DNA from: a virus
IMG/VR virus record: IMGVR_UViG_3300045988_167906
DNA length: 64,000 bases
Strand: one strand, 5' to 3'
Shown here: positions 1 through 64,000 of the stretch, in pieces
Position numbering within the stretch: the first letter of the stretch is position 1
How the letters are laid out: every line of letters begins with the position of its first letter
Program-made: the position numbers and the translations under genes
Notes under the pieces: model-generated
What the model was told of the DNA's origin: nothing
What the model saw: the letters and a program-made list of their open reading frames with translations, nothing else
Databases searched by the model: none

Positions 1-365
1 AGAGGTATAAGAGCGGCTATCAGGTAGCTACTAATGGCGTCGAGGTCATCAGTCCTGAAATGGCAATACAGGCGGTTCGAGAGTTTAAGGGCACATGCGG
101 CATTTGGCTTGAAAATGGCAGATACTACATTGACATTTCCAAACGAGTTTCCACAAAACGCGAGGCGGTTGAAATTGGCAAGAAATGTAATCAGCTTTCG
201 ATTTACAGATGGCGTGGTAATCCGGCTTGCCTTTACATTTAATTCCATATGGGGCTGGAAATCAGCCCCATTTTTCTATCTTTTGGAAATGAATATTTAT
301 ACATTTCAAAATGAATATTCATTTTCTTTAATTCATTATCACTTTAATCAAATGAATTGCCTCGC

Positions 366-413
366 CGGGGCGTGGCGAAATTGCTATATCCACAGCAGGC
401 TCGCCACGCCCCG
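366..413 (+). terminator. GC-rich hairpin (13-bp stem cggggcgtggcga / tcgccacgccccg) in the non-coding leader at the window start
   Basis: Perfect inverted repeat seen in the sequence, followed by a T-rich stretch. Same style as the intergenic hairpins at 2149, 4324, 5465 and 9549. Confidence 0.4.
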
Positions 414-577
414 CATTTTCCATTTAATACCAATTCCGAATATTTCCAGTCAAATTTTACCATATCTGACATTATGTTCCATTTCCCATATCCTACCAGC
501 TTATAACATATAATTCCATACCATTTATTTCCAGAATCTTTGTGCATATTGACGAATAAAAAAATTTGACTTTCCTA

Positions 578-606
578 TTGACATTTGCCATAGGGTGTGC
601 TAATAT
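578..606 (+). promoter_or_regulatory. sigma70-like promoter (TTGACA-17-TAATAT) followed by conserved leader AATTGTTCCAAGGG
   Basis: Canonical -35/-10 hexamers with 17-nt spacing upstream of the first gene. Confidence 0.55.
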
Positions 607-654
607 ATAATTGTTCCAAGGGAACAGATAAAAAATGAAATGGAGATACAAAAA

Positions 655-816
655 ATGACTACTGAAAGAATCGCTGAACTGCTGAACGAATGGATTGATA
701 ATGACCATGATTTCAGTGCGGAATCCATCAATGACTTCTGCAACACATATGCCCGCAACTACGACGAGTATATGGGTCTGTGGTACACAGTCTGCGGTTG
801 CATCGAGGAGGACTAA
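655..816 (+). CDS. hypothetical early protein (53 aa)
   Basis: ATG preceded by GGAGA RBS. Ends TAA. Below the 60-aa cutoff of the six-frame track. Confidence 0.45.
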   Translation: MTTERIAELLNEWIDNDHDFSAESINDFCNTYARNYDEYMGLWYTVCGCIEED

Positions 817-820
817 CATC

Positions 821-961
821 ATGTTTGAATTTGAAATGTACAACGTCAACACGGGTGAAACGGAAACTGCATATGGCTACTCCCTAGCAGACGCTAGGGA
901 GAGAAGCCCAAAGTATGAGAGCCGCGAATGGGTTTGTCTAATGTCTACTTATATTGATTAA
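821..961 (+). CDS. hypothetical early protein (46 aa)
   Basis: ATG immediately after the preceding stop. Listed ORF 695-961 is a frame-fused over-extension. Confidence 0.4.
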   Translation: MFEFEMYNVNTGETETAYGYSLADARERSPKYESREWVCLMSTYID

Positions 962-968
962 GGGGGAA

Positions 969-1163
969 ATGAAAATGAAAATGTCTGAATTTGCAAACAA
1001 CATTCTTGATAAGAAAATGCTGATTGAACTTATTAAACACCTTCCTTCTTGTGAAGCCTGTCCTTTTCAGAAGGCTTGTGAGAAAGCGGTTATTGATAAT
1101 CCGGATGAATCTTGCGAACAGTTCCTTAACCGTTGGATTGAAGATGATAGGAATGAGGGCTAA
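969..1163 (+). CDS. hypothetical early protein
   Basis: AAGGGGG RBS then ATG. Confidence 0.45.
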   Translation: MKMKMSEFANNILDKKMLIELIKHLPSCEACPFQKACEKAVIDNPDESCEQFLNRWIEDDRNEG

Positions 1164-1193
1164 AAAGCCCTCTTCCAAAAGGAGGAAATTAAA

Positions 1194-1517
1194 ATGGATA
1201 TTACAAAATTGCAAGTCAGTCAGCATATCAAGGAAGACCGGCTAGACAGATATGTTGAAATTCAAATGAATACCGGACTTGGCGAACCTGTTGCAAAATT
1301 CAAATATGAGGACAAATGGCAGATTATTACAAGCACAGGAGTGATTTTGATTACAGATAGCCGGATGGAATTTCTAATCACATTATATTATGTCAACATG
1401 GACAAAGCAACTGCAATTTTCAGACGAAACGGGCAGATGAAAATGCCGAAAGTGGTATATGAAGCAATTCAGAAGAACATGGCAAAAAAGCTAATTAAAC
1501 ATAGAAAGGAAAAATAA
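1194..1517 (+). CDS. hypothetical early protein (107 aa)
   Basis: AAGGAGG RBS. Confidence 0.5.
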   Translation: MDITKLQVSQHIKEDRLDRYVEIQMNTGLGEPVAKFKYEDKWQIITSTGVILITDSRMEFLITLYYVNMDKATAIFRRNGQMKMPKVVYEAIQKNMAKKLIKHRKEK

Positions 1518-1519
1518 AA

Positions 1520-1750
1520 ATGAAAATCGAATTTGCACAGAAAAAAGAATTTAGACATTTCGCTTCCTTGGAAGTTGGAACTGTTTTCCGCGACCCAAGG
1601 ACAGACACAATTCATATGAAAACAGAATGTATTGACAATGAGGGCGATGAAATTAACGCAATTGATTTAGCTACCGGAGAATTTGACTGTTTCCCTGATG
1701 ATGCAAAAGTCTACGCCGTAGAAGCTACACTGAATATTAAGGAGTGGTAA
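1520..1750 (+). CDS. hypothetical early protein (76 aa)
   Basis: Tightly packed after the previous stop. Confidence 0.45.
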   Translation: MKIEFAQKKEFRHFASLEVGTVFRDPRTDTIHMKTECIDNEGDEINAIDLATGEFDCFPDDAKVYAVEATLNIKEW

Positions 1751-1962
1751 AAATGGAAGGAGATAAGACGTGGAAATATCTGGTAATTAACTTCTTCCCC
1801 ACAAAAGACTGGCCGCGTCTGTTTTTTGTAGATGCCTCGTGCCGTTCAGAAGCTGAATCCCATATTCAGAAGCACTGTGGAAAAGACTATATGTTAGTCG
1901 AAAATGATGAACCTATCGCAAGAGTTCTTGACGCTTCCGAAATTCCGCATTATAAATTCTAA
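1744..1962 (+). CDS. hypothetical early protein (start may be ATG 1753)
   Basis: Overlapping start typical of phage operons. Confidence 0.4.
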   Translation: MVKMEGDKTWKYLVINFFPTKDWPRLFFVDASCRSEAESHIQKHCGKDYMLVENDEPIARVLDASEIPHYKF

Positions 1963-2148
1963 AATCAATTTGAGTTTCCTCCCATATTTTGGGAGGAAAT
2001 TCTTATTTGAAAATTATAGAAAAAAATAATATAATTTTTTATATAAAAAAAATAATTTTTATTTCTGTTTCAATTCTATAATTTTCCAGTCGAAAAATCA
2101 AATGCGGAAAATTTTGGCAATCCCATAATTTGGGAATTCATTTGAGCC

Positions 2149-2170
2149 AGCCGCGATCCAACGCCGCGGC
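2149..2170 (+). terminator. intergenic hairpin ccagccgcg-atccaacg-ccgcggctgg, one of a conserved family
   Basis: Family members at 4324, 5465, 7762 and 9549 all carry a CCAACG/CCACG loop and are followed by an AT-rich spacer plus a promoter. Confidence 0.5.
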
Positions 2171-2291
2171 TGGAATTTCGCGAATTAAAGTGCTAACGTA
2201 AAAAAGTTTTCCAAATCCTTCCAGCCCAGCCCTTGGAAATTTTTCCCAAAATCTTTGTGTAATTTGACGAAAGTATTTTCCATTTTATGTC

Positions 2292-2320
2292 TTGACATTT
2301 GGCTTGCCCTGTGCTATACT
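2292..2320 (+). promoter_or_regulatory. sigma70-like promoter TTGACA-17-TATACT
   Basis: Hexamers seen in sequence. Confidence 0.55.
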
Positions 2321-2353
2321 ATAAACAATCCAAGAGGAAAGGAACTGATTAAA

Positions 2354-2521
2354 ATGACTGACCGCGAAGCCCTCGACCAAATTCTGGAACATCTGAATGG
2401 GAACTTGCAATCTATTGTTGCTGATGAATCAACATATGTCGAAATTGAGAACGCCTGTTTAGGCGAAGACATTATGTTTGAATTTGACAAAAATGGAAAT
2501 ATTTTGTCAATCGGTTCTTGA
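2354..2521 (+). CDS. hypothetical protein (55 aa)
   Basis: AAGAGGAAAGGA RBS. Confidence 0.4.
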   Translation: MTDREALDQILEHLNGNLQSIVADESTYVEIENACLGEDIMFEFDKNGNILSIGS

Positions 2522-2535
2522 AAGGAGAATCTGAT

Positions 2536-2919
2536 ATGAAAGTCTATATGGCTGGTGCGTTCTTCCGTCCTGAAACAAAATCAAGAATTGATTCATATGC
2601 GGCTGGTTTCCGGCGGCTTGGGTATGATGTATTTGTGCCACAAGAACATACAGTCCCGAACGCTTGGGAGATGTCGCAAGAGGATTGGGCAAGGGAAGTT
2701 TTCAAAATGGATATTGCCGCCATTCAAGAATGTGACATGGTGTTTGTTGTATATGATGGTCTGTATTCTGATTCTGGAACAGCTTGGGAAATCGGATATG
2801 CTTATGCTCTTGGGAAAAATATCCAAATGAGTGTAAATAATGGTGTAAAAGATATGTCTATTATGCCATTTGCAAGTGCTTGGGCTATTGAAAACTATAA
2901 AAATATTAAATTAGTTTGA
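2536..2919 (+). CDS. nucleoside 2-deoxyribosyltransferase-like protein (PF05014-like)
   Basis: MAGAFFRPE ... DSGTAWEIGYAYALGK matches the conserved deoxyribosyltransferase/Rcl core motif. Assignment is from family knowledge. Confidence 0.6.
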   Translation: MKVYMAGAFFRPETKSRIDSYAAGFRRLGYDVFVPQEHTVPNAWEMSQEDWAREVFKMDIAAIQECDMVFVVYDGLYSDSGTAWEIGYAYALGKNIQMSVNNGVKDMSIMPFASAWAIENYKNIKLV

Positions 2920-2928
2920 AAAAAACAC

Positions 2929-2957
2929 TTGACAAATTTGGTTGAACCTGTTATAAT
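2929..2957 (+). promoter_or_regulatory. sigma70-like promoter TTGACA-17-TATAAT
   Basis: Hexamers seen in sequence. Confidence 0.55.
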
Positions 2958-2990
2958 AAAGATACTCCAAAAGAGAAAGGAAATGATAAA

Positions 2991-3464
2991 ATGATTAAGG
3001 AATTATGTTTCGATCTTGATGGAACTCTGGTTGACCTCTATGGTGTGGAAGATTGGCTTGATAAAATTCGAGCCTATGACCCTACACCCTATCAGACCGC
3101 CGAACCGCTGGTTGATATGGCAGAACTTGCTTGTCTGCTCCGTAGCTTGCAGAACTGCGGTATCAATGTCGCAGTTATCACTTGGCTGTCAAAAGAGCCG
3201 AACAAGCAGTATGATGATGAAGTCAGAAAAGCAAAACGAGCTTGGCTGAAAGAATATGGTTTTCCATTTGACAGTCTGCGATGTGTAGCTTATGGAACGC
3301 CGAAGCATAAGGTTGAAGCCGCAAGACTTGCTGATGATGAAGAAGCCCTGATTTTTGATGATGATGCAAGAGTCCGCAGGGATTGGGACTTGGGCGGAGC
3401 AATCGACCCGACTAAGGTTGACATTCTGGAAGTATTGAAAGAAATTTTGAATGGGCTGGAATAA
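2991..3464 (+). CDS. HAD-superfamily hydrolase, 5'(3')-deoxyribonucleotidase-like
   Basis: N-terminal DLDGTL (HAD motif I) and later acidic motifs. Confidence 0.55.
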   Translation: MIKELCFDLDGTLVDLYGVEDWLDKIRAYDPTPYQTAEPLVDMAELACLLRSLQNCGINVAVITWLSKEPNKQYDDEVRKAKRAWLKEYGFPFDSLRCVAYGTPKHKVEAARLADDEEALIFDDDARVRRDWDLGGAIDPTKVDILEVLKEILNGLE

Positions 3465-3488
3465 TCCAGCCCATAAGGGGAAAATGAA

Positions 3489-3707
3489 ATGAATGATATT
3501 CTTAAAGAGCTTACAGACTTGGCAAACCAGATTGGAAAATTAGCTGGAAAAATTTACTGTGAAAAAAAGAATATCTCAAATCCTTATGATTTTACAAACG
3601 CACAAGAATTAAGTGATAAACTGTTTGAAATTCATTCTGATTTACAAAATGACTGTTATACTTTGGCTGTTGCCATTTGGGGAGACGATGAAGATGATGA
3701 TTCCTAA
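3489..3707 (+). CDS. hypothetical protein (72 aa)
   Basis: RBS GGGGAAAATGAAATG. Confidence 0.45.
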   Translation: MNDILKELTDLANQIGKLAGKIYCEKKNISNPYDFTNAQELSDKLFEIHSDLQNDCYTLAVAIWGDDEDDDS

Positions 3708-3882
3708 AAAAATTACTGTCAAATATTCAGGCTATGATGAAAAAAGAGTATATTATAACAATGAATTAGATTTTCGCACAGAACGTGATGCCGATTCATT
3801 TATTTTAGACATGAAAAGACTTATGTTCGGAGTAAAGACCTACACAAAAATTATTACTTGGGGAGAAGAATCAAATGAATGA
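3697..3882 (+). CDS. hypothetical protein (~61 aa)
   Basis: Overlapping start ATGATGA. Confidence 0.4.
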   Translation: MIPKKITVKYSGYDEKRVYYNNELDFRTERDADSFILDMKRLMFGVKTYTKIITWGEESNE

Positions 3883-3960
3883 CGAACAGCTTGACATTTT
3901 GCTTGAAGAAGCAACGGACATTAAAATTTTAATTGCCTTGGGCTGAAAGGATGGATAAAA

Positions 3961-4248
3961 ATGGAAACAAAATTTATTTGGGTAGTTCATTTTGAAGAAG
4001 CAGATTTCAACGACTTGGACTGTGCATTCGACAGTTTTGAAATGGCGAAAGAAGCAGTCCAGACAATTTTTGACAAAGTTTCCGCAGTAAATCCTGCTTG
4101 GCAGAATCTGATGCTGGATGATGAAGATATCGAAGATGAATGGGCTGTTTTCAGTTTTGATTATATCGGAGAAGATGCCAAATTCTTGCTGAAACCAAAT
4201 GTTGGTATTACAGTTTTTCCTTGTCCTCTCAATTCACTTCCTATTTGA
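3961..4248 (+). CDS. hypothetical acidic protein (95 aa)
   Basis: RBS AAGGATGG. Confidence 0.45.
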   Translation: METKFIWVVHFEEADFNDLDCAFDSFEMAKEAVQTIFDKVSAVNPAWQNLMLDDEDIEDEWAVFSFDYIGEDAKFLLKPNVGITVFPCPLNSLPI

Positions 4249-4410
4249 AAAATTTGGGAATCCAGATTTTGGATTCCCATTTTCTTACTTGTCTATTGGA
4301 ATTAAATGGAAATTCTATTTGAGCCTGCCGCGAACCAACGCCGCGGCAGGCATTTTAGATTTTCAGCATTTTCACCAATTTTTCGCCCGGAAATTTGTGC
4401 AAAATGACAG

Positions 4411-4439
4411 TTGACTTTTCTCCCGATACCTGTTATACT
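4411..4439 (+). promoter_or_regulatory. sigma70-like promoter TTGACT-17-TATACT plus AATTGTTCCAAGAG leader
   Basis: Hexamers seen in sequence. Confidence 0.55.
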
Positions 4440-4478
4440 ATAATTGTTCCAAGAGATAATAAGTAAGGAGAATAAACT

Positions 4479-4892
4479 ATGAAAAATCTGTATTGGAAAC
4501 GCATTTACATGAAAATGAATGATGGTCAAGAGTCTATTCTGAATTGGGACCCGCAACTTGTCTATCGCCCCGAACCGCCTGAAAATGAAGTATTGACAAT
4601 TAAAAACACAACAGACCTTGCTGTAGCTATTTGCAGTAATTATGTTAATGGTTTTATCAAGCGTGGAACTTTTGACAGAAGAATCAAAAAATTCCATATC
4701 GAGAATATGAGATACTGGAAAGGCGAAGAATACAAGCCCGAAAAAATCAGTTTCCCTGTTTCACGTGAAACAATTTATAAGCCAGTTGATTATGACATGA
4801 GTTTCAAGAAGTTGTCGGGAGAATTGTCCGCAGAAGATTTTATTCGTTGGATGAAAGACAATGGAATGAACACTTGCCCGATTATGAAATAA
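4479..4892 (+). CDS. hypothetical protein (137 aa)
   Basis: RBS AAGGAG. Confidence 0.5.
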   Translation: MKNLYWKRIYMKMNDGQESILNWDPQLVYRPEPPENEVLTIKNTTDLAVAICSNYVNGFIKRGTFDRRIKKFHIENMRYWKGEEYKPEKISFPVSRETIYKPVDYDMSFKKLSGELSAEDFIRWMKDNGMNTCPIMK

Positions 4893-4899
4893 ATTAGGG

Positions 4900-4928
4900 G
4901 TTGACAAACAACCCCTAATGTGATACAA
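4900..4928 (+). promoter_or_regulatory. sigma70-like promoter TTGACA-17-TACAAT inside the terminator hairpin aggggttg/caacccct
   Basis: Hexamers seen in sequence. Confidence 0.5.
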
Positions 4929-4959
4929 TAGATTTATCAAAAGAAAGGAATTGATAAAA

Positions 4960-5412
4960 ATGAAAGCAACTGGCATTATTCGCAGAATTGATGACCTTGG
5001 ACGTGTTGTTATTCCGAAAGAAATCCGCCGTAACTTGAAGATTCGCGAGGGAGACCCTCTTGAAATCTTTATTGAAGATGATAACTGCGTTTGCTTTAAG
5101 AGGTATTCGGTGCTTGGTTCGCTGACCGAAGATGCTATGCGAATTGCTATTAAAATGGCGTCGAATTCCGGTCTGCGTCCCATCGCAATCTATGATACTA
5201 CCGTGAAACTGCAGGGCATGGAAAACTTTCCAGCTTATGTTCCAACCCAGTGGGAATTTAAAAGAAAGCCGTTTGTTTTCAATAACACTTATGGCGTTTA
5301 CCCGATTTGTGCGGACGGCGAGCTTGTGGGTTATACAGTTTGCGACCGGCAGGACATGGGTTGCGAAATGGACATGATTGCCCGCTACCTCAACCTTATG
5401 TCTGAATGTTAA
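4960..5412 (+). CDS. AbrB/SpoVT-family transcriptional regulator (N-terminal swapped-hairpin domain) with a ~100-aa C-terminal extension
   Basis: MKATGIIRRIDDLGRVVIPKEIRRNLKIREGDPLEIFIED closely matches the AbrB N-domain (MKSTGIVRKVDELGRVVIPIELRRTLGI...). This family is Firmicutes-typical. Confidence 0.75.
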   Translation: MKATGIIRRIDDLGRVVIPKEIRRNLKIREGDPLEIFIEDDNCVCFKRYSVLGSLTEDAMRIAIKMASNSGLRPIAIYDTTVKLQGMENFPAYVPTQWEFKRKPFVFNNTYGVYPICADGELVGYTVCDRQDMGCEMDMIARYLNLMSEC

Positions 5413-5414
5413 AA

Positions 5415-5453
5415 AAATAATACAAGAGGCTTGACAAAATAAGCCTCTTGTAT
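5415..5453 (+). terminator. 14-bp-stem hairpin aatacaagaggctt/aagcctcttgtatt followed by a T run
   Basis: Perfect inverted repeat then TTTTTTGAG. Confidence 0.6.
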
Positions 5454-5551
5454 TATTTTTTGAGCCTCGCGGCCACGGTCCAGCCGCGAGGATTTTTAGA
5501 TTTTTGGCACATTGCACAATTTTTTACTCACAAATTTGGTTATTCTGCCAA

Positions 5552-5580
5552 TAGACAAAAATCCTGAAATCGTGTATAAT
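5552..5580 (+). promoter_or_regulatory. sigma70-like promoter (TAGACA-17-TATAAT) plus GAAAGGAATTGATA initiation motif
   Basis: Hexamers seen in sequence. Confidence 0.5.
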
Positions 5581-5612
5581 TAAGATACAAATTAAGAAAG
5601 GAATTGATAAAA

Positions 5613-5924
5613 ATGATTATGAACGCCGCTATTGTTAAAGCAATGAATTTGCAGGACTTGAACGACTACATAAATAACAAGAAGCCGGAAGAATTACAGA
5701 CCTTAATTGCATTAGCCAAGGAAAGAATTAACCAGTTAGACCAAGAGAAAGAAGCAAAATACATGGCCGCAATCATCAAGTCTGTTCAGGATTATCTGGA
5801 TAATGTTGGAGATTTGACATTCCATGTTGAGTATGAAGACGAAGATGGCCAGGACGCGGCTACTGACATCACCGTAGACAATCTGAATCCGCCTGCTGGT
5901 GGCAATGGAATCATTTATATTTAA
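5613..5924 (+). CDS. hypothetical protein (104 aa)
   Basis: Conserved GAAAGGAATTGATAAAAATG initiation context. Confidence 0.5.
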   Translation: MIMNAAIVKAMNLQDLNDYINNKKPEELQTLIALAKERINQLDQEKEAKYMAAIIKSVQDYLDNVGDLTFHVEYEDEDGQDAATDITVDNLNPPAGGNGIIYI

Positions 5925-5936
5925 GGAGTGATACAA

Positions 5937-6251
5937 ATGCTTACAAATCCGGGTTTTTATTTTGCTTGGTTAGTTTTAACCATTCTTCCTTTAATGATCG
6001 CCATTGTTGCCCCTGAAACTTGGCATGGTAGAGTTGTTGCTGTTCTGATTGCGATTGCTATTGGTTTTGGCGTTGCAACTCTATTGTACAAAGAACAAGA
6101 AAGCAATCATGACCGCTGGAATAATGGTTATTGTGAATGTGGCGGTCAGTATCAATTTTCAAGTGCTACAAATTATCGCGGTTCAAAAGATTATTACTAT
6201 ACTTGCGATAGTTGTGGACACACAGAAGAATTTTCTTCAATCATGAAATAA
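5937..6251 (+). CDS. small membrane protein with C-terminal Cys4 zinc ribbon
   Basis: Two hydrophobic segments, then CECGG...CDSCGH. Confidence 0.5.
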   Translation: MLTNPGFYFAWLVLTILPLMIAIVAPETWHGRVVAVLIAIAIGFGVATLLYKEQESNHDRWNNGYCECGGQYQFSSATNYRGSKDYYYTCDSCGHTEEFSSIMK

Positions 6252-6255
6252 AAAA

Positions 6256-6300
6256 TGCCGGTTGGGAAAAAAATTATAAAAAAAAATTCCCAACCGGCTT
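6256..6300 (+). terminator. hairpin gccggttgggaa...ttcccaaccggc (12-bp stem)
   Basis: Perfect inverted repeat after the stop. Confidence 0.55.
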
Positions 6301-6357
6301 GACAAATTAAAAAAAATTTGATATAATAATAGTACCAAAAGGAAAGGAATTGATACT

Positions 6358-6519
6358 ATGATAGCATTGATGAAATACGAATGTGGGTTAAGATTCACAG
6401 GACTTGTTTTTGAAGATGAAGAAACAGCGGAAAAATACATGAAAGAGCATTGGATAAATCCAAAAGAAGTAAAGTTAGTACCAGCAACTGGATATTTCAA
6501 AAATGGTGAAATTAAGTGA
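6358..6519 (+). CDS. hypothetical protein (53 aa)
   Basis: GGAAAGGAATTGATACTATG context. Confidence 0.4.
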   Translation: MIALMKYECGLRFTGLVFEDEETAEKYMKEHWINPKEVKLVPATGYFKNGEIK

Positions 6520-6534
6520 AAGGAATTGATAAAC

Positions 6535-6945
6535 ATGACTGAAATTACAACCTATGAGTGCGACTTCTGCGGGCAGGTGTTCAACGATGAAGAAGAATGT
6601 ATTCATCACGAATGGAAATGCAGATACGAAGATTTATGTAAATCTGAAAATTGCGAGCCGTTGACGCTGTTCGACCTTGAAGGCAAGGAAATTGAGGGAT
6701 TTAATTATCCTAAATGTGATGAAATTGGGGCGGTGGAAATTCATTCTTATGCCCAAGCACAATTCATCAATGATTATTTTGATGAAATGGGCTATGAAGT
6801 TCCCATTAAAATTGTCATGGGACTGATTGACTACTATGGTCTGTGGTATTATGACCCTGAATACCATTATGGCGAGTGGCGGTCTTATGAAGAAGTTCTT
6901 GAAGATATTCAGGAAATTGGCAAGAAATTTAATCAAGGGGCTTGA
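6535..6945 (+). CDS. hypothetical protein with N-terminal CxxC...HHxxxC zinc-finger-like motif
   Basis: TYECDFCGQVFNDEEECIHHEWKC. Confidence 0.5.
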   Translation: MTEITTYECDFCGQVFNDEEECIHHEWKCRYEDLCKSENCEPLTLFDLEGKEIEGFNYPKCDEIGAVEIHSYAQAQFINDYFDEMGYEVPIKIVMGLIDYYGLWYYDPEYHYGEWRSYEEVLEDIQEIGKKFNQGA

Positions 6946-7000
6946 CAAGCCCCTTGACCTGTGATATAATTGATTTATCAAAAGGAAAGGAAATGATACA

Positions 7001-7276
7001 ATGAATTATCAGGTTATTTTCATGGACAATGAAGGAACTGTTCAAACGGGTATCTGGAATCAGGACAGAGATGAAATTATCTGCGGCTGTTGTGGTGCAA
7101 CAATCGAATCGGGCGATTTTGTCCTGCTTCACATCTATGATGAATGGTTGAACATCACCGATGAAATCTGCGGGGATGACGGAGAAATTCTCAATGAGAT
7201 TGAAGAAAAGGTCGATAGACTAACTACCTCTGAAATTGAGGCAATTCTTGATGGAAAGAAGGATTTTAACGAATGA
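7001..7276 (+). CDS. hypothetical protein (91 aa)
   Basis: GGAAAGGAAATGATACAATG context. Confidence 0.45.
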   Translation: MNYQVIFMDNEGTVQTGIWNQDRDEIICGCCGATIESGDFVLLHIYDEWLNITDEICGDDGEILNEIEEKVDRLTTSEIEAILDGKKDFNE

Positions 7277-7422
7277 GAGGAAAGAGATTTAACAAGGGCG
7301 GTTATACCGCCCAAGTCATCCAGTGGGATGATACAGACGCCTTGTGGATTTGCCAATACTCTTGGGGCGAATACTTCTATGAAGATGATGAATTTATCAG
7401 GGAAAATCTGGTGGAGGATTGA
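7273..7422 (+). CDS. hypothetical protein (49 aa)
   Basis: ATGA overlap with the upstream gene. Below track cutoff. Confidence 0.35.
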   Translation: MRGKRFNKGGYTAQVIQWDDTDALWICQYSWGEYFYEDDEFIRENLVED

Positions 7423-7424
7423 AA

Positions 7425-7745
7425 ATGGCTTTTTTTATTAAGGTTATTATGGCTTGGTTTAGAAGAAATGAAATGCCAGTTGTAATTTATGGTGCAGATG
7501 GTCTTCCCGTTACAAGTTATAATACCACGGTAAAAGATTACTGGTTTCCAAAAAATTTAGGAGAAGCATCAAAAATTGAAAATGGCTGGTATTGTTATCC
7601 ATTGAATGCCAATGGTGAATACTGTGGTTGTATTTGCTGGGAATGGTGGGAAGATGATGATGATTTTGAACAGCCAGACATTTATGATGTTTTGAACATC
7701 TGTAATCTTCTGGAAATTGCTTGCGGTTTGGATGAAAATTCCTAA
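7425..7745 (+). CDS. hypothetical protein (Cys/Trp-rich C-terminus)
   Basis: RBS GGAGGATTGAAAATG. Confidence 0.45.
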   Translation: MAFFIKVIMAWFRRNEMPVVIYGADGLPVTSYNTTVKDYWFPKNLGEASKIENGWYCYPLNANGEYCGCICWEWWEDDDDFEQPDIYDVLNICNLLEIACGLDENS

Positions 7746-7895
7746 AAAAAATGGGCGGTTCGTTTGAGCCGCCCAATTACCAACGCAATTGGGCGGCATT
7801 TTAATTTTTAAGCATTTTGCACAATTTTTTCATGCAAATTTTGTGCAATTTGCCAATAGACAAGAATCCTGAAACATGGTATAATTCATAATGTC

Positions 7896-7995
7896 AAGAG
7901 GGAACAGCAACTAAAAGTGCTTGGCATCATTAGCCGGGCTACACAACTTCCGCGGTTCGTGTGTAAAAAAAATAAAATTCCCTCTTGACAATCCC
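7896..7995 (+). ncRNA. candidate small structured RNA between two promoters (long-range 11-bp inverted repeat tcaagagggaa ... ttccctcttga)
   Basis: Promoter 7857-7885 fires into a ~100-nt region with no ORF or RBS. The ends pair, there is an internal CCGCGG element, and an A-run closes the stem. Confidence 0.3.
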
Positions 7996-8013
7996 CACCT
8001 GATGTGCTATAAT
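7985..8013 (+). promoter_or_regulatory. sigma70-like promoter TTGACA-17-TATAAT
   Basis: Hexamers seen in sequence. Confidence 0.55.
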
Positions 8014-8063
8014 TAAGTCAACAAGTGAAGGAAACACTTAAAAACCAGAAAGGAATTGATACC

Positions 8064-8450
8064 ATGGAAAAGATTAAAGCCCCCACCCGCAAGGAAATGT
8101 TCACCCGCGTTTCTGATTTCCTCGCAGAACATGAAGCAGATACTGCCCTGATTGATTTTGTCAATCACCAGATTGAGCTTCTGGACAGCAAGAAGGAAAA
8201 CAAGAAGCAGGCCAAAGAGCAGGAAGAAAACGCCGCCTACTCTGATGCAATCTATGAGCAGATGGCATTCGAGCGTAAGTACAGCGTCGCAGAGCTGATG
8301 AAGGAGCTTCCGGCTGTCAGCGATTGGAACGCCAACCATGAAACCGAGCTGTCGGTTCAGAAGCTCGCAAGTCTGTTGAAGCCGCTTGTCGATGGTGGCA
8401 AGGTCATTAAGACCACGGAGAAGCGTCGCGTGTTCTACACCAAGGCGTGA
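8064..8450 (+). CDS. paralog family A member 1 (C-terminal DGGKVIKTTEKRRVFYTKA)
   Basis: Paralogous to 10903-11280 and 39816-40211, sharing the conserved C-terminal motif. Confidence 0.55.
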   Translation: MEKIKAPTRKEMFTRVSDFLAEHEADTALIDFVNHQIELLDSKKENKKQAKEQEENAAYSDAIYEQMAFERKYSVAELMKELPAVSDWNANHETELSVQKLASLLKPLVDGGKVIKTTEKRRVFYTKA

Positions 8451-8458
8451 TAAACCAA

Positions 8459-8484
8459 GGGGGGGCGGAGAAATCCGCCCCACT
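8459..8484 (+). terminator. hairpin ggggcgga-gaaa-tccgcccc
   Basis: Inverted repeat. Confidence 0.5.
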
Positions 8485-8499
8485 AATTAAGGAGAGCCT

Positions 8500-8898
8500 A
8501 TGAGAGAATTGACTGAAAAGGAATGGGCAAAAGTCGATAATCTTGTTGACAAGCTGGAATGTTCGATTGATGAAGCAGTTGACATTCTGGACGCCGACAA
8601 AGCTATTGACCGTAATCAAAAGGTTGATTTTGATTTAAGTCCAGAAGAACATAAGCAAGCAATGAAACTTGCTAATGTCAAAGAGCATACGGTCAAGAAA
8701 AGCAATGTGTACCGCCCGCGTAAGCCTAATGAAATTAAAGGTGCGATTATCGCCGGTTTGTCAAAATATTTGGCAGAAATGGCAGATTTTGAAGTGTTGG
8801 ATGAAGAAATCACCAACAAAGAGCGGACGATAATGTTTACAAGTGGCGGCGAACGGTTTGAATTGACCCTTATCCAGAAAAGAAAGCCGAAAAGTTAA
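8500..8898 (+). CDS. paralog family B member 1 (basic C-terminus ...ERFELTLIQKRKPKS)
   Basis: Paralogous to 11373-11735. Confidence 0.5.
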   Translation: MRELTEKEWAKVDNLVDKLECSIDEAVDILDADKAIDRNQKVDFDLSPEEHKQAMKLANVKEHTVKKSNVYRPRKPNEIKGAIIAGLSKYLAEMADFEVLDEEITNKERTIMFTSGGERFELTLIQKRKPKS

Positions 8899-8954
8899 AG
8901 AAAATGGGGATTTTTCCCCATTTTCTTCCAAAAAAATTGAAAAAGGTGATAAAA

Positions 8955-9521
8955 ATGGCAAAAAATCCCACGTATTCTGATTATGTTTCGTCCAACGATT
9001 TTGAGGGTGCAAAGGAAAGATTTGACAATGCAAACAAGCGTTGGAAATCTCATTGGTTTGAAGCTTGCGAAGAAATTTTCAACGCTTGCAAAGATTGGGC
9101 AAAAAAGTATATTCTGGACAAGGTAAATCAAGCAATCCTTATCATTGGTGAGTTTGTTACCAAGAGACGGCCAAAAGAAGAAGGAACAAGTAACACCTAC
9201 CTAATCAAAATGTTTGATGAAGCAGGCAAATGGGTTTTTACAAAAATTGGTAAGGCTAATATAATTGCAAAGAGGATGCAAGGGCTTCTTAAACGTGAAT
9301 ACAAAAGAGGCGGCAGGGTAAAGATTTCTAACATTGAAATTGTAAAGTCTTACCAGTTGCCGAATGATGACCTTGCCCAAGTTCTGGAAAACCTGATGAG
9401 AGCTTATTTCAGAAAAACTCGGAAATTTATTCCAAACGATAGGTTCGAGGCGTTTGAACCGACTGCCGAAGATTTACAAGTTTTTGAAAATAATTACAAT
9501 TTGGTAATGGCGAACGCATAG
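8955..9521 (+). CDS. hypothetical protein (~188 aa)
   Basis: RBS AAAAGGTGATAAAAATG. Confidence 0.5.
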   Translation: MAKNPTYSDYVSSNDFEGAKERFDNANKRWKSHWFEACEEIFNACKDWAKKYILDKVNQAILIIGEFVTKRRPKEEGTSNTYLIKMFDEAGKWVFTKIGKANIIAKRMQGLLKREYKRGGRVKISNIEIVKSYQLPNDDLAQVLENLMRAYFRKTRKFIPNDRFEAFEPTAEDLQVFENNYNLVMANA

Positions 9522-9725
9522 GGGCAGAAATGCCCCTTTTTATTTTGAGCTGCCCGGCCACGACCTAGCCGGGCAGAATTTCCAATATTTACCAGTTTTA
9601 CCAATTTTTTTACCAAAACCCTGCTTCATTTGATTAAAGTATTAAATCCTTAAAGTGCCGCACTTTACCACATTAAAGTGTTAAAGCGTGCATAAATATT
9701 CATTGAAAATGAATAAATATTCTTC

Positions 9726-9754
9726 TTGACATTTTGGGCAAGGTGTGATAATAT
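9726..9754 (+). promoter_or_regulatory. sigma70-like promoter TTGACA / TAATAT
   Basis: Hexamers seen in sequence. Confidence 0.5.
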
Positions 9755-9816
9755 ATAAGAGCAATGAGGGAGCGATGGCAAACCCTGATTGACATTATTA
9801 AAAGGATGGAAACCCT

Positions 9817-10674
9817 ATGACTAAACTTGATAAGCGTCGAAAGTATTACCTGATTCTGGATTGTGAGACGGCTACCTTGCCGTATGCCGCAAAGTTTCCC
9901 GCAGATATGAAGAAGAATGTAGCAATCGCCAAGCCGCTGATTTATGATTTGGGATGGCAGATTGTGGATATTCGGGGCAAGGTCTACAAGCGTGCGTCCT
10001 ATCTCATTTCTGAGATTTTCAGTGTTCCCGCCGTTTTCAATACTGCATATTATGCAAGCAAGCGTCCGATTTATCTTGACCGTCTAAAAGCCGGAGAAAT
10101 CAAGCTGACGGACTGGAATACGGCTGTCGCAGAACTGATTGAAGATTTGGACGCTGTTGTAGCTGTTGGAGCATATAACAGTATGTTCGACTTTAAGAAG
10201 GCTATTCCATTCACTGACCTGTATGTTTCCAAGCTGTACTCGCCTGATTTCTTTGAATGGGAATCTTATCAGAATGAACGATGTGAAGCAATCGCCCATG
10301 GAAGCAAGCCCCATTTGCAGAAAGAGTTTGAACCTGATATTTTCCGCTTCCATGGCAAGGCGTATCCGCTGTTTGACCTGTGGGGCTTGTCTTGTGAACA
10401 TCTGTTGAATAATCCTGACTATAAGCAGATGTGCTATGATAATGAGTGGAGAACGGCAAGCGGCAAATATTATCCGACTAACGCGGAAAAGGCATTTGCC
10501 TATTGTTTCCAGCAGGAAGATTTTGAAGAAGCACATACTGCAATCGAGGACGCAATCATTGAATCCATGCTGTTTGCCCTCATTGGAGAAAAGACCAAGC
10601 ACAAGTTTGAGATGGGTATTGAATATTTCCCCTACAAAAAGTTGGGAAGATTTGACAGTGATTGGGAGCTGTAA
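9817..10674 (+). CDS. DEDD-family (DnaQ-like) 3'-5' exonuclease
   Basis: YLILDCETA (Exo I D-x-E) and HTAIEDA (Exo III H-x-A-x-x-D). Confidence 0.65.
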   Translation: MTKLDKRRKYYLILDCETATLPYAAKFPADMKKNVAIAKPLIYDLGWQIVDIRGKVYKRASYLISEIFSVPAVFNTAYYASKRPIYLDRLKAGEIKLTDWNTAVAELIEDLDAVVAVGAYNSMFDFKKAIPFTDLYVSKLYSPDFFEWESYQNERCEAIAHGSKPHLQKEFEPDIFRFHGKAYPLFDLWGLSCEHLLNNPDYKQMCYDNEWRTASGKYYPTNAEKAFAYCFQQEDFEEAHTAIEDAIIESMLFALIGEKTKHKFEMGIEYFPYKKLGRFDSDWEL

Positions 10675-10802
10675 AAGGCTCCCATCCCTCCCAAAATTTT
10701 CATAGCTACGGTATTGAAATTGCCATTCTGACAAATACTTCCAGCGTTCTGCGATACTTCATTCAAGTCGAAAAAAAATCGTGGAAAATTCAAAATAAGG
10801 TA

Positions 10803-10831
10803 TTGACAAATCAATAGGTTTGTGATACAAT
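10803..10831 (+). promoter_or_regulatory. sigma70-like promoter TTGACA-17-TACAAT plus AATTGTTCCAAGAG leader
   Basis: Hexamers seen in sequence. Confidence 0.55.
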
Positions 10832-10902
10832 ATAATTGTTCCAAGAGAGGAACACAAAACAAATAAGGGTTGCGACCTACCGCTAGAAAGGAATTGATAA
10901 TT

Positions 10903-11280
10903 ATGGAAAAGAAGATTACCTATGCTCAGGCTCTGAACACCGTTCTGAACAATGAGAACATCATCCTTGCATCTGATGTGCGGGAGAAGCTGGAAGCTCT
11001 GCTTGCTTCTGTCTCCAAGAAGTCCGGCGAGAGAAAGGAAACTGCACAGCAGGTGGAGAACGCCGAGATGGTGGAGCGGATTTATCAGGAGATGGAAGCC
11101 AACCGCACCTACTCTATTGCCGAACTGATTAAGGAACTGCCGGTTGTGGCTGACTTCAATGCCAACCATGAGAATGATATGTCCACGCAGAGAATGGCGA
11201 ATCTGCTCAGAACCCTCGTGGAAGATGGCAAGGTTATCAAGACTACTGAAAAGCGGCGTGTCTATTACACCAAGGCATAA
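10903..11280 (+). CDS. paralog family A member 2 (...DGKVIKTTEKRRVYYTKA)
   Basis: Same C-terminal motif as 8064-8450. Confidence 0.55.
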   Translation: MEKKITYAQALNTVLNNENIILASDVREKLEALLASVSKKSGERKETAQQVENAEMVERIYQEMEANRTYSIAELIKELPVVADFNANHENDMSTQRMANLLRTLVEDGKVIKTTEKRRVYYTKA

Positions 11281-11372
11281 GTGAAAAAGAAGTAAGGGGA
11301 GTTTTCTCCCCTTACTTCTCCCAGCTAATTCCAGATAGTTCCCAGCAAAGAAAATTCTAATAGGACGGTAAA

Positions 11373-11735
11373 ATGTCAATGACCGCTGAAAAGTTGGCAA
11401 ATTCGCTTAAAATTTCCATTGAAGAAGCTAACCAAGTTTTGGAAATGGATAAGCGAATTGATAGGGGCGAAAAGTTGTTTGAGTTGCCGCCGGAGTTTGA
11501 AGCAGGAGCGAAAAAGGCAAGACGTGCTGACCGGAAGAAAGTGGAAAATGTAAAACGGGAACGCAAACCTGATGAAGATAAAAGGGAGCTAATCCAGTAT
11601 TTGGAAAGTTCCTTGGAAGATGCCTACCCTGATTTAGATTTGGGTAATATTACCATTACAAATCCAGAACGAGAAATGGAATTTATTTACAATGGAATTA
11701 AATACCGGTTGACCCTGATGCGTCCAAGGAAATAA
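11373..11735 (+). CDS. paralog family B member 2 (...KYRLTLMRPRK)
   Basis: Paralog of 8500-8898. Confidence 0.5.
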   Translation: MSMTAEKLANSLKISIEEANQVLEMDKRIDRGEKLFELPPEFEAGAKKARRADRKKVENVKRERKPDEDKRELIQYLESSLEDAYPDLDLGNITITNPEREMEFIYNGIKYRLTLMRPRK

Positions 11736-12033
11736 TTGGAATGGGATTTTCTCCCATTCCAATTTTTGGAATTATAATTGGAAAATTTTTCCAAGGAAAA
11801 TATTGGAACAGATGGTAATTTCAGCCGGTCGTCACTGGCAGTGATGACCGGAATTCTAGAAAAACTTACCATATGGCAATTTTTTGCTCAATCTAGCGGC
11901 CTCTCATATGCCGCATGTTTTTCCCGAAACTGGTTCGCTTCGCTCACTATATTTGCAATTTTTAAAAAAATATTTTATAATATATATACAGAATAAAGAG
12001 TTCTGAAAATCTTTATAAAGAGGTAATATACAT

Positions 12034-12429
12034 ATGTATGATTTTTATGATCGTCTGATGAAGGGTGAATCCGCAGAGGATATTGCCAAGAGCATCACTG
12101 ATGAACTGAACAAGGCACAGGCCAAGAGAACAGAAGAGTTGAAGGCTCAGGCTGAAAAGTCCAAGAGAGATCAGACAATGGCCGCGGATGCAGAGGCTAT
12201 CTGCACTGGCTTGGCGAAGTTTGCAAAGGATTATTATGGTTATGACATTGAGGTTAAGCCGGAAGACCTGATGAAGGTTTTTGATATGGCTGATAAGATT
12301 GGTCGTGCCATTGAGGACCTTGGTAAGACGGTTGAGAAGCCTGCTGAAAAAGTAAAGGCCAAGGTATACAAGGTCAATGGCTCTGCTGATGAAGTCATTG
12401 ATAAGTTCCTTGATATGATGGGGTGGTGA
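12034..12429 (+). CDS. hypothetical protein (131 aa), last gene of the early block
   Basis: Followed by terminator hairpin aaaagggc/gcccttttc. Confidence 0.5.
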   Translation: MYDFYDRLMKGESAEDIAKSITDELNKAQAKRTEELKAQAEKSKRDQTMAADAEAICTGLAKFAKDYYGYDIEVKPEDLMKVFDMADKIGRAIEDLGKTVEKPAEKVKAKVYKVNGSADEVIDKFLDMMGW

Positions 12430-12814
12430 GGAAAAGGGCTTATGCCCTTTTCTTTTTAGCCTAAAATGGAAATTTTTGGAAAGTCAAATTTGACTTTTAT
12501 AAAAAAATATGATATAATATTAAAAAAAGATATAATTGCATTAGGGTAGAGATTATTTGTTGTCGGTCGATATAGCAATAATAGGGGTGCCACTGGTGCA
12601 GTAGGGCCACACCCACTTCCTCATTTTAATATAATTTTAATATAATTTAGCTTAATTTGGCATTATTTTAATACAATTTAATACTATTTTTAGTAATTTA
12701 ATTCAATTCTTTAAATAATTTAATCTTTAATAATTGACCTTCAATTTTCTGCATAACCAATTTCTTTAACTTTATATTTAATTTTCATTTTCTTTACACT
12801 CTCTACCCTATCTT

Positions 12815-12848
12815 TTTTACCCAGATATTATTTTTATCTGGGTTTTTT
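12815..12848. terminator. bidirectional terminator hairpin acccagatatt...atctgggt with T-run on + and A-run on -
   Basis: Perfect 8-bp stem flanked by oligo-T/oligo-A. It sits exactly at the end of the minus-strand GIY-YIG gene. Confidence 0.55.
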
Positions 12849-13191
12849 ATGTTTCATGATACCTATACGGCTATAATCTACCAGCTATATTTCCAATAGG
12901 CTAATACAATGTAATGAGTGCAAGCTCCATATCCTCTATATCTCTACGTTCTAACTATCTCTCTACTTTTACATCTTTAGTTTTAATCAATGGCTTATAT
13001 TCAACTACATCGCCTTTCTAAATAAGCTTATACACATATAATTCTTTACTATTTGTTCTCAATTTAATCTAATGTTCCTTAAACCGCTTCTCAAAATCCT
13101 ATGTACTACCTATATAATATAAACGCCCATTGACATAAATACCATATACTCCACCTTCAGTCATTTTCTTTAATGCTTTCTTACCCATCAT
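12847..13191 (-). CDS. GIY-YIG nuclease-domain protein (114 aa) containing six in-frame TAG codons
   Basis: Minus-strand translation gives MMGKKALKKMTEGGVYGIYVNGRLYYIGST(Q)DFEKRFKEH(Q)IKL.... This is a clean GIY-YIG motif only when TAG is read as an amino acid. The ORF ends TAA at the terminator. Confidence 0.7.
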
Positions 13192-13284
13192 CTATTCATA
13201 CTCTTCCTATGTGCATACCATATCAAATACCTTATTCTTAAATTCCCAGAATGGTTTATTTAATTTATCCTAATGCGGTCTAAT

Positions 13285-13437
13285 TATCTACATATAGTTA
13301 TTCTATACTACCCATACTCTCTTAAACCCTTTAGCAGAAGGATAATTCTTAATAGGCCCATCTAACTTCTCTATAATCTGTACTAATTCATCGTAATTCT
13401 TTATATTAGCACTAAATCCAAACTTATCAATTTTCAT
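13285..13437 (-). CDS. hypothetical small protein with one in-frame TAG
   Basis: ATG after an RBS. Low confidence. Confidence 0.25.
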
Positions 13438-13529
13438 TTCGTTTTTTCCTTTCAATTTTTGATTTCATTTTTCAATTCATTTCTTTACTGCCACAAGGTC
13501 AATACTGCCATTCAGGAACACACCCCGTT

Positions 13530-13790
13530 ATGTCCTATTTTCCCCGAAGGGGTAAATGGGACATTTTGTCTGTCCCAATGAGACATTTTGATAAAAATGG
13601 GACATTGGGACGGGACATCTTCTTTACTTCGCTTATGTCCCATATGTCCCAATGTCCCATTTTACTTAAAATTTTAAATAAAACATCCAGTGCTTATGTC
13701 CTAATGTCCCATTTTATCTATGATATTCCATTTAAAATGGGACATTTTTCATGTCCCATTTTTTTGAGACATTTATTTGCTTGTGTCTCA
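13530..13790. repeat. iteron-like cluster: at least 10 copies of ATGGGACAT / ATGTCCCAT (plus degenerate variants) in both orientations within ~260 bp
   Basis: Directly counted in sequence. Non-coding, between minus-strand genes. Confidence 0.7.
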
Positions 13791-14288
13791 AAAATTAAAC
13801 TCATCTTTCTAATTAACGAATGTTCCTTTTAACACTTTATCACTAATTTTCTTTATGCCTTCAGCATCCCCTATACCTTCACGACGACTTAATGTTTTTC
13901 TATTAACTGTTATATTATATAACTCCTAACACATATTTATTACATCATTCTACGTAGGTTTTTTATTCTTCTTTTTAGTTGCTTCAACTACAGCATTTAA
14001 CATCTACCCATCAGTAATTTTTTCTTTTTCTCCGCCTTTAGCCCCTGAAGCAGCCTTTTGTTCACTAACCTCTTTAGATTTATCAATAGTAAGTTTCATA
14101 GACTATAACAACATCATAATAACTCCATAGTCTTTATCATTCTCATCAGGTTCAATACCATACAATCCATAGTTAGTTAATGCACTATATAATTTATATT
14201 TTAATTCTACATCTTCATTCTATTCAATAGTTTCTCTCATATTAGCCCAGAAGGTAAATTTATCTTTATTCGGCTTTTCAACTGCCAT
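13788..14288 (-). CDS. hypothetical protein (166 aa) with six in-frame TAG codons, ends TGA
   Basis: A 501-nt minus-strand frame free of TAA/TGA in AT-rich DNA. RBS AAGGAGG precedes the ATG. Translation MAVEKPNKDKFTFWANMRETIE(Q)NEDVELKYKLYSALTNYGLYGIEPDEN... Confidence 0.55.
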
Positions 14289-14294
14289 AAATAA

Positions 14295-14453
14295 TTACCT
14301 CCTTTGAGCTTCAACAAAATCCCTCATAAAATCATCATCAACCTTAAATATCCAACAATTATACTCCGGGTATTTAGGATTGGGCATAGTCTATATAGGG
14401 AAATGACCATTCTCCACCAGCTTTTCCATAACAGCTAATGAATAAATAATCAT
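14295..14453 (-). CDS. hypothetical small protein (52 aa) with one in-frame TAG
   Basis: TAG read-through makes the ORF end at TAA just where the next gene's RBS (AAGGAGG) begins. Confidence 0.45.
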
Positions 14454-14483
14454 ATTTTTATTTTGTTCTTTGTTCACTTTGTA

Positions 14484-14636
14484 TTACTTCTCCTTATCCA
14501 TATATTCTTTAATGGCTTTTCTAATCAATTGCGAAACACTCATATCATTTTCTTTACAGAATTCATCAATACGTGCCTTCTCTTCATCCTTAACACGAGT
14601 TGCAATATTATGATAGCCTTCACGTTTACTTGGCAT
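14484..14636 (-). CDS. ribbon-helix-helix (CopG/Arc-like) DNA-binding protein (50 aa)
   Basis: MPSKREGYHNIATRVKDEEKARIDEFCKENDMSVSQLIRKAIKEYMDKEK is an RHH pattern. RBS GAAAAGGAGAA. Confidence 0.6.
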   Translation of the reverse strand: MPSKREGYHNIATRVKDEEKARIDEFCKENDMSVSQLIRKAIKEYMDKEK

Positions 14637-14788
14637 ATATATTCTCCTTTTCTTTTATTAATCTACTATATATAAAAATATAAATAATATCTTTAACCGC
14701 GGTGGCCCAAAAAATTTTAAGTAATTTATAACAAGTTTAATTGATATAAGTTGAAATAAAAATATACCTATTGGTTTTATAAATAGTG

Positions 14789-14825
14789 GAAAAATATAAA
14801 AAAATTTGATAAAATATATATAAGA
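14789..14825 (+). promoter_or_regulatory. conserved phage middle/late promoter motif (AAAATATAAAAAAATTTGATAAAATATATATAAG)
   Basis: One of about 20 occurrences of TTTTATAAAAAAATATTATAAAATATATATA-like elements ~25-40 nt upstream of gene starts. Confidence 0.5.
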
Positions 14826-14851
14826 TAAAAGATAAGAAAGGAAAATCTTAA

Positions 14852-15319
14852 ATGCCAAATTATCGTGAACAGAATGGCGAAGTTGGTAGCTACAACAACT
14901 TAAAAGTCTGGGTCCTTAATGGTAATGAGTTCCAAAAGAAGCTACTCACCAAGGGCGGACTTAATGCTACTACTATCTACTGCCTTAAAGAATATGATCC
15001 CTATCACAAGCTGCTGCCCGACTGCATGTACGCCTATATGATTAACCCTAATGACCGCGACAACCTCTACTGCCTTGGCACTATGGGCAATTATGGAAAA
15101 GTGAATTTCAAGAAAAATATTGCCGCGTGCGAAAAATTCTCACTTGCCCCTAAGCCTACTCCTAAAACCACATTTGAAGTAGATACTACTAATTATGGTA
15201 ACGCCCCTACTCTTGCAACCATCAATGATATCCTTGCCGATATTCAAAAATGGAATACACAAATTAATTATGCCGACTATACTAAAACAGTAGATAAATA
15301 TTTGGAGGCTCTTACATGA
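14852..15319 (+). CDS. hypothetical protein (155 aa)
   Basis: RBS GAAAGGAAAATCTTAAATG. Confidence 0.5.
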   Translation: MPNYREQNGEVGSYNNLKVWVLNGNEFQKKLLTKGGLNATTIYCLKEYDPYHKLLPDCMYAYMINPNDRDNLYCLGTMGNYGKVNFKKNIAACEKFSLAPKPTPKTTFEVDTTNYGNAPTLATINDILADIQKWNTQINYADYTKTVDKYLEALT

Positions 15320-15525
15320 AAAAGTTTATGTAGTTTGTCCTAGGCGATAATAATATATTTTTCTATGCCGTTAATGATATTGTAAACGTAAAATTCTATA
15401 CTCAAAATGAATTAAATAATGAATTAACTATGGAACTTACAACTAAATCTAACGGCATTGAAACATTTACATTTGATAACATAAGAGACTATCAAGACGC
15501 TATAGACGCATTTAATGACCTATGA
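15316..15525 (+). CDS. hypothetical protein (69 aa) with in-frame TAG at codon 6
   Basis: GGAGG RBS, ATGA overlap with the upstream gene. Open only if TAG is sense. Confidence 0.45.
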
Positions 15526-15818
15526 TTAATCCATATTTCACATTTACAACAGATAATAAAAATTTCTGCTGTTATAAAACATCAGCCATCCTCTATATTA
15601 GTTTTTACACTGACTCAAATGAAAAATATAGAATGCAAATCCAAACAACAGAAAATACTGCATTAGATACTATTGCCCCTTATACATTTAAAAGCAAAAA
15701 ATATTGGGATGCTGCACAAGATAAATGGATGGACATTATGCGGGCCGCACGCAATGAAGCAGCAAATAATACCAATATGAAATATTATGGTAACTATGGA
15801 GATGTTGACCCATGGTAA
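15522..15818 (+). CDS. hypothetical protein (98 aa)
   Basis: ATGA overlap. Confidence 0.45.
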   Translation: MINPYFTFTTDNKNFCCYKTSAILYISFYTDSNEKYRMQIQTTENTALDTIAPYTFKSKKYWDAAQDKWMDIMRAARNEAANNTNMKYYGNYGDVDPW

Positions 15819-16012
15819 AAATCTACACAGGCCTGCAACGCCAAAAGCATGTCAAGACGACAAACATTCGCACAATCCGTTTCTACCCTACTGAACGCAC
15901 CATTAATCTCTACTATTGGAATAATCAAAAAGAAACTATCAAATTTGATGATGAAGATTACTGCCGTGCCGCATATAAAAAACTACACGAATATATTGCT
16001 TATCCGTTTTAA
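15812..16012 (+). CDS. hypothetical protein (66 aa)
   Basis: Overlapping start. Confidence 0.4.
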   Translation: MVKIYTGLQRQKHVKTTNIRTIRFYPTERTINLYYWNNQKETIKFDDEDYCRAAYKKLHEYIAYPF

Positions 16013-16067
16013 TTGAAAAATAAATAAAAATATTATAAAATATATATATAAATGATAGGAGAAAAAA

Positions 16068-16358
16068 ATGGATAAAAATTTATTCGCTAAATTAACTACT
16101 CTTACATCAGAAGCAGAAGTCAATAAAGAGCGTCGGGCAACTGAAAAGGCAGAACAAATCATCGCAAATAACACACCGGCCATGCTGCAAGCGGCAACAA
16201 ATGGTGCTTATGCTTATACCATTGTCATTTCTCCCGATGATACTCCCTCGTCGAACAATTATACCGTTAAGAAACTTCAAGAAATTCTTAATTCTAATAA
16301 CTTTACAACTCAATATTTCCAAGATAATACAATGATTGTTAGGTGGCGTGACGCATGA
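16068..16358 (+). CDS. hypothetical protein (96 aa)
   Basis: Late promoter at 16018-16052 plus RBS AGGAGAAAAAAATG. Confidence 0.5.
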   Translation: MDKNLFAKLTTLTSEAEVNKERRATEKAEQIIANNTPAMLQAATNGAYAYTIVISPDDTPSSNNYTVKKLQEILNSNNFTTQYFQDNTMIVRWRDA

Positions 16359-16630
16359 ACCTTGATGAATACCTTGATCGTGCAACTGAAATGCGAAACG
16401 AGATTGCCGCATATGATGAGAAGATAGTACGCCTTTTGGACGAAAGAGTTCAATTGGCAAAAAACTTGGTAGAACTTAAAAAAGAACATTCTCGTCCGGC
16501 ATATACACCAATAGTAGAAGAAAAGAAGATAGAATATTTAAGCACTCTAACTTCTTATCCAGATTTGATTAAGATGTTATGGCCTATGATTATGGGTTAT
16601 AGCCGCATCCCCTATAACGAAAGGATTTAA
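16355..16630 (+). CDS. chorismate mutase (AroQ, type II)-like protein (91 aa)
   Basis: EMRNEIAAYDEKIVRLLDERVQLAKNLVELKKE...PIVEEKKIEYL follows the AroQ R/D/LL/ER/K...P-x-x-E pattern. Confidence 0.5.
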   Translation: MNLDEYLDRATEMRNEIAAYDEKIVRLLDERVQLAKNLVELKKEHSRPAYTPIVEEKKIEYLSTLTSYPDLIKMLWPMIMGYSRIPYNERI

Positions 16631-16631
16631 T

Positions 16632-16787
16632 TATGAAAATGAAAAACAATGTCTCCGGTAAGACTTACACGATCGCACAAATCTTCCGAGACGATAGCGG
16701 ATATTTCCGTGTCCTTTACTTTGATCCCGAAGCAAATAGATGGCTAACCGAAAGCCTCAACTTCTTTACTCCAGTAGAAAACTAACT
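16632..16787 (+). CDS. hypothetical protein (51 aa)
   Basis: Tightly coupled. Confidence 0.35.
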
Positions 16788-16812
16788 AAAATTAAGAAAG
16801 GAATAGACGTAA

Positions 16813-18222
16813 ATGTATAATGTATATGTTTGTAAAGTAAAAAACATTAGACCTGCGGAGAATGCTAATCGTCTGAATGCCTGTGAAGTATTTGGTATTA
16901 CTACCATTGTTGATAAATCCGTGAATGAAAATGACCTCTACGTCTATTTCCCCACGGATGGTCAAATTAGTGAAGAGTTTGGTAAGGCAAATGACCTCTT
17001 CCGCCGCAAGGATGAGAATGGTAATCCGGCGGGCGGTTTCATTGACCCTGTGAAGCGTAATATTGGTGCAATTCGTCTTCGCGGTAATAAGTCCGAAGGT
17101 CTTATCCTTCCACTTACTTGCCTTACACCTTTTGGTGACATCAGTAATCTGGCCGAAGGTGATATTGTATCTACCTTCAATGGTCATGTAATCGCCGAGA
17201 AGTATGTGCCGATGCATAAGCCCAGAGTTTCAGAGTCTACTGCACGCGGCGAACACAACCATAAGTCTGCAAAGAAATGCCGCATTAAGTATCCATTCTT
17301 CGCAGAACATATTGATACTCCCCAGCTTCGTTTTAATATGGATATGTTTAAGCCGGGCGACATTATCTGCTTGACCGAGAAGGTCCATGGTACCAGTTCT
17401 CGAAACGCATATCAGACTGCAATTGTTGGCGAAAACGGTTTCTTCCTTACCAAGCTTATTGCACATAGCAACTGGCTGCCGAAGAAGTGGCGTATGTCCG
17501 CACAGTCTCACCTTACCCCTAAAACTGAAATGCGTTATCTGATTGGTACTCGCCGCACTGTCCTTACTAACAATAGCACCGGCGGCTTTTATGACAATGA
17601 TGACTTCCGTAAGGCTTGGGGCGAGCGTTTCAAGGGTAAGCTTCTGCCTAATGAGGAATGCTTCGGTGAAATTGCAGGCTTCTACAAAGATAATTATGGC
17701 GGTGCAGTTCCTATCATGTCTCGTGGAGATAATACTAAAACAAAAGATAAGCAATTTATTAAGCAGTATGGTAAGACTACCACTTTCTCTTATGGATGTA
17801 CTGAAACTGGTTATTACACTTATGGTGATGGTACTCATGAAGAAAGACCGCTTAACCGCTATTTTGTTTACCGTATGACTTATACTACTCCTGAAGGTGT
17901 AGTAATTGAATATCCTTGGGACCTTGTTAAGCAGCGTGCAGAACAGATGGGTTTTGAAACTGTGCCTGAACTGGAACGTTTCATCTACACCACTGAAGAG
18001 GATTTCCTCGCACGGATTGCCAAGTATGAGGATATTCCTTCTACGATTGATTCTTCTCATGTAATTGAAGGTGTAGTTATTCGCAAGATGAATGGTACAC
18101 GTTTCGACGTTGCAAAAGATAAATCTTATAATTTTAAGGTACTTGAGAATCTAATTAAGGTTGATGCCGAAGTGCCGGACATGGAAGAAATTGAAGAAGA
18201 AATGACTCTGGAGGATAATTAA
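16813..18222 (+). CDS. ATP-dependent RNA ligase (Rnl2-like nucleotidyltransferase)
   Basis: Motif I LTEKVHGTS (KxHG) as in T4 Rnl2 EKIHGTN, and a large C-terminal domain. No in-frame TAG. Confidence 0.6.
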   Translation: MYNVYVCKVKNIRPAENANRLNACEVFGITTIVDKSVNENDLYVYFPTDGQISEEFGKANDLFRRKDENGNPAGGFIDPVKRNIGAIRLRGNKSEGLILPLTCLTPFGDISNLAEGDIVSTFNGHVIAEKYVPMHKPRVSESTARGEHNHKSAKKCRIKYPFFAEHIDTPQLRFNMDMFKPGDIICLTEKVHGTSSRNAYQTAIVGENGFFLTKLIAHSNWLPKKWRMSAQSHLTPKTEMRYLIGTRRTVLTNNSTGGFYDNDDFRKAWGERFKGKLLPNEECFGEIAGFYKDNYGGAVPIMSRGDNTKTKDKQFIKQYGKTTTFSYGCTETGYYTYGDGTHEERPLNRYFVYRMTYTTPEGVVIEYPWDLVKQRAEQMGFETVPELERFIYTTEEDFLARIAKYEDIPSTIDSSHVIEGVVIRKMNGTRFDVAKDKSYNFKVLENLIKVDAEVPDMEEIEEEMTLEDN

Positions 18223-18445
18223 TGATTATTGGAATGATTTGCGTCTTAATTGGTGCAATTGTAGGAATTGTATTAGCGAGGGCTACTGATTAATGGGACT
18301 ATTTTTCTTAACCATTTTTATTTGTCTTATCTTTTATGCTCTTGGCAGTTTATATAATGATTAAAATACTTATTTTTGGTTTTATAATCATTGCATTCGT
18401 AATGTATTTATTTTGTAAAACAAACGATTTATAAGGAGAATTAAT

Positions 18446-18748
18446 ATGAGAAGTAGAAGTGGTAGTGTCGCAGTAATTCTTGTTGTAATTATTCTTGTAC
18501 TTGGCCTTTTGGTTCTTACTTTCAGTGGTGCGAATTTCCAACGTACCATCAAGAGTTGGAGAAGTAATTACACGGGCGGCCTTTATCGTATTGTGTCTGT
18601 CTATGATTACAATGGTAATCTCTTGCGGGAATATGGTCCGGCAATGATTGACATTAGCGAGTCAGAAAATGAAACATTCTTTGATTATAATGGTAATCGT
18701 ATTGTAATTCATAACGCTATTGTAATCGTTGAAGAAGTAAATAAATAA
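18446..18748 (+). CDS. membrane-anchored hypothetical protein
   Basis: N-terminal TM helix. Confidence 0.45.
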   Translation: MRSRSGSVAVILVVIILVLGLLVLTFSGANFQRTIKSWRSNYTGGLYRIVSVYDYNGNLLREYGPAMIDISESENETFFDYNGNRIVIHNAIVIVEEVNK

Positions 18749-18835
18749 TCAAAGAGCCAGAGCAAATCTGGCTCTTTTATTTTTATAAAAAAATTTGTTA
18801 AAATATATATATAAAAATGAGGGAGAAAATAAATT

Positions 18836-19168
18836 ATGAAGTATGTTGCTTATGATTATTTTGATAATTTCTATCCTGGCATTCTTGGTATTTGCAATAC
18901 CGAAGCTGATGTGCAGGAACTGATTCTTGCCGCCGCCGAAGAAGAAGCATATAGGGCATTCCTTGATGATTATTATTATGATGAAACTGGATTTACAGTA
19001 GAACCTGGTGAAAACCCTATGGAAGTTTATCTCAATGATAAAATTCTTGACTGGAAAGAGTATAATAAATTTAGATTTCCATTTGATGATAAAAATATTT
19101 CTTTCTATGGTTGGACTCTTCTTATGGCTAGTGAATATTATAACTATTCTATCGGAGAGGAGTATTAA
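18836..19168 (+). CDS. tandem paralog 1 of 3 (MKY... acidic small proteins)
   Basis: Shares N-terminal MKY(x)...C(N/D)T(E/R)AD(x)EELILA with the next two genes. Confidence 0.5.
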   Translation: MKYVAYDYFDNFYPGILGICNTEADVQELILAAAEEEAYRAFLDDYYYDETGFTVEPGENPMEVYLNDKILDWKEYNKFRFPFDDKNISFYGWTLLMASEYYNYSIGEEY

Positions 19169-19444
19169 ATGAAATATTTAATTTCTGAAATTGATGATGA
19201 TGCTTGTTGCGAAATCCCTCGATATATTTGCAACACTCGGGCAGACGCCGAAGAACTTATTCTTGCAATAACTGAAGAAGATGTATATAATCAAGCAATG
19301 TACGATGGCGTAGATGATTTCTTTACTTATAGTTTTGCTTTCAGAAGATCCCGCCATCCAGAAGTGAAATGTAAAACTCATTATGGCACAGCTCTTTGGT
19401 TTATGAGTGGTCGATTTATTATTGAAGAATTAGGAGAATATTAA
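19169..19444 (+). CDS. tandem paralog 2 of 3
   Basis: As for 18836-19168. Confidence 0.5.
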   Translation: MKYLISEIDDDACCEIPRYICNTRADAEELILAITEEDVYNQAMYDGVDDFFTYSFAFRRSRHPEVKCKTHYGTALWFMSGRFIIEELGEY

Positions 19445-19720
19445 ATGAAATATATTGTTTGGAATAGCTGTAATGATGATTTAATTTGCTGTGATAACCG
19501 AATTTCTGCCGAAGAACTTGTTCTATCTATCGCCGAGGAAGAAGCATTTATCGAATATAATTATGGCATTAACAAACTTGATGATGCCGATACTCTTGAA
19601 GAATATACAGATACATTACGTGATTGGTGGAAGAAATATCAATGTAGTAATGAATGCATTGCTCTTTTCTTTGGCGGAATTAATTACTACATTAGAGCTA
19701 TTCCAAGTTTGGAGGATTAA
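19445..19720 (+). CDS. tandem paralog 3 of 3
   Basis: As for 18836-19168. Confidence 0.5.
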   Translation: MKYIVWNSCNDDLICCDNRISAEELVLSIAEEEAFIEYNYGINKLDDADTLEEYTDTLRDWWKKYQCSNECIALFFGGINYYIRAIPSLED

Positions 19721-19722
19721 AT

Positions 19723-19953
19723 ATGTATTTTAGATATAAAGTAAACTGGAATTTTGATGACAAGTCAAAAGATGAGACAGGACTTGTGTATTCTGATAAT
19801 GACGTTGATGAAGGATATACTGATGCTATGGAAAAGATCTGTCAGTATTTTGATAGCATCAATAAAGTAGAGCTTGAAGCATTCGCTCCTGATGATTGTC
19901 TTGAAGTAAGTGCCGAAGCACTTGATGCAATTCAGGAGAATGTGCTGTGGTAA
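19723..19953 (+). CDS. hypothetical protein (76 aa)
   Basis: RBS GGAGGATTAAATATG. Confidence 0.45.
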   Translation: MYFRYKVNWNFDDKSKDETGLVYSDNDVDEGYTDAMEKICQYFDSINKVELEAFAPDDCLEVSAEALDAIQENVLW

Positions 19954-20162
19954 ATTTGCGTCGATGCGGCAGATGCGGCTATCGTGTTCAAGGCCAATGC
20001 CGCATCGTCTCTGGCTTACGTGTCGATGATGAAGACCCAGGCTGCAAATTCTTCTGCTCTAACCCGCCGCATTGTACCAGGTGCGGCACTATCCTTCAAA
20101 ATAATCAAGTCCTTATTGTGGATGACAAAATCTATTGTAAAAATTGTGGGAGTAATATATGA
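19947..20162 (+). CDS. zinc-ribbon protein (two CxxC pairs at each end)
   Basis: CGRCGYRV...CTRCG...CKNCG. Confidence 0.5.
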   Translation: MVNLRRCGRCGYRVQGQCRIVSGLRVDDEDPGCKFFCSNPPHCTRCGTILQNNQVLIVDDKIYCKNCGSNI

Positions 20163-20365
20163 TTTATAAAATTAAAGCTGAAGGATATCCATATCCTATT
20201 CATGTTAATACTGCTGTTATTCCTATTATGTATATCATTAAAATTGAAAAAAATTTGTACGAATTAACAATGGTTGAATCTTTATCAAAAAGGTATAAAC
20301 TTACTATTAATGCTCTCGAAAACCGCGATTTTATTGAATTTATGGGAGGAAAAGTAGAAAAATGA
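20159..20365 (+). CDS. hypothetical protein (68 aa)
   Basis: ATGA overlap. Confidence 0.4.
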   Translation: MIYKIKAEGYPYPIHVNTAVIPIMYIIKIEKNLYELTMVESLSKRYKLTINALENRDFIEFMGGKVEK

Positions 20366-20859
20366 TTTTTTTCTTGATCGCCATAGCTATCACTATTGTT
20401 TATAGTATTCAGCAGTATATTAAATATTATAATTTTTCAAAAATTTGGAAGTGGTTTAAGTCCGAATTTCTATGGGCAGCCGTTTGTACTTGTATGGTCG
20501 CTATCGCTATCAGTGGACTATTAGCTGTTATTTATTGTGATAGTCCCAGTGGCAAAGAACATTCAGTAACTAAAATAGAAAATTATCATGAACTTAAGCC
20601 TATGTCAGAAGGTACTTATATCCAATGGGGTAGCGACAATTCCGCAATTGTTCTTTTAGATAATGGTTATTATCAGACATATAAGCTTGATAATAGTTCA
20701 GTATTTATTAAGACCTGTGCCGATGGCGAAGTACCTAATGTAAAAACAATTAATTATACAAAATATAATGATTATCGTCAATGGCTCTGTCTCTGGAATG
20801 CCCTTAGTAATGAAACATTTATTACACTTCCTCCTGGAGTTTATAAACCTATTACATAA
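20362..20859 (+). CDS. membrane protein (2 N-terminal TM helices)
   Basis: Hydrophobic N-terminus. Confidence 0.5.
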   Translation: MIFFLIAIAITIVYSIQQYIKYYNFSKIWKWFKSEFLWAAVCTCMVAIAISGLLAVIYCDSPSGKEHSVTKIENYHELKPMSEGTYIQWGSDNSAIVLLDNGYYQTYKLDNSSVFIKTCADGEVPNVKTINYTKYNDYRQWLCLWNALSNETFITLPPGVYKPIT

Positions 20860-20952
20860 GCCGATTGGTTAACGCCATTCGGCTTCTTTTATTTTTATAA
20901 AAAAATATTGTAAAATATATATAAAGAAATGAGAAATAAAAAAATTAACAAG

Positions 20953-21318
20953 GAGGCATATATCATGAGTGTTGAATATGAAGCGTTTGTCGGTCGTGGT
21001 TTTATGTTTGGTGAAGACGGAACTCCTACTTTCAGAGAATATTGCGAACGAGTAAAGATTGACCCGAATGAAGCATTTGAAATTCTTCAAGAAGATGACC
21101 TTGTAATTTCTGATTGCTATGGCTATGATTGGCTGGATCATATCTTTTTTGGTTATCGTCTTTTTAGTATTGACCTTGATTCATCATTCAATTATAATCG
21201 TCTTAACCATTTTGAAATTGATGTAAATAAAGAACATGAAATGGAAAAAAAGTTTAATGAAGTATTTGGTGAATATCCGCCAATTTTTAGTAGCTATATT
21301 GTAGAGAGGGCATATTAA
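20953..21318 (+). CDS. hypothetical protein
   Basis: Late promoter 20889-20925, RBS AAGGAGG. Confidence 0.5.
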   Translation, partial: EAYIMSVEYEAFVGRGFMFGEDGTPTFREYCERVKIDPNEAFEILQEDDLVISDCYGYDWLDHIFFGYRLFSIDLDSSFNYNRLNHFEIDVNKEHEMEKKFNEVFGEYPPIFSSYIVERAY

Positions 21319-21650
21319 TGGATGGCTTAATTATTATTAATCATTTGCCGCTTGATGAAGGCAATTATGATTTTATGGATACATATAATTTTATTGCCTT
21401 AACGCCTCAGCTTACTTGGCAAGAAACATTCCAAGAGATTGAAGAAGTGCGGCGGACGGTTGTGGAGGATGTAGCAGATGACCTTATCTATTATATCCAG
21501 AAGCAAATCTATGAAACAAGTCTTGAAGCGGCAGAACAGTGGTTCCTATACGAAACGTCTTGCCTGCTTGGGCAAGGTAAATTGGCATTTATGTCTTATG
21601 TAGACAAATTTATTGAATTTATTTATGTGGAGGGTGTGAAACAATGGTAA
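21318..21650 (+). CDS. hypothetical protein (110 aa)
   Basis: Stop/start overlap. Confidence 0.45.
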   Translation: MDGLIIINHLPLDEGNYDFMDTYNFIALTPQLTWQETFQEIEEVRRTVVEDVADDLIYYIQKQIYETSLEAAEQWFLYETSCLLGQGKLAFMSYVDKFIEFIYVEGVKQW

Positions 21651-21979
21651 TAACTGACGAGGATAAATTGATTATTGAAGGGGTAATTGGTCCCAAAGAT
21701 AGTGCGAGTAGAGTTATTTATAAGGCATTGAAATCTATTCCTGATAGTGCTATGATGGTACAGGCAAATCTGACTAATACTCATAGTATTTGGATTGTAC
21801 GTGAAGGTATGGTACAAACAATTAAAATTGCACTTGATAGATGCAGCTGTCATAAGGATATTGATTATACTGTTATTGATAATCCGCCTTATTACGATGC
21901 AATTTTTGTTGTAATTAAAGACCCAGTAGATTATTCTAAGGGTATGTATCAGTATAGAATTAAGGAGTGGAAAAAGTAA
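21644..21979 (+). CDS. hypothetical protein (111 aa)
   Basis: Overlap. Confidence 0.45.
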   Translation: MVITDEDKLIIEGVIGPKDSASRVIYKALKSIPDSAMMVQANLTNTHSIWIVREGMVQTIKIALDRCSCHKDIDYTVIDNPPYYDAIFVVIKDPVDYSKGMYQYRIKEWKK

Positions 21980-22320
21980 TGGATAAGAATTGTAAATATT
22001 GGAATAGTTCTCATAGCTCCAACAGTAAGAACAATCTGAAACGTAAGATTATTCATCGTATCAAGAAGATGAATAAGAATTTGCACGATGATCCTCTGTG
22101 GCAGGGCAGATTTGAAATCCGTTGTGACGATATTTTTCATGCAACTTATGAAGATGGCAGCGGCAATTATGCCATTGTATATCTAACTATTTGGGATAAA
22201 GAAAAGAAACTACTTGGCAGTAAAAGATTTGATGACCTTGATTTTACTATGTTCAATGGGTATCATTTCTGGGAATGGGTAAATCAATTCGTTTGTGATT
22301 GCAATATGGAGGATAAATAA
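21979..22320 (+). CDS. hypothetical protein
   Basis: RBS AAGGAG. Confidence 0.45.
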   Translation: MDKNCKYWNSSHSSNSKNNLKRKIIHRIKKMNKNLHDDPLWQGRFEIRCDDIFHATYEDGSGNYAIVYLTIWDKEKKLLGSKRFDDLDFTMFNGYHFWEWVNQFVCDCNMEDK

Positions 22321-22782
22321 ATGACTATTGTGGCTTTTGTTATTGGCATTATTCTTATTATTGTTGGTGTCATGCTTAATTTAAGATATGGCTCTTATGA
22401 AGAAAAAGGCGTAGGCTGGGTAGTAGTTGGCGGCATCCTTGCATTTTTTGCAGCTGTTGGCATTATCGTTTGTGCTCTATCAATTAGTAAAGTGCCTGAA
22501 TACAATAAGAAAATTGAAGTATATGAAACTGAAATGCAAACCATCCAAGTGACAATTAATGATGTAGTCGCTAATTATCTTGACCACGAAAAAGATACAT
22601 ATGCTGCATTGACTCCTGAAAATGCTATTATCTTCGCATCTATTTATCCTGAATTGTCCAGTAGTGAATTAGTTAAACGGCAGTTGGAAATTTACAATAA
22701 TTATCTAGTGAGCATTAAGAATTGTAAACTTGCCCTTGCAGAAGTATCTACGGCAAAGTGGTGGTTGTATTTTGGTCATTAA
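22321..22782 (+). CDS. membrane protein
   Basis: Two TM helices. Confidence 0.5.
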   Translation: MTIVAFVIGIILIIVGVMLNLRYGSYEEKGVGWVVVGGILAFFAAVGIIVCALSISKVPEYNKKIEVYETEMQTIQVTINDVVANYLDHEKDTYAALTPENAIIFASIYPELSSSELVKRQLEIYNNYLVSIKNCKLALAEVSTAKWWLYFGH

Positions 22783-22973
22783 ATTAATGTTGGCAATTAT
22801 CCATTCTACAATAGACCCGCTATGGTTTCTCATTCCGGGTCTAATTCTATTAGGAGTAGCTATTTATTTACGTTTACATTTAGAAGATTAAATTTTATAT
22901 AGAACTATTTTCTAAATATATTATACAAAAAAATTTTAATTATGTCAAACCATTTTGGGCAAAGGAGGACAAT

Positions 22974-23414
22974 ATGTCATAGGACTATTTATATGAATTT
23001 TGGTCGCCAGAAGGCGATTATAAGAAAGTGTGTGCAACACCTGCCGAAGCACGAAGATATGATATCACTGGCAGCATGTTAATGGATGTAGCTTGTGATT
23101 GCTATGAGAAACATTCAGATAAGTATCGCGATGTAGCTGATGTATTGAGTCAGTGTTATTATACTAAAACTTTAATTACAGATGAAGCTTGTTATAAAAA
23201 GGATAAAGATTGTTTTAGACTTACAGGTTATACTCCTTATGGAGAATATAGCACTTGGCTTATTGCTAATGGTTCTAATAGTGTAGAGCAATTTGAGCAT
23301 TGGATGAAAGAAGAACTAACAGCTGATTGGTGGCCGGAGCATCGTGATGAATACGATGATAAGGAAGATTTCTATAACGCTTGTTATTGTGTAATAGAAA
23401 AAATTGAAAAATAA
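22974..23414 (+). CDS. hypothetical Cys-rich protein (146 aa) with in-frame TAG at codon 3
   Basis: AGGAGG RBS precedes ATG 22974, and TAG at 22980 is in frame with listed ORF 23028-23414. Confidence 0.45.
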
Positions 23415-23460
23415 AAAATAATATTATATAATATTTATATAATAAAGGAGGAAATATTAT

Positions 23461-25584
23461 ATGAGTTATTTATTTACCAGTGAAAGCGTTTTTGCCGGTC
23501 ATCCTGATAAGGTTTGTGATTAGGTAAGTGATGCTATTCTGGATTATGTCCTCCAGCTTGATCCTGATGCACGAGTAGCTTGTGAATGTACTATTAGCCC
23601 AGGCATCTTCCATATTATGGGAGAGATCACAGCTAAAACAGAACAATCTATTCCTTATCAGGAAATTGCAAGAGAGACTTTAAGATTTATTGGTTATGAC
23701 AATGATGAAGCAGGATTTAACTGCGACACTTGTTCATATATTATTAATGTAGTAAATCAATCCCCTGACATCGCTGCGGGTGTTGATAGGGATGGTGCTG
23801 GCGACCAAGGCATGATGTTTGGTTATGCAACCAATGAAACAGAAAATTATATGCCTATCGCTCAGCAACTTGCTAACAATATCTCGGTCATTATGTTTAG
23901 TAAGTATAAAAATGATTTGCTACCTTGGGCATTACCTGACGGCAAATGCCAGATAACTGTCCAATACGATGATGATGGCAACTTTGAAGGGGTAGATACA
24001 ATTGTCGTATCGGCCCAACACAAAGACAAGTATAGTATTAAGGAAATAACGCCCGATATTACGAACATTTGTAATATTGCCCTTCAAGGTTATGCCATTA
24101 AAAAAGATTGTAAATTTTATATTAACCCAACAGGTAAGTTTGTGAAGGGCGGTCCCCAGGCTGATACTGGATTAACAGGACGTAAAATCGTTGTAGATAC
24201 ATATGGTGGCTACGCTCCGCATGGTGGTGGATGCGTAAATGGAGATACAGAATTTTTAACCCTTAATGGGTGGAAAAAAATCTCTGAATTTTCTTCAGAT
24301 GATAAAGTAGCTCAATGGGATGATGGCAAGATTTCATTTGTTAATGGTGAATTTGTAAGGCTACCTAAAACTAAAATGTATCATATTGCTACTAATAAAT
24401 CATTGGATATGATATTATCTGATAATCATAATGTTCTCTATAAAACATCTAAAGGAAATTATCAGAAGAAAACTTGTCAAGAAATTTTAGACTATTATTA
24501 TAAAAATAATGGGTTTAGAAGTATTCAAATCCCTATTTATTTTACTTATGATTTTAAGGATAATCCTGGCCTTGATTTAACTGATGATGAAATTAGACTT
24601 CAAGTAGCATTTTGTGCAGATGGTACTATTCTAAAAGAGAATTCAGGATGGACTGGAAGAATTAGAGTTAAAAAGAAATATAAAAAAGAGGCATTAAGAA
24701 AACTATTCGCTTCAACAGGACTTGATTATAAGGAAACCCCAGATAATGATTGTAGTATTTTTTGGTATAAGCCTTCCTTCGTAAATAAAAAAATGAATGA
24801 ATGTTTATCTAAATGCAATTTGCATCAAGCTCAAATAATTGCTGATGAAGTAATTAAATGGGATGGAGATAGAGATTGTGTTTTTAGAACCACACATAAA
24901 GATGAAGCCGATTTTATTCAATTTATTTTTATGGCAGTTTATGGCACATCTTCTCATTTTTCTATTGATGATAGAATAGGTGAAACATTCAGTGAAAATT
25001 ATACTCGTAGAAGTATTTGTTATGAAGTAAGACAAGGTAAATATAAATATTCTACTCCATTCAGAACTTCAGGTTCTTCAATTGCCAATCTAACTATTGA
25101 AGATTATGAAGATAATGATCCTTGGATGTATTGTATTAATGTACCTTCTCATAATCTTGTATTAAGATATAATAATCGAGTTTTTATTACAGGCAATTGT
25201 TTTAGCGGCAAAGACCCCAGTAAGGTAGACCGTAGTGGTGCATATATGGCACGCTATGTAGCTAAAAATCTTGTAGCTTCTGGCGTTTGTGATAAATGTA
25301 TGATTCAAGTTGCTTATATCATTGGACAGACAGAACCTGCATCTATTGATATTAATTGTTTTGGCACAGAAAAGAAACCTATTGCTGAAATTCTTGATGC
25401 AGTTAATCAGACATTTGATTTTGCACCGCGTAGTATTATTCATAAATTTGATTTAAAGCATACTCGCTATTTACCCTATGCTTGTTTTGGTCATTTTGGT
25501 CGTATTGAATGCAATAGTCCTTGGGAACAACTTGATAAAGTAGACGAATTAAAAACAATTTTTGATTTTGAAAAGGAGAACTAA
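23461..25584 (+). CDS. metK: S-adenosylmethionine synthetase (MetK) interrupted by a 322-aa intein; TAG codon at the conserved Gln
   Basis: MSYLFTSESVFAGHPDKVCD(TAG)VSDAILD aligns with E. coli MetK [34 protein letters not shown] and (after the intein) CFSGKDPSKVDRSGAYMARYVAKN are the other MetK signature motifs. Confidence 0.85.
24232..25197 (+). mobile_element. intein inserted in the MetK HGGG|AFSGKD P-loop (starts Cys, ends Asn, +1 Cys)
   Basis: MetK homology is continuous across the deletion of 24232-25197. The insert begins CVNGDTEFLTLNGW and ends ...RVFITGN followed by CFSGKD. Confidence 0.7.
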
Positions 25585-25673
25585 TATGGACCCCGTAATT
25601 ATTCTTGTTATTGCTATTGGCATCATTGGTGGATTGTATTTTTATAACTATAAGAAAGGAACCAAGTATTAAT

Positions 25674-25907
25674 ATGATTTATTGCCTTGTTCCAAAAGAT
25701 GAACTAAAAGATTTGCTCTATGATAGTTTGAAGCTTCAAGCATTAGAGGTTTCAGGAGTGGACAACTGGACTTGGTACGGAGATTCTATTAGAGATTTTA
25801 TTGATGCTGCCAAGGCAGACTATAATGTTCCAGAAGATGATGATGATTTCGACATTGGCGATATGGCTGATGTAGATGTTGAAGGTTATAGAACAGTGGA
25901 GGAATAA
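25674..25907 (+). CDS. hypothetical acidic protein
   Basis: ATG 25674. A 28-aa TM micro-ORF (25586-25672) precedes it. Confidence 0.4.
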   Translation: MIYCLVPKDELKDLLYDSLKLQALEVSGVDNWTWYGDSIRDFIDAAKADYNVPEDDDDFDIGDMADVDVEGYRTVEE

Positions 25908-25909
25908 TT

Positions 25910-26320
25910 ATGTTATTGTATTTGTTGGCTATTGTTGTTTGCGTAGTTTGTTTTATCATTGGAAAAATTTTAAGTGATAATTTTAGTGATTGGAGTGTTC
26001 TTCCATTCACAGTAGGTTTTATGACGGCTCTTGTAGTATTTATTAGCACTATTGTTTTTATCAGTCAAGGAGTCAGAGAACCTATTGACCGTGCAAATAT
26101 TGAAGCCGAACGTGATGTTATTGTTTATCAGGTAGAACATCATGATAGTTTTCTTGAGACTTCAAGAGTTGGTGTAAATGAATTGTATTATACTCAAGTA
26201 AAAGAGTTTAATGAGAAAGTACGTTTTCACCAGTTTTATAGGAGTAATCCTTGGACAAGCTGGTATGAGCAGCCATTTTGGTCAGAAATTGAATTGATTG
26301 ATTATACAGAGGAGTCTTGA
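25910..26320 (+). CDS. membrane protein
   Basis: Two TM helices. Confidence 0.5.
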   Translation: MLLYLLAIVVCVVCFIIGKILSDNFSDWSVLPFTVGFMTALVVFISTIVFISQGVREPIDRANIEAERDVIVYQVEHHDSFLETSRVGVNELYYTQVKEFNEKVRFHQFYRSNPWTSWYEQPFWSEIELIDYTEES

Positions 26321-26413
26321 TAAGAGACTCCTCTTTTATTTTTATAAAAAAATATTATAAAATATATATATAAAGAAATGAGAGATATAAAGAATTTTAA
26401 AGGAGACGATACT

Positions 26414-26572
26414 ATGGACAAGATTAGAAACGAAGAAGTTGTCAATGCTTATAATAAGGTCGTTGATCTCTGTGTAAGTAATTATGAGTATATTGACAAT
26501 GATGAAGCGGAAGAAATTGACATGGCTCTTGATATTCTTTATAAGCAGCTTTTTGAGGAGGGTGACAGATAA
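26414..26572 (+). CDS. hypothetical protein (52 aa)
   Basis: Late promoter 26338-26375, RBS AAAGGAG. Confidence 0.4.
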   Translation: MDKIRNEEVVNAYNKVVDLCVSNYEYIDNDEAEEIDMALDILYKQLFEEGDR

Positions 26573-27282
26573 TGGCTCTTGTTGCTAAGTCTTATCAGGA
26601 TTTGGAAATTGTTCGTGATACTTATATTGAAAATGGCAAGCGTTATTGTGATGTGCGGACCAAGGATGGCAAGATTAAGAAGGTTAAGAGCTACACCCAG
26701 TCAGAGTATGACCGCTATTATCCTCCTGTGAAAGTTATTAAACCTGGCAATCGTAAGCATATTCTTGGTTTTGATAATGGTTATATTACTCTATTTAAGG
26801 GTAATACTTATGAAAATCTTGAATGGTTTGAACGCTCTAATGCTCGTTTCCACACTATGTTTAAGTGGTATGTTGTTTCTACAGAAGAAGTTCCTGCCGA
26901 TGTGCCGGAAGGTATTACGCCAGTGCAGCTGCCTTGGGAGCTCGTAGGTAATGACGACGGCACTCTGAAAGATGCAGTAGTTATTAATAAGGTAGTTGAA
27001 AACCTTATTTATGATGAAGGCAATAGCCGCTATCAGGGTGAAGTTGGGGACAAGATTGAGCGTGATGTAAAAGTAATTAAAAACATTGAAGCAGAAAATT
27101 ATTATGGTGTTAACCATATTATGACATTCATTGATGCCAATGAGAATCTGTACTGTTGGAGTACAGCTGCCAAGAATTGGGAAATTGGTAAGGAACTTAC
27201 CATTAAGGGAACTATTAAGTCTCTTGGAACTTACCAGAAGCAGAAAATTACTTATTTGACGAGGTGTAGTGAAGTTGGATAA
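26572..27282 (+). CDS. hypothetical protein (236 aa)
   Basis: ATGG overlap. Confidence 0.5.
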   Translation: MALVAKSYQDLEIVRDTYIENGKRYCDVRTKDGKIKKVKSYTQSEYDRYYPPVKVIKPGNRKHILGFDNGYITLFKGNTYENLEWFERSNARFHTMFKWYVVSTEEVPADVPEGITPVQLPWELVGNDDGTLKDAVVINKVVENLIYDEGNSRYQGEVGDKIERDVKVIKNIEAENYYGVNHIMTFIDANENLYCWSTAAKNWEIGKELTIKGTIKSLGTYQKQKITYLTRCSEVG

Positions 27283-27550
27283 TTGGATGGACGTATTTGA
27301 TGCATATGCTGAAGAAGTTTATCAGCATATGATTGTTGAAAAGCATTCTAATGCTCTTAAATATGGTAAGATTGCTATTGATTTACAGAGTGAAGAGAAT
27401 GGAAACTATTATCGTTTGCGTATAATCCTTTGGGATGATATAGTTTATGCAGATTGGATGCGTAATGGAATAGTTATTTTTTGTGAGCCGATTTCTGACA
27501 AGAAAAGTTATAATGAAAGGATTGAAATGAGTAATTGGAATTTGACATGA
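27269..27550 (+). CDS. hypothetical protein
   Basis: Overlap. Confidence 0.4.
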   Translation: MKLDNWMDVFDAYAEEVYQHMIVEKHSNALKYGKIAIDLQSEENGNYYRLRIILWDDIVYADWMRNGIVIFCEPISDKKSYNERIEMSNWNLT

Positions 27551-27963
27551 GCAAGGTAATGTCTGGTCCAGGCAATCCTTTTGTATTTAATCAGATGGAT
27601 TTTTTAATGGGTCGTATTAAGAAAGAAGACACATTAAATAAATACCATATGCTTCTTAAATCAGGCAGAGTTATTCTTGAAGACTATTGGTGTTGGCATG
27701 GTCATGAATGGTATAAAGCATTAGTTAAATGTCTTAATGATTTTTATATTGTAATTATATCAGAAATAGATGTAATTAGTATAGAAAGAATAGAAAATCC
27801 AACAGTAGATTCTATCTATATGGAATATATATTGGCAAGCAGAATGAGAGGAGATGAAGTTGATGGCGACTCTATATATGATGTGCGGCTTGAGTGCAAA
27901 TGGAAAGACTACATTCGCGAAATCCTTCGCAAAGATGAATCACATCCGGTATGTAAACCCTGA
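27535..27963 (+). CDS. hypothetical protein
   Basis: Overlap. Confidence 0.4.
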   Translation: MEFDMSKVMSGPGNPFVFNQMDFLMGRIKKEDTLNKYHMLLKSGRVILEDYWCWHGHEWYKALVKCLNDFYIVIISEIDVISIERIENPTVDSIYMEYILASRMRGDEVDGDSIYDVRLECKWKDYIREILRKDESHPVCKP

Positions 27964-28399
27964 TGAATTGTATGCTGTCTTTAATGGTGATGAATGCAAC
28001 CGTAGTCATAAGTTCGAAGTTTGGCAGACATTGTATCAGATTGTACATTGTGCAGAACTGGACAATGCAGATATTATCATTGATACTAACTGTTTGACTC
28101 TTGGACAGAGAGAAGAAATCAGAAGCCGTTTCCCCCATTTCGATAACTATCAGCTTATGGTTATTATTGCTAGCGTAGAAAATTCAAAGGAATGGAACTC
28201 CCAGAGACATAGAGTAGTGCCGCAGCAGGAGCTTGAACGGCAGGCACGTATTGTAGACTGGCCTAATTTGACTGACCATTATAATGGTTGGAATAATATT
28301 AGATATTATTATAATGATGGCTCTCTGTTTACTAAATATCGTGAAATTTATGATGGTGAAGACCATGACTTGCGGCAGGAGAAGGAGGATAATAAGTAA
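27854..28399 (+). CDS. P-loop kinase (polynucleotide-kinase-like NTPase domain)
   Basis: Walker A GLSANGKTT, Walker-B-like IIIDTN. RBS GAGAGGAG. Confidence 0.5.
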   Translation: MKLMATLYMMCGLSANGKTTFAKSFAKMNHIRYVNPDELYAVFNGDECNRSHKFEVWQTLYQIVHCAELDNADIIIDTNCLTLGQREEIRSRFPHFDNYQLMVIIASVENSKEWNSQRHRVVPQQELERQARIVDWPNLTDHYNGWNNIRYYYNDGSLFTKYREIYDGEDHDLRQEKEDNK

Positions 28400-28998
28400 T
28401 GTTTTTAATTGTTTTAGGTATTTTTATTGTATTTGCTATTATCTGTTTTACAGTATTTAGTTATTTCAAAGACTGGGAAAATTATAAGGGTTTTAAAGAA
28501 GGAGCTATTAAATGGCATGAAAAAACTGTTGAGCTTACCTTCGATGAAGTAATGAAATACTCTGCTATTAAACCTGATAAATGGTGTGTTACTGGTAATA
28601 GCATTTCTTATAAGACTGGTAAGCGTACTCGTAATGGTGGCGAAAATAATTTTTATGTGTATTTTAGTTCTTATAAGGAATATCGTAAATTTATCCAATG
28701 GTGGGAAAATAAAAAGATTAAAGCAAAACAAGAAGACGAATTGCTTAAAGGTCTTGAATTCTGCGATCTTATGAAAAAAGATTGTCAAGCCCTTAAAGAA
28801 GAAAGCCAAGAGGCAATTCGTAAGGCGGCGATTAATAGTGCCAAGCTTATTAAGCAAACGGTTGAAAATGATGCTGAACTTAAACATATTTATAAGTGTG
28901 TAGTTAATGAAGATGGCACTGTTGAACTTGTTAAATATGATTATACTGCAACTGCACAATTGAGTAAACAGCCGGAAGGTTCTATTACTTGTTCATAA
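28399..28998 (+). CDS. hypothetical membrane-anchored protein
   Basis: N-terminal TM. Confidence 0.45.
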   Translation: MFLIVLGIFIVFAIICFTVFSYFKDWENYKGFKEGAIKWHEKTVELTFDEVMKYSAIKPDKWCVTGNSISYKTGKRTRNGGENNFYVYFSSYKEYRKFIQWWENKKIKAKQEDELLKGLEFCDLMKKDCQALKEESQEAIRKAAINSAKLIKQTVENDAELKHIYKCVVNEDGTVELVKYDYTATAQLSKQPEGSITCS

Positions 28999-29058
28999 AT
29001 TTGAAAAAAATAAAAAAATATTATATAATATTTATATAAAAGATAAGGAGTAATTAAT

Positions 29059-29283
29059 ATGTTTGGTTTTGATGATAGCTATTTTTTGTTCATGAATGAA
29101 GCAGAGGGTACTGGAATGGTAAACACTCGTACTGGATGTATTAATACTCTGGTACGTAAGATGCAAGAAAGTCCTCGATGGTATGTTGAGGAAAATTTTA
29201 ATATTATGTGTGAAGAGTGCGGGATTGAGGATATTACACCTGCCGAAGAAGATATGGTATGGGAGATGTATAGCCGAGGATGA
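29059..29283 (+). CDS. hypothetical protein
   Basis: RBS AAGGAG. Confidence 0.45.
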   Translation: MFGFDDSYFLFMNEAEGTGMVNTRTGCINTLVRKMQESPRWYVEENFNIMCEECGIEDITPAEEDMVWEMYSRG

Positions 29284-30860
29284 AAGTTTATTTAAAAGAC
29301 ATATGGCCGATGGACAAGAAAAGAACTTATAGTCCAGTTTATGATGCTAAGGTTTATGATAAAGAAGCTTGGGAAAAACTATTAGAAGATTTTAACGAGA
29401 ATGTTAAAGTAGGAACTTATAGCAAATTACCTTATGCTGATTGGAGAGTTCTTCATCTGATGGATGGAGATTACAAGGTAGTCTGGTTTGAAATTGATAA
29501 TGTATATCTGGCTCCTACGGTAGCTCATATTCAGGAATTTAAATATTTAAAAGATTCAGATAATTTTAGAATGGTAGGTACTGATAAGAAGTATGATACT
29601 TCTGAGGCTTATTCATTTGGTGCATATTTGGCTGATATGCTATTCTATGATTATTTTGATTGTATGGAAACTACTGGAAAGACAGATGATTATAGATTAT
29701 TTGGCTTGAATAATTTAGGAGCATATGGTTCAGAGGATAGTATCGGTTGGCGTGCTATTAATTGGGCACTTAATCCCGCGGTGGAGGGTACAACTGGTCA
29801 AGTGATTTTTAGTGATGTAAAAAAAGATATAAAGAAACTCAATTGCGAGTTTAATAAAACTACTGAAATTATTAATAATTGTTATAATAAAATTAACGAA
29901 AATACTGAATGGCTTAATAAAGTATATGAAGATGTAGATAGAGTAAAAAATACCGCATTTTCTGATACGGCAACTATTAATGTTAGCCCTATTGATCCAG
30001 CTAAACTGGATACTAAAGATGCAACAGCTTCTACTGCTTCTGTTAGTATAGATTGGGGATATCGTCCAACCGCTTCTACAGCTAGTTCTATTATTGGTGG
30101 AGGCGTTGCGGAAAATACTATTAAAATTGGCAATGATGGTTCATATGCAACAACTATTTCAATTGATAGTGGTTTAACTAGCCGTCTTGATACAATGGAA
30201 GAAAGAATTAATAAACTTGAAACAAACAATGATGATGTGAAAGGTAAAGGAAATAATATGAAGATGTTTAATTTTGATTTTGGTCCGATTAAGGATAATG
30301 ATGCTGTCCGTATGTCGCCGTATGGTCTGGCTGTTAAGAATGTTAATGGCACTTATCAGGCATATGATAAGAAGAACGGCGAAATTATGGATGTTGATAT
30401 TTTCAACTTTAAAGCTGATAATATGTTCTTCAAGATGCCTGTTGGTATTGACGCTATTGAAGCTGGCGATGTAATTATTTTCAACAGACGTCCGTGCTTT
30501 GTCTTTGGTTTCTCTGAGCAGGGTGATGTAATTGCAATTGATATTGCAATGGGTGAGAAGAAGACTATTATGCCGACACGTAGTCCTTTCGGTTTTAATT
30601 TCATTACGAAGGTTGTGTCTCTGGCTGATGGCATGCTTGGCGGTACTCCTTCTGCTGAAAATCCCTTCGGTAATATGTGGATGTTTGCAATGATGGATGA
30701 TAAGTCCTCTATGAAAGATATGCTGCCGATGATGATGCTGATGAATGGCAATGCCGGCGGCACAATGGACCCGATGATGCTGTACTTCATGATGAAGGAC
30801 GGCAAGGGTGATGATGAAAGTATGCTTCCTCTTCTTCTTATGATGAATATGAAGAAGTAA
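29280..30860 (+). CDS. large hypothetical protein with Met-rich C-terminus (possible virion protein)
   Basis: 526 aa, no TAG. Confidence 0.5.
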   Translation: MKVYLKDIWPMDKKRTYSPVYDAKVYDKEAWEKLLEDFNENVKVGTYSKLPYADWRVLHLMDGDYKVVWFEIDNVYLAPTVAHIQEFKYLKDSDNFRMVGTDKKYDTSEAYSFGAYLADMLFYDYFDCMETTGKTDDYRLFGLNNLGAYGSEDSIGWRAINWALNPAVEGTTGQVIFSDVKKDIKKLNCEFNKTTEIINNCYNKINENTEWLNKVYEDVDRVKNTAFSDTATINVSPIDPAKLDTKDATASTASVSIDWGYRPTASTASSIIGGGVAENTIKIGNDGSYATTISIDSGLTSRLDTMEERINKLETNNDDVKGKGNNMKMFNFDFGPIKDNDAVRMSPYGLAVKNVNGTYQAYDKKNGEIMDVDIFNFKADNMFFKMPVGIDAIEAGDVIIFNRRPCFVFGFSEQGDVIAIDIAMGEKKTIMPTRSPFGFNFITKVVSLADGMLGGTPSAENPFGNMWMFAMMDDKSSMKDMLPMMMLMNGNAGGTMDPMMLYFMMKDGKGDDESMLPLLLMMNMKK

Positions 30861-31006
30861 GGTTAGTATAGATATTTCTAAATATTTGCCAGTTTAGAAA
30901 ATCACTTCCTTTACGAAATAGACCTCGGTTATCCGGGGTCTATTTTATTTTTATAAAAAAATATAATAAAATATATATATAAATTAAAAGGAAAAGGTGA
31001 ATTAAA

Positions 31007-32671
31007 ATGACAGATTTGAGGACTCTTATTCCAGAAGAAGAAAAGAACCTGCTGCACGATTATATTAAAGAGTACCTTCATTCTGATAATTACTGTACAG
31101 TAGATGAAATTAATCATCTTCTGCGGTTTTGGGCTGTCGAAAAGCCCGACCTGTATAAGCTGTTGGGCAACAACCTGATGGTTAAAGACCATATTGCTTA
31201 TCAGGCATCTGAAGAGGATTTGATGGATAAGTTCAGTGAAATGTATGAAGAAATTTATAATAATCCTGAATTAGCAAACGTTAAAAAATTCATTGACTCT
31301 TACGAGCAGATTACTAATATTTATTATTCTTGGATGGATGCCACTCTTGATAAGGATGAACGTGTTAATTGTTGTAGCATGATTGAGCATTGCCTTGATA
31401 GTGAATCTCTCGTAGCCAATAAAAATGTGTATATGTTTGATTGGGGTCGCAAATCTGTTACTATTCGCCGTGGTCCGCATGCAGATACTTCAAAGCCGCT
31501 TGAACTGAAGAGTGATATGAAGTTGATGCGAATGATGGCTAAAATTGTCGATTGGTTTGAGCTGGACAAAGAAGCATTTGAACAGTTCCGTATTCTTCAT
31601 TCGCGTGTTTTGAATGATCGTATGATTAATGCTAATATTACATTGTCTATTCATCCGCTTGACTATCTTACTATGAGTGACAATGCTTGTGATTGGGAGA
31701 GCTGTATGAACTGGTATCAGGGTGGCGATTATCGTCTTGGTACTGTTGAAATGATGAACTCCCCTGTTATCCTTGAAGCATATGTTGAGTCTGAGCATCC
31801 TTATTGTCCTATTGATCGTGATAATAGAACTTGGAGCAATAAGCGTTGGCGGTGTCTTTATATTGTTAATAAGGATATTATCACTGAAATCAAACAGTAT
31901 CCTTATAATAACATTTATCTGCGTGACTATGTGCTGAATAAGATTAAGCAGTTGGCTGAACAGAATATGGGCTGGCATTATGATGATAAAATGTATGAGG
32001 TTTGGCAGAACCAGAATAATGATACTGATTTTGGTCAGGTTTATATCCGCATGAGGACCGGAGCTATGTATAATGATTATTATGATAATCATTATGCTTA
32101 TATCAATCCAGAAGTCAAAGAAGTAGAAGTTTGTTATTCTGGTGTAGCTGAATGTATGTGTTGCGGCAAAGGCTACGAAGCTGACCCGAGTGGAAATGTA
32201 GATGCATTTGTAGAATGTGATAAAGTCGTATGTGCAACCTGCGAAGGCAAAGTCCAGTGCGATGATTGCGGTGCTTGGATTGATAGTGAAGATGCTTGGT
32301 TTTGTAGTGAAGATGGTGCAACTTATTGTAGTTGGTGTGCAGAGGGCCGCACCCAGGTTTGTAGCTGCTGCGGAGAAACTAAATGGCTTGATTATGATTT
32401 CAAGAAGCAGGCTCTTCCATATATGTTTGAAGTAAAAACTCCTAATGGTAAGCATCGTCGAGATATTGGAAATCCGATTGATGTCTGTGATGATTGCTAT
32501 GAAGATTATTGTTTCGATGATGTACCAAAGGAACCAGACTTGTGGGGAGATTTTCAATATATTGATGTTGACAAGGTAGATAAGAAGGTATGGGAGCCAT
32601 TTCTGTCCCTTGAAAGAATTGCTGATGCCAAGGTGCGGCTAAAGGCAACTTACCCTGATGATTATGTTTAG
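31007..32671 (+). CDS. paralog family C member 1 (HPLDYLTMSDN...WESCMNW...YR.GT.EMMNSP core plus C-terminal multi-CxxC zinc-ribbon array)
   Basis: Paralogous to 38101-39744 and 42339-43664. Ends at a TAG, so the true end may be 32725. Confidence 0.55.
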   Translation: MTDLRTLIPEEEKNLLHDYIKEYLHSDNYCTVDEINHLLRFWAVEKPDLYKLLGNNLMVKDHIAYQASEEDLMDKFSEMYEEIYNNPELANVKKFIDSYEQITNIYYSWMDATLDKDERVNCCSMIEHCLDSESLVANKNVYMFDWGRKSVTIRRGPHADTSKPLELKSDMKLMRMMAKIVDWFELDKEAFEQFRILHSRVLNDRMINANITLSIHPLDYLTMSDNACDWESCMNWYQGGDYRLGTVEMMNSPVILEAYVESEHPYCPIDRDNRTWSNKRWRCLYIVNKDIITEIKQYPYNNIYLRDYVLNKIKQLAEQNMGWHYDDKMYEVWQNQNNDTDFGQVYIRMRTGAMYNDYYDNHYAYINPEVKEVEVCYSGVAECMCCGKGYEADPSGNVDAFVECDKVVCATCEGKVQCDDCGAWIDSEDAWFCSEDGATYCSWCAEGRTQVCSCCGETKWLDYDFKKQALPYMFEVKTPNGKHRRDIGNPIDVCDDCYEDYCFDDVPKEPDLWGDFQYIDVDKVDKKVWEPFLSLERIADAKVRLKATYPDDYV

Positions 32672-32750
32672 TTTAAATTCTTGCCAAAATTGAATACTCG
32701 AAAATTTATAAAAAATTTGATATAATATATATAGAAAGGATGGGAGAGAT

Positions 32751-33194
32751 ATGGAACGCATTTATAAATTGACTTATGGTTCTGACTATGAAGAACAGAA
32801 ACTTGGTTATCTTACAGAAGATAAGCTGAATGATTATCTTGAAGAGTTGTTTCATTCAACTCTGATGAAAGATAGTATTCATAGTCATTTTGAAACTCTC
32901 CGAGCAGAAAAGATTAGATATGCAACCAAGCGTTATAATGCTATTCAGGATATGAATAAATATCTTCCCATCCTTCAGGAAGGCAAAGCAAGTCCTGAAT
33001 ATAGGAATGCCAAGAAAGAATATAAGAAATATGAACGCATTATCATTGATTGTAAATGGCAAATGAAGAAAGCGGATATGCTGCTTGAGGAATGCAAGAA
33101 ATGGACGGCAGTTGATTGGCTTCATTGGGCTGATTATAATTGGGAGCCGATTGAACTTAATGTAATCAGACAAGTTAATGAGGAGGATTGCTAA
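32751..33194 (+). CDS. hypothetical protein, tandem paralog of the next gene
   Basis: Shared YK(L/V)...YLTEDKL..YL...NWEPI pattern. Confidence 0.45.
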   Translation: MERIYKLTYGSDYEEQKLGYLTEDKLNDYLEELFHSTLMKDSIHSHFETLRAEKIRYATKRYNAIQDMNKYLPILQEGKASPEYRNAKKEYKKYERIIIDCKWQMKKADMLLEECKKWTAVDWLHWADYNWEPIELNVIRQVNEEDC

Positions 33195-33652
33195 TGACAA
33201 TTTATAAGGTAAGCCGCGGCAATGCTTGGGATGAATATGACATTGCTTATCTTACAGAAGATAAGTTGGAAGAATATCTCAATGCTGTTTACAATAGCTC
33301 TTGGATGGAACAGCATAAGCATAATCATCTTGATGGTATCAATGAGACAGAGAAAGATTACAAAGAAAGTTTTGATAGATATATTCAAAGCTGTAATTTC
33401 TATCTTCATGCTCCAAAACATGGACAGTTAAGTAAAGAAGCTTCTAAAAATAATTTCAATCAGTGTGAACGAAAAATTATAGAAACACGCAATAGACTTC
33501 AGCAAATCCAAGAGATTAAAGAAGAAGTAGTCAATTGGAGCAAGGAAGATTGGCTGCATCACGCACATTATAATTGGGAACCTATCCGAATTAATGATAT
33601 GGAAAATCTTGAAAGACCTGATGATGACAGAACAAGTGAGGATTGGATGTAA
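33188..33652 (+). CDS. hypothetical protein, tandem paralog of the previous gene
   Basis: As for 32751-33194. Confidence 0.45.
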   Translation: MLMTIYKVSRGNAWDEYDIAYLTEDKLEEYLNAVYNSSWMEQHKHNHLDGINETEKDYKESFDRYIQSCNFYLHAPKHGQLSKEASKNNFNQCERKIIETRNRLQQIQEIKEEVVNWSKEDWLHHAHYNWEPIRINDMENLERPDDDRTSEDWM

Positions 33653-33885
33653 TGGAAAAGAAAAAGATTGTAATTAAAGTTTTGAGTGAGTGCGGTACTC
33701 TGACCGCAAAACAGATTTCTGCATTTGCTAAACGTAAGTATGATTTTGACATTACACCACAGGGTGCCTCGGGTGTAATGCGTGGTCTCATTGGTCAAGG
33801 CTTGGCTGGTAGTTCTAAGGATGAAAATAACCATACAAGATATTGGCTTAATACTTGCTCTTGGAAGGATATGTCAGATGTTTAA
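33643..33885 (+). CDS. hypothetical protein
   Basis: Overlap. Confidence 0.4.
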   Translation: MDVMEKKKIVIKVLSECGTLTAKQISAFAKRKYDFDITPQGASGVMRGLIGQGLAGSSKDENNHTRYWLNTCSWKDMSDV

Positions 33886-34108
33886 AAAATGTATTGTAAC
33901 TATTCTATTAGTTGTAACTGTTGGATTACTTCTTATTTCGTCTTGGAAATATACTTCTAATAAAATTCGTATTTTTCCTAATACCTTTGGTTCTCAGGGT
34001 GTTGAAATTCAGAAACGTGATGGTTATAAAATTAATACAATGCATCCTTATGAAATGATTGAAACAGAAGATGGATATGATTTAATTATTCATTTTATTA
34101 AGGAGTAA
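33878..34108 (+). CDS. membrane-anchored small protein
   Basis: N-terminal TM. Confidence 0.4.
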   Translation: MFKKCIVTILLVVTVGLLLISSWKYTSNKIRIFPNTFGSQGVEIQKRDGYKINTMHPYEMIETEDGYDLIIHFIKE

Positions 34109-34109
34109 T

Positions 34110-34280
34110 ATGGCTGAATGTAAATATTTTAGTTATGAAGATACGACTCCTTGGCACGGTGATGTGTTTGATCATCCTGATTATAAGTATTATTGTTTAA
34201 AGAATGAAAAGAAAAAAGAAATTTTTTCTTGGACTTGTTCAAAATGCCCTTATTATAAGGAGAAGAAAAATGATTCATAA
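34110..34280 (+). CDS. small Cys-rich protein (56 aa)
   Basis: RBS AGGAG. Confidence 0.35.
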   Translation: MAECKYFSYEDTTPWHGDVFDHPDYKYYCLKNEKKKEIFSWTCSKCPYYKEKKNDS

Positions 34281-34542
34281 AATGATTGCATGCTCAGAAG
34301 AATGTCTCCGCTTGGCCTGTTGTAATGTTTGTAAATATGTTATTCTAGATTATTTTTTTGAGAAAGATAAAGATGGAAATATGCAGATTGTAAATGGTGG
34401 ACCATATGGTTGTTCTCTCCATAAAGATAGTGACCATCAAATGATTGCTGAAAGTTATGGCTATTGTCCAGATTTCCATTGCAGAAATGCTACTGAGGAA
34501 AATGAATACAAATGGGTTGTAAAGGAGACTATTGATGACTGA
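34270..34542 (+). CDS. Cys-rich hypothetical protein
   Basis: In frame with listed ORF 34204. Confidence 0.4.
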   Translation: MIHKMIACSEECLRLACCNVCKYVILDYFFEKDKDGNMQIVNGGPYGCSLHKDSDHQMIAESYGYCPDFHCRNATEENEYKWVVKETIDD

Positions 34543-34783
34543 ATATAAATGTAAAGTATATCTGGTTCCGCCGCAGATAGGTTGGCATGGATTTAGTCTA
34601 GTTGCTGCCCTTGATGCTGAATATGCTAATCAAATTATTCGGAAAGCCGCTGGAGAGAGTAGATATTATTGGGGCTATTCACACGTGCGAGAGTATGATG
34701 CTATTGATAATGTTTATTCTGATACTATTGGATTTGTATATGAAGGGATTTTTGAAGACGATGAATATAGCAGAATTGATTAA
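34532..34783 (+). CDS. hypothetical protein
   Basis: Overlap. Confidence 0.4.
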   Translation: MMTEYKCKVYLVPPQIGWHGFSLVAALDAEYANQIIRKAAGESRYYWGYSHVREYDAIDNVYSDTIGFVYEGIFEDDEYSRID

Positions 34784-35000
34784 ACTGGTTGAAAAAACTG
34801 ATTGGAATAAATATCAGAAAGAAGATATTCTTGATTCGGTTAAAGAGCATCCTGAACTTCTGGATATGACACCTGTTCAGCTTCGTACCAGAGCCAGAGA
34901 TTTGGATTGGGATGCTGATGGATATATGAATAAGGTTAATAGCCTTGAAAATGAAGCGGCTTTGACCAGAGATTTAATTGAAATTATGTATGGAGAGTGA
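34761..35000 (+). CDS. hypothetical protein
   Basis: ATG 34761. Confidence 0.4.
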   Translation: MNIAELIKLVEKTDWNKYQKEDILDSVKEHPELLDMTPVQLRTRARDLDWDADGYMNKVNSLENEAALTRDLIEIMYGE

Positions 35001-35005
35001 TAATT

Positions 35006-35812
35006 ATGAATTACCATTCAGATAAATGGGTTATGGATAAGGTAGAAACTCATTTAGAAGCAGCTAATATTAGAAGCGAAAATTGGGTTAGTTTAATGGC
35101 TTATGGTAGCCAGAATTATGGTCTTGATACTCAAAATTCTGATGTAGATACCCGCCTTATTGTTCTTCCTTCATTTGAAGATATTGTATTGAATAAGAAG
35201 CCGGTATCTTATACCAAGATTCTTTCTAATGATGAACACATTGATTTTAAAGATATTCGTTTGTTCATTGATTGTTTGAAGAAACAGAATATGGCTTATC
35301 TTGAATGTATCTTCACGCCTTATAAAATGGCATCAAGTACGTATTGGAATGAGTGGCAGGCACTGCTTAATGAGCGTGAAGCTATTGCACGCTATAATCC
35401 TTACAAGGCAGTTAAGACAATGAAGGGTATTGCTATGGAAAAATACCATGCAATGGAACATAGATATCCTACTAAGGCCCATCTGATTGATACATATGGT
35501 TATGATAGCAAGCAGCTTATGCATCTGCTTCGTATTGAAAGATACCTTGGACGTTATATTGATGGTGTTAAATATGCAGATTGTCTTCAAGCCCCAATGG
35601 GTGATTATCTTCTTGATGTAAAAAATTATCATTATAATCTTGAAACTGCACGAATTGTAGCCAATACTGCTATTAGTAATATTACAAGAGTAGCTGATGA
35701 TTATTGTTCTAAGACCAAGGATGAAGGTAATGAAGAGCTTGAAGATTTTATGAATAAGATTGTTTATCTTATTATGAAAAAAAGAATTGTAAAGGAAATG
35801 TTAAATGTCTGA
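35006..35812 (+). CDS. nucleotidyltransferase (Pol-beta superfamily minimal NTase fold)
   Basis: YGSQNYGLDTQNSDVDTRL matches the G[GS]-x9-13-D-x-D motif. Confidence 0.5.
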   Translation: MNYHSDKWVMDKVETHLEAANIRSENWVSLMAYGSQNYGLDTQNSDVDTRLIVLPSFEDIVLNKKPVSYTKILSNDEHIDFKDIRLFIDCLKKQNMAYLECIFTPYKMASSTYWNEWQALLNEREAIARYNPYKAVKTMKGIAMEKYHAMEHRYPTKAHLIDTYGYDSKQLMHLLRIERYLGRYIDGVKYADCLQAPMGDYLLDVKNYHYNLETARIVANTAISNITRVADDYCSKTKDEGNEELEDFMNKIVYLIMKKRIVKEMLNV

Positions 35813-35996
35813 AGATAATATGACTATTGAAATTGATAGTCGAGATATTGAAGAAATTGAAAATAATTTTGATGATCTTGGTAAATGGCTGACTGAACAT
35901 TTTACCAGATTTGGTGCTCAAGCTGTTGTGCTTAGTGCAGTTATAGAAAAAGTAGAAGAATTAAAGGAAGAGTTGGCTAAAGAAGAAAATACGTAA
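35805..35996 (+). CDS. hypothetical acidic protein
   Basis: Overlap. Confidence 0.4.
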   Translation: MSEDNMTIEIDSRDIEEIENNFDDLGKWLTEHFTRFGAQAVVLSAVIEKVEELKEELAKEENT

Positions 35997-36009
35997 GGAG
36001 GGAACTTCA

Positions 36010-36789
36010 ATGTTCAAGGACTGGGTTGTCCGAGGCGATTGTCATGGCGATTTTACATGGCTTAACGCAAGAATGTTTAGAATTTTAAATCCAAAAGACT
36101 ACGCAATTATTATCCTTGGTGACGTAGGTTTCAATAGTGGCAATACATTCCGGGATGATATGAAGAAAAAGTATGCAAGCCAGTTTGGATATTCTATCTA
36201 TTGCGTGCGTGGTAACCATGAGGTACGTCCTGAGAATGTTGAAGGTATGGAACGCATTTGGGATAGTAATGTTCAAGCTAACGTATGGTATGAGCCGGCC
36301 TACCCTTTGATTAAATATTTTGATAATTATGGGGTTTATTATCTTAAAACAGAAGATAGAGAATATCGCACGTTGGTCATCTGCGGGGCTTACTCTGTTG
36401 ATAAATATTACCGTCTTAAAAATAATCTGCTCTGGTGGGAAGATGAGCAGTTGACTGATGCAGAGAAGTCAGAAGTAGAGAGACTTATTCGGCAGACTAA
36501 CAAGCATTTTGACCTTGTGCTCTCGCACACTTGCCCTTATTCTCTTAGGCCAGTTGATAAATTTCTTTCAGTAGTAGACCAATCTACTGTAGATACATCT
36601 ATGGAAGAGTGGCTTGAAACTATTAAGAATATGATTACATATGATGTATGGCTTAGTGGGCATTATCATGTTGACCGATTTATCAATAAGCATAATATTC
36701 TCTATTTTAATTGCATTGACTCATTAGAGGATATTTTTCTCTGGCATGATAAAATGGATGATACTGTAAATAACATTGACCGCATCTAA
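36010..36789 (+). CDS. calcineurin-like metallophosphoesterase (lambda-phosphatase family)
   Basis: GDCHGD, GDVGFN and RGNHE motifs. Confidence 0.65.
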   Translation: MFKDWVVRGDCHGDFTWLNARMFRILNPKDYAIIILGDVGFNSGNTFRDDMKKKYASQFGYSIYCVRGNHEVRPENVEGMERIWDSNVQANVWYEPAYPLIKYFDNYGVYYLKTEDREYRTLVICGAYSVDKYYRLKNNLLWWEDEQLTDAEKSEVERLIRQTNKHFDLVLSHTCPYSLRPVDKFLSVVDQSTVDTSMEEWLETIKNMITYDVWLSGHYHVDRFINKHNILYFNCIDSLEDIFLWHDKMDDTVNNIDRI

Positions 36790-36882
36790 ACGGTCAATTC
36801 TTTTTAGCTATTAAATTTGACTTTTCATATAAAATATAGTATTATTTACTAGCTATTTATTTTATATTAAAGGAGAATTAAT

Positions 36883-37470
36883 ATGCGAAAATTCTTAAAT
36901 GTCATTCTTGTAATCGCTATGGTTGCTTTAATGATGATGCCAGTAAATGCTTTTAACGTAATAAGTTATAGTGTTGATGGCGGAAGCAGGTCAGAAATCG
37001 AATACGGTCCTACAGAATATTGTAATTGCGGAATCGACCATACTAATAAACCCTTTGAATGGTGGACTGATATTACATCTACTGATAGTCCTCAATGGGA
37101 TTTAATTCATAATTATTTAACTATTTAGGAGAACGGCACATTAGCTACTGATGATGGCTATACTGCTTGTGCTCTTGGAAGGTACTTCGGTAAGATTGGT
37201 TCAAAATGGATTTTTATTTGTGAAGATGGTTCAGAAATTAAGGTAGTTAAAGCTGATGAAAAGCAAGACCGCCATACAAAAAATTGGGATTTAATTCACG
37301 GTATTATTTGTGATGAATTAATTGAGCTTGTTGTAGATAGTAAGATTAGTCAAACTTGCCCAACTGGCAATTTCAAAGACCTTGAAGGTTTTGAAGGTAA
37401 TATAATTGGGTGGAAAGAAGTTCTTAATAATGAATTACCTGATTTGTTAAAAGGAACAATTTATAAATAA
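36883..37470 (+). CDS. secreted hypothetical protein (signal peptide) extended through an in-frame TAG at 37126
   Basis: N-terminal MRKFLNVILVIAMVALMMMPVNA. The frame stays open through TAG until TAA 37468. The motif WDLIH recurs before and after the TAG. Confidence 0.5.
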
Positions 37471-37496
37471 AATAATATTAAATGAGGTAATATAAA

Positions 37497-37997
37497 ATGA
37501 GCGTAGTTGCCGCAAAGGTATATGATAATAATATTCAAATGTCTGCGGACAGTATTTTAACTAATGGATGGGAAAAAGACCCTAACACTAACTTTACTAA
37601 AATTATTTCTTTAAATGATATGATTGTCGGTAGCGTTGGTAATGCGGATGAATGTAGTCTTATGTGGCTGTATATGGAAAATCATCAACCACTTAATGCT
37701 ACAGAAAGAGAAATTCTTAATTATTTTACTGAATTTGGTAAATGGAAAGGCGAGATTTCTAATACTCGTGAGATTAGGAATAGTTATTTAATGGCTTTTG
37801 GAGGTCATCTTTTTCAGATTTGTGGATACTTAGTTAGAGAAATTAAAGATTATTATGCTATCGGTGCTGGCGCTCCTTATGCTTTGACAGCACTTCATCT
37901 TGGACATGATTCAGAAGAAGCTGTTAAAGTTTCTTGTGCTATGTGTTGCTTCGTTTGTGAACCTATTGTGACATATAATCAGAAAAAAGATAATTAA
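37497..37997 (+). CDS. HslV / proteasome-beta-like Ntn-hydrolase peptidase
   Basis: ...AIGAGAPYALTALHLG matches HslV IAIGSGGPYAQAAARAL, and the N-terminal small-residue nucleophile region matches too. Confidence 0.45.
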   Translation: MSVVAAKVYDNNIQMSADSILTNGWEKDPNTNFTKIISLNDMIVGSVGNADECSLMWLYMENHQPLNATEREILNYFTEFGKWKGEISNTREIRNSYLMAFGGHLFQICGYLVREIKDYYAIGAGAPYALTALHLGHDSEEAVKVSCAMCCFVCEPIVTYNQKKDN

Positions 37998-38100
37998 ACA
38001 TAGATAAAAAGGGATAAAGATTTGATTCTTTATCCCTTTTTTATTTTTATAAAAAAATATTATAAAATATTTATAGAAAAAATAAAGGGAGTAAATAATC

Positions 38101-39744
38101 ATGACACCTTATGAAGCATTGACTGCACAAGATAAGGAATATATTACTGAATATATTGAAACATGGGGTGGCGTTAATTCCCCAATTAAACTCAAAGCAT
38201 CTCTTGATTATATCCTTCGAGAATGGAATAAGAGTAAACAAACTCTATTTAATATTTTTGGCGAAAAGTTAATGTTGGAGAAGGAAATCCAGGTTGAAGA
38301 TGGAGATAACAAAAAAGTAAGAGAAGTTAATGAGTATCTCTATAGCACTAATCCTGGTATCAATTTTATTACAAATCTTTGTAGATTATTTGAATCTGAT
38401 ACTACTTATTTTGAAAATACTTATGCAACAAGGCATGCGATATATAATTTAACTCAAGCTTATCAACTTTTTACTAATAGAGTTGTTAAAGGATTTACTT
38501 ATCACAATAAAGATGGTAAAGTAGTTAAAGTTCCAGAAGGAGCTAAGGTAATGAAAGTTCTTCAGAAAATGGCTAAAGAATTTGATTTGCCTGATTTTGA
38601 AATTTTTCGCAATCATGTTTCACGTATTACTGAAGTACGTAAATCTAAAATTAAATTTACTTTATCTATTCATCCCTTGGATTATATGACTATGAGCGAT
38701 AATATAAATGGTTGGGAAAGTTGTATGAACTGGACTCAAGGGCCAGGCTCTTACCGTGCAGGCACTATTGAAATGATGAATAGTCCATTAGTTGTTGTAG
38801 CATATATTACTACTAAACCTTATTATCCAGCAAATACTTCAATTGAGTGGACTTCCAAAAGTTGGAGAGAATTGATTATTGTTCATCCAAAAGCTATTTG
38901 TTCTGTAAAATCTTATCCTTATTACAATATTGCATTTGATAAAGCTCTTGTTAATTGGCTTGCTAATTTGGTTGAAGAAAAAACTGAATGGCGTTATAAC
39001 AGAAAAAAGCCACAAGAAAGTTTAGATAGTTGTTCCTATATCGAAGCTTGGCAAGATAAAGAAGATAAGGATAATCGTTTCCTGTTGGATTTTGAAACAA
39101 ATGAAATGTATAATGATTTTGGTAATACAGAAAATTATGGAATTTTTTCAATTAATCCACCAGACAATAAATATCGTACATTCGCAATTAATTATTCTGG
39201 TTTAATGACTTGTATGTGTTGTGGCGAAAATGGTTATTGGTCTGATGACACTGAAATGGTGGTTTGTGAAGATTGTGATCCACCCACTTATTGTTATTGC
39301 TGTGGTGAACGAGTTAACGTAAATGATGCAATTGAAGTAGATGGTGAATGGATTTGTGAAGATTGTTATCATGATTTACATAGATGCTTATGTTGCGAGG
39401 ACGTTCATTTTGATGAAGATTTCACTCCCGTATTCATTGGACATATTGACAATCAAACTATTAATATTGATTATGATGAGCATTATATTTGTAATGAATG
39501 TCTTGCCAATAAAGAATATTTAAAGTATCTAGGAGATACTGATATTAGAGCTGAAACAATTCGATTGGATGGCGGTCCTTATTATGGTATGGTGGCTCTC
39601 TTAATTGAAGAAGATGATTTAAATGTAGAGGCTAAAAAGATAATTTCTAATGATCCTTATTCTACTATAATTACTGATTATACTTATGCTATTCGTCGTT
39701 ATCCTGAGCGTTTTTATAGTTACAATAAGTCAATTGCGATTTAA
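38101..39744 (+). CDS. paralog family C member 2
   Basis: SIHPLDYMTMSDN...WESCMNWTQG...YRAGTIEMMNSP plus CMCCGENGY...CEDCD zinc ribbons. Confidence 0.55.
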   Translation: MTPYEALTAQDKEYITEYIETWGGVNSPIKLKASLDYILREWNKSKQTLFNIFGEKLMLEKEIQVEDGDNKKVREVNEYLYSTNPGINFITNLCRLFESDTTYFENTYATRHAIYNLTQAYQLFTNRVVKGFTYHNKDGKVVKVPEGAKVMKVLQKMAKEFDLPDFEIFRNHVSRITEVRKSKIKFTLSIHPLDYMTMSDNINGWESCMNWTQGPGSYRAGTIEMMNSPLVVVAYITTKPYYPANTSIEWTSKSWRELIIVHPKAICSVKSYPYYNIAFDKALVNWLANLVEEKTEWRYNRKKPQESLDSCSYIEAWQDKEDKDNRFLLDFETNEMYNDFGNTENYGIFSINPPDNKYRTFAINYSGLMTCMCCGENGYWSDDTEMVVCEDCDPPTYCYCCGERVNVNDAIEVDGEWICEDCYHDLHRCLCCEDVHFDEDFTPVFIGHIDNQTINIDYDEHYICNECLANKEYLKYLGDTDIRAETIRLDGGPYYGMVALLIEEDDLNVEAKKIISNDPYSTIITDYTYAIRRYPERFYSYNKSIAI

Positions 39745-39815
39745 TTGAAATTTTTAAAATAAAATAATATAATATATACATAAAATAAAGGAAAAATAAA
39801 AGGAGTTATTAAATT

Positions 39816-40211
39816 ATGGAAAAGAAGTTTACAAAGCGTGAGCTGTATGATGCTCTGATTGGCAAGCTGTGTGGTGAAGAGGTCGAAGTTGATGCACAGA
39901 CTCTGGTCGATTTTTGTCAGGCAGAGATTGATCGTATTGATCAGCGTAACGCCAAGGACCGTGAGAAGCGTGAAGCTAAGAAGGCAGAGCCTGATGTTGC
40001 ACGCGAGAAGGTGTTTGCCGCAGTTGATGAGCAGTTCCGTACTGCCGATGTGATTCATGATACTATTGATGATGAAGAGATTACCCTTGGCAAGGTTCGT
40101 CATCGTCTGGCAGGTCTTGTCCGCGATGGTCTGGTGAAGAAGCAGGAGATGAAGGTCCCCGGCGGCGAGGGTGAGAAGACGCGGCACGCCATGTGCTACG
40201 CGAGAGCTTAA
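39816..40211 (+). CDS. paralog family A member 3 (divergent C-terminus)
   Basis: Begins MEKKFTKRELYDAL like the other A members. Confidence 0.5.
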   Translation: MEKKFTKRELYDALIGKLCGEEVEVDAQTLVDFCQAEIDRIDQRNAKDREKREAKKAEPDVAREKVFAAVDEQFRTADVIHDTIDDEEITLGKVRHRLAGLVRDGLVKKQEMKVPGGEGEKTRHAMCYARA

Positions 40212-40377
40212 TAAATGAAGGGTCGGGAAACCGACCCTTTTGTTTTGCCATTTTAAGGTGCTGCTCCGGCCAAGGTCAGGCGTCTATACCGAACATCCAA
40301 ATTGAAAGGCGTTTTAAGAATTTTTTTGACTAAATGCTAATAATATGGTAAAATAATATAAAAAGGAGTAGATAAAA

Positions 40378-41205
40378 ATGAAAGTTTGTTTAAGACATAA
40401 TCAAGAAGAACAGTATCTCCAAAAGGCAGATTAGATTGAAGTTAAATGGGCATATATTGATCAACTTCTTGATTTGGTAGAGAAATATCCTGATAAAGAT
40501 TTTATTATAGATGCTCCAAAAGGCAAACCAATGGATTGGAAAAGTATAGCCGCATGCAAGGCCGGCCTGCATTAGGGTCATACCTTCTATATTCGGCTGC
40601 ATGATCTAAATCCTTTGCTTACATTACGCTGGATGGAGAAATACGATTTTAAATTTTTTTATAGTGAACCGGCAAAAACATATTATGAGCTGTATAATCT
40701 AAAAAAATTAGGTGTATCATATGCTTATATTGATGCTCCCATTTTCTTTGATTTAAATGAAGTAAAAAAAATAGATATTCCATTAAGACTTGTGCCAAAT
40801 CGGGCATATATTCAAGGGCATATTCCACAACTGAGTGGCTTACATGGCACTTGGGTCCGTCCGGAAAAACTTGATATTTATGAACCATATTTTGATGTTT
40901 GTGAATTTGAAAATGATGGACCTACGCAAGAACGAGCCTTTTACCGCATTTATTTTGAAGATAAGTCTTGGCCGAATGACATGAATTCATTAATTTTTGG
41001 TCTTAATACTAATATTGATGATAGATTAGTATATGAAGGTCTTGATGAAATGCGTCTTAATTGTAAACAAGTATGTGAAACACCTAAGCCCTATTGTCAA
41101 ATGTGTGATAAAGTATTATATTTCGAACGGGCCGGACGTCAATGGGCCAAGGAGTACATTGCTGAACATGAGGGAGAAGACCAAGAACAGATAAGCCCTA
41201 ATTGA
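40378..41205 (+). CDS. hypothetical protein (275 aa) containing two in-frame TAGs
   Basis: AAAAGGAG RBS precedes ATG 40378. TAGs at 40432 and 40573 are in frame with listed ORF 40615-41205. Confidence 0.5.
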
Positions 41206-41259
41206 TTATTTAATAAAATTATTATATAATATTTATATAATAATAGAAGGGAATAAGAA

Positions 41260-42258
41260 ATGGGTAAAAAAGTTTTAGTTCCTGATTTTACTGAAAATTG
41301 TAGAGGGCTTTTGGAAGGGCTATTCAAGATTAGTGAAGTAGGTCTTTTAAAAGCTCTTGGTGATTTTGTATCTAATAAATATTCTAATGTAGAAATTACA
41401 GAAGATTATGTATACGCTGAAGGCAATATTCCTGTAATGCTTATCGCACACGTAGATACTGTATTTAGACAGCCAATTCGTCAATTTACTTATAATGAGA
41501 AAAGAGCTGTTTATAAAGGCAAGGAAGGTCTTGGAGCAGACGATAGAGCAGGTGTTTTTGCGATTATTCAAATTTTGCGTAAGAAGTATAGACCTTATGT
41601 CCTTTTTACAACAGATGAAGAAATGGGCGGTTATGGTGCCCATATGTTCATTGAAGCACATCCAGTAGCCCCAGATATTAAATATATGATTGAGCTGGAT
41701 AGAGCTGGTGAAAAAGATTGTGTTTTCTATGAATGTGAAAATTTTACATTTGTAGATTATGTTGAAAGTTTTGGTTTTAGGCAAGCAATTGGATCATTTA
41801 CAGATATTAGTATTATTATGCCTGAATGGGAAATTGCCGGAGTAAATTTATCAGTTGGCTATCATCATGAACATACTCAAAATGAAGATTTACATATTAG
41901 AACATTGTATAATACAATTAATAAAGTATGTAAAATGCTTGATGATATCGAAAATGCAGATAAATATAAGTTTATTCCTAGTAAGGAATATCTTCAGTGG
42001 ATTACATTAACTAATAAATATCATATGCCTTATGATTTTGATGATGATAAACTTCTTAATTGTAGTTTTTGTAATCAGTTGTATTATGAGTGGGAAGATT
42101 TTCCTCTTGATATTGATGGAGTAAAAGTTCATGTATGTCCTGAATGTTTGGCCCTTGATCCTAATATTCATCAATGTGAAAAGTGCTATAATTTATTTTA
42201 TTCAAATAATATGAGAGAAAGAGTATGTGATAAATGTCGAGTCCCTGTTGTAATTTAA
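41260..42258 (+). CDS. M20/M28-family zinc metallopeptidase-like protein with C-terminal zinc-ribbon tail
   Basis: IAHVDTV, GADDRAGV, TTDEEMGG resemble M20 (ArgE/DapE/PepT) metal-binding motifs. C-terminal CxxC x4. Confidence 0.5.
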   Translation: MGKKVLVPDFTENCRGLLEGLFKISEVGLLKALGDFVSNKYSNVEITEDYVYAEGNIPVMLIAHVDTVFRQPIRQFTYNEKRAVYKGKEGLGADDRAGVFAIIQILRKKYRPYVLFTTDEEMGGYGAHMFIEAHPVAPDIKYMIELDRAGEKDCVFYECENFTFVDYVESFGFRQAIGSFTDISIIMPEWEIAGVNLSVGYHHEHTQNEDLHIRTLYNTINKVCKMLDDIENADKYKFIPSKEYLQWITLTNKYHMPYDFDDDKLLNCSFCNQLYYEWEDFPLDIDGVKVHVCPECLALDPNIHQCEKCYNLFYSNNMRERVCDKCRVPVVI

Positions 42259-42338
42259 ATGAAATTAAAGAACAAGTAAAGAAGGTTATTGCCTATTCAT
42301 AGGGGCTGGACATTAACCTTTTAAATATTGATAAATTA

Positions 42339-43664
42339 ATGAATGATTGGGAAGAGAATAAATGCAAATTTTATAGTAGGCTTCCTGGTAATAAATTAAT
42401 TTATCAAAGCCATACACCTATTACAATGTCTATTTCAGAAGATGATAAAAAAGCTGAATTAGATTGTTTTATTGATAATATTCGTTGGCGTTATGGCTTA
42501 TTTGAATTAAGAGATTTTGTTGAAAATAATAGAAAAAATTTTTATAATAATATTTTAAATGAAGATTATTCAATGAATAATGGAACTGTTATTCCAAAAG
42601 GAATGAAAATAATTAAAGCATTTAAATATTTTGTAGAAGATAAGGAAATTCTTACTGAAATACAAGATAAAGCTAGTATGCTTATTCAAAATACAAAAAT
42701 TAGTGGATATTTTTGTATGTCAGTTCATCCATTGGATTATCTTAGTTTGAGTGAAAATACACATAATTGGCGGTCATGCCATGCCCTTGATGGAGAATAC
42801 CGTGCTGGTAATTTATCTTATATGGCAGATAATTGTACAATTATATGCTATATTAAGAGTGAACATGATGCGGTTTTACCTAGATTCCCAGATGATGTAC
42901 CATGGGCAGATAAGAAGTGGCGTATGCTTCTTCATGTATCTGATGATGACACTATGGTTATTTCAGGTCGGCATTATCCTTATGAAAGTAAAGGATTGCA
43001 AGATTTTGCTCTTGAGTTATATGAAACATTTTTCGGGCAAGGATACCGTTTTACTGATTGGTGTCATGAAAAATATAATACATTTACAATAAATGATAAA
43101 ATCTTTTCTAATGATAGCCGTTTATTGCCTACTGGATATGTAATGACTCCAGATATTAAGGTTATTGTTGACCCAAAAAATCCTTTACATTACAATGACC
43201 CTCTTCATTCTACTGTATATGACTATTGGTTCAGTATTGCTTATAGTGAACCTTATTGGCATGAAGAAGGTATTCCGCAAGATAAATTAATTCTTCCAAG
43301 AACTCGTACCACTACTAAAGTTAATATAGGACATGATGTAAAATGCTGTATTTGTGGTAAAAATGATTGTGTTTTAACAGATACGATGCTTTGTATTGAT
43401 TGTGAACTTAAATATGGTACAGAAGAAACAGAAGATTTTACTTTCTGTAGAGAGTGCGGTAGACGTATTTATATTCCTGAAGCAATATCATTAGATGATG
43501 ATGATGGTTATGTATGTCGCAATTGCGGAGATAATTATTAGATATGTGATAATTGTAATATGTATTATGATAAAAAAGATTTAATTTATGATGAAGAAAA
43601 CAATGCTTACTACTGTGAAGCTTGTTATGATGAAATTTTATTTGATAGGGAGAATAATGAATAA
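42339..43664 (+). CDS. paralog family C member 3, extended through TAG 43539
   Basis: VHPLDYLSLSEN...W.SC...YRAG core. Read-through adds CDNCNMYY...CEACYDE, another CxxC pair like its paralogs. Confidence 0.55.
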
Positions 43665-43972
43665 TGGCAAAAGGTAGTATTGCTAAAGATGCTGTTGTAG
43701 AAAAAATTGCAGAAGCATTTGGCGAAGATTTCCTCGGATCTTATGATAAAAAGTATTATGTGCGAGCTAAAGAAAATGGACAATATATTCAGATTGCAAT
43801 TAGTCTGACTTGTCCAAAAACTCCAGTTGAATCTTTTGGTTCTATGGATTTTGGTAATAATGAACTTAATTTTGAAGATGGAGCAACAATTCAGCCTGCG
43901 AAAAAGGCTACAGAAATTAGTCCAGAAGAAGAAGAAAATTTAAAAGCTTTAATTGAAAAGCTTGGTTTGTAA
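43664..43972 (+). CDS. hypothetical protein (102 aa)
   Basis: Followed by terminator gagaaagtca/tgactttctc. Confidence 0.45.
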   Translation: MAKGSIAKDAVVEKIAEAFGEDFLGSYDKKYYVRAKENGQYIQIAISLTCPKTPVESFGSMDFGNNELNFEDGATIQPAKKATEISPEEEENLKALIEKLGL

Positions 43973-44079
43973 GAGAAAGTCAAATTGACTTTCTCTTATT
44001 TTTATGTTATAATTATTTATATAGGGCATATTATATTAATTAAATAATTAAATTTCTTATATAAGAAAGGAATAAAAAT

Positions 44080-44361
44080 ATGAAGAAGATTATAATTCCT
44101 CAAGAAGAAGTAAATTATCTTTAGAAATTAAATTATGAAATTGAAGCTAGAAAAAATTTATGTCAATTTTTAATTAGACAAAATATTAGAAATAAAGCTT
44201 TTGATGATTATCATAATGAGTATATAGAATTATTTGCTGAATATGAATTAGCTAAATTAGAATTAGAAAATAATTATATTAAACCAGTAATTGGAAATCA
44301 AACTTGTAATTGGAATTTAGATTTTTAGACAAACGAGGTAAATATTGATGTTATTTCCTAA
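44080..44361 (+). CDS. small protein (93 aa, two in-frame TAGs) preceding the radical-SAM gene
   Basis: RBS AAAGGAATAAAAATATG. Open to TAA only with TAG as sense. Confidence 0.4.
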
Positions 44362-45688
44362 GATAGTTAATATTCCTGAAGAATTTTCTGATTTTATAAG
44401 TCGTTTATATTCTAATGATTGCTTAAATTCTTAGGCTGTATTTACATTAACTTTTTAGGTTACAGATGATTGTTGTCTAAATTGTGTTTATTGTTATCAA
44501 GGACATAAAGGAAAACATAAATTATCCTTTAATACAGCTAAATAGATGATTGATTAGATACTAACAAGAGACAGTAAAGTTATTAATTATATTGACTCTT
44601 ATAAAATACCAGGAGTAGTAATAGAATTTATAGGTGGAGAGCCATTTTTAGAAATTGAATTAATTGATTAGATTACTGATTATTTTATTAATAAAATGAT
44701 TGAATTGCGGCATCCTTGGGCCACTAAATATAAAATTTCAATTAGTTCTAATGGTATTTTATATTTTGAACCAAAAGTACAAGAGTATATTAAAAAAAAT
44801 AATGAAAATTTAAGTTTATCAATTTCTATTGATGGAAATAAAAAATTACATGATGCTTGTAGAGTTTTCCCTGATGGTAGTGGTAGTTATGATAAAGCAT
44901 TGTCCGCCGCATTACATTATAGCCATAATTATAACAAATGGATCGGGAGTAAAATGACTATCTCTCCATTTAATATAGATTATTTATATGACGCTGTTTT
45001 AGAAATGATAAACAATGGTTATAGTCAAATCAATCTAAATTGTGTGTATGAAAAAGGTTGGGAACTTAACCATGCCACTACATTATATTATTAGTTAAAA
45101 AAAATTGCTGATTATTTATTAAATAATGATTTGTGGGATAAAGTTTATTTATCTATTTTTTATATTAATGATGGAAGTAAAAATTTATCTAATGATAATT
45201 GGTGCGGCGGGAATGGTCGTATGTTAGCCTTAAATTGGAAAGGTAAATATTATCCCTGTTTACGTTATATGGAAGATAGCATAAGTAATCAGCCAGAATA
45301 TTATATTGGAGATATTTATTAGGGAATAGGCCAAGATAATTTAACCATCAATAGATTAAAAGATTTATCTGAAATAACAGTTATTAGTCAATCTCCTCAA
45401 AAATGTTTAGATTGTGAAATTTCTGGAGGATGCTCTTGGTGTACAGCTTATAATTATCAAGAAACAGGTAATGTTAATAAAAGAGTTACTTATATTTGTG
45501 ATATGCATTATGCTATAGTTCTAGCTTCTTTATATTATTTAAATTCTATTTTAAAAAAAATAAACTCGAATAAACGATTTAAATTTAATGGAGATATGGA
45601 AAAAGCATTAAAAATTATCTCTTAGGATGAATATAATATAATAAAGGAGGCAATGACAAATGAAAATAGGCACGACAATAACTTCTGA
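44348..45688 (+). CDS. radical SAM / SPASM-domain peptide-modifying enzyme (anSME/sactisynthase-like) containing eight in-frame TAG codons
   Basis: DDCCLNCVYCYQ (CxxxCxxC), FIGGEPFL (GGE SAM motif), C-terminal CGGNGRMLALNWKGKYYPC...CLDCEISGGCSWC (SPASM). Listed ORFs 44696-45094 and 45131-45322 are two fragments of this single frame. Confidence 0.8.
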
Positions 45689-46310
45689 TAGATTCAATGA
45701 ATTAAAGAAAAAAATAAAGGCTGAATGTTTACGTCGTAAATATATAGGTAGTGTAAGTTCATATGGAGGGACTTCTTATGATTATACTACTTAGCCTAAT
45801 AATGGAAAAGTTATTTCAAAAGAACATATAACAAAACTGGTAGAACCTATGGCGGCAATAAATATTGAAAATCAGAATGAAAATATAAATGTTATTAAAG
45901 ATGATGATTTAAGTACATTAGAGGCAAAAATTACAGCTTATCAAGCTATGGGATTAACTGATTCGAATACTGGATGTTCAGCTTATTGCACTGGATTATG
46001 TTCTACTAGTTGTAGTGAAAGTTGTGGAGTACAATGTCAGGGAACTTGTTTAGGCAGTTGTAAGAATACTTGCCAAGGAGGCTGCCAAAACACTTGCAGA
46101 GGCGGATGTCGAAGCAGTTGTAGTGGCAGTTGTGATGGATGCAGTGGTTCTTGCTCAGGTGGATGCCAGACTGGGTGTAGCGGATGCAGCGGTAGCTGTA
46201 CAAGACATTGTGCTAACGATTGTACTGGATTGTGTGGAGGAAGTTGTTCTGGATTATGCACAAGTTGTACTGGCACATGTAGTGGAACTGGTAGGAATGA
46301 ACCATTATAA
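45660..46310 (+). CDS. RiPP-like precursor: ~105-aa leader plus ~110-aa core of 35 cysteines in (C-x3)/(C-x2) repeats; one in-frame TAG
   Basis: AGGAGG RBS then ATG 45660, in frame (through TAG 45792) with listed ORF 45849-46310. Core is CSAYCTGLCSTSCSESCGVQCQGTCLGSCKNTC..., ends TAA. Confidence 0.65.
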
Positions 46311-46428
46311 TTTAAAAACATTTATTGAAAATATATATAATTGTAAAATATATTATATGTATCTTATACAAAATAATATTTTATTTTGTATAAGTGATTA
46401 TAAAAATATAAACTTTCAAAAATATGAT

Positions 46429-46998
46429 ATGGATATTTAGATTTTATCTATTTATGAATATTTATTTCAAAAGTATATTTTACATAAAGATATATTAAAA
46501 CAATATAAAGGTATAGAATTATATAAAATTATGGAAATTCAAGATAAAATTTTTATTAATAGATATAAATTATTATTGTAGATTATTAATAATAATTATA
46601 ATTTTGATAATTAGTTAATATACACTGATTTTAATAATTTTAATTTTGAACAAAATATTAGTTATATAAATTATTGTTTAAAATTACTATTTAATAATTT
46701 TAAAAAAATAGATAAACAATTTTGGAAAATTTTAGATTAGATTTATTTTTTAATTAATGGTAAAACTAATTTATTTTTATTGTTGGGAAATTTTTATTTG
46801 AATAAAAGTAATTTATAGCAATTTACTGAAGAAATAAAAAAAATTCCTGGAATTAAAGAATAGCTCTCTTTTAGTTATACAGCTTTAAATTTAGCTATTG
46901 AAATTGATAAAGTTGCAGAAAATAAAAATTATCTTAATGAATTAATTGAAATTATTGATAATCATTCACAAGAAAAAATTTATAAATTTGATATTTAA
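46429..46998 (+). CDS. hypothetical protein (189 aa) with six in-frame TAGs in extremely AT-rich DNA
   Basis: A 570-nt frame free of TAA/TGA despite ~85 percent AT. Ends TAA. Confidence 0.45.
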
Positions 46999-47267
46999 TA
47001 AAAATTAATATATAATATATATACAAAATAAAGAAAATAAAGACTTTAACAGCAAAGAAATGGACAGTAAATCCGTCGCGAATGCTACGCAGGTTCGAAT
47101 CCTGCCCTCCCCACCACTATATGGCGGAGGTAGGGAAGCGGTTAAACCCAGCGGAACCAAACCAAATAAGTCTTGTTTGAATAAAATAATTATTTGATTT
47201 TTAATAAAAAATATTATATAATATTTATATGAAAAGAGAAAGGCTTTTACAGCAACTTAAACTTTTT

Positions 47268-47342
47268 TCCGTGGTCGAATAACTGGATAATTCATCAGAG
47301 TTAATTCTGAAAATAAGGATTCAAATTCCTTCCTTGGAGCCA
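47268..47342 (+). tRNA. tRNA-like gene with non-canonical 6-8 nt anticodon loop centred on TTAA; CCA encoded
   Basis: Acceptor tccgtgg/ccttgga (6 of 7), D stem gaat/attc, anticodon stem tcaga/tctga with loop gttaat, T arm aagga-ttcaaat-tcctt, discriminator G plus CCA. Late promoter directly upstream. Confidence 0.4.
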
Positions 47343-47433
47343 AGTATAAAAAGTCTTGGGTAAATTTCTTAATTTGAAAAAATTAAAAAAATATAATATA
47401 ATATATAAGTAATCAATAAGAAATTAAATAAAT

Positions 47434-47582
47434 GCTCTCGTAGCTCAATTGGTCAGAGCCGGCGACTTATCCAAAATTAGTTTAAATGGTAAAATAGTTT
47501 ATGCGCAAGAAAGATGTAAGTTCAAATCTAACATTTTGGGCCAAATCGCCAGATGTGGGTTCAAATCCCGACGGGAGCACCA
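47434..47582 (+). tRNA. tRNA interrupted by a ~78-nt insertion after the anticodon loop; the insertion itself has tRNA-like ends (ccaaaat...attttgg-g-cca, 47471-47543)
   Basis: Outer acceptor gctctcg/cgggagc plus A plus CCA, D arm gctc-aattggtca-gagc, anticodon stem ggcga/tcgcc split by the insert, T arm with ttcaaat. Confidence 0.4.
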
Positions 47583-47608
47583 TATTCCAATAGAAAGGAA
47601 TTAAAATA

Positions 47609-47848
47609 ATGAAGTTGACAAATATTAAGCAGGTTGAAGATTTTATTTCAGCAGTTAATCGTGCTCATAGTAATGTATGGCTGGTTAGTCCGCAGGGCGA
47701 TAGATACAATATGAAATCTGCACTTTCACAGTATATTGCACTTGGTGCATTACTTGGTCAGCATGGCGATGAACTGGAACTTTTTTGTGATAGTAAGCAA
47801 GATGAAGGTTTATTTATTGAATTTTTTGTTCGTCATTCTGAAGTTTAA
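47609..47848 (+). CDS. hypothetical protein (79 aa)
   Basis: GAAAGGAATTAAAATAATG initiation motif. Confidence 0.45.
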   Translation: MKLTNIKQVEDFISAVNRAHSNVWLVSPQGDRYNMKSALSQYIALGALLGQHGDELELFCDSKQDEGLFIEFFVRHSEV

Positions 47849-47903
47849 TAAATTTGATTTTTAATAAAAATATTATTATATTATATAGAGAGTGAGGGAA
47901 AGA

Positions 47904-48863
47904 ATGACTATTATTGAATTATTTGCGGGAATTGGGACATAGATTTCAGCTTTGGTTAAAATTGATCCAAATATTAGATCAATAGGTATTAGCGAAATTG
48001 ATGAACGACCATTGAAAGCATATAAAGTTTTGAATGGTGAATATAATAATTTTGGTGATATCACAAAAATTGATATTTTACCCTATGCAGATATTTGGAC
48101 TTATTCTTTCCCTTGTACTGATTTATCTATTGCAGGGAAGCAAGAAGGTTTTCAAGGAAAAAATTCTTCATTAATTTATGAGGTATATCGTCTCTTGCTT
48201 TCTTCTCCAAAGCCAAAAATTCTTTTAATGGAAAATGTGGCCAATATTTGTAATAATACTTTTATGCCAAAATTTCAAGAGTGGATTAATAGTTTAGCTG
48301 AATTAGGTTATGTATCTAGCTGGAAGAAAATAAAAGCTTATGAATATGGCGGAGCAACTATTAGAGATCGTGTATTCATGGTTTCAGTAATTTCTCCTTT
48401 AAAAAAGTTTATTTTCCCTTTAGCTGAAAATGTTAAAACTACTTTAAAAGATTTTTTAGAGCCAATTAACGAAGAATATTTCATTGATAGTTATGATGGC
48501 CCAAGTGATATTACTACACCATATTATAATGGAGCTAAAAAACTCTGTGATTATAAAAATGGTGGTCAAGGAAATCGAATTTATTCTATATTTGGGCAAG
48601 GAGTTACATTAACTGCTTCTGGTGGAGGAAAAGCCGGATCAAGCGGTGGTTTGTATCTTCGTAATAATAGTATTTATAAACTTACTCCAATTGAGATTTG
48701 TAAAATAATGGGTTGGACTAAAGCAGAAGCAGAAAAGATTTGTTCTGTTTTAACCCCTAGAGAAGTGGGTTTTTGCTTGGGCAATGCCATTGATAGAAAT
48801 GTGTTAATTCATATTTTTAAAGGGATAAAGGAACAATATTATGATGAATTGGGAGAAAAGTGA
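47904..48863 (+). CDS. DNA (cytosine-5)-methyltransferase; TAG at codon 13
   Basis: Motif I ELFAGIGT (upstream of the TAG), motif IV FPCTDLSIAGKQEG (PC motif), motif VI LMENV. Confidence 0.75.
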
Positions 48864-49467
48864 AAAGAAAGCATTTGAATGGTTTAAAAATAACTATGAT
48901 AATGATGCGATTTATCAAGGACGTAATGATTCTACTATTTCAGATATTTATTCTCCTTTATATAATTGCTATATTGAAGTAAAAGATATTACTAATGGTG
49001 CTCGATGCGGGCAATTTACTAAAAGTACCATCAGTAATAACCCATATGCTGAAGCTATTTATTTGGGTAAAAATGATGAAGAAACTTGTATAAATTTTGT
49101 AAAAGAGCATTATAGAGCTAAACGAGTAGGAGCTTTTATCATTATTAATAATAATAATATTTCTCTTGTGGCTTTTGATGATTTTTTTAATAATTATACT
49201 TTTGAAATTCAAAAACCTTATTGCAAAAGAAGCGGCACTTCATCGGCTCCAATTAAAGATAAAGAAACTCTTTTAAAATTTAATACAGCATTTTATCAAG
49301 AAAATAATAAAGTTTTTTGTTCTGATCAAAATTTATTTGGTACTTATTGTTCAATATTTAATCCTTTTGATTATTTTATCAGTAAAACAACTGGTGAATT
49401 AAGAAAAAGAAGTAATACTAATAATATGACTTGGCATATTGTAATTAAAGAAAAATTGAAAAATTGA
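48841..49467 (+). CDS. hypothetical protein overlapping the MTase stop (candidate cognate endonuclease or Vsr-like partner)
   Basis: ATGATGA overlap with the MTase. No recognisable motif. Confidence 0.4.
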   Translation: MMNWEKSEKKAFEWFKNNYDNDAIYQGRNDSTISDIYSPLYNCYIEVKDITNGARCGQFTKSTISNNPYAEAIYLGKNDEETCINFVKEHYRAKRVGAFIIINNNNISLVAFDDFFNNYTFEIQKPYCKRSGTSSAPIKDKETLLKFNTAFYQENNKVFCSDQNLFGTYCSIFNPFDYFISKTTGELRKRSNTNNMTWHIVIKEKLKN

Positions 49468-49529
49468 AAAATTGAAAAATTAAAAAAAATATTATAAAAT
49501 ATATATACAAAATAAATGAGAAATAAATT

Positions 49530-49606
49530 CTCATTTGTATGGGACAGTAGCTTACGAGGTCGGAGCATTGGTCTGAAAAACCAAAGGATGGAGGCTCGAT
49601 ACCTCC
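49530..49606 (+). tRNA. tRNA-Phe (GAA)
   Basis: Acceptor gggacag/ctgtccc, anticodon loop ctGAAaa, CCA encoded. Late promoter motif at 49480-49515. Confidence 0.8.
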
Positions 49607-49616
49607 CTGTCCCACC

Positions 49617-49690
49617 AATTGGTCTTACACATGGGGTTTCCGATTTGAACTAGGCAGATTAGTCACCTGCCGTTGGCAATAGACCAATTA
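49617..49690 (+). ncRNA. structured RNA candidate bounded by an 8-bp inverted repeat (attggtct / agaccaat) with internal hairpin ggcag-attagtcac-ctgcc
   Basis: No ORF. Co-transcribed position inside the tRNA array. Confidence 0.25.
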
Positions 49691-49835
49691 AAAATAAACT
49701 GAGGCAAAGGGAAATCGGGTAGTTATGATGAACTTCATAATGAAATCCTCTTGTAATCAAGCTAATTGGGAGAGAGGTAGCACGGGAACGGGGAGAAGCG
49801 TGCTATAAAAGGTGAAATACTTCTTTCCACCATAA

Positions 49836-49900
49836 GCCGGTGTAGCCGAATGGCATAGGCGAATGGAATTGAACTGAAAATTTTTTGGTTCAATTCCATT
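49836..49900 (+). pseudogene. 5' part of a tRNA gene (acceptor gccggtg, D arm gcc-gaatggcata-ggc, then a 13-bp perfect hairpin) whose 3' part lies at 50773-50800
   Basis: gccggtg pairs with caccggt of the downstream T-arm/acceptor/CCA fragment. The HNH ORF lies between them. Confidence 0.35.
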
Positions 49901-49947
49901 AATGAATAATTTTTAATTTCTAATATATTATGAAAGGAGAGATTGTT

Positions 49948-50760
49948 ATGGCTCGTTCAGATATTTTAGAAAAAGAAAAAGAAATTCGTTAGTGGATAAA
50001 CGAAGAAAAATCTAAACGTTATATATGTGAATAGTTGCATTGTAAACCTGAAACTTTAAATTCTTATTTGGAGAAAATGAATATTGAATATAAGGGATAG
50101 CCTTATAAAAAAGGATAGAATAAAAATCCTCGATGTTATAAGCCAGCTATTTATTATATTGATAATCATAAGTATATTAGCTCTTCTGTTTTAAGACAAA
50201 AATTAGTAAAAGATGGATTGAAAAAAGACAAATGTGAAATTTGTGGTATTTCTATGTGGCAAGGAATTAAATTACCTTTAGAATTACATCATAAAAATGG
50301 AAACCATTTTGATAATGATTTAAATAATCTACAAATTTTATGTCCTAATTGTCATTCAATTCAAAATGGAAATAGTGGAGCAAATATCGGTAAATACGCG
50401 GGATTGCTGGAATAGGTAGACAACTCATCTTTAGACGGTGAGGCCGACAGGTGTGAGGGTCCGAGTCCCTCATCCCGCACCAATCATATTCAAAAGAAAA
50501 ATTATTGTTGTGATTGTGGAAAAGAGATATGTTTAAAAGCTATTAGATGTAAATCTTGTGCATCTAAATTTAGACAAAATTCTAAATCTCCAGATAGAGA
50601 AATTTTAAAAGAATTAATTAGAACTACACCATTTGTAACTATAGGGAAAATGTATGAAGTTTCTGATAATGCTGTCAGAAAATGGTGTAAAAATTATGAT
50701 TTACCTTATTAGTCATTAAAAATTAAAAAAATTTCTGATGAAGATTGGAAAAATATTTAA
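49948..50760 (+). CDS. HNH homing endonuclease with N- and C-terminal HTH-like domains; six in-frame TAGs
   Basis: CEICG...ELHHKNGNHFDNDLNNLQILCPNCH is an HNH motif. A single 813-nt frame runs from the AAAGGAG RBS through six TAGs to TAA. Listed ORF 50218-50415 is an internal fragment. Confidence 0.65.
50398..50482 (+). other. tRNA-like element (gcgggat...atcccgc-A-CCA, T arm gaggg-tccgagt-ccctc) embedded in frame inside the HNH ORF
   Basis: A 7-bp perfect acceptor pairing, T arm and CCA are all present. D and anticodon arms do not fold. Confidence 0.3.
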
Positions 50761-50772
50761 TATATAAGGTGT

Positions 50773-50800
50773 GAAGGTTCGAATCCTTTCACCGGTACCA
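50773..50800 (+). pseudogene. 3' tRNA fragment (T arm gaagg-ttcgaat-ccttt, acceptor caccggt, A, CCA) immediately after the HNH gene
   Basis: See 49836-49900. Confidence 0.4.
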
Positions 50801-51293
50801 ACAGTGAAGTAGTAGCTATACTCATTATAATCAAGGCTCGGTGGTTGGTGGCTCCATCGTTATGTAAATAAGCCATATGTATATTACTTCTTGGTGTAAT
50901 GGAAGCATACTGCCTGAAAGAGGCGGAGGTATTGGTTCGATCCCGATAGAAGGAGTAATTAAAGCTAGGAAATGATAATCGCCTAAATAAATAAAGGATT
51001 ATTATTAAAGGTTATTTAGATTAAGGAAGCGGTTGAAGTTATTACTTACTTGATTATAAAATAACATGACCGCAAGACGAGTGTTTGAAGCTTGTCTATA
51101 AACAAATTCTTCATATGTTGTCTTTTTATACTTTCTCTTTGGTTGTTTCTTGACATATAAGTAAAAACGGAAAGGGAGTTAAAGGTTTAGCTATAAAACC
51201 GGTTTGTTTTTAATAAGATTTTTAAAATTAGGTGACAAAATCTTATTTGAGTGACGCTGCTCAGGAGGGTCCGGAACCTCTGAAATGCGATAT

Positions 51294-51370
51294 GCGGTTG
51301 TAGCTCAGTTGGTAGCAGCATTTGCCTTTTAAGCAAAGGGTCGGGAGTTCGAGCCTCCCCAACCGCACCA
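51294..51370 (+). tRNA. tRNA-Lys (TTT)
   Basis: Acceptor gcggttg/caaccgc, anticodon loop ctTTTaa, T arm gggag-ttcgagc-ctccc, CCA encoded. Confidence 0.8.
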
Positions 51371-51740
51371 GGTCAAGTTTGAGAAATTTCATAAAGCATC
51401 GCTGACGTTAAATGGCACTTATATGAAAACGCGTAAGTAATATAAGATAGCAAAATTCTCGTAGTTCATCCTATTAGAGAATCTTAAAGAGTAATGGCAA
51501 GGTCATATCGCGGGAGACCGTGCGTATGAGATACCAATAAAGGTAGCACATCTTGTGTTGAACAAGATAAAAGATGGAAAGGATACCTGCCATACTTGGA
51601 CGGTAAAAGAAGGCGTTGAATGTAATCGAAAAATATTCCGTTGGTTCTTAGGGGAGCGACGTAACAGTGAAACCCGAGGTTTGAGTTACCTTGTCCAAAC
51701 GCTATGTATAGTCAAAGTCTAGGCAACAAGGTTTTAATTT

Positions 51741-51817
51741 GCGGGATTAGCTCAGCTGGTTAGAGCGTTTGGTTTACACCCAAGAGGTCATTGGTTCAAA
51801 TCCAATATTCCGCACCA
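51741..51817 (+). tRNA. tRNA-Val (TAC) copy 1
   Basis: gcgggat/attccgc, loop ttTACac, T arm attgg-ttcaaat-ccaat, CCA encoded. Confidence 0.85.
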
Positions 51818-51820
51818 TAA

Positions 51821-51858
51821 GCAGGGCAACGCGGGTTCGATCCCCGCCTGGCGCACCA
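51821..51858 (+). other. tRNA 3'-half-like element (T arm gcggg-ttcgatc-cccgc, acceptor ctggcgc, A, CCA) with no matching 5' half
   Basis: Directly abuts tRNA-Val copy 1. Confidence 0.4.
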
Positions 51859-52064
51859 TTTGAGTTAAAAAGTATAAATCTTATAAACTCCCTGTAAAAT
51901 CAGGCGGACAGATGGACCGATAGTACCATTATTGTGGAAGTCAGGCAGGTCCATTTTACTGGGCTTACTGTAAAAGCCAGTTTAATACACCCTCCATACC
52001 CAATGAGGAATTTTTATAAAGGTCTATTTAATTTTTCTTGGTAGTTTAGTTAAATAGACTGTAT

Positions 52065-52141
52065 GCGGGATTAGCTCAGTTGGTTAGAGCGTTTGGTTTA
52101 CACCCAAGAGGTCATTGGTTCGAATCCAATATCCTGCACCA
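52065..52141 (+). tRNA. tRNA-Val (TAC) copy 2
   Basis: Near-identical to copy 1 (three substitutions). Confidence 0.85.
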
Positions 52142-52206
52142 ATAAATTTGAAAATTTAAAAAAAATATTATATAATATATATATAATAATAAAGGAGATA
52201 TTTGAA

Positions 52207-52374
52207 ATGGCAACTACTAAGAAACCTGCAATTAAAATGGACAGCACAGAGTTGAACGAGTATCTTCTGTTCCGCCGTCGTAGATCAATTGTGCCTGCCA
52301 AGAAAGGTAAGGGCATGGAATATGATAGAGCGAAGGAAAAAGAAAAATCTGAAAAAATGATTTCTGATGAATAA
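52207..52374 (+). CDS. small basic protein (55 aa)
   Basis: Late promoter 52150-52190, RBS AAGGAG. Confidence 0.4.
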   Translation: MATTKKPAIKMDSTELNEYLLFRRRRSIVPAKKGKGMEYDRAKEKEKSEKMISDE

Positions 52375-52378
52375 ATAT

Positions 52379-52451
52379 GCTCCCATCGACAAGTGGTCTA
52401 AGTCACCAGCCTTTCACGCTGGAGTCGCCGGTTCAAATCCGGCTGGGAGTA
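52379..52451 (+). tRNA. tRNA-Glu (TTC)
   Basis: gctccca/tgggagt, 3-bp D stem, loop ctTTCac, T arm gccgg-ttcaaat-ccggc. No encoded CCA. Confidence 0.7.
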
Positions 52452-52535
52452 GAGATACAAATTCTACAACCTTCACGCGGTGTATCTTGTTTTAACTAAT
52501 GTAGAATAAAGTAAATAAAAAGGAGCTGTTTAATT

Positions 52536-53159
52536 ATGGCATACATTTATTAGATTATTAATGATATAAATTAGAAAATTTATGTTGGTAAAACTGAATT
52601 TTCTATTGAAAAACGTTTTAAAGAACATTGTAAAGATGCTTTTAGAGAGCGCAATGAAAAACGTCCATTATATTCAGCAATGCGAAAATATGGAGTAGAA
52701 CATTTTCATATTGAACTAATTGAAGAAACTGATGATGCTAATAATCGAGAAACTTATTGGATTGAAAAATTAGGTTCTTTTAAATGGGGATATAATGCTA
52801 CAATAGGCGGAGATGGTAAAAAGTATCTTGATTATGATTTAATTATTGCTTCTTATCAAGAAATTAAAAATATTGAAGAAACTGCTCGTAAATTAGGAAT
52901 TTCTTCTGATAGTGTAGAAAGAATTCTTAAAGAAAAAAAAGAAAAAATTTATTCTCAACAAGAAGTTAATTTAGTTAAATCAGGTAAAAAAGTTGCTCAA
53001 TGTGATAAAAAAACTGGAAAAATTTTAAATATATTTCCATCTATTGGAAGTGCAGGTAGAGCTATTAATAAACCTGATATTACTCATATAAGCGCTGTAT
53101 GTTTAGGTAAAAGACAAAGTGCTTATGGTTATAAATGGAAATTTATTGAAAATAATTAA
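52536..53159 (+). CDS. GIY-YIG homing endonuclease (I-TevI/Seg-like) with two in-frame TAGs
   Basis: MAYIY(TAG)IINDIN(TAG)KIYVGKTEFSIEKRFKEH matches the I-TevI N-terminus GIYQIKNTLNNKVYVGSA...KRWKRH, with the first TAG falling on the Q of GIYQI. C-terminal ...AYGYKWKF tail. Confidence 0.75.
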
Positions 53160-53173
53160 AATTATTCTTATAT

Positions 53174-53250
53174 GGTGCTATAGTTCAGTTGGCTAGAATG
53201 TCGGACTGTCTCTCCGAAGGTCAGGGGTTCGAGTCCCCTTAGCATCGCCA
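53174..53250 (+). tRNA. tRNA-Asp (GTC)
   Basis: D arm tagttcagttggctagaat as in bacterial tRNA-Asp, loop ctGTCtc, T arm agggg-ttcgagt-cccct, CCA encoded. Confidence 0.75.
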
Positions 53251-53282
53251 TTCGTTTTCTCGATATAAGCGATTTTGTTACA

Positions 53283-53345
53283 TAGAACTTGATAGAGCGT
53301 TCTATTAATCTGGTTAGATTAAGTTTTATAACTATCATATTTGGG
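53283..53345 (+). repeat. ~65-bp double-hairpin element (tagaac...gttcta; ttaatct...agattaa), repeated at 54432-54510
   Basis: Two near-identical copies, each immediately upstream of a tRNA. Confidence 0.5.
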
Positions 53346-53418
53346 GCACGGGACTGCATGGAGTGGTCGTCTCCCTTGCAAGGAGAAAAGCAGATGAGTT
53401 CGATTCTCATGTGTTCCA
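53343..53418 (+). tRNA. tRNA-Ala (TGC), with G3:U70
   Basis: ggggcac/gtgttcc gives a G3:U70 pair, anticodon arm tctcc-ctTGCaa-ggaga, T arm atgag-ttcgatt-ctcat. No CCA. Confidence 0.55.
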
Positions 53419-53557
53419 GTCATCTAAGATCCACAACCGCCACGAGGTAGATGATGGGTAATGCTAATAGTGGACAAAAATAAAAATCGGGCAAAGTTAA
53501 TTAAACTCCTCAAAAATTTTGCTAAATATAATAGAAGGAAAAAAGGAGTTGAATTAA

Positions 53558-54190
53558 ATGCCTAGAAAATTAACTCAAGAAGAATTTGAACAAAGAGTTT
53601 ATAAATGTGTAGGGGATAAATATTTTGTTATAAGTGAATATAAAGGAAAATCTAAACCAATAGATTTAAAATGCAATATTCATGATATTGTTTTTCAAGC
53701 ATCCGCAGAATGTTTTATGCGAGGTCCAAAAGAAGTAAGATGCTCTTGCCCTAAATGTTCAGAAGAAAAGAAAAATGAAAAATTTTCTGCAAATAGAACT
53801 GAATTAGAATGTGCTTATTGTGGAAAGAAATTTATTCGTCCAAATTCTAAATTGAATAATTCAAAAAGTGGAATATATTTTTGCTGTAGAGAACATAAAG
53901 ATTTAGCTCAACGGATAGAGTTTGGTTTGAAAGAAATTCAACCAAATCATTATGGAAATAATATTGAAAGTATATATACTTATCGTAAAAATGCTTTTAA
54001 ATATTATCCTCATAAATGTGCTATCTGTGGTTGGGATGAAGATAAAGATATTTTAGAAGTTCATCATATTAATGAAAATAGAGAACACAATGAATTAGAG
54101 AATTTAATCATATTATGTCCTATTTGTCATAAAAAATTAACTTCTCATAAATATAAATTAATTAATAGGGAAAAAATTATTTCTTATTAA
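53558..54190 (+). CDS. HNH homing endonuclease
   Basis: C-terminal CAICGWDEDKDILEVHHINENREHNELENLIILCPICH. Confidence 0.7.
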   Translation: MPRKLTQEEFEQRVYKCVGDKYFVISEYKGKSKPIDLKCNIHDIVFQASAECFMRGPKEVRCSCPKCSEEKKNEKFSANRTELECAYCGKKFIRPNSKLNNSKSGIYFCCREHKDLAQRIEFGLKEIQPNHYGNNIESIYTYRKNAFKYYPHKCAICGWDEDKDILEVHHINENREHNELENLIILCPICHKKLTSHKYKLINREKIISY

Positions 54191-54213
54191 TTTATGAAAA
54201 ATTTATAATATTT

Positions 54214-54256
54214 GGAGCTTGAGGCAAAGCGAGTTCGACTCTCGCAAGTTCCACCA
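54214..54256 (+). other. tRNA minihelix (acceptor ggagctt/aagttcc, T arm gcgag-ttcgact-ctcgc, A, CCA) lacking D and anticodon arms
   Basis: 43 nt. Folds as an acceptor/T coaxial stack only. Confidence 0.4.
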
Positions 54257-54328
54257 TTAAGTGTGATATATTCCAAACACGTAGGGTGGTAAGCACACGG
54301 GTTTTCTAGAAGCCTTCCCTATGAATAT

Positions 54329-54404
54329 GGATGCATAGCTCAGTTGGTAGAGCAATTGACTGTTAATCAATGGGTCGGAGGATCATACCCTTCTGCATCC
54401 GCCA
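54329..54404 (+). tRNA. tRNA-Asn (GTT)
   Basis: ggatgca/tgcatcc, loop ctGTTaa, CCA encoded. Confidence 0.8.
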
Positions 54405-54508
54405 CCGCACTCGCGGAAAACATACAACTCAACTGGTGCATAGAACTTGATGGAGCGTTCTATTAGTCTGATGCCTGCATTAGATTAAGTTTTATAACCA
54501 TCATATTT

Positions 54509-54582
54509 GGGGACATAGTTTATGGTAGGAAAACGTTGAATTTAATTCAAAGTCGAGGGTGCGATTCCCTCTGGCTCCACCA
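54509..54582 (+). tRNA. type-I tRNA with anticodon loop aT-TTA-At (anticodon UUA); nonsense-suppressor candidate
   Basis: Acceptor ggggaca/tggctcc (6 of 7), D arm gttt-atggtagga-aaac, anticodon stem tga(a)/(t)tca, T arm gaggg-tgcgatt-ccctc, discriminator A, CCA encoded. Confidence 0.5.
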
Positions 54583-54716
54583 TTTATGAAAGACAATACA
54601 GCAATTATAAATTTGCTTTGGGAGCCGTGTGTTGTAGGTTCGAGTCCTACTGTCTGGTTGAAGATCGGATATAGCGTAATTGGTAGCGCAACGTATAAAA
54701 ATTGTCTTGTTAATAT

Positions 54717-54792
54717 TGCGGGATCGTCAAGTGGTTAAGACACCAGCCTCATAAACTGGTTATCGTGGGTTCGAATCCCACTCCCGCAACCA
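54717..54792 (+). tRNA. tRNA-Met/fMet/Ile2 (CAT)
   Basis: tgcggga/tcccgca, anticodon loop ctCATaa, T arm gtggg-ttcgaat-cccac, CCA encoded. Preceded by a degenerate 5' tRNA half at 54665-54716. Confidence 0.65.
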
Positions 54793-54916
54793 TATGAAAA
54801 GCCCACACAGCAATTTTTAATAAGGTTAAATAAGAAATTCTGCAAAAATTTTTTAGAGTTGGTTCAAATCCAGCAAATGATTTTAGGGCTTTGTTAAAAT
54901 TGTTAAGGAGAAAATA

Positions 54917-55102
54917 ATGAAGTTCAATCCAGGAGATAAGGTCTGGTGTAAGAAGTATGGCAAGGGTAAGTGCCGCAAGACTGATGATAAGGACAATTTC
55001 ATGACTTATCTTTTCAGATTTTATGATGGTACTCTGATTTGGATGCCAAAACGTCAGGCTGAACATTTTGTAAGAGTTCGTTCCACCGAGGCCACGGTGT
55101 GA
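54917..55102 (+). CDS. hypothetical small protein (61 aa)
   Basis: RBS AAGGAG. Confidence 0.4.
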   Translation: MKFNPGDKVWCKKYGKGKCRKTDDKDNFMTYLFRFYDGTLIWMPKRQAEHFVRVRSTEATV

Positions 55103-55261
55103 ATATAAAGTCCGGTTATAGGAAATCCTGTCATTAGGCGGCAGGCTACCGGTAATCCTTTCTTATATATTTAAATATGTAAGGAACAAAAACTATACAA
55201 TAGATAGAGTTTTTACGCCTTGGCGCAATGCTTGTTTTTTACTATCTATTTTTTTATATTC

Positions 55262-55348
55262 GGAGTCGTGGGATAATGGTATTCCAATGGATTGCTAATC
55301 CATCCTACCTCTTGGGTAGTCCGCGTTCGAGTCGCGGCGATTCCGCCA
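55262..55348 (+). tRNA. tRNA-Ser (GCT), type II
   Basis: ggagtcg/cgattcc, 3-bp D stem, loop ttGCTaa, long variable arm ctacc-tctt-gggtag, T arm ccgcg-ttcgagt-cgcgg, CCA encoded. Confidence 0.8.
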
Positions 55349-55354
55349 TTATAT

Positions 55355-55442
55355 GTAGGAGTGCCAGAGTGGTCGATTGGGTTAGTCTCCAAAACTAATT
55401 GTAGCTGCACATCCAGGGTTCGAATCCCTTGCTCCTATGCCA
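55355..55442 (+). tRNA. type-II tRNA (Ser/Leu-like architecture) with apparent anticodon CCA
   Basis: Acceptor pairing, 3-bp D stem, anticodon arm ttagt-ctCCAaa-actaa, ~15-nt variable arm, T arm with ttcgaat, CCA present. Confidence 0.5.
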
Positions 55443-55715
55443 TACGTATTAAGACTCATTTTCAGCAAACTTTTGCCTGTAAAGGCTCTACAATACTTAT
55501 TTATTACTAATAGATGAAAAAGTATAATAAAGAAAATAAAGTATATTTTGAAAAGTTTTTTCTTTTTAGCTAGTTTAGTAAACTAAATTTCGCATTTTTT
55601 CTTCTGGCTTTTCAATGAGTCTTGTTTATTAAAATAATTGGTATCGCTAAGCTTTATGGTAATTGTGGTGTATTTAAATCATAGATAGTTAAGGGTCTAT
55701 AGCCAATTATGGTAT

Positions 55716-55804
55716 GCGGAATTAACTTGCCCGGCGGTAAGCCTTGTCTTGAAAACAAGTGGTCCTGTGACAGGGATGGGGATCGACACCTCAGTTCCGC
55801 GCCA
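55716..55804 (+). tRNA. tRNA-Ser (TGA)-like, type II; D arm degenerate
   Basis: gcggaat/gttccgc, anticodon arm cttgt-ctTGAaa-acaag, long variable arm, T arm tgggg-atcgaca-cctca, G plus CCA. Confidence 0.45.
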
Positions 55805-55850
55805 CTCGTTTCAAATTCGTTCATTGCATTTCATCCTTTCTATAAAGATG

Positions 55851-55888
55851 GACTGATTAGATTAATCAGTCCATCTTTTTTTTTATAT
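55851..55888 (+). terminator. strong rho-independent terminator (13-bp stem gatggactgatta/taatcagtccatc plus T9) closing the tRNA array
   Basis: Perfect hairpin plus TTTTTTTTT. Confidence 0.8.
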
Positions 55889-56167
55889 ATTTTAAAGACA
55901 GTAGGTTATAAGTTGCTCTGGCCGGCTTGGACCATTAAAACCAAATGCTTAAATTAAAATTCCATTTAAGAAATTTTCGGTCCAACAGGTATAGAGCAAT
56001 ATAAAATAATTTTAAATATGAAAGGAGAAGGACAATATGAAAATGTTTATTCTTTCATATAAGGGCGGCAAAGATGGCGGCGATATTGACAAAGAAGATA
56101 CTTCCAAGTCAACAGGCGGCTGGGATGGCGGCTCTATAGATGATGATTAAAGAAAGGAGAACACGAG

Positions 56168-57229
56168 ATGGCTGAAATTATTAAGTTAAGACGCGGTAAA
56201 TCAACTAGTTGGTCTAAAAAGAATATAGTCCTGGCAGCTGGTGAAATCGGCGTAGAACTTAATACACATTAGATTAAAGTCGGCGATGGTTCAACCCCTT
56301 GGAATGAACTATCTTATGTAGGCGGAACTAAAGTTGTTAATGTTCAAGAATACACTGATAATCCAGCAGTTGTAGATGGCGTGCCTTATCAATCTATTGA
56401 TGTAGCATTTATGAAGGCTCCAGCAGGAAGTACAATTCGTCTTAATGCTAACTTTGATAACAGTGTTTCTATTGATAAAGCATTGACTATTGAATTAAAT
56501 GGTAATGATATTATTAATAATGAAAAAACTCCAATAGATATCAAAGCAAACGGCGATTTAACTATTAAGGGCCAAGGTACTATTGAATGTAATAAGAATG
56601 AAAATGCCGCAGTTTTTAATAATGGTAATATTACTATTAATAATGGTAAATTACAACGTACTACTGATGTATCAGGTAATGGTTATTATACTGCTGTTAA
56701 TCATGGCACTATGACAATCAATGGCGGCATGTTTATGAGTGGTGGCGAATTTTCCAGTATGATTGAAAATGGCTATTGGGATTATCACGCTGGTAATACT
56801 ACTAATGGCTATGTTCAAGGTCAAAATGCTGAAGCACCTACATTAACTATTAATGATGGTACATTTGCTGGCGGTTTATATGCTATAAAAAATGACGATA
56901 ATGCTATTTTAAATATTAATGGCGGCACATTCTATAATACTATTCTTGCTAATGGTAAGTCAATGACTATCACTGATGGGTATTTTGAAAATAGTAAGCC
57001 AAGTCAAGGCGAATATAATTTTTATCTTCGTAAATTAAGTGAAGATTTAAATCCTCAAAATACATATATTAGTGGCGGTACATTTATTACTGCACAAGAT
57101 AAGAATTTCAAGGTTGAGGGCGATCCTCATATTGAAATTAGTGGTGGTCGTTTTAATAGAGAATTAGATCCTTCTTATTTGGCTCCTGGCTATAGACAAA
57201 TACTTGTCAATGGCTTCTATACTGTCTAG
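56168..57229 (+). CDS. tailspike / tail-fibre protein with right-handed beta-helix repeats; TAG at 56279
   Basis: N-terminal anchor MAEIIKLRRGKSTSWSKKN...LNTH(TAG)IKVGDGSTPWNELSYVGG shared with 57245, 57783, 61719 and 63467. Downstream N-x-x-G / INGG repeats. Confidence 0.65.
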
Positions 57230-57244
57230 AAGGAGGAATAATCT

Positions 57245-57760
57245 ATGGCTGATATCATCAAGTTCAAAAGAGGTCGATCAACTACATGGCGCGAAAAAAA
57301 CTTATTACTTAAGGATGGCGAACCTGGATTTGAATTAGATACTCATAAACTGAAAATTGGTGATGGTAAAACCTTATGGAATGATTTACCATATATCGGT
57401 GGCGAAAGTGGTACAATTGATCTTCCTGATAATGTAATGGAATTTTTAGGCACAGTTGATACACTTCCAGCTACTGCTGAAGATGGAGAAATGTGTATTT
57501 ATGATGGTAAATTATATATTTATGATGGTAAATGGACAACTACAGAAACTTCTTCTTCAGCACAAAATTCTTTCAATTCTTTAGTAGATGCAATTAACTA
57601 TATCACTTAGCATAATTGTGTTGGTCAAATTGTATCTATCTTTTAGAATAATAAATGGTTGCCTTATATTGTAGATGTAAATAATGATCTTGTACCTATT
57701 CAATATGGAGAAGATAGTTATAATATTCTCAATGGCGGCGACGCAAATACTCTTAATTAA
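57245..57760 (+). CDS. tail-fibre protein (short), extended through two TAGs
   Basis: MADIIKFKRGRSTTWREKN...LKIGDGKTLWNDLPYIGG. Read-through restores C-terminal ...LNGGDANTLN, matching ...LNGGNASTLI at the end of 59028-61670. Confidence 0.6.
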
Positions 57761-57782
57761 TTTTATAGGAGGAAAATGATTT

Positions 57783-59003
57783 ATGGCTGATAAAACTCTT
57801 AATACTCGTATTCAAGTATTAAATGATACTGCTGAAGCTCTTGAAAAAAAGAGTACTGCCGTCCCTCTTAAAGGCGAAATCGTTTATGACCAAACTAATC
57901 GCAAGATGAAGATTGGTGATGGCACTACTGCCTTGGGCAATTTAAAGTTTGTTGGCGGCGATGAAGCTCAAAATTTTGAAGCTACTCCAAAAAATGAGGA
58001 AACTGATGTTCAGGCTATTACTCGTGTTGTAGCTTCCGCAGAACTTCATAATGGCGATACTGCTATTGTAAAGCGTGCTATTACTGGCGATAAGATTTCT
58101 TATACTGCCTATGTATATGACGGCGAATGGAAGGCCATGGATGGCAACTATCGTGCTGATAATGTTTATTTTGATGATGACATTACTTATACCGTTGCTA
58201 TTGGTACTCTTTCTAAGCCTTCGGGTTCTGCTAAATTCGCGGCAAAAGGCAAGAGTGTTGAATATGTTCTGTCCAAGTTAATGGCACAGGAAGCTAACTC
58301 ATCCAAGACTAATCCTGCTGTTAGTTTCAGCGCACAGGGTGGTTTTGGCACATTTGAGATTGGTACTAAGAAGAATCTGACATATACAGCGGCACTATCT
58401 GCTGGTGGTTATACTTATGGCCCACCTACTGGTATTACGGCTCAGAGTTGGAATGTAAAATGCACTGGTATTGATGAAGCTAAGGCTACTGCAACAGGTA
58501 CTTTTGAAAATGTCATTGCTGAAGCGACACCTAAGAAGATTACTGCTACTGCTACTTATGGCGAAGGTAGTATTCCTGTGACCAATCTTGGTAATCCTTA
58601 TCCTGCTGGTAAGATTACTGCTGGTTCTGCTTCTAAAGATAGTGATAGTTTAGTTGGCGTTCGTCATATGTTCTATGGTGTTGTTAAGTCTGCTGATTTT
58701 GAACTTAACTCTGCTAATATTCGTAGCTTAAAGCATGAAACCGCTGCTAAAAAGACCATTGGCACATTTACTGCTGGTGAAGGCACGGTTAAGGTTATCG
58801 TTGCTTGCCCTGCGGGTCACAATGTGACTAAAGTTACTCTTCCTTCTGCTATGGGTGCTGATGCTACTGCTGACTTCGTAAAGCAGGCTGGCACTGTCGC
58901 TGTTGAAGGCGCTGAGGGCTACACTTCTGCTCCTTACACTGTTTGGGTTTTTGAGCCTGCTTCTATTCCAAGCACTCAGAGCTACAGTATTGTAATTGGT
59001 TAA
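57783..59003 (+). CDS. tail-fibre protein
   Basis: MADKTLNTRIQVLNDT...KIGDGTTALGNLKFVGG N-terminal anchor. Confidence 0.6.
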   Translation: MADKTLNTRIQVLNDTAEALEKKSTAVPLKGEIVYDQTNRKMKIGDGTTALGNLKFVGGDEAQNFEATPKNEETDVQAITRVVASAELHNGDTAIVKRAITGDKISYTAYVYDGEWKAMDGNYRADNVYFDDDITYTVAIGTLSKPSGSAKFAAKGKSVEYVLSKLMAQEANSSKTNPAVSFSAQGGFGTFEIGTKKNLTYTAALSAGGYTYGPPTGITAQSWNVKCTGIDEAKATATGTFENVIAEATPKKITATATYGEGSIPVTNLGNPYPAGKITAGSASKDSDSLVGVRHMFYGVVKSADFELNSANIRSLKHETAAKKTIGTFTAGEGTVKVIVACPAGHNVTKVTLPSAMGADATADFVKQAGTVAVEGAEGYTSAPYTVWVFEPASIPSTQSYSIVIG

Positions 59004-59027
59004 TTTATAAAGGAGGAATAAATTGTT

Positions 59028-61670
59028 ATGGCATTAATTAAAAAAGATGGTAATTTCATGGGCCTCCCCATGAATATTCAACGTGGTAACCCCATTCCTC
59101 TTGACGATAGTTCTGTATATTATGACAGAGCTACGATGGAAACTTATGCTAAATCTGGCGTAACTGCTTATGTTGGTCAGATTATTACATTAGTCGATGA
59201 AACTAATAAATCTTGCGAAGCTTATATGATCAGCAACGAAGCTGGCACTCTTGTTAAGCTTGCTTCTACTACTGCTTCTGGTGATCTTGCTTCTGATGTT
59301 TCTACATTACAAGGTAAAGTTGCTTCTCTTATTGAGAAGGTCGGTGCAGCCAAGGAAGGCGAAACCGCAGCAACTGGCTTATACGCATTAATTGAAGCAG
59401 CTCAAAAGCAAGCAGATAAGGGTGTTACTGATGCAAAGACTGCTGATGGTAAGGCTGTTGCAGCACAGAAAGACGTAGATGCCCTTGAAACTATTGTTGG
59501 TGCTGATGATACTGCTGGTCTTCGTAAACGTATTAAGACTAATGAAGATGCTATTGGTGTTCTAAAGGGCACTGGTGAAGGTTCAGTCGCGAAGGCTGTT
59601 AATGATGCTATTGATGCATTTGCTACCAAGGCTACTGATAATGGTACTATTGATACCTTCAAGGAATTAGTCGATTGGGTCGCAACCCATCCAGAAATTG
59701 TTAATGGTTTAACTGGCGATATTAATAAATTAAAAGCTATTCTTAAAGGATTTGGTACTGCTGAAGGTCAATCTCCTGAAGTAAAGGCTTATATTGATGG
59801 CGCTATTAAGGCTCTTAAGATTGAGGATTATGCTAAGGCTGCTGATTTAACTACTCTTGCCGGACGCGTGAGTGTAGTTGAAAAACTTCCTGCAGCTGGT
59901 ATTACTGCTGAAGATATTGAAAAGTGGAACGCAAAGCAAAATGCTGGTAATTTTGTTGATCAATCTGCTTACGATACTAAAGTAGCAGCTCTTGAAAAAG
60001 CTGATAACGATAATGCAACTGCTATTGCTGCTGTGAAAAAGACGGCTGATGCTGCTGTTGTTGCTAATACCGCAATTACTGGTGCTACGGCTACTAAGAT
60101 TACCTATGATGCTAAAGGTCTTGTAACTAAGGGTGAAAATCTTGCCGTTTCTGACATTCCTGCTCTTGGCATTTCCAAGATTGATGGTCTTCAAGGTGCT
60201 CTTGATGCTAAGCAGAATAATTTAACATTTGAGGGTGCTTATAATGCTGGCACTAACAAAGTTGCTACTGAAAGCACTGTTAATACTGCTGTTGATAATT
60301 TAATTCATACTCTTGGCGGCGAAGATGGTAAGACTGATATTGATACCAAGGATAGCAATACCATCCATGGTACAAAGATGTATGCAGATGAAGTCGGTAA
60401 GACTACTCTTGCTTCTGCTAAAACTTATGCTGATGGTTTAGTTGGCGATACTTCTGCCATTGGTAAGAAAGTTGCCGCTCTTGAAGGTAAGGTTGATGTT
60501 GATAGCGTAAGTGGTGCAATTGATACAGCTAAGACCGAAGCTATTAATACTGCAGGTACTAATGCTGATACTAAAATTGCAACTGCTAAAACCGCTATTC
60601 TTGGTGAAGGACATACTGGCACTGTAAAAGAAGCTTATGAACTTGCTGCTTCTAAGACTACAATGAAAGAAGTCGAAGCCAAGGGTTATGCAGTTAAGAC
60701 TGAAGTTGACACTGCTGTTGCTGATGCAAAGAAAGCTAGCACTAATGCTCAAACTTCTGTTAATGCATTAAGCGATAAAGTTGGTACTGTCCCAGCAGAT
60801 AAGACAATTGTTCAGATGATTGCTGATGCCCAAGCAGCTGCTACTTATGATGATAGCACTGTTAAGGCAAGTATCAAAGCTAATGCTGATGCTATTACTA
60901 AGTTAAATGGCACTGATACTGTTGAAGGCTCTGTGGCTAAAACAGTTAAGGATGCAGTTGCTGCTGAACAGGCACGTGCAGAAGGTAAAGAACAAGCAAA
61001 TGCTACTGCTATTGCTAGTGTCAAATCTCGTGTTGATACCTTCCTTGCCGATGCAGATCTTACTACTAATGCTGTTGACACCTTAAAAGAATTACAAGAT
61101 TATATTACAAATCATGGTACTGAAGCTGCGGGCTGGACTGCTAAGATTAGTGCGAATGAAGCAGCTATTAAAACTGAAGAAACTCGTGCCAAGGGTGAAG
61201 AAACAAAGCTTAATACTGCAATTACCGATGAAGCTGCTCGTGCAAAGGGTATTGAAAGTGGCTTAGCTACTCGTCTTACTACTCTTGAAGGTGCTGATAC
61301 TGTTGAAGGCTCTGTAGCTAAGACAGTTAAGGATGCAGTCGATGCTCTCGATATCACTCAGTACGCAAAAGATGCTGATGTTGTTAAGAAGGAAACTGGT
61401 AAGAGCTTAATTGCTGATACCAAGATTACTAAACTTGATGGTATTGCTGAAGGTGCTCAAGTTAACGTAATTGAAAAGATTACAGTTAATGGTACAGAAC
61501 AGACTCCTACTAAGAAGACAATAGCTCTTGAAAGCTATAAGGGTGATGGCACTTCTATTGAGAATAATGCTAATCATACTCTTAGCGTAAAGGCAGTTTC
61601 TACTGATCTTCTTGAATAGGGTACACTTACCCTTGTTCTTAATGGTGGTAACGCTAGTACTTTAATTTAA
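59028..61670 (+). CDS. long Ala/Thr/Lys-rich fibrous tail-fibre protein (880 aa) extended through TAG 61617
   Basis: Coiled-coil-like composition. The post-TAG tail GTLTLVLNGGNASTLI matches the C-terminus of 57245-57760. Confidence 0.6.
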
Positions 61671-61718
61671 TAAATCATAAGGGGAGAGAAATCTCCCCTT
61701 TCTATTAGGAGGATTGGA

Positions 61719-62060
61719 ATGGCTGATAAAACTTTAAATATTCGTATTAAGTCTAAATACGATACACTTGCTAATTGGACTGCAAACAAATCAAAAGTTT
61801 TACTTGCCGGTGAAGTGGGATTTTGTTATGTACCAGCACTTACATCTGGTACAACAACCACAGCTCCTACTGTATTATTTAAAGTTGGCGATGGTACGAC
61901 CACATGGGAAAACCTACCTTGGGGTGCAGGGCTTGGAGCAGATGTTCCGGCATGGGCTAAGGCACCTACAAAGCCATCCTATACTCTTGATGAAATAGGC
62001 GCTAACCCTGATGCCAACTATGTAATTTTTGATTGCGGTTCTTCAACTGTAAATATATAA
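61719..62060 (+). CDS. tail-fibre N-terminal-anchor paralog (113 aa)
   Basis: MADKTLNIRIKSKYDT...KVGDGTTTWENLPWG. Terminator follows. Confidence 0.55.
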   Translation: MADKTLNIRIKSKYDTLANWTANKSKVLLAGEVGFCYVPALTSGTTTTAPTVLFKVGDGTTTWENLPWGAGLGADVPAWAKAPTKPSYTLDEIGANPDANYVIFDCGSSTVNI

Positions 62061-62178
62061 CAATAAAGACTCCAAAATGGAGTCTTTATTTTTTTTTATC
62101 TGGACTAATTTAAATAATTTAATATTTTTATTTTTTATATAATTTTAGAATAAGAAACATTGAAAGGAGGAACTTTCA

Positions 62179-63321
62179 TTGGCAGATAAACAATTAAAAT
62201 CTTTGAAAATGCCAGGCTTAGAAGATCGATACCTTGTTAAACTAACTGTTAATGAATTATAGGATTTATTAACTCATATAGAATTCAATGGTGGGATAGC
62301 TTATCAAAATGATTTATTTAGTGGCAATTATAAAGATTTAAATAACGCTCCAAAGACTGAAGAAATTGTATTTAGAAATGAATTAAAAAGTGAACTAGCT
62401 AAATTAGAATATGTAACATTAGATGATTTAAAAAATCATACTAAAATGTTAGAAGCAAAATTTAATGGTAATGAAGAAAATGATTTAAGTGAAACCTGGA
62501 TTATTCATAAAGCCCCATCTTTCTATTTTAAAAGTAATATTGAATTTGTTTCTAATGGAATAACTTATTCTTCTATAGAATATAAAAAAAATACTTAGCC
62601 CAAGAAAGATGGTATTATTCTTGAAGATATGTTATATTATGATACCACTTGTGTTGGTCATAATCCTCAAGATAATTCTACTATTAATTACAAAGAAATA
62701 TCTTGGGAAAATTAGGCTTATAATACAATTACATTTACCAAAGAAAAGCCAACAGGTGATTTATTAAGATGGCTACAAGAAGATGGAACAATTAAAGGGC
62801 CTAATACATTTCAAGGACTATTTAATTATGTAAATAATTAGGATAATGAAACTTTAAAAAAGGCTAAAACGTATATAAATGATGTCATGAATAATTATCA
62901 TGCTCCAATAGCTGGTGAAAATACATTAGGTATAGTTATGGGCGGCGGAACTGGTATCGGTATTGATGAAAATGGTAGATTATATGCAACAGGAGAAATT
63001 ATAGCTGATGCAAATATCTTATGGTCTAAGATAGTAGAAAAACCTACTACTTTAGAAGCAATCAGCAAAGATGCAATGTGTCGAGCTATTATAAATAGTT
63101 TACCATCTAGCAGCTAGTCAGGTAATTATGCTGATTTATTAAATAAACCAGATTTATCTAAATATGCTTTAAAAACAGACATATCTGAATACACATTACC
63201 AACTGCCTCAACTTCTACTCTTGGCGGCGTAAAAATAGATAATAGTACAATTGGTATTAGTGATGGATTTATTTATGTAAAAAATACTAATTCAGCCGTT
63301 TGGACTAAATGGACAGGATAA
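62179..63321 (+). CDS. tail-fibre-like protein with five in-frame TAGs (TTG start; alternative ATG at 62209)
   Basis: AAAGGAGG RBS. An 1143-nt frame open only with TAG as sense. C-terminus GGVKIDNSTIGISDGFIYVKN. Confidence 0.5.
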
Positions 63322-63466
63322 GTTTGAAATTGATAACTTATTTATTATAATCTTTACTCTTTTGAAAATAGATGATTGAGAAAGATATTTAATATAGGGA
63401 AATAAATATCTTGAACTATTTTCAAGATATTTATTTCCCTATATTTTTGTTTAAGGAGGAAATATA

Positions 63467-64000
63467 ATGGCAAATAATACATTCCAAGGCCGTATGATTT
63501 AGAAGCATGATACAAAAGCTAATTGGGATAAAGCAACTAATTTTGTCCCCTTAAAAGGCGAAATTATTATATATGATGATTTAAAGAAAATAAAAATAGG
63601 TGATGGAGCTACTAAAGTAGGAAATCTGGTTTTTATTAATGACTTAGATACTATAAATGGAAAATATTTACCTCTTGCTGGCGGTACTATGACTGGTAAT
63701 ATTAATATTAATAATAAAACAATTACTAATTTAAAAACTCCAACAGCCGATACAGAAGCCGCAAATAAAAAATATGTAGATGACTAGGTTGCCGCTAATG
63801 ACCATATAGTAAATAGATTTACATTTACTGCAACAGCAGGTTAGTCTACATTTACTATTCCATTTGATTTTGAAGACAGTAGCGCCCTTACTCTCTATTA
63901 TAATGGTGTAATGATGAAAGAAACAGACAACTACACAGTATCTGGTAAAGTAATTACTCTTGCTGGATTCACAGCCGAAGCTGGTGATTATCTTACTGTA
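63467..64000 (+). CDS. tail-fibre protein, 5' part (continues past window end); three in-frame TAGs
   Basis: ...KIGDGATKVGNLVFIND...LPLAGGTMTGNININNKTITNLKTPTADTEAANKKYVDD is the classic tail-fibre motif. Confidence 0.6.

What the first reader, a model, noticed from the sequence alone, without database searches (positions are those of the whole stretch)
47434..47582. tRNA whose anticodon-stem 3' strand is displaced by a 78-nt insert that itself has tRNA-like ends and CCA
The outer acceptor (gctctcg/cgggagc-A-CCA), D arm, anticodon stem halves (ggcga ... tcgcc) and T arm are all present. The stem is split after the loop cttatcc.

The insert (47471-47543) begins ccaaaat and ends attttgg-g-cca. 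That is a perfect 7-bp acceptor plus discriminator plus CCA, with a T-arm-like gtaag-ttcaaat-ctaac inside.

This is either a nested tRNA-like mobile insertion or an unusual intron.
Basis: seen in the sequence. Interest (0 to 1): 0.55.

Follow-up and report, generated by a model that had tools for sequence, protein, structure and literature searches.

The report
tRNA gene split by tRNA-like intron
A gut-phage isoleucine tRNA gene is interrupted inside its anticodon loop by a 73-base insert shaped like a small tRNA, probably so that ordinary tRNA-trimming enzymes cut it out and a phage RNA ligase rejoins the halves, which would be an undescribed way of splicing RNA in bacteria.

Summary
Window 47434-47582 is a tRNA whose anticodon loop holds a 73-nt insert (47471-47543). 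The insert has a 7-bp acceptor stem, a D arm, a T arm, a discriminator and CCA, but no usable anticodon arm.

Removing exactly insert nt +1 through CCA restores the loop CTTATAA. That makes the gene tRNA-Ile(UAU), not the Trp(CCA) that ARAGORN calls.

The same rule holds in related ~150-240 kb TAG-recoded gut and rumen phages. It applies to 10 unrelated tRNA-like inserts in Ile-UAU, Lys-UUU, Glu-UUC, Gln-UUG, Leu-UAA and a CUA suppressor, inserted after nt 34, 35 or 36. Two predicted spliced products are 100% identical to intronless alleles in sister phages. Insert helices covary.

Best explanation:
- The insert is a tRNA-mimic intron.
- RNase P cuts at its 5' end.
- An RNase Z/E-type enzyme cuts just after its CCA.
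- The resulting 3'-OH and 5'-P halves are sealed by the phage's DraRnl-type RNA ligase (16813-18222).

The boundaries are shown. The enzymes are inferred.

Closest precedent: the "enigmatic" tRNA introns of Lak megaphages (Devoto 2019), one of which "may encode a tRNA". No mechanism has been published in the literature I could search.

The parts
47374..47402 (+). Promoter-like site TTGAAA-17-TATAAT, 32 nt upstream of the tRNA 5' end
   Evidence: 11 of 12 consensus matches. Such matches are expected by chance in this AT-rich stretch (3 found, 3.6 expected). The whole spacer is invariant in relatives.
47434..47470 (+). 5' exon of tRNA-Ile(UAU): acceptor 5' strand, D arm, anticodon stem 5' strand GGCGA, loop nt 32-36 CTTAT (anticodon TAT = 47468-47470)
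47471..47543 (+). 73-nt tRNA-mimic intron. Acceptor 47471-47477 with 47533-47539; D arm 47480-47495; degenerate anticodon region 47496-47515 (only a 3-bp stem, 47498-47500 with 47508-47510); T arm 47516-47532; discriminator G 47540; CCA 47541-47543
   Evidence: Rfam tRNA 35.5 bits with the anticodon arm skipped. ARAGORN does not call it a tRNA. Acceptor stem is 100% paired in 9 variants, with 3 of 7 pairs changed on both sides.
47544..47582 (+). 3' exon: loop nt 37-38 AA, anticodon stem 3' strand TCGCC, variable loop, T arm, acceptor 3' strand, A73, CCA
16813..18222 (+). ATP-dependent RNA ligase, DraRnl-like (N-terminal OB fold plus nucleotidyltransferase domain); candidate exon-joining enzyme
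   Evidence: PHROG 968 'RNA ligase' 1.9e-53. Pfam PF09414 plus PF21189. NCBIfam TIGR02306 RNA_lig_DRB0094 5e-12, below its cut-off. Catalytic-motif residues K190/H192/G193, G285-E286, E419-G420, K435/K437 are invariant in 12 homologues. The ORF contains no TAG.
27854..28399 (+). AAA_33 P-loop kinase-like protein; possible RNA 5'-end healing enzyme. Association with the intron is inferred only.
   Evidence: Pfam PF13671 1.2e-12; a very weak hit to bacterial Pnkp
34997..35812 (+). RlaP, RNA-repair-pathway nucleotidyltransferase family. Association with the intron is inferred only.
   Evidence: Pfam PF10127 2.1e-7
36010..36789 (+). Calcineurin-like metallophosphoesterase; possible 3'-end healing enzyme. 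Association with the intron is inferred only.
   Evidence: Pfam PF00149 2.6e-13

Best explanation
The locus is a functional phage gene for tRNA-Ile(UAU). It is interrupted between anticodon-loop positions 36 and 37 by a 73-nt intron that mimics the top half of a tRNA: acceptor stem, D arm, T arm, discriminator and CCA.

Proposed mechanism:
1. The precursor folds as a cloverleaf, with a second small tRNA-like domain growing out of its anticodon loop.
2. RNase P treats the inner domain as a pre-tRNA and cuts at its +1 nucleotide (47470|47471). The 5' exon is left with a 3'-OH.
3. A tRNA 3'-end endonuclease cuts directly after the inner CCA (47543|47544). The 3' exon is left with a 5'-phosphate. 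This could be RNase Z acting as in Thermotoga and archaea, or RNase E.
4. The two exon halves stay paired through the acceptor and anticodon stems.
5. The nick in the loop is sealed by the phage's own ATP-dependent DraRnl-type RNA ligase, giving the loop CUUAUAA.

Shown here: the exact intron boundaries, the tRNA-like architecture and its conservation, the canonical spliced product, and the presence of the ligase gene.

Inferred: which enzymes cut and join.

Likely benefit (inferred): the tRNAs that carry such introns read the A-ending and TAG codons that are enriched in the phage's TAG-recoded gene class. Their maturation would then depend on a phage ligase encoded in the non-recoded class. 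The introns are also likely selfish or mobile.
For: (1) Register.
- Only one split gives a 7/7 inner acceptor stem plus NCCA together with a 7-nt loop that has U33 and A37: CTTAT|AA.
- ARAGORN calls the spliced sequence a normal tRNA-Ile(tat).
- Its loop equals that of the intronless Ile(tat) genes of relatives L010 and L005.
- It carries A73, C4-G69, U12-A23, C29-G41, A37 and A38, read directly. By my recollection of Nureki 1994 these are the E. coli tRNA-Ile identity elements.

(2) The same rule works elsewhere.
- It holds for 10 unrelated inner families in 6 tRNA species, at three loop positions.
- A scanner built on the rule found 34 cases in 1.18 Mb, 0 in reversed sequence, and only the phage contig L120 in 0.89 Mb of genome loci.

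(3) Empty-site alleles.
- Spliced L035-Gln is 75/75 identical to an intronless Gln.
- Spliced L089-Leu is 85/85 identical to an intronless Leu.
- Spliced L003-Ile is 96% identical to the intronless L027 Ile.
- L001, L025 and L028 carry an intron in the Lys slot where this window has an intronless Lys at 51294-51370.

(4) The only features shared by the inner families are a 12-bp acceptor/T minihelix plus NCCA.
- 97.5% of minihelix positions are paired, against 58% in shuffles; 40 pair types over 12 pairs.
- Nucleotide -1 is U in 9 of 10 families. By my recollection, that set is the minimal RNase P, RNase Z and CCA-enzyme substrate, and U(-1) is the bacterial RNase P preference.

(5) The one clear CCA-less inner element (L011) sits in a tRNA that lacks an encoded CCA. 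Its boundary falls right after the discriminator, as RNase Z cuts.

(6) Cleavage exactly after an encoded CCA has precedent. PMC7479834 cites Minagawa 2004 for T. maritima RNase Z, shows it for archaeal RNase Z (which needs only the acceptor stem), and cites Mohanty 2016 for RNase E.

(7) RNase P and RNase Z products are 3'-OH and 5'-P (established enzymology). These are the substrate ends of the DraRnl-type ligase encoded at 16813-18222.

(8) In 33 of 34 locus/anticodon cases the interrupted gene is the only copy of that anticodon in the fetched locus.

(9) Covariation in both outer and inner helices: 95% of cells paired, 0 of 500 shuffles reach the observed score, and slid controls reach at most 52%.

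(10) Codon usage. ATA is 26% of Ile codons in TAG-containing ORFs against 6% in TAG-free ORFs (p = 2e-13). AAA is 81% against 53% of Lys codons.
Against: - There is no RNA data. Splicing itself, both cleavages and the ligation are unobserved.
- The likely hosts are Clostridia. B. subtilis-type RNase Z is strongly inhibited by CCA with Mg2+ (PMC7479834), so the enzyme for the 3' cut is uncertain.
- DraRnl-type ligases are known, by my recollection, for sealing nicks in duplex RNA, not in a single-stranded loop.
- The ligase co-occurrence test was inconclusive. Among the IMG/VR contigs carrying the nested tRNA, the ligase family was found in only one (_152007), plus a 30-kb contig from the same sample as another. 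It was not found in the 201-kb contig _151351. The pattern search could have missed diverged or TAG-interrupted copies.
- Several inner T loops (GGCAGCA, GGCAGGA, GGCGGTA) are not canonical T loops.
- One inner element ends in TCA rather than CCA.
- The Lak-phage tRNA-Tyr intron has about 28 extra nt before its tRNA-like part. The simple two-cut model does not explain that.
Confidence: 0.55

Rival explanations
1. The intron is real and has the same boundaries, but a different pathway removes it. A phage- or host-encoded endonuclease recognises the minihelix or junction and leaves 2',3'-cyclic phosphate and 5'-OH ends. These are healed by the kinase-like (27854-28399) and phosphoesterase (36010-36789) proteins and then ligated, or are joined directly by an RtcB-type ligase encoded outside the window.
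For: The window encodes a full heal-and-seal style gene set: AAA_33, metallophosphoesterase, RlaP and ligase. The enzyme for the cut after CCA is not identified. Clostridial-type RNase Z may be inhibited by CCA.
Against: The only features conserved across 10 unrelated intron families are those that tRNA end-processing enzymes read: a 12-bp minihelix, NCCA and U(-1). The boundaries coincide to the nucleotide with mature tRNA ends, and they shift to the discriminator in the CCA-less case. No dedicated endonuclease was found next to the tRNA array. The only nucleases recognised there are homing-type GIY-YIG and HNH proteins.
Confidence: 0.2
2. The insert is a mobile tRNA-like element, or a useful small tRNA-like RNA (a decoy or primer) released by RNase P and 3' processing. 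The outer tRNA is merely its carrier, or a disrupted pseudogene that is never rejoined.
For: Presence or absence differs among near-identical phages. Related inner modules occur in different host tRNAs. The Lys-type inner copies 28 nt of the neighbouring tRNA-Val. In L004 the Lys slot has an intron remnant and a 3' exon but no recognisable 5' exon, which shows that decay can happen.
Against: The exons stay intact, with compensatory changes in all four outer helices. All 20 predicted spliced products are canonical tRNAs. All 22 inserts listed preserve a 7-nt loop with U33 and a purine at 37. Those three features were filters of the scanner, so this is not an independent test for the scanner-found cases. 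In 33 of 34 cases there is no intact second copy of that anticodon nearby. The Leu hosts keep the long variable arm expected of tRNA-Leu.
Confidence: 0.12
3. ARAGORN's reading is correct: tRNA-Trp(CCA) with a 73-nt intron TATCCAAAAT...TTGGG inserted after nt 33, so that the CCA of the insert serves as the anticodon.
For: ARAGORN -i output.
Against: - The register is arbitrary with respect to the inner structure. It cuts 3 nt before the inner acceptor stem and inside the NCCA.
- Applied to sister cases, ARAGORN's calls conflict with the tRNA body or with the intronless alleles. A tRNA with a Leu-type long variable arm is called 'Pro'. A gene in the slot, and with the loop, of an intronless Lys(ttt) is called 'Met'.
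- The exact empty-site alleles fit the +1..CCA rule.
- The discriminator is A73 and the Ile identity pairs are present.
- The window already has a Trp(cca) call at 55355-55442.
Confidence: 0.03
4. The insert is a self-splicing or self-cleaving ribozyme (a mini group I-like intron or a small nucleolytic ribozyme), or an archaeal-type bulge-helix-bulge intron.
For: Group I introns are known in bacterial tRNA anticodon loops. A 224-nt intron sits in a tRNA-Leu(taa) of relative L095.
Against: - The insert is 73 nt, and 47-77 nt in relatives.
- There is no Rfam hit other than tRNA, even at E <= 10.
- The intron families share no sequence core, only tRNA-like helices.
- The junction positions vary (34/35, 35/36, 36/37).
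- The junction is an acceptor helix flanked by 5-nt and 6-nt single strands, not two 3-nt bulges around a 4-bp helix.
- The host range looks bacterial. tRNA-Tyr genes have long variable arms (83-86 nt), and binning points to Clostridia.
Confidence: 0.03

Closest known systems
'Enigmatic' tRNA introns of Lak megaphages (Devoto et al. 2019, Nat Microbiol, PMC6784885)
   Same: Gut phages with TAG recoding. tRNA genes are interrupted in the anticodon loop by short introns. The introns are conserved where present but absent from sister genomes. [quoted passage not shown] The genomes encode a T4-type RNA ligase.
   Different: - Different phage lineage: ~540-kb Prevotella phages against ~190-kb phages probably of Clostridia.
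- Different tRNAs.
- No mechanism or boundary rule was proposed there.
- The Lak tRNA-Tyr intron in their Table S6 has about 28 nt before its tRNA-like part and no CCA. Here the intron is exactly one tRNA-shaped unit from +1 to CCA.
tRNA-like processing signals: mitochondrial tRNA punctuation, plant mitochondrial t-elements (PMC1920247), MALAT1 mascRNA
   Same: A tRNA or tRNA-like fold embedded in a longer transcript recruits RNase P and RNase Z. Their cuts define the ends of the flanking RNAs. (This is from my own knowledge; the t-element paper was listed.)
   Different: In those systems the flanks are separate RNAs and are never rejoined. Here the flanks are the two halves of another tRNA, which must be ligated. 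The signal acts as an intron.
Archaeal and eukaryotic protein-spliced tRNA introns (bulge-helix-bulge, EndA/Sen endonuclease, RtcB or Trl1 ligase)
   Same: Short intron in the anticodon loop. Removal by protein enzymes followed by ligation of the halves.
   Different: There is no BHB motif. The position is not 37/38 and varies. The ends are expected to be 3'-OH and 5'-P rather than cyclic phosphate and 5'-OH. The host is bacterial, and no EndA was seen.
Group I introns in bacterial and phage tRNA anticodon loops (e.g. cyanobacterial tRNA-Leu UAA)
   Same: Location in the anticodon loop of bacterial-type tRNAs. Sporadic distribution.
   Different: Those are 200 nt or longer and self-splicing, with a conserved catalytic core. 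This one is 73 nt, with no core and no Rfam hit.
Phage anticodon-loop repair (T4 Pnkp plus Rnl1 against PrrC) and DraRnl-type nick-sealing ligases
   Same: A phage-encoded ATP-dependent ligase reseals a break in a tRNA anticodon loop. The tRNAs concerned (Lys-UUU, Glu, Gln, Asn) overlap the classic anticodon-nuclease targets. (From my own knowledge.)
   Different: Repair answers damage made by a host toxin. Here the break would be programmed by the gene's own structure and made by housekeeping enzymes.

Membership tests
tRNA (Rfam RF00005): outer gene | Cloverleaf scoring above the gathering threshold, with a 7-nt anticodon loop | tested here: met
   42.7 bits (threshold 29) with a 76-nt insertion. 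After removing 47471-47543, ARAGORN calls a 76-nt tRNA-Ile(tat).
tRNA (Rfam RF00005): inner element as a decoding tRNA | Complete cloverleaf, including a 5-bp anticodon stem and a 7-nt loop | tested here: not met
   It scores 35.5 bits only because the model's 17 anticodon-arm positions are skipped. Only a 3-bp stem is present. ARAGORN gives no call for 19 of 20 inner elements and an undetermined type ('tRNA-???') for the other. It is tRNA-like, not a tRNA.
Phage tRNA introns of the Lak-megaphage kind (Devoto 2019) | Phage tRNA gene with a short insert in the anticodon loop that is itself tRNA-like and is present or absent among related phages | tested here: met
   for this clade. Description of the Lak cases.
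Bulge-helix-bulge (archaeal/eukaryal) tRNA intron | Two 3-nt bulges separated by a 4-bp helix at the exon-intron junctions | tested here: not met
   The junctions flank a 7-bp acceptor helix, with 5 nt (CTTAT) and 6 nt (GCCA+AA) of single strand.
Bulge-helix-bulge (archaeal/eukaryal) tRNA intron | Splicing endonuclease (EndA/Sen) available | not testable with these tools
   The host genome is unknown. Nothing EndA-like appeared among the window proteins scanned. The tRNA set looks bacterial (class II tRNA-Tyr).
Group I intron | Conserved P3-P8 catalytic core, usually 200 nt or longer, matching Rfam RF00028 | tested here: not met
   73 nt. No match even at E <= 10.
RNase P / RNase Z substrate (tRNA-like processing element) | Coaxial acceptor plus T-stem minihelix of about 12 bp with a 3' NCCA or discriminator | tested here: met
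   7 + 5 bp (4 of 5 in the T stem here) plus G-CCA. Across 10 families 97.5% of positions are paired, against 58% when shuffled. Compensatory changes.
RNase P / RNase Z substrate (tRNA-like processing element) | Actual cleavage at +1 and after the discriminator or CCA | not testable with these tools
   Needs an enzyme assay or RNA end mapping. The DNA-level indel boundaries coincide with those sites.
ATP-dependent RNA ligase, DraRnl (Rnl5)-like: ORF 16813-18222 | N-terminal OB fold plus nucleotidyltransferase domain with the KxHG, GE, EG and KxK motifs | tested here: met
   PF21189 plus PF09414. TIGR02306 at 5e-12, below the equivalog cut-off. Motif residues invariant. The structure model was too poor to use (pLDDT 51). 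No PDB sequence match.

The most novel reading that the evidence does not exclude
Bacteriophages run a previously undescribed RNA splicing pathway. The intron is a tRNA mimic that recruits the cell's own tRNA end-processing enzymes (RNase P at its 5' end, an RNase Z/E-type cut after its CCA). A phage DraRnl-type ligase then reseals the anticodon loop.

The introns are mobile. They may spread when mature, CCA-ended tRNA-like RNAs are ligated into nicked anticodon loops and copied back into DNA.

Because they sit in the tRNAs that read ATA, AAA, GAA, CAA, TTA and TAG, they make translation of the TAG-recoded, A-ending-codon-rich gene class depend on an early phage enzyme.
Probability: 0.3. Interest if true: 0.9.

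Novelty: new variant of a known kind. Interest (0 to 1): 0.78.

Why it matters
Bacteria and their phages are thought to splice tRNAs only through self-splicing group I introns. Protein-catalysed tRNA splicing is considered an archaeal and eukaryotic trait.

This locus and its relatives give a simple rule: intron = one tRNA-shaped unit from +1 to CCA. The rule turns the 'enigmatic' phage tRNA introns reported in 2019 into a concrete hypothesis that can be tested in a test tube. The housekeeping enzymes RNase P and RNase Z/E would act as the splicing endonucleases, and a phage repair ligase as the splicing ligase.

If true, it would:
- give phage RNA ligases a routine job beyond repairing toxin damage;
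- add a new layer of control over codon-biased and stop-codon-recoded late genes;
- describe a new kind of small mobile element;
- offer a design principle for ligase-gated tRNAs.

It also has a practical side. Standard tRNA finders either miss these genes or assign the wrong anticodon (Trp, Met, Pro, SeC), which distorts the tRNA and genetic-code annotation of gut phages.

Tried and rejected
- An exact junction pattern in IMG/VR found nothing. The window's own sequence is not in that collection.
- A 17-mer from the intron found only the four known relatives plus chance hits inside coding sequence.
- BLAST of the region against GenBank phages found no homologue of the locus.
- The 208-aa neighbouring ORF gave no related loci.
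- ARAGORN's Trp(CCA) register was rejected.
- Thermodynamic folding alone is uninformative. The z-score is -1.5 for the whole gene and 0.0 for the insert, and the insert's MFE structure is not the cloverleaf. The structural case rests on covariation.
- The BLAST match between the Ile-type insert and a 'Leu(caa)' call in L004/L026 led to a decayed Lys slot, not to a source tRNA.
- Ligase:
  - No PDB sequence relative.
  - The AlphaFold model had pLDDT 51, so no fold search was run.
  - Co-occurrence of the ligase with nested tRNAs across IMG/VR contigs was inconclusive.
- An Rfam scan of relatives carrying the second, non-tRNA-like intron class and the 224-nt intron found only tRNA hits.
- Literature searches for a described mechanism found only the Lak paper.

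Full report
**What is there**

The window comes from an AT-rich phage of about 190 kb.
- PHROG and Pfam hits include RNA ligase, DNA methylases, a tail-fibre/Mtd domain and homing endonucleases.
- Relatives are 150-240 kb contigs from human-gut and rumen metagenomes.
- One relative is binned in a Clostridium MAG. Cellular homologues of a neighbouring 79-aa gene are all from Clostridia.

Positions 47434-47582 read as a tRNA. All four arms are intact, but the anticodon loop holds 73 extra bases.
- Rfam's tRNA model scores the gene 42.7 bits with a 76-nt local insertion.
- ARAGORN finds it only with introns allowed.
- The insert (47471-47543) has a perfect 7-bp acceptor stem, a D arm with a GG-containing loop, a 4-of-5-bp T stem with loop TTCAAAT, a discriminator G and CCA.
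- On its own it scores 35.5 bits as tRNA, but only because the model skips the anticodon arm. In that arm's place is a 3-bp stem.
- ARAGORN does not call the insert a tRNA.

The insert is 73 nt, not 78. It lies inside the loop, between nt 36 and 37, rather than after a loop 'cttatcc'.

**Which register, and which tRNA**

ARAGORN removes TATCC...TTGGG and calls the gene Trp(CCA), using the insert's CCA as the anticodon. I tested every split that leaves a 7-nt loop.
- Only one also gives the insert a 7/7 acceptor stem followed by N-CCA: CTTAT | insert | AA.
- Removing exactly insert nt +1 through CCA gives loop CTTATAA, that is tRNA-Ile(UAU).
- ARAGORN calls that product a normal 76-nt tRNA-Ile.
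- Intronless Ile(tat) genes of relatives L010 and L005 have the same loop. L010 also has a near-identical D arm.
- The exons carry A73, C4-G69, U12-A23, C29-G41, A37 and A38 (read). As I recall from Nureki et al. 1994, these are the E. coli tRNA-Ile identity set.

**The rule generalises**

I used a conserved 79-aa ORF just downstream (47609-47848) as an anchor to fetch 14 IMG/VR loci and 80 metagenome loci.
- ARAGORN with introns allowed predicted 973 tRNAs, 66 of them interrupted.
- Applying the +1..CCA rule gave unique solutions for many of them.
- A scanner built only on the rule, independent of ARAGORN's intron mode, confirmed 34 nested genes in 1.18 Mb. It found none in reversed sequence.
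- In 0.89 Mb of genome-derived loci, it found only the phage contig L120.

The confirmed cases comprise 22 distinct sequences and 10 unrelated insert families, 47-77 nt long.

| Host tRNA | Split in the anticodon loop |
|---|---|
| Ile-UAU | CTTAT\|AA and CTT\|ATAA |
| Lys-UUU | CTTT\|TAA and CTT\|TTAA |
| Glu-UUC | CTTTC\|AA |
| Gln-UUG | CTTT\|GAC |
| Leu-UAA | CTT\|AAAA |
| CUA suppressor | CTCT\|AAA |

- All 20 spliced products I built are called as ordinary tRNAs with the predicted anticodon. The Leu hosts keep the long variable arm of tRNA-Leu, although ARAGORN's own register had called them 'Pro'.
- One Asn-GUU case (L011) has an insert without CCA, in a tRNA that lacks an encoded CCA. 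There the boundary falls right after the discriminator.

**The boundaries are exact at the DNA level**

Intronless alleles exist in sister phages:
- spliced L035-Gln is 75/75 identical to an intronless Gln;
- spliced L089-Leu is 85/85 identical to an intronless Leu;
- L003-Ile is 96% identical to an intronless Ile;
- L028-Lys is 93.5% identical to an intronless Lys.

The flanking bases do not allow the indel to slide.

In this window the Lys(ttt) gene at 51294-51370 is intronless. In L001, L025 and L028 the gene in the same slot carries a 58-nt insert. The last 28 nt of that insert are identical to the 3' end of the neighbouring tRNA-Val.

**What is conserved**

Nine variants of the Ile-type nested gene were aligned.
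- 95% of all pair cells are paired. No shuffle out of 500 reached the observed score, and slid controls reach at most 52%.
- The inner acceptor stem is 100% paired, with 3 of 7 pairs changed on both sides: CCAAAAT/ATTTTGG, CCAAGAT/ATCTTGG and CTAAGAC/GTCTTAG.
- The outer helices also covary. In one lineage (L003 and others) the exons are a quite different tRNA body around the same intron.

Across the 10 unrelated families, the only shared features are a 7-bp acceptor stem stacked on a 5-bp T stem with a 7-nt loop, then N-CCA.
- 97.5% of these positions are paired, against 58% when shuffled.
- The nucleotide before the insert is U in 9 of 10 families.
- The middle parts are reduced D-like hairpins and short spacers.

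In other words, what survives is the minimal substrate of RNase P, RNase Z and the CCA-adding enzyme (established knowledge, cited from memory).

**Mechanism proposed**

1. RNase P cuts at the insert's +1, leaving a 3'-OH on the 5' exon.
2. An endonuclease cuts right after the insert's CCA, leaving a 5'-P on the 3' exon.
3. An ATP-dependent RNA ligase seals the loop.

Supporting points:
- A cut exactly after an encoded CCA has precedent in T. maritima RNase Z, in archaeal RNase Zs (which need only the acceptor stem) and in some RNase E events (PMC7479834).
- The window encodes a DraRnl-type ligase (16813-18222), a kinase-like protein, a metallophosphoesterase and RlaP.

These enzyme assignments are inferences, and several points weigh against them:
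- B. subtilis-type RNase Z is inhibited by CCA.
- The ligase co-occurrence test was inconclusive.
- DraRnl is known, from memory, for sealing duplex nicks.
- There is no RNA evidence at all.

**Why it might exist**

The phage recodes TAG.
- TAG replaces a Gln codon of the 79-aa ORF in L003 and L005.
- A radical-SAM ORF (44348-45688) has 8 in-frame TAGs, and GIY-YIG genes also contain TAG.

TAG-containing ORFs differ in codon usage from TAG-free ORFs:
- ATA is 26% of Ile codons against 6% (p = 2e-13).
- AAA is 81% of Lys codons against 53%.

The interrupted tRNAs (UAU, UUU, UUC, UUG, UAA, CUA) read exactly the codons enriched in the TAG class. The ligase ORF itself is TAG-free. A ligase-dependent gate on translation of the recoded gene class is therefore plausible but untested.

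In 33 of 34 cases the interrupted gene is the only copy of its anticodon in the fetched locus. This argues against dead genes.

The patchy distribution, the related insert modules in different tRNAs and the exact mature-end boundaries also fit mobile, selfish elements.

**Comparison with what is known**

- The closest precedent is the Lak megaphage paper. [quoted passage not shown] It proposed no mechanism.
- A 2026 review of jumbo phages does not mention them. My other searches found nothing further.
- The element works like tRNA punctuation, plant t-elements and mascRNA, with the difference that the flanks must be rejoined.
- It is not a BHB intron, a group I intron or a known ribozyme.

**Verdict**

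This is a real, conserved, intron-interrupted tRNA-Ile(UAU) gene with a tRNA-mimic intron. It is one member of a sizeable family in gut phages. The boundary rule is well supported, and the enzymology is a strong but untested inference.

Noticed in passing
L009:1362-1487 and 1494-1613; L058:1471-1592; L059:5910-6038; L041:1402-1520; L046:9851-9972; L089, L093 and L099 equivalents: A second class of short (33-57 nt) anticodon-loop inserts in phage tRNAs (called Gly, Thr, Pro, 'Stop tta', Asn, Lys). They are not tRNA-like and share motifs such as YTTGAAAAAG...GCAAG or ACAGCAAGTTT. The +1..CCA rule does not fit them, and Rfam matches nothing but tRNA.
   Followed up: partly
L095:6772-7080: A tRNA-Leu(taa) with a 224-nt intron, the classic site of bacterial group I introns. 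No Rfam family reached its gathering score.
   Followed up: partly
window 44348-45688, 46135-46998, 49930-50760, 62209-63321, 12847-13437(-), 13788-14288(-): A subset of ORFs has 5-11 in-frame TAG codons, for example a radical-SAM protein with 8. TAG replaces Gln in the 79-aa ORF of L003 and L005. These ORFs use far more ATA, AAA, GAA and TTA than TAG-free ORFs, which suggests two codon-usage gene classes in one phage.
   Followed up: partly
window 47268-47343: A free-standing, conserved tRNA-like element about 90 nt upstream of the nested gene. It has an acceptor stem with one mismatch, D arm GAAT/ATTC, a 5-bp stem with a 6-nt loop (GTTAAT), T arm AAGGA-TTCAAAT-TCCTT and G-CCA (CAA in some relatives). 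ARAGORN and Rfam do not find it.
   Followed up: partly
window 51294-51370 compared with L001:7217-7349 and L003:7886-7960; window 47434-47582 compared with L003:5827-5974: tRNA bodies at the same slot differ strongly between close relatives, while the flanking spacers (and the intron) stay nearly identical, as if tRNA cassettes are swapped. Homing-endonuclease genes lie among the tRNAs: GIY-YIG at 52536-53159, HNH at 53558-54190, and an ORF at 49930-50760 with an HNH-like motif that Pfam did not match.
   Followed up: partly
L004:9003-9196 (also L026, around 3996): In this Lys slot the 3' exon and a tRNA-like insert remnant ending in CCA are present, but the 5' exon is not recognisable. It is either a decayed gene or a split one. 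ARAGORN calls it a 95-nt 'Leu(caa)'.
   Followed up: no
window 54509-54582: A tRNA found by Rfam (48.5 bits) but not by ARAGORN. Its anticodon region reads ...GTTGA-ATTTAAT-TCAAA..., which could be anticodon UUA (ochre) or a 5-nt loop. Relatives have 'tRNA-Stop(tta)' calls with 39-nt inserts.
   Followed up: no
window 55355-55442, 50884-50956, 54809-54883: Odd low-scoring tRNA calls: an 88-nt 'Trp(cca)' directly after tRNA-Ser, a 'Phe(aaa)' without CCA, and a very AT-rich 'Cys(gca)'.
   Followed up: no
window 23617-25584: An S-adenosylmethionine synthetase ORF of 655 aa. About 330 residues are inserted between the central and C-terminal domains, and the inserted part hits PhoH-like and terminase-like P-loop profiles. 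It could be an inserted domain or an intein-like element.
   Followed up: no
window 57783-59003: An N-terminal Mtd (major tropism determinant) domain, which hints at a diversity-generating retroelement and hence a reverse transcriptase somewhere in this phage.
   Followed up: no

Follow-up and report, generated by a model that had tools for sequence, protein, structure and literature searches.

A homing-endonuclease cassette appears to have killed a tRNA(UAG) gene of this virus by entering its anticodon arm, and to have brought with it, in frame between the domains of its own product, a tRNA-Leu(UAG). We assign this reading a probability of roughly 0.7. The locus belongs to a tRNA gene array in a 64,000-nt stretch of DNA (IMG/VR virus record IMGVR_UViG_3300045988_167906), which is referred to here as the window, and its features are collected in Table 1. 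Homing, the function of the tRNA and a control of expression by tRNA processing are inferences, as no expression, cleavage or aminoacylation data are available.

Table 1. Features of the interrupted tRNA locus (positions in the window)
Feature	Position	Strand	Basis or remark
5' remnant of the disrupted tRNA(UAG), nt 1-30	49836..49865	+	30/30 identity to L084 528-557 and L101 702-731
Perfect 18-bp hairpin with 3-nt loop and palindrome AAAATTTTTT	49862..49900	+	spans the junction between tRNA remnant and cassette
Inserted cassette, 906 nt	49866..50771	+	alignment with the empty sites of L084 and L101
Shine-Dalgarno sequence AAAGGAG, 8 nt before the ATG	49933..49939	+	read from the sequence; kept in relatives
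HNH endonuclease ORF, 270 codons plus TAA, six in-frame TAG	49948..50760	+	translation, homology
N-terminal part of the ORF: helix-turn-helix region and HNH motif	49948..50397	+	dN/dS, AlphaFold model
Class II tRNA-Leu, anticodon UAG, encoded CCA, in frame	50398..50482	+	ARAGORN, Rfam, covariation
C-terminal part of the ORF: zinc ribbon (CxxC...CxxC) and helix-turn-helix DNA-binding module	50485..50757	+	dN/dS, AlphaFold model
3' remnant of the disrupted tRNA(UAG), nt 48-76	50772..50800	+	28/29 identity to L084 and L101

The first-pass annotation of this DNA had suggested that the endonuclease was inserted into, or captured by, a tRNA gene, and that relatives lacking the HNH gene should have an intact tRNA at the locus. 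Such a tRNA(UAG), uninterrupted and 76 nt long, is found in two independent related contigs, L084 (528-603; 62.7 bits against the Rfam tRNA model) and L101 (702-777). The presence or absence of the cassette is therefore polymorphic, with an intact target site in relatives. In these empty-site contigs the block to the left is conserved, with 92-94% identity to the window, and in L101 the right flank is homologous as well. The 17 nt of the tRNA that the cassette replaces make up the anticodon loop with the 3' strand of its stem and the greater part of the variable loop; given this loss and the lack of a detectable ribozyme, the old tRNA could not be restored by splicing. Insertion into a tRNA gene is thus upheld by the empty sites, the missing nucleotides and the failure to find a ribozyme core. 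Exact-pattern scans of IMG/VR gave no match either for the intact tRNA version or for the 3' piece, and none of 50,697 phage records compared by megablast matched positions 46500-56500.

What is left of the disrupted gene is still of tRNA quality. The 5' remnant runs from the acceptor 5' strand through the D arm and takes in 4 nt at the start of the anticodon stem. The 3' remnant, which is identical in L005, consists of the last base of the variable loop, the T arm, the acceptor 3' strand, the discriminator A and the CCA, its single mismatch to the intact tRNA of L084 and L101 falling in the T loop. The outer acceptor strands (GCCGGTG, 49836-49842, and CACCGGT, 50790-50796) form 7 bp, with a G1-U72 wobble, followed by A-CCA, and the outer T arm (GAAGG-TTCGAAT-CCTTT, 50773-50789) is regular. 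When the two pieces were joined, ARAGORN with default thresholds called a cloverleaf at 108 of 1000 junction choices, which indicates that the acceptor, D and T arms are tRNA-grade and that only the anticodon region is absent. The proposal that tRNA parts with complementary acceptor strands bracket the HNH gene therefore holds as regards the 7-bp pairing, but the 5' part, which had been drawn up to 49900, ends at 49865, exactly where the blastn alignment between L101 and the window stops. Only the first 30 nt are tRNA-derived; the stretch from 49862 to 49900 is a hairpin, which shares its first four bases with the tRNA remnant and lies in the cassette for the rest. The 70 nt that contain it (49836-49905) were predicted to fold with -28.3 kcal/mol (z = -5.9), and the hairpin is kept in L005 with two compensatory pair changes. 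The AAAATTTTTTGG-type palindrome is conserved, and whether it is part of a promoter, an operator or a scar of the junction remains undecided; a scan for sigma-70 promoters and terminators upstream of the HNH ORF yielded nothing convincing. A 215-nt block further upstream (49618-49834) is also conserved, with too little variation for a covariation test.

It is possible, although we regard it as unlikely, that the outer pieces are a working structure from which RNase P and the 3' enzymes would free the endonuclease mRNA out of the array transcript, the closed ends then stabilising it. This can be reconciled with the cassette reading. The same architecture, namely acceptor 5' strand and D arm, HNH ORF, and T arm with acceptor 3' strand and NCCA, recurs with unrelated tRNA pieces and 7/7 acceptor pairing in L084 (2177-3052), L093 (1475-2209) and L096 (2750-3601). 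In nearly all relatives the stop codon overlaps, or lies no more than about 15 nt from, a T arm with acceptor strand and CCA after it, and L005 has no D arm, yet it retains both acceptor strands and the T arm. Such a role is hard to reconcile, however, with the decay of the 5' piece in close relatives (unrelated sequence has taken the place of acceptor 5' strand and D arm in L086), with the overwriting of the 5' strand of the T stem by the end of the ORF in L095, and with the lack of a matching 3' piece in L003 and L093; in the window, moreover, the pieces are, as the alignments with L084 and L101 demonstrate, what remains of an ordinary tRNA gene. Still, a 3' remnant with intact T arm and acceptor pairing is kept more often than simple decay would predict, which hints at a function of the outer pieces that the cassette reading does not cover.

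The HNH gene that the first-pass annotation had placed between these pieces was recovered by homology. The full-length product matches PHROG 10822 'HNH endonuclease' (E = 7e-25), a Pfam HNH motif is found at residues 96-138 (PF01844, E = 0.004, under the curated cut-off with 17.7 vs 21.4 bits), and the closest characterised relative is T5 hegA/F-TflIV, with 34.3% identity over residues 1-245 (E = 7e-32, tblastn against NC_005859). The HNH (His-Me finger) motif HHKNGNHFDNDLNNLQILCPNCH, at residues 114-136, is invariant in 32 aligned homologues, and the protein has 2046 homologues; a profile search of PDB sequences returned only zinc-ribbon noise, and a protein-pattern scan of IMG/VR just two distant matches (36% identity). 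Judged by homology, the product is a free-standing HNH homing endonuclease of the T5 hegA/F-TflIV type, its cleavage activity and homing being inferred. An AlphaFold model was obtained for a relative that is 89% identical to the window ORF product (P0002). It is confident for residues 1-145 and 182-270, with pLDDT < 50 for residues 146-181, so that the linker is predicted to be disordered between two confident domains. Comparisons among relatives gave dN/dS values of 0.12-0.41 for the N-terminal part and of 0.19-0.53 for the C-terminal part (the latter in nine pairwise comparisons), from which purifying selection on both domains is deduced. The zinc ribbon and helix-turn-helix module recurs in other endonucleases of these phages. 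No start codon was found between the embedded tRNA and the zinc ribbon, and the C-terminal domain could therefore be translated only by reading through the tRNA sequence; AGLLEQVDNSSLDGEADR, like the zinc ribbon, is a part of the ORF product that would mark this read-through.

Six in-frame TAG codons, with no TGA or TAA ahead of the final TAA, make this an ORF only if TAG is recoded. ORF-length statistics with different sets of stop codons did not resolve the genetic code. In a codon-by-codon comparison with relatives, from which the L006 and L007 rows were left out, the residue most commonly aligned with TAG was Gln (63 cases), with Lys in 42, and direct TAG/CAA exchanges were seen between close relatives. 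TAG is read as Gln also in the methylase, GIY-YIG and tail-fibre genes of the window, and a tRNA(CUA) is encoded by the relatives L007 and L101. The comparison with relatives settles, at the level of codon alignments, that TAG is Gln.

The tRNA-like element that had been noticed in frame inside the ORF proved to be better supported than was claimed for it. ARAGORN identifies the 85-nt element as tRNA-Leu(tag), and the fold recommended as a check gave 35.2 bits with the Rfam tRNA covariance model, above the gathering score of 29, when the region was searched alone. The tRNA begins on a codon boundary (ORF offset 450, mod 3 = 0) and is followed by 92 codons; its translation makes a linker of about 29 amino acids between the nuclease and the DNA-binding domains. 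Its length and frame are the same in all 11 loci read as DNA. Across these loci stem pairing amounts to 100% of 242 cells, 16 of the 22 pairs have changed on both sides, and the covariation score is 0.677 vs 0.06-0.16 for slid controls, all of which make it a conserved, covarying tRNA-Leu(UAG). The dN/dS of the tRNA segment is about 1 (about 0.4-2.5), with low synonymous divergence. From these substitution patterns it is concluded that the embedded tRNA is under constraint for RNA structure and the flanking domains for amino-acid sequence. The frame is maintained across four linker lengths, each a multiple of 3, and TAA and TGA are absent from it in 11/11 loci, whereas among 83 tRNA-Leu genes that stand free only 51% lack them in the corresponding frame.

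Whether the embedded tRNA is a good one is less clear. The anticodon TAG and the ACCA of columns 82-85 (discriminator A73 and encoded CCA) are invariant in the 11 loci, and the anticodon loop reads YU-UAG-A, invariant at the anticodon (alignment A3, columns 34-38), while the stems vary freely. U at position 55 of the T loop is near-universal. The T loop is TCCGAGT in the window, L089 and L086 and TCCGAAT in L005, which places C55 in these four; in the other seven loci the loop is a normal TTCRAnT. In addition, the 10-25 pair of the D stem (alignment columns 10 and 26) is mismatched in 11/11 loci, and the window has neither the canonical T-loop U54-U55-C56 nor a 10-25 pair. The embedded tRNA may thus be a poor or non-standard one, given C55 and the 10-25 mismatch. 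It has to be considered that it no longer decodes at all and persists only as a structure for mRNA processing or regulation, for instance as the site of an RNase P cut that would separate the domains or limit expression. The two departures just described would suit such a role, as would the modest Rfam score, but we find it very doubtful: an anticodon that stays invariant while the stems change is what is expected of a decoding tRNA and not of a mere cut site, the loci outside the window lineage have the normal T loop, and ARAGORN finds no other tRNA-Leu in the array of the window.

The broken and the embedded tRNA have the same anticodon, UAG, the former being a short class I tRNA and the latter of class II. 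It is this shared anticodon that gives the arrangement its logic, although the amino-acid identity of the short tRNA is not established. A comparable replacement is seen in L046/L043, where a split Gln-like tRNA surrounds a complete tRNA-Gln(UUG) and an HNH gene.

Group I introns with homing endonuclease genes occur in the anticodon loops of bacterial tRNA-Leu(UAA) genes, and like the window cassette they have a Leu-type tRNA as target and lie in its anticodon arm. Distant HNH relatives in L053, L059 and L075 are borne by introns of this kind, interrupting tRNA-Leu(UAA) at the classical U34/A35 site; Rfam detects the group I core of L075 (Intron_gpI, 43.7 bits, E = 1e-9), which occupies the corresponding linker of the HNH ORF in frame. 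These cases, together with the RNA ligase encoded in the window, could suggest that the cassette is a true intron, be it a group I intron that has degenerated or an intron excised by proteins, and that the outer tRNA(UAG) is restored by splicing. This is extremely improbable, since without the 17 nt and their anticodon loop the joined pieces cannot decode, the 5' piece is damaged in close relatives, and no ribozyme was matched. Neither group I nor group II intron models matched the window, whether the gathering score or E <= 1 was applied or the region was searched alone with E <= 10, whereas the same tool does find the L075 core. The long linkers (135-174 nt) of other family members gave no intron match in 12 loci, so that an L075-like ribozyme core is not a general trait of the family. 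A group I or II intron was rejected for the window for want of a model match, for the imprecise insertion and for the missing nucleotides. The cassette differs from group I introns in having no ribozyme, in its imprecise insertion and in not restoring the host tRNA; it compensates by a replacement gene, they by splicing. That the long ORF is an artefact of stop read-through, with only the N-terminal nuclease real and the C-terminal part a dead remnant, can be practically discarded: ORFs that end at or just inside a tRNA do exist (L006, L007 and T5-like phages, the annotated HNH CDS of SmurfNell overlapping tRNA-Leu by 6 nt), but the C-terminal dN/dS, the frame free of TAA and TGA in every locus and the reading of TAG as Gln in other genes of the window all contradict it.

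Some other tRNA genes of the window and its relatives are perfect but for a tRNA-shaped insert, which sits exactly in the anticodon loop. The hallmarks of these inserts are an N-CCA end and first 7 and last 7 nt that pair as an acceptor stem. Short inserts measure 58-77 nt: tRNA-Ile(UAU) of the window has one (47471-47543), and Asn, Gln and Lys tRNAs contain others. Long inserts of 735-876 nt have an HNH gene in place of the anticodon arm (in tRNA-Asp of L084, tRNA-Asn of L093 and tRNA-Glu of L096). As a speculation, to which we give little weight, these inserts could be introns: the ordinary tRNA-end enzymes, RNase P and a 3' nuclease, would cut them out, and the RNA ligase of the phage (16813-18222) would join the halves. 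The 5' end of the insert would be cleaved by RNase P and the position after its CCA by the 3'-processing nuclease, leaving in the anticodon loop of the host tRNA a 3'-OH and a 5'-phosphate for the ligase. For tRNA-Ile(UAU) the predicted exons would be 47434-47470 and 47544-47582, with the junction CTTAT|AA. Were this true, bacterial viruses would have protein-based tRNA splicing, and homing endonucleases would be carried in tRNA-shaped introns. The window cassette could conceivably be a free-standing member of a wider, apparently undescribed class of tRNA-shaped intervening elements, but this too is no more than a tentative idea.

Under the cassette reading, the enzyme would cut the intact tRNA(UAG) gene of relatives in a mixed infection, and repair would copy the cassette in. 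The recipient would exchange its short class I tRNA(UAG) for a class II tRNA-Leu(UAG), and because of this gain the invasion is inferred to cost little. Each transcript would give rise either to the tRNA or to the full-length enzyme: along the tRNA route, RNase P and 3' processing would divide the mRNA into a nuclease part and a DNA-binding part, and this choice might keep the level of enzyme low, as proposed for T4 segB. The six TAG codons would further limit synthesis to the phase of infection in which a TAG-reading suppressor tRNA is active. The selfish gene would moreover be tied to a useful one, since a clean deletion of the endonuclease would also remove the tRNA. The family also has many members with contiguous domains and members that end at a tRNA, which implies that the embedded tRNA is not needed for the enzyme; the direction of evolution, by gain or by loss of the tRNA, is unresolved.

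Several known systems share parts of this arrangement. T5 hegA/F-TflIV, which like F-TflI and F-TflII is an HNH endonuclease encoded in the T5 tRNA gene region, has the same build of helix-turn-helix, HNH and C-terminal DNA-binding parts, and hegA likewise lies among tRNA genes. A closer homologue in the T5-like phages SmurfNell, Slocum and CitS1 (47-48% over the N domain) abuts and overlaps a tRNA-Leu gene. In contrast to the window ORF, T5 hegA has contiguous domains without an internal tRNA, is located between and not inside tRNA genes, and uses the standard code. The T4 segB situation had been named as a parallel. SegB is a GIY-YIG homing endonuclease of the tRNA cluster that targets the tRNA genes of relatives and drags neighbouring tRNAs along, and when the adjacent tRNA-Arg matures the segB mRNA is cleaved, a step proposed to limit its expression (PMC2330249). 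The parallel is apt for the setting, an endonuclease gene within a phage tRNA array, but not for the enzyme: no GIY-YIG catalytic domain was met in the HNH ORF, the GIY-YIG gene of the array being a separate ORF (52536-53159). Furthermore, segB lies between tRNA genes, only its stop-codon region meets a tRNA processing site, and it involves neither a tRNA within the ORF nor a split tRNA gene. The nesting itself has a precedent in Alphaproteobacteria, where selC, the gene for tRNA-Sec, lies inside the selB ORF and where folding and processing of the tRNA were proposed to repress the full-length protein (Mukai 2021, PMC8124441). The window fulfils this type of nesting, with a whole tRNA in a same-strand ORF that goes on past it. 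However, selC is placed in the C-terminal extension of a cellular translation factor, while the tRNA of the window lies between two domains of a mobile endonuclease, in phages; it also differs in its covariation across many lineages and in duplicating the anticodon of a destroyed gene.

Selfish endonuclease genes usually spare their host in one of three ways, by residing between genes, in self-splicing introns or as inteins. The cassette suggests a fourth, which is to break the target gene and supply a substitute inside the invading reading frame. In it, one stretch of DNA would have two uses, as a tRNA with covarying stems and as a protein linker with neutral amino-acid change. The translated-tRNA arrangement is common in gut-phage metagenomes, its signature being present in at least 29 of the 120 nearest (best-matching) protein clusters, and such loci will be mis-handled by gene finders and tRNA finders alike, above all where the phage rereads TAG. 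There is a growing view of phage tRNAs as counter-measures to host anticodon nucleases, and an endonuclease-driven swapping of isoacceptors between co-infecting phages could therefore affect this arms race.

The HNH endonuclease gene lies in a dense tRNA array (ca. 47.0-55.8 kb; 14 tRNAs called by ARAGORN, with more added by Rfam) within an AT-rich (35% G+C), phage-like window with genes on the + strand. A regular tRNA piece is found on each side of the ORF, and a further tRNA is called inside it, its first base being also the first base of a codon. The split tRNA with an HNH ORF and an in-frame inner tRNA, as described in the first-pass annotation, is therefore confirmed from the sequence, ARAGORN and Rfam, with two corrections. 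Of the 5' portion claimed, 49836-49865 is tRNA-derived and the rest is not, and the ORF, present where it had been placed, is an ORF only if TAG is read.

Features of the split-tRNA locus and of related interrupted tRNA genes
Feature	Coordinates	Details
5' acceptor strand and D arm	49836 on	GCCGGTG-TA-GCCGAATGGCATAGGC-G; regular, read from sequence
T arm, complementary acceptor strand, discriminator and CCA	50773 on	GAAGG-TTCGAAT-CCTTT-CACCGGT-A-CCA; regular
ORF between outer tRNA pieces	49948-50760	AAAGGAG upstream
Embedded tRNA-Leu(tag)	50398-50482	85 nt; ARAGORN; Rfam 35.2 bits vs gathering score 29 (region searched alone)
Insert in tRNA-Ile(UAU)	window 47471-47543 (gene 47434-47582)	73 nt, anticodon loop, after position 36
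Insert in tRNA-Asn	L095 2106-2182	
Insert in tRNA-Gln	L061 1932-1995	
Insert in tRNA-Lys	L005 2099-2156	
Long insert in tRNA-Asp	L084 2177-3052	encodes HNH
Long insert in tRNA-Asn	L093 1475-2209	encodes HNH
Long insert in tRNA-Glu	L096 2750-3601	encodes HNH
tRNA-Leu(UAA) gene with intron	L075 98-1140	958-nt intron at U34/A35; group I core 683-781

On comparative sequence grounds, the outer pieces derive from the 5' and 3' ends of a genuine tRNA gene. A conserved 215-nt non-coding block located 5' of the split tRNA is also present, with 92-94% identity, in L084 (a metagenome contig) and L101 (a 201-kb IMG/VR contig), and directly 3' of it both carry an uninterrupted 76-nt tRNA, GCCGGTGTAGCCGAATGGCATAGGCG-AATGA-TTTAGGA-TCATT-AATCT-GAAGGTTCGAGTCCTTT-CACCGGT-ACCA, called as tRNA-Leu(tag) by ARAGORN in both and scoring 62.7 bits with Rfam in the L084 copy. 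The intact tRNA anticipated at this locus in relatives without the HNH gene does therefore exist. The right flank of L101 is also homologous to the window, and the L101-window blastn alignment ends exactly at 49865. Compared with the intact gene, the window has kept nt 1-30 and 48-76, and 906 nt substitute for 17 absent nt, namely the last base of the 5' strand of the anticodon stem, the anticodon loop, the 3' stem strand and four variable-loop bases. A decoding tRNA cannot be obtained by joining the outer pieces. Group I and group II intron models gave zero matches in the window, in agreement with the earlier statement that a group I ribozyme core would have no room there.

The outer pieces could also work as a tRNA shell for processing the endonuclease mRNA. 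The 5' piece is intact in L089 (98% protein identity); in L005 (89%) 13 nt of its D arm are gone, and in L086 (86%) its acceptor strand and D arm have given way to unrelated sequence; in L095, whose HNH protein is 57% identical, the same 26-nt 5' piece is found and the 3' remnant begins inside the T stem. The 5' piece is thus not maintained among close cassette-carrying relatives, and the outer pieces are best read, on present sequences, as the leftover of the target gene. A processing role is rather unlikely, but the frequent retention of the T arm, acceptor and CCA keeps it open.

Other elements were observed around the split gene. The ca. 215-nt block (49618-49834, between tRNA-Phe and the split tRNA, ending ...TTTCCACCA) is conserved also in L005, L086 and L089; it was unmatched in Rfam, and its variation is too low for a structure test. 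A perfect 18-bp hairpin (49862-49900) containing the palindrome AAAATTTTTT is kept in L005 with two compensatory changes, and a related, CCAAAAWTTTTTGG-like palindromic motif recurs upstream of the HNH gene, 70-100 nt from its start, in L003, L006, L092, L093 and L095; the palindrome could be an operator, part of a promoter or a processing site. Orphan pieces made up of a T arm and an acceptor strand, CCA-terminated in most cases, are located at 47089-47116 (matched weakly by the tmRNA 3' end in Rfam), 47315-47345, 51831-51858, 54211-54257 and 54634-54657; one of them directly follows tRNA-Val, and an acceptor/T-arm minihelix directly follows the second HNH gene (53558-54190). A low-scoring tRNA at 50884-50956 (Rfam 33.7 bits; Phe(aaa) by ARAGORN) has G at position 33 and no encoded CCA, and in L101 and L084 the anticodon loop of the corresponding element is different and over-long (called '???(gtag)').

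Under the standard bacterial code six TAG codons break the frame of the HNH ORF, which contains zero TGA and TAA only as its terminal codon. In-frame TAG is also found at conserved motifs in other genes of the window, encoding a C5 methylase (47905...), a GIY-YIG protein (52536..., two in-frame stops) and a tail-fibre-like protein (ca. 56270). In the HNH alignment the residue opposite TAG is most commonly Gln (63 cases), followed by Lys (42), and TAG and CAA are directly exchanged between close relatives. TAG is thus inferred to be a sense codon, read as Gln, in this phage. A tRNA with anticodon CUA is encoded in the relatives L007 and L101, and none was called inside the window; as against the regular tRNA(CUA) of these relatives, a hairpin at 54282-54322, not a complete tRNA, would present a CUA anticodon in its 7-nt loop TTCTAGA. 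TAG-to-Gln recoding is known in gut phages, in which in-frame recoded stops have been suggested to postpone an intron endonuclease until late infection (bioRxiv 10.1101/2021.08.26.457843).

With TAG as Gln, the ORF product has a full-length match to PHROG 10822 'HNH endonuclease' (E = 7e-25) and contains the classical HH...N...H/CPNCH motif. It has 2046 homologues in a metagenomic protein collection; its closest characterised relative is phage T5 hegA/F-TflIV (34% identity, 245 residues), likewise sited in a tRNA gene region, and a closer N-terminal homologue in T5-like phages (47-48% identity) runs 6 nt into a tRNA-Leu gene. The family is tightly linked with tRNA arrays, tRNA-Leu especially (85 metagenomic loci). 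In most loci the N and C domains are contiguous; in 14 the N domain stands alone, ending at or in a tRNA gene; and in the window and its gut-phage relatives the N domain, a tRNA-Leu(UAG) and the C domain share one frame.

Eleven loci of this last form, with 57-98% protein identity to the window, were compared at the DNA level. All 11 contain the 85-nt tRNA-Leu(UAG), at ORF offset 444-468 and always at a codon boundary, with an invariant anticodon. Cloverleaf pairing holds in 242/242 cells of the alignment, 16 of the 22 pairs have changed on both sides, and the covariation score is 0.677, vs 0.06-0.16 when partners are slid by 1-3 columns. Nei-Gojobori dN/dS is 0.12-0.41 in the N domain and 0.19-0.53 in the C domain, in contrast to ca. 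0.4-2.5, with much lower synonymous divergence, in the 29 tRNA-covering codons, so that the tRNA segment is constrained as RNA and its flanks as protein. As to translation, a start codon is absent from the window sequence between the embedded tRNA and the zinc ribbon. The distance from the N to the C domain takes four different values among the loci, each divisible by three. Neither TAA nor TGA occurs in the tRNA frame used in any of the 11 loci, although of 83 free-standing tRNA-Leu genes only 51% lack stops in this frame. In the AlphaFold model of P0002, an 89% identical protein, the N (1-145) and C (182-270) domains are confident, and residues 146-181, which cover the tRNA-encoded ones, are of low confidence. 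The translated-tRNA signature (...LE..D...L[DE]...G[SP][SN]P...) is found in at least 29 of the 120 nearest protein clusters. The embedded element is, as far as these comparisons indicate, a conserved, covarying tRNA that is also translated. As caveats, the 10-25 pair is mismatched in all loci, and the T loop of the window lineage is TCCGAGT (C55).

Remote members of the family, 31-35% identical to the window protein, lie inside tRNA-Leu(UAA) genes of L053, L059 and L075, interrupted at the classical U34/A35 site. In L075 the group I core (Rfam 43.7 bits, E = 1e-9) is in frame within one uninterrupted HNH ORF, in the same interdomain linker as the embedded tRNA of the window, and thus the linker of this family can carry structured RNA; an S-element-like sequence overlaps the HNH stop codon there. 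No intron was matched in twelve other long-linker members. Several further loci have the HNH gene just 3' of a tRNA whose group I intron contains no ORF.

A search with the ARAGORN intron mode, followed by a register check, rendered eight loci with a distinctive insert, in which the initial 7 nt pair at all seven positions with the 7 nt that precede a terminal N-CCA; with the insert deleted, the remaining tRNA is called by ARAGORN at default settings. The inserts are located exactly within the anticodon loops. That of the window tRNA-Ile(UAU) gene has the shape of a tRNA, with 7-bp acceptor pairing, a D arm and a T arm, and its last bases are G-CCA; deleting exactly its 73 nt leaves a clean 76-nt tRNA. 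L089 has a copy, also in tRNA-Ile(UAU), and the two show one compensatory change in an acceptor pair; a ninth copy, in L101, is identical to that of L089. The L084 tRNA-Asp exons are identical to the intact tRNA-Asp of the window (53174-53250). An HNH enzyme is encoded in each of the three long inserts; all three enzymes have the same C-terminal module, and the stop codon of each gene overlaps the T stem of its insert. Like the split tRNA of the window, these inserts are built as an HNH gene inside a tRNA shell. No description of tRNA-shaped inserts in tRNA anticodon loops was found in the literature searched. Splicing, e.g. by RNase P, a 3' nuclease and a phage RNA ligase, is hypothetical, without splicing data, and we consider it improbable. 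An RNA ligase is encoded at 16813-18222 (469 aa, Pfam RNA_ligase PF09414 plus PHA02142 OB fold; PHROG 968); in a genome with so many interrupted tRNA genes, it is a candidate for the sealing of broken anticodon loops. Elsewhere, the S-adenosylmethionine synthetase (23617-25584) has a ca. 330 aa insert between its N/central and C-terminal domains, with PhoH-like and terminase-like ATPase matches, which could be an intein or an inserted domain.

The destroyed and the embedded tRNA have the common anticodon UAG, and the latter is the only tRNA-Leu called in the window by ARAGORN; the cassette therefore removes a tRNA(UAG) and supplies another. In L046/L043 (2170-3135), a complete tRNA-Gln(UUG) and, 3' of it, a full-length HNH gene lie between the two ends of a Gln-type tRNA, the same layout as in the window but with the replacement tRNA upstream of the ORF, a parallel which supports break-and-replace as a putative habit of the family. 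The enzyme would cleave the intact allele, leading to homing, and the embedded gene, which differs throughout in sequence, would be immune to it. On one transcript, tRNA maturation and translation would be mutually exclusive; for T4 segB, mRNA cleavage during tRNA-Arg maturation has been proposed to limit enzyme synthesis, and the T5 enzymes have been suggested to be limited likewise (PMC2330249). For an ORF that contains an entire tRNA there is one precedent, from bioinformatics, in which selC lies inside selB (PMC8124441). There the tRNA is within a C-terminal extension, whereas in the window it lies between two domains of a mobile nuclease.

The split tRNA(UAG), the HNH cassette and the embedded tRNA are real. 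The evidence supports, and refines, the earlier proposal of a free-standing endonuclease in a tRNA gene. The element belongs to a known kind, the free-standing homing endonucleases of phage tRNA clusters, its homing being inferred. What is unusual is that a covarying tRNA is translated in frame between two protein domains, that the insertion destroys a tRNA gene of the same anticodon, and that the element depends on stop-codon recoding.

What the first reader, a model, noticed from the sequence alone, without database searches (positions are those of the whole stretch)
51821..54256. tRNA minihelices and 3'-half elements (acceptor plus T arm plus CCA, no D or anticodon arms)
Four elements carry a perfect T arm and an encoded CCA but lack the body of the tRNA. 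They lie at 47072-47115, 50773-50800, 51821-51858 and 54214-54256. The last has both acceptor strands and folds as a 43-nt minihelix.

They could be decayed tRNA genes. They could equally serve as RNase P/RNase Z punctuation, CCA-enzyme decoys, or anticodon-nuclease bait (inference).
Basis: seen in the sequence. Interest (0 to 1): 0.55.

Follow-up and report, generated by a model that had tools for sequence, protein, structure and literature searches.

The report
tRNA gene scars plus a tRNA-mimic RNA
Three of the four "tRNA 3'-halves" are leftovers of phage tRNA genes broken by selfish endonuclease genes or by recombination. The fourth is half of a conserved RNA that rearranges a tyrosine tRNA and probably partners a Ro60-like RNA-repair protein.

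Summary
All four elements are real: a 5-bp T stem, a TTCGAnn loop, 7 nt, a discriminator A and CCA. Eleven such sites were observed against 0.08 expected. They are not one kind of thing.

- **E2 (50773-50800), E4 (54214-54256), E3 (51818-58):** these are scars. Close relatives carry the intact genes. These are a tRNA(UAG), a tRNA-Ala(UGC), and a tRNA-Lys(UUU) interrupted by a tRNA-like insert.
- **How the scars arose:** in the window, HNH endonuclease cassettes, each bringing its own tRNA with the same anticodon, replaced most of the first two genes. E3 is an orphan 3' exon left by recombination through tRNA-Val.
- **E1 (47072-47116):** this is not decayed. It is the upstream half of a 135-nt unit found in 54 other contigs. 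The order is T arm, acceptor 3' strand, CCA, 7-nt linker, acceptor 5' strand, D arm. A covarying helix formed by the RNA ends closes the unit.
- **What E1 resembles:** this is the architecture of YrlA-type Y RNAs. In relatives the unit lies upstream of a DUF2828/vWA gene whose predicted fold matches Ro60.
- **Open points:** Ro-like binding, RNase P cleavage and any decoy role are inferred. Hairpin-plus-ACCA remnants recur after related HNH genes, so a processing role for E4 stays possible.

The parts
47040..47175 (+). Unit A: the complete permuted tRNA-Tyr-like 'handle RNA' that contains E1. Its own sigma70-like promoter lies at 46988-47016.
   Evidence: Conserved in 54 other contigs, giving 36 distinct sequences with the window. 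Promoter TTGATA-17-TATAAT, 11 of 12 matches.
47040..47055 (+). Handle 5' strand AAGACTT (47040-46) followed by the conserved ACAGCAA motif (47049-55).
   Evidence: Pairs with 47168-74. The T-A to C-G compensatory change splits 8:8 across 16 sequences. The same motif occurs in units B, C and D.
47060..47076 (+). Anticodon-arm-like hairpin ATGGA-CAGTAAA-TCCGT. GTA is the Tyr anticodon. Position 33 is A here and U in most relatives.
   Evidence: Sequence. The local stem is invariant but broken in L014.
47077..47116 (+). E1 proper: 12-nt variable region, T arm 47089-47105, acceptor 3' strand CCTCCCC 47106-12, A, CCA 47114-16.
   Evidence: T-stem C-G to U-A compensatory change in L020.
47117..47123 (+). 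Linker CTATATG that caps the acceptor stem. It is the presumed site of RNase P and 3'-trimming cuts.
   Evidence: Sequence. The cuts are inferred by analogy with M. smegmatis YrlA (PMC4201824).
47124..47155 (+). Acceptor 5' strand GCGGAGG, TA, D arm GGGAAGCGGTTAAACCC, A, and closing strand GCGGA that pairs with TCCGT at 47072-76.
   Evidence: The long-range stem is 100% paired in 16 sequences, with 1 compensatory change and 4 G-U-type changes.
47168..47174 (+). Handle 3' strand AAGTCTT.
49836..49865 (+). 5' remnant of the resident tRNA(UAG): acceptor 5' strand, D arm, and 4 nt of the anticodon stem.
   Evidence: Identical to the intact gene of L001 and L017 up to the breakpoint.
49948..50760 (+). 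HNH homing endonuclease 1, related to T5 hegA. A type-II tRNA-Leu(UAG) lies in frame inside it at 50398-50482.
50773..50800 (+). E2: 3' remnant of the same tRNA(UAG). T arm, CACCGGT, A, CCA.
   Evidence: The gene is intact in L001, L017, L053/55, L075 and L076, and split only in the window and L044.
51741..51817 (+). tRNA-Val copy 1. It sits where relatives have a Val-derived tRNA-like insert.
51818..51858 (+). E3: orphan 3' exon of a nested tRNA-Lys(UUU). TAA, GCAGG, GCAAC, T arm, CTGGCGC, A, CCA.
   Evidence: Identical over about 70 nt to L017 and L044, where the 5' exon GCGCCAG..CCTGC-CTTT is present. There is no 5' exon in the window.
53342..53419 (+). Cassette-borne variant tRNA-Ala(UGC), with G3.U70 and no encoded CCA.
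   Evidence: The same variant precedes HNH2 homologues in L021, L023, L024-28.
53419..53486 (+). HDV-like (theta-type) ribozyme candidate immediately 3' of that tRNA.
   Evidence: 24.5 bits, below the gathering score of 44. P1 covaries with L028.
53558..54190 (+). HNH homing endonuclease 2.
   Evidence: Pfam HNH, E = 6e-7.
54214..54256 (+). E4: internally deleted resident tRNA-Ala. GGAGCTT, 8 nt, T arm, AAGTTCC, A, CCA. It has A3-U70 in place of G3.U70.
   Evidence: The 3' 28 nt are identical to the intact tRNA-Ala of L017. Fold.

Best explanation
The four elements have different origins.

**E2, E3 and E4 are scars of tRNA genes in a phage tRNA island that is being reshuffled by free-standing homing endonuclease genes.**
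- An HNH cassette carrying its own tRNA-Leu(UAG) replaced the anticodon loop, the 3' stem strand and the variable loop of a resident tRNA(UAG). This left E2 and a 30-nt 5' remnant.
- A cassette made of a variant tRNA-Ala(UGC), an HDV-like ribozyme and an HNH gene sits in front of a resident tRNA-Ala. That resident gene survives only as the internally deleted minihelix E4.
- E3 is the 3' exon of a tRNA-Lys(UUU) gene whose anticodon loop carried a tRNA-Val-derived insert. A crossover between that insert and a true tRNA-Val gene left the exon orphaned behind tRNA-Val copy 1.

**E1 is functional.** It is the upstream half of a roughly 135-nt RNA with its own promoter. In this RNA a tRNA-Tyr-like body is circularly permuted. 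The acceptor stem is capped by a 7-nt linker after an encoded CCA. The RNA's 5' and 3' ends pair in a conserved handle (AAGRC..CAGCAA / ..GYCTT). This is the architecture of YrlA-type Y RNAs.

**Inferred steps.**
- The handle binds a Ro60-like DUF2828/vWA protein.
- RNase P and 3' trimming open the linker to give a two-piece, CCA-ended tRNA mimic, as in M. smegmatis YrlA.
- The particle works with the phage's RNA ligase, kinase, phosphoesterase and RlaP genes in tRNA repair, or as a decoy for host tRNA nucleases.
For: **Scars.**
- Alignments of the window against intact genes in L017 and L001 show sharp breakpoints and identical flanks.
- An independent assembly, L044, is 99-99.9% identical to the window across 44.7-57.5 kb. 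It shares E2, E4 and both HNH genes, but has the complete nested tRNA-Lys.
- L055 has Lys, then 370 nt, then Val, without E3. This fits a crossover.
- HNH and GIY-YIG domains were found in the cassettes. HNH1 is related to T5 hegA.
- HNH2 homologues sit just downstream of a variant tRNA-Ala(UGC) in L021, L023 and L024-L028, which come from unrelated contigs.
- A precedent exists: SegB in T-even tRNA clusters (PMC2330249; PMC13096335).

**E1.**
- The permuted order is conserved in 54 other contigs, giving 36 distinct sequences with the window.
- Compensatory changes occur in the handle helix, the T stem and the closing stem. The structure is 94.7% paired, against 36-57% for slid controls.
- In the L002 clade the unit ends 85 nt upstream of a DUF2828+DUF7788 gene. 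In other clades the distance is 1.5-7 kb on the same strand.
- The predicted structure of that protein (pLDDT 76) has Ro60/Rsr as its top 10 PDB matches, with E from 4e-7 to 5e-5.
- A handle-motif scan of 80 DUF2828 loci gave 34 hits. All were upstream and on the same strand. None was on the opposite strand or downstream.
- Paralogous unit C matches Rfam YrlA at 29 bits, E = 7e-5.
- The window encodes an RNA ligase, an AAA_33 kinase, a metallophosphoesterase and RlaP.
- The published YrlA description matches this topology and documents RNase P cleavage with a CCA end (PMC4201824).
- Phage Ro/TROVE proteins with a tRNA-like partner are recognised in RNA-repair contexts (PMC7824862).
Against: - No DUF2828 gene lies in this 64-kb window. 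In close relatives it is on the same contig but not adjacent to the unit.
- Unit A scores only 12 bits against Rfam YrlA, E = 6.7. It lacks the GNCGAA(N)G motif.
- Unit B carries a tRNA-like body in normal order inside the same handle. The handle could therefore be a general precursor stem.
- The Foldseek TM-scores are modest, 0.36-0.52.
- The canonical Tyr anticodon loop, the variable region and the encoded CCA could mean a real decoding tRNA.
- For E4, a hairpin-plus-ACCA with A3-U70 recurs after HNH2 homologues in L023 and L028, with compensatory changes. This hints at selection rather than a pure scar.
- No expression data exist for any element.
Confidence: 0.72

Rival explanations
1. E1's unit is a true circularly permuted tRNA-Tyr gene. 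Its product is matured into a chargeable, decoding tRNA-Tyr. It would be either two-piece or joined by the phage RNA ligase after circularisation.
For: The anticodon loop is the canonical CUGUAAA in most relatives. A type-II-like variable region is present, CCA is encoded, and a 7-bp acceptor stem is present. ARAGORN finds no other tRNA-Tyr in the window. The phage encodes an RNA ligase.
Against: - U33 is A in the window's subclade, and position 32 also varies.
- Pair 2:71 is always a mismatch or a bulge.
- The covarying stem is the long-range one. That leaves the anticodon loop in an internal loop.
- The same handle carries non-tRNA inserts next to Ro-like genes.
- L016 has an ordinary tRNA-Tyr as well.
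- No bulge-helix-bulge motif is visible.
- No report of permuted tRNA genes in bacteriophages was found.
Confidence: 0.15
2. The remnants, E4 above all, are retained as functional tRNA-like punctuation. Minihelix or acceptor hairpins ending in ACCA would direct RNase P or 3'-end trimming. This would release or stabilise the endonuclease mRNA, or soak up CCA- or tRNA-binding enzymes.
For: - After HNH2 homologues, L023 (GAGAATG..TATTCTC-C-ACCA) and L028 (GAGGAT..ATCCTC-C-ACCA) keep both acceptor strands. The changes are compensatory. Like E4, they have A3-U70 in place of the Ala determinant G3.U70.
- In the same phages, tRNA-like inserts bounded exactly by their 5' end and their CCA sit in the anticodon loops of tRNA-Ile and tRNA-Lys. 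Their acceptor stems covary.
Against: - E2 and E3 have no nearby 5' strand.
- All three elements are absent from the nearest endonuclease-free relatives.
- Their 3' parts are identical to the intact genes, which fits recent events.
- L021 and L024-27 cassettes show no recognisable remnant in the ~260 nt read after the ORF.
- E4's fold is not better than shuffles (z = -1.6).
Confidence: 0.2
3. The fragments are duplicated tRNA 3' ends left by integrase-mediated insertion of a mobile element (att-site duplication), or they are assembly chimeras.
For: Duplicated tRNA 3' ends are the classic signature of integrative elements (general knowledge).
Against: No integrase was found. The inserted genes are HNH and GIY-YIG endonucleases. 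E2 is not a duplicate: the resident gene is split and its middle is missing. The same arrangement occurs at 99-99.9% identity in an independent metagenome assembly.
Confidence: 0.02

Closest known systems
YrlA-type bacterial and phage Y RNAs with Ro60/Rsr (Chen et al. 2014, PMC4201824; Rfam RF02553)
   Same: The RNA ends pair in a protein-binding stem. The tRNA-like module runs T arm, then capped acceptor stem, then UA plus D arm, all closed by a short stem. M. smegmatis YrlA has a 7-bp acceptor, is cut by RNase P into two halves, and ends in CCA. The genes lie upstream of a Ro60-fold gene on the same strand.
   Different: - The handle motif is AAGRC..CAGCAA, not GNCGAA(N)G.
- The partner is a DUF2828/DUF7788 protein that Pfam does not file under TROVE.
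- CCA is encoded rather than added.
- A Tyr anticodon-arm-like hairpin and a long variable region are present.
- Scores are far below Rfam's threshold: 12 bits for unit A and 29 bits for unit C, against 69.
- No Ro-like gene lies in this window.
Circularly permuted tRNA genes of Cyanidioschyzon merolae and Thermofilum pendens (from my own knowledge: Soma et al. 2007; Chan et al. 2011)
   Same: The 3' half, with its T arm, lies upstream of the 5' half, with its D arm. A short spacer joins the acceptor ends. The leader and trailer are complementary.
   Different: Those genes use a bulge-helix-bulge motif, a splicing endonuclease and a circular intermediate. None of these is evident here. The hosts are bacterial, and the anticodon region is duplicated rather than cleanly split.
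Homing endonucleases in phage tRNA clusters: T4/T6 SegB (PMC2330249, PMC13096335) and the T5 hegA HNH enzymes
   Same: HNH and GIY-YIG genes lie between tRNA genes. They show presence/absence polymorphism among close relatives, co-conversion of flanks, and rearrangements through tRNA homology. HNH1 is a hegA homologue at 34-36% identity.
   Different: Here each cassette carries its own tRNA with the same anticodon as the gene it disrupts (Leu-UAG, Ala-UGC, Glu-UUC in the window; Lys-UUU in L001). Two of the three cassettes in the window carry an HDV-like ribozyme between the tRNA and the endonuclease gene. One tRNA lies in frame inside the ORF.
Acceptor-T-arm minihelices as substrates of RNase P, the CCA-adding enzyme and AlaRS (from my own knowledge: Francklyn and Schimmel 1989)
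   Same: E4 has a 7-bp acceptor stem, a T arm and ACCA, and it derives from tRNA-Ala.
   Different: An 8-nt bulge separates the two helices. The G3.U70 determinant is replaced by A3-U70 with G4.U69.
Theta (minimal HDV-like) ribozymes next to tRNAs of recoded gut phages (Kienbeck et al. 2024, PMC10879173)
   Same: Sub-threshold HDV-like matches begin at the nucleotide after tRNA-Ala' and tRNA-Glu', both of which lack CCA, in a TAG-recoded gut phage.
   Different: The ribozymes are not part of the four elements. Here they sit between a tRNA and a homing endonuclease gene, a context that paper does not mention.

Membership tests
YrlA-type Y RNA | tRNA-like module in the order T arm, capped acceptor stem-loop, D arm, closed by a stem | tested here: met
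   Structure counted on 16 sequences: 94.7% paired, with compensatory changes in three helices. Unit A aligns end to end with the Rfam YrlA topology.
YrlA-type Y RNA | 5' and 3' ends of the RNA pair to form the protein-binding stem | tested here: met
   The 7-bp leader/trailer helix shows a T-A to C-G change split 8:8. The distal part covaries among paralogues A to D.
YrlA-type Y RNA | GNCGAA(N0-1)G motif near the 5' end | tested here: not met
   The conserved 5' motif is AAGRC(N2-5)..CAGCAA.
YrlA-type Y RNA | Encoded within about 4 kb of a Ro60/TROVE gene, on the same strand | tested here: inconclusive
   Met in relatives: 85 nt upstream in the L002 clade and 1.5-7 kb in others. The partner has a Ro60-like predicted fold. 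Not met in this window.
YrlA-type Y RNA | Reaches Rfam RF02553 gathering score (69 bits) | tested here: not met
   Unit A scores 12.1 bits, E = 6.7. Unit C scores 29.1 bits, E = 7e-5.
YrlA-type Y RNA | Bound by the Ro60 orthologue; modified or cleaved by tRNA enzymes | not testable with these tools
   Needs RIP, northern blots and RNase P assays.
Circularly permuted tRNA gene (C. merolae type) | 3' half upstream of 5' half, with acceptor ends joined by a short spacer | tested here: met
   47106-47116, then 7 nt, then 47124-47149.
Circularly permuted tRNA gene (C. merolae type) | Leader and trailer form a bulge-helix-bulge splice motif at the anticodon-loop junction | tested here: not met
   By inspection of alignment A1, there is a plain 7-bp helix flanked by 12-nt and 28-nt unpaired strands. 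No 3-nt bulge / 4-bp / 3-nt bulge arrangement is present.
Circularly permuted tRNA gene (C. merolae type) | Mature product is a contiguous, aminoacylated tRNA | not testable with these tools
   Needs RNA sequencing and charging assays.
Free-standing homing endonuclease cassette in a phage tRNA cluster | HNH or GIY-YIG ORF inserted between or into tRNA genes | tested here: met
   Pfam HNH and GIY-YIG. hegA homology.
Free-standing homing endonuclease cassette in a phage tRNA cluster | Presence/absence polymorphism with conserved flanks among close relatives | tested here: met
Free-standing homing endonuclease cassette in a phage tRNA cluster | The enzyme cuts the endonuclease-free allele and drives gene conversion | not testable with these tools
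   Needs cleavage assays and co-infection experiments.
tRNA-Ala acceptor-T minihelix | 7-bp acceptor stem, T arm and NCCA | tested here: met
   E4 fold. An 8-nt bulge lies between the helices.
tRNA-Ala acceptor-T minihelix | G3.U70 identity pair | tested here: not met
   E4 has A3-U70 and G4.U69. The intact L017 gene has G3.U70.
Integrase att-site tRNA 3' duplication | Adjacent integrase and an intact tRNA copy regenerated at the other end | tested here: not met
   No integrase among the neighbouring ORFs. The E2 gene is split, not duplicated.

The most novel reading that the evidence does not exclude
These gut phages may use tRNA-shaped modules as a general RNA-processing and anti-defence toolkit. 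Three parts make up this reading.
- The handle RNAs would be a new, unannotated family of Y RNAs for DUF2828-type Ro proteins. One of them would be a two-piece, CCA-ended tRNA-Tyr mimic that serves as repair platform or bait for host tRNA-Tyr nucleases.
- tRNA-like inserts in anticodon loops (tRNA-Ile at 47434-47579; tRNA-Lys in relatives, whose 3' exon is E3) would be a new kind of protein-dependent intron. RNase P would cut at the insert's 5' end, another cut would fall after its CCA, and the phage RNA ligase would seal the exons.
- Minihelices such as E4 would be the same signal reused at the ends of endonuclease mRNAs.
Probability: 0.2. Interest if true: 0.85.

Novelty: new variant of a known kind. 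Interest (0 to 1): 0.62.

Why it matters
- **Annotation.** Orphan T-arm-plus-CCA fragments in phage tRNA islands can be read as a record of homing-endonuclease traffic. They show a recurring design in which the selfish gene brings a replacement tRNA for the one it destroys.
- **A candidate RNA family.** E1 points to an RNA family that is absent from Rfam yet present in at least 54 other human-gut phage contigs. It joins a permuted tRNA-Tyr body to a handle found upstream of Ro60-fold DUF2828 genes.
- **If confirmed.** It would give DUF2828 proteins an RNA partner and extend Y RNAs to recoded gut phages. It would also make testable whether phages deploy tRNA mimics with Ro-like proteins and RNA ligases against host tRNA-cleaving defences.

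Tried and rejected
- **Megablast of the island against GenBank phages:** no match.
- **Split tRNA spliced in trans for E3:** rejected. The 5' exon sequence is absent from the window. All 7-mer complements lie inside ORFs or other tRNAs.
- **Group I intron reading for E2 and the nested inserts:** rejected. Rfam found no intron match. The tRNA-like inserts are only about 60-75 nt and match the tRNA model (35.5 bits).
- **tmRNA or permuted tmRNA for E1:** only 9-16 bits, and ARAGORN found no tmRNA.
- **Sequence search of the DUF2828 protein against PDB:** nothing found. Only the fold comparison showed Ro60.
- **First version of the handle-motif scan:** it had a wrong 3'-strand check and returned zero hits. 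It was corrected.
- **Literature searches:** no report of permuted tRNAs in bacteriophages, no report of a tRNA nested in a tRNA, and nothing relevant on DUF2828.
- **Whether the tRNA-Leu inside HNH1 is an insertion:** homologue comparison was suggestive only. T5-type homologues are about 34 residues shorter over the same span, but jumbo-phage homologues are not.


Full report
**Context.** The window is an AT-rich (34.7% GC) phage segment coded on the + strand. TAG is read through in its late genes. Positions 47,000-55,500 form a tRNA island. It holds 14-16 recognisable tRNA genes and three homing endonuclease genes: HNH at 49948-50760, GIY-YIG at 52536-53159, and HNH at 53558-54190. GenBank phages hold no close match. 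IMG/VR and human-gut metagenomes hold many relatives of 100-200 kb. One independent assembly, L044 (OJAW01000005.1), is 99-99.9% identical across 44.7-57.5 kb.

**Observation.** All four elements have a perfect 5-bp T stem, a TTCGAnn loop, exactly 7 nt, a discriminator A and CCA. Eleven such sites occur in the window, against 0.08 expected in dinucleotide shuffles. Neither ARAGORN nor Rfam calls any of the four as a tRNA. E4 folds as the described 43-nt minihelix. The statement that the tRNA body is missing holds for E3 and largely for E4. It does not hold for E1 or E2.

**E2 (50773-50800).** A matching acceptor 5' strand with a D arm lies 937 nt upstream, at 49836. In L001, L017, L053/55, L075 and L076 the two pieces are one ordinary 76-nt tRNA with anticodon UAG. 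The alignment shows identity up to the fourth base of the anticodon stem and again from the T arm onwards. In between, the window has the HNH1 gene. HNH1 is a relative of the T5 hegA endonuclease of the T5 tRNA region. It contains a type-II tRNA-Leu(UAG) at 50398-50482, read through in frame. E2 is therefore the 3' remnant of a gene split by a homing-endonuclease cassette that supplies a tRNA with the same anticodon.

**E4 (54214-54256).**
- Its last 28 nt are identical to the 3' end of an intact tRNA-Ala(UGC) with G3.U70 in L017. L055 also has the short, uninterrupted version.
- In the window and in L044 the same position holds a different 78-nt tRNA-Ala(UGC) without CCA (53342-53419). An HDV-like ribozyme candidate follows it, then HNH2, then E4.
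- The bases before E4 (ATATTTGGAGCTT) resemble the leader and 5' end of the resident gene (AAATATGGGACTT). E4 therefore looks like the resident tRNA-Ala with its D and anticodon arms deleted.
- Homologues of HNH2 lie just downstream of a similar variant tRNA-Ala(UGC) in L021, L023 and L024-L028, which come from unrelated contigs. In L022 the endonuclease gene lies inside the anticodon loop of such a tRNA-Ala. This endonuclease family is thus specialised on tRNA-Ala genes.
- One observation keeps a functional reading open. After the ORF, L023 and L028 also keep a hairpin made of both acceptor strands, followed by C-ACCA. The changes are compensatory, and like E4 they have A3-U70 in place of G3.U70.

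**E3 (51818-51858).**
- In L017 and L044 this sequence is the 3' exon of a tRNA-Lys(UUU). That gene's anticodon loop is interrupted by a 59-nt tRNA-Val-derived element...CCTGC-CTTT[GTGGGAT...ATTCCGC-A-CCA]TAA-GCAGG... Removing the insert from its first base to its CCA restores the loop CUUUUAA.
- In the window a complete tRNA-Val (copy 1) stands where the insert is. The 70 nt from its T arm through E3 are identical to L017 and L044. The 5' exon is absent.
- L055 has Lys, then 370 nt, then Val, without E3. L044 has the nested Lys followed by the window's downstream flank.
- The simplest history is a crossover between a true tRNA-Val gene and the Val-derived insert, which left the exon orphaned.

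**E1 (47072-47116).**
- Seven nucleotides after its CCA come GCGGAGG, TA and a D arm. Upstream lie a Tyr-type anticodon-arm-like hairpin and a 12-nt variable region.
- The whole unit is flanked by complementary AAGACTT and AAGTCTT. It has its own near-consensus promoter.
- This order is conserved in 54 other contigs, giving 36 distinct sequences with the window.
- On 16 aligned sequences, three helices carry compensatory changes: the handle helix, the T stem, and a long-range stem that pairs TCCGT (47072-76) with GCGGA (47151-55). That long-range stem is paired in every sequence. The local anticodon stem is invariant but broken in L014.
- The resulting topology is end helix, closing stem, T arm, capped acceptor stem, UA plus D arm. 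This is the topology of Rfam's YrlA model and of the published YrlA Y RNAs. M. smegmatis YrlA has a 7-bp acceptor stem, is cut by RNase P in vivo, and ends in CCA (PMC4201824).
- A paralogous unit at 54590-54712 matches YrlA at 29 bits, E = 7e-5. Unit A itself does not (12 bits).

**Protein partner.**
- In about 30 contigs of one clade the unit ends 85 nt upstream of a gene with Pfam DUF2828 and DUF7788/vWA domains. In other clades that gene is 1.5-7 kb downstream on the same strand.
- Its AlphaFold model (pLDDT 76) has Ro60/Rsr structures as its ten best PDB matches, including a phage Ro60. Sequence search alone found nothing.
- Across 80 further DUF2828 loci, a strict pattern for the handle (AAGRC..CAGCAA plus a 7-bp complement) gave 34 hits. 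All were upstream on the gene's strand. None was on the other strand or downstream.
- The inserts between the handle strands vary. They include the permuted Tyr-like body, a permuted tRNA-like body without CCA, a tRNA-like body in normal order, and short non-tRNA hairpins.
- The window has four handle units but no DUF2828 gene. Contigs of its closest relatives do encode one elsewhere.
- The window also encodes an RNA ligase, an AAA_33 kinase, a metallophosphoesterase and RlaP. This gene set has been described for phage RNA repair together with Ro/TROVE proteins and a tRNA-like partner (PMC7824862).

**What is shown and what is inferred.**
- Shown:
  - the sequences and their register;
  - the intact ancestors of E2, E3 and E4 in relatives;
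  - the association of endonuclease families with particular tRNAs;
  - the conservation and covariation of unit A;
  - the genomic association of the handle with a gene of predicted Ro60 fold.
- Inferred: that the endonucleases caused the breaks, that the DUF2828 protein binds the handle, that RNase P opens the linker, and any role in repair or as a decoy.
- A decoding permuted tRNA-Tyr is the main rival for E1. Position 33 is A in this subclade, pair 2:71 never forms, and the covarying stem excludes a closed anticodon loop. I therefore rate it lower.

**Comparison and novelty.**
- Homing endonucleases in phage tRNA clusters are known (PMC2330249; PMC13096335). So is their ability to rearrange tRNA genes. 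E2, E3 and E4 are therefore ordinary in kind.
- The pairing of each endonuclease with a replacement tRNA of the same anticodon did not turn up in my literature searches.
- Y RNAs that mimic tRNA are known in bacteria and mycobacteriophages. The handle motif, the DUF2828-type partner, the encoded CCA and the near-complete tRNA-Tyr mimicry are new variants.
- I found no report of permuted tRNA genes in bacteriophages or of a tRNA nested in a tRNA.

Noticed in passing
window 47434-47579 (insert about 47471-47543): A tRNA-Ile(UAU)-like gene has a 75-nt tRNA-like element in its anticodon loop. The element has an acceptor stem, D arm, T arm and CCA, but no anticodon arm. It scores 35.5 bits on the Rfam tRNA model. 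Removing it from its first base to its CCA gives the loop CTTATAA. L071 carries that intron-less allele. The insert's acceptor stem covaries (A-T to G-C). L001 has the same insert in a different tRNA body.
   Followed up: partly
window 50398-50482 within ORF 49948-50760: A type-II tRNA-Leu(UAG) gene lies in frame inside the HNH1 endonuclease ORF, between the HNH domain and the C-terminal zinc-ribbon/HTH part. T5-type homologues are about 34 residues shorter over the same span.
   Followed up: partly
window 52452-52506 and 53419-53486: HDV-like (theta-type) ribozyme candidates, below the Rfam threshold, start right after tRNA-Glu and tRNA-Ala genes that lack CCA. They precede the GIY-YIG and HNH2 genes. 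The same tRNA, ribozyme, GIY-YIG order is seen after tRNA-Met in L001. The ribozyme may be part of the mobile cassette.
   Followed up: partly
window 47240-47358, 54590-54712, 55451-55622: Three further handle RNAs (AAGRC..CAGCAA ... GTCTTG). B holds a tRNA-like body in normal order that ends in GCCA. C holds a permuted tRNA-like body without CCA and gives a weak YrlA match. D holds a 150-nt insert that is not tRNA-like.
   Followed up: partly
window 16813-18222, 27854-28399, 34997-35812, 36010-36789: An RNA-repair gene set: RNA ligase (PF09414 with a PHA02142 OB fold), AAA_33 kinase, RlaP nucleotidyltransferase, and a calcineurin-like phosphoesterase.
   Followed up: partly
window 47065-47071: The anticodon-like loop of unit A reads CAGTAAA (A at position 33) in the window's subclade. 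Most relatives have the canonical CTGTAAA, and a few have TTGTAAA or TAGTAAA. The 4-6 nt centre of the variable region is the most variable part of the unit.
   Followed up: no
window 54509-54579: A tRNA found by Rfam (48.5 bits) but not by ARAGORN has the anticodon loop ATTTAAT, that is, anticodon UUA. This would read the TAA stop codon, yet TAA is used as a stop here. No CUA suppressor tRNA is in the window, although in-frame TAG codons are common after about 40 kb.
   Followed up: no
window 53263-53341 and 54439-54508: An approximately 75-nt repeat precedes tRNA-Ala' and the tRNA(UUA). It looks like a tRNA 5' portion (AGAACTT-GA-TAGAGCGTTCTA), followed by a conserved hairpin whose loop varies in length. 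Both copies are also present in L017.
   Followed up: no
window 49618-49835, 50957-51293, 51371-51740, 51859-52064: Long non-coding stretches between tRNA genes, with few stable ORFs. They are 90-99% conserved in relatives. The first ends in ...TTCCACCA just before the tRNA(UAG) 5' remnant. They may be structured RNAs. Rfam reports nothing there.
   Followed up: no
window 23461-25584: An S-adenosylmethionine synthetase-like ORF appears to be interrupted by an intein-like insert of about 350 residues (CVNGDTEFL ... VLRYNNRVFITGN).
   Followed up: no
L019 4290-4420; L058: Deletion and replacement variants of unit A. In L019 only the 5' half remains, directly after a tRNA-Leu(CAA). In L058 the part upstream of the T arm is replaced. 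Both show that rearrangement through tRNA-like sequence is frequent in this phage group.
   Followed up: no
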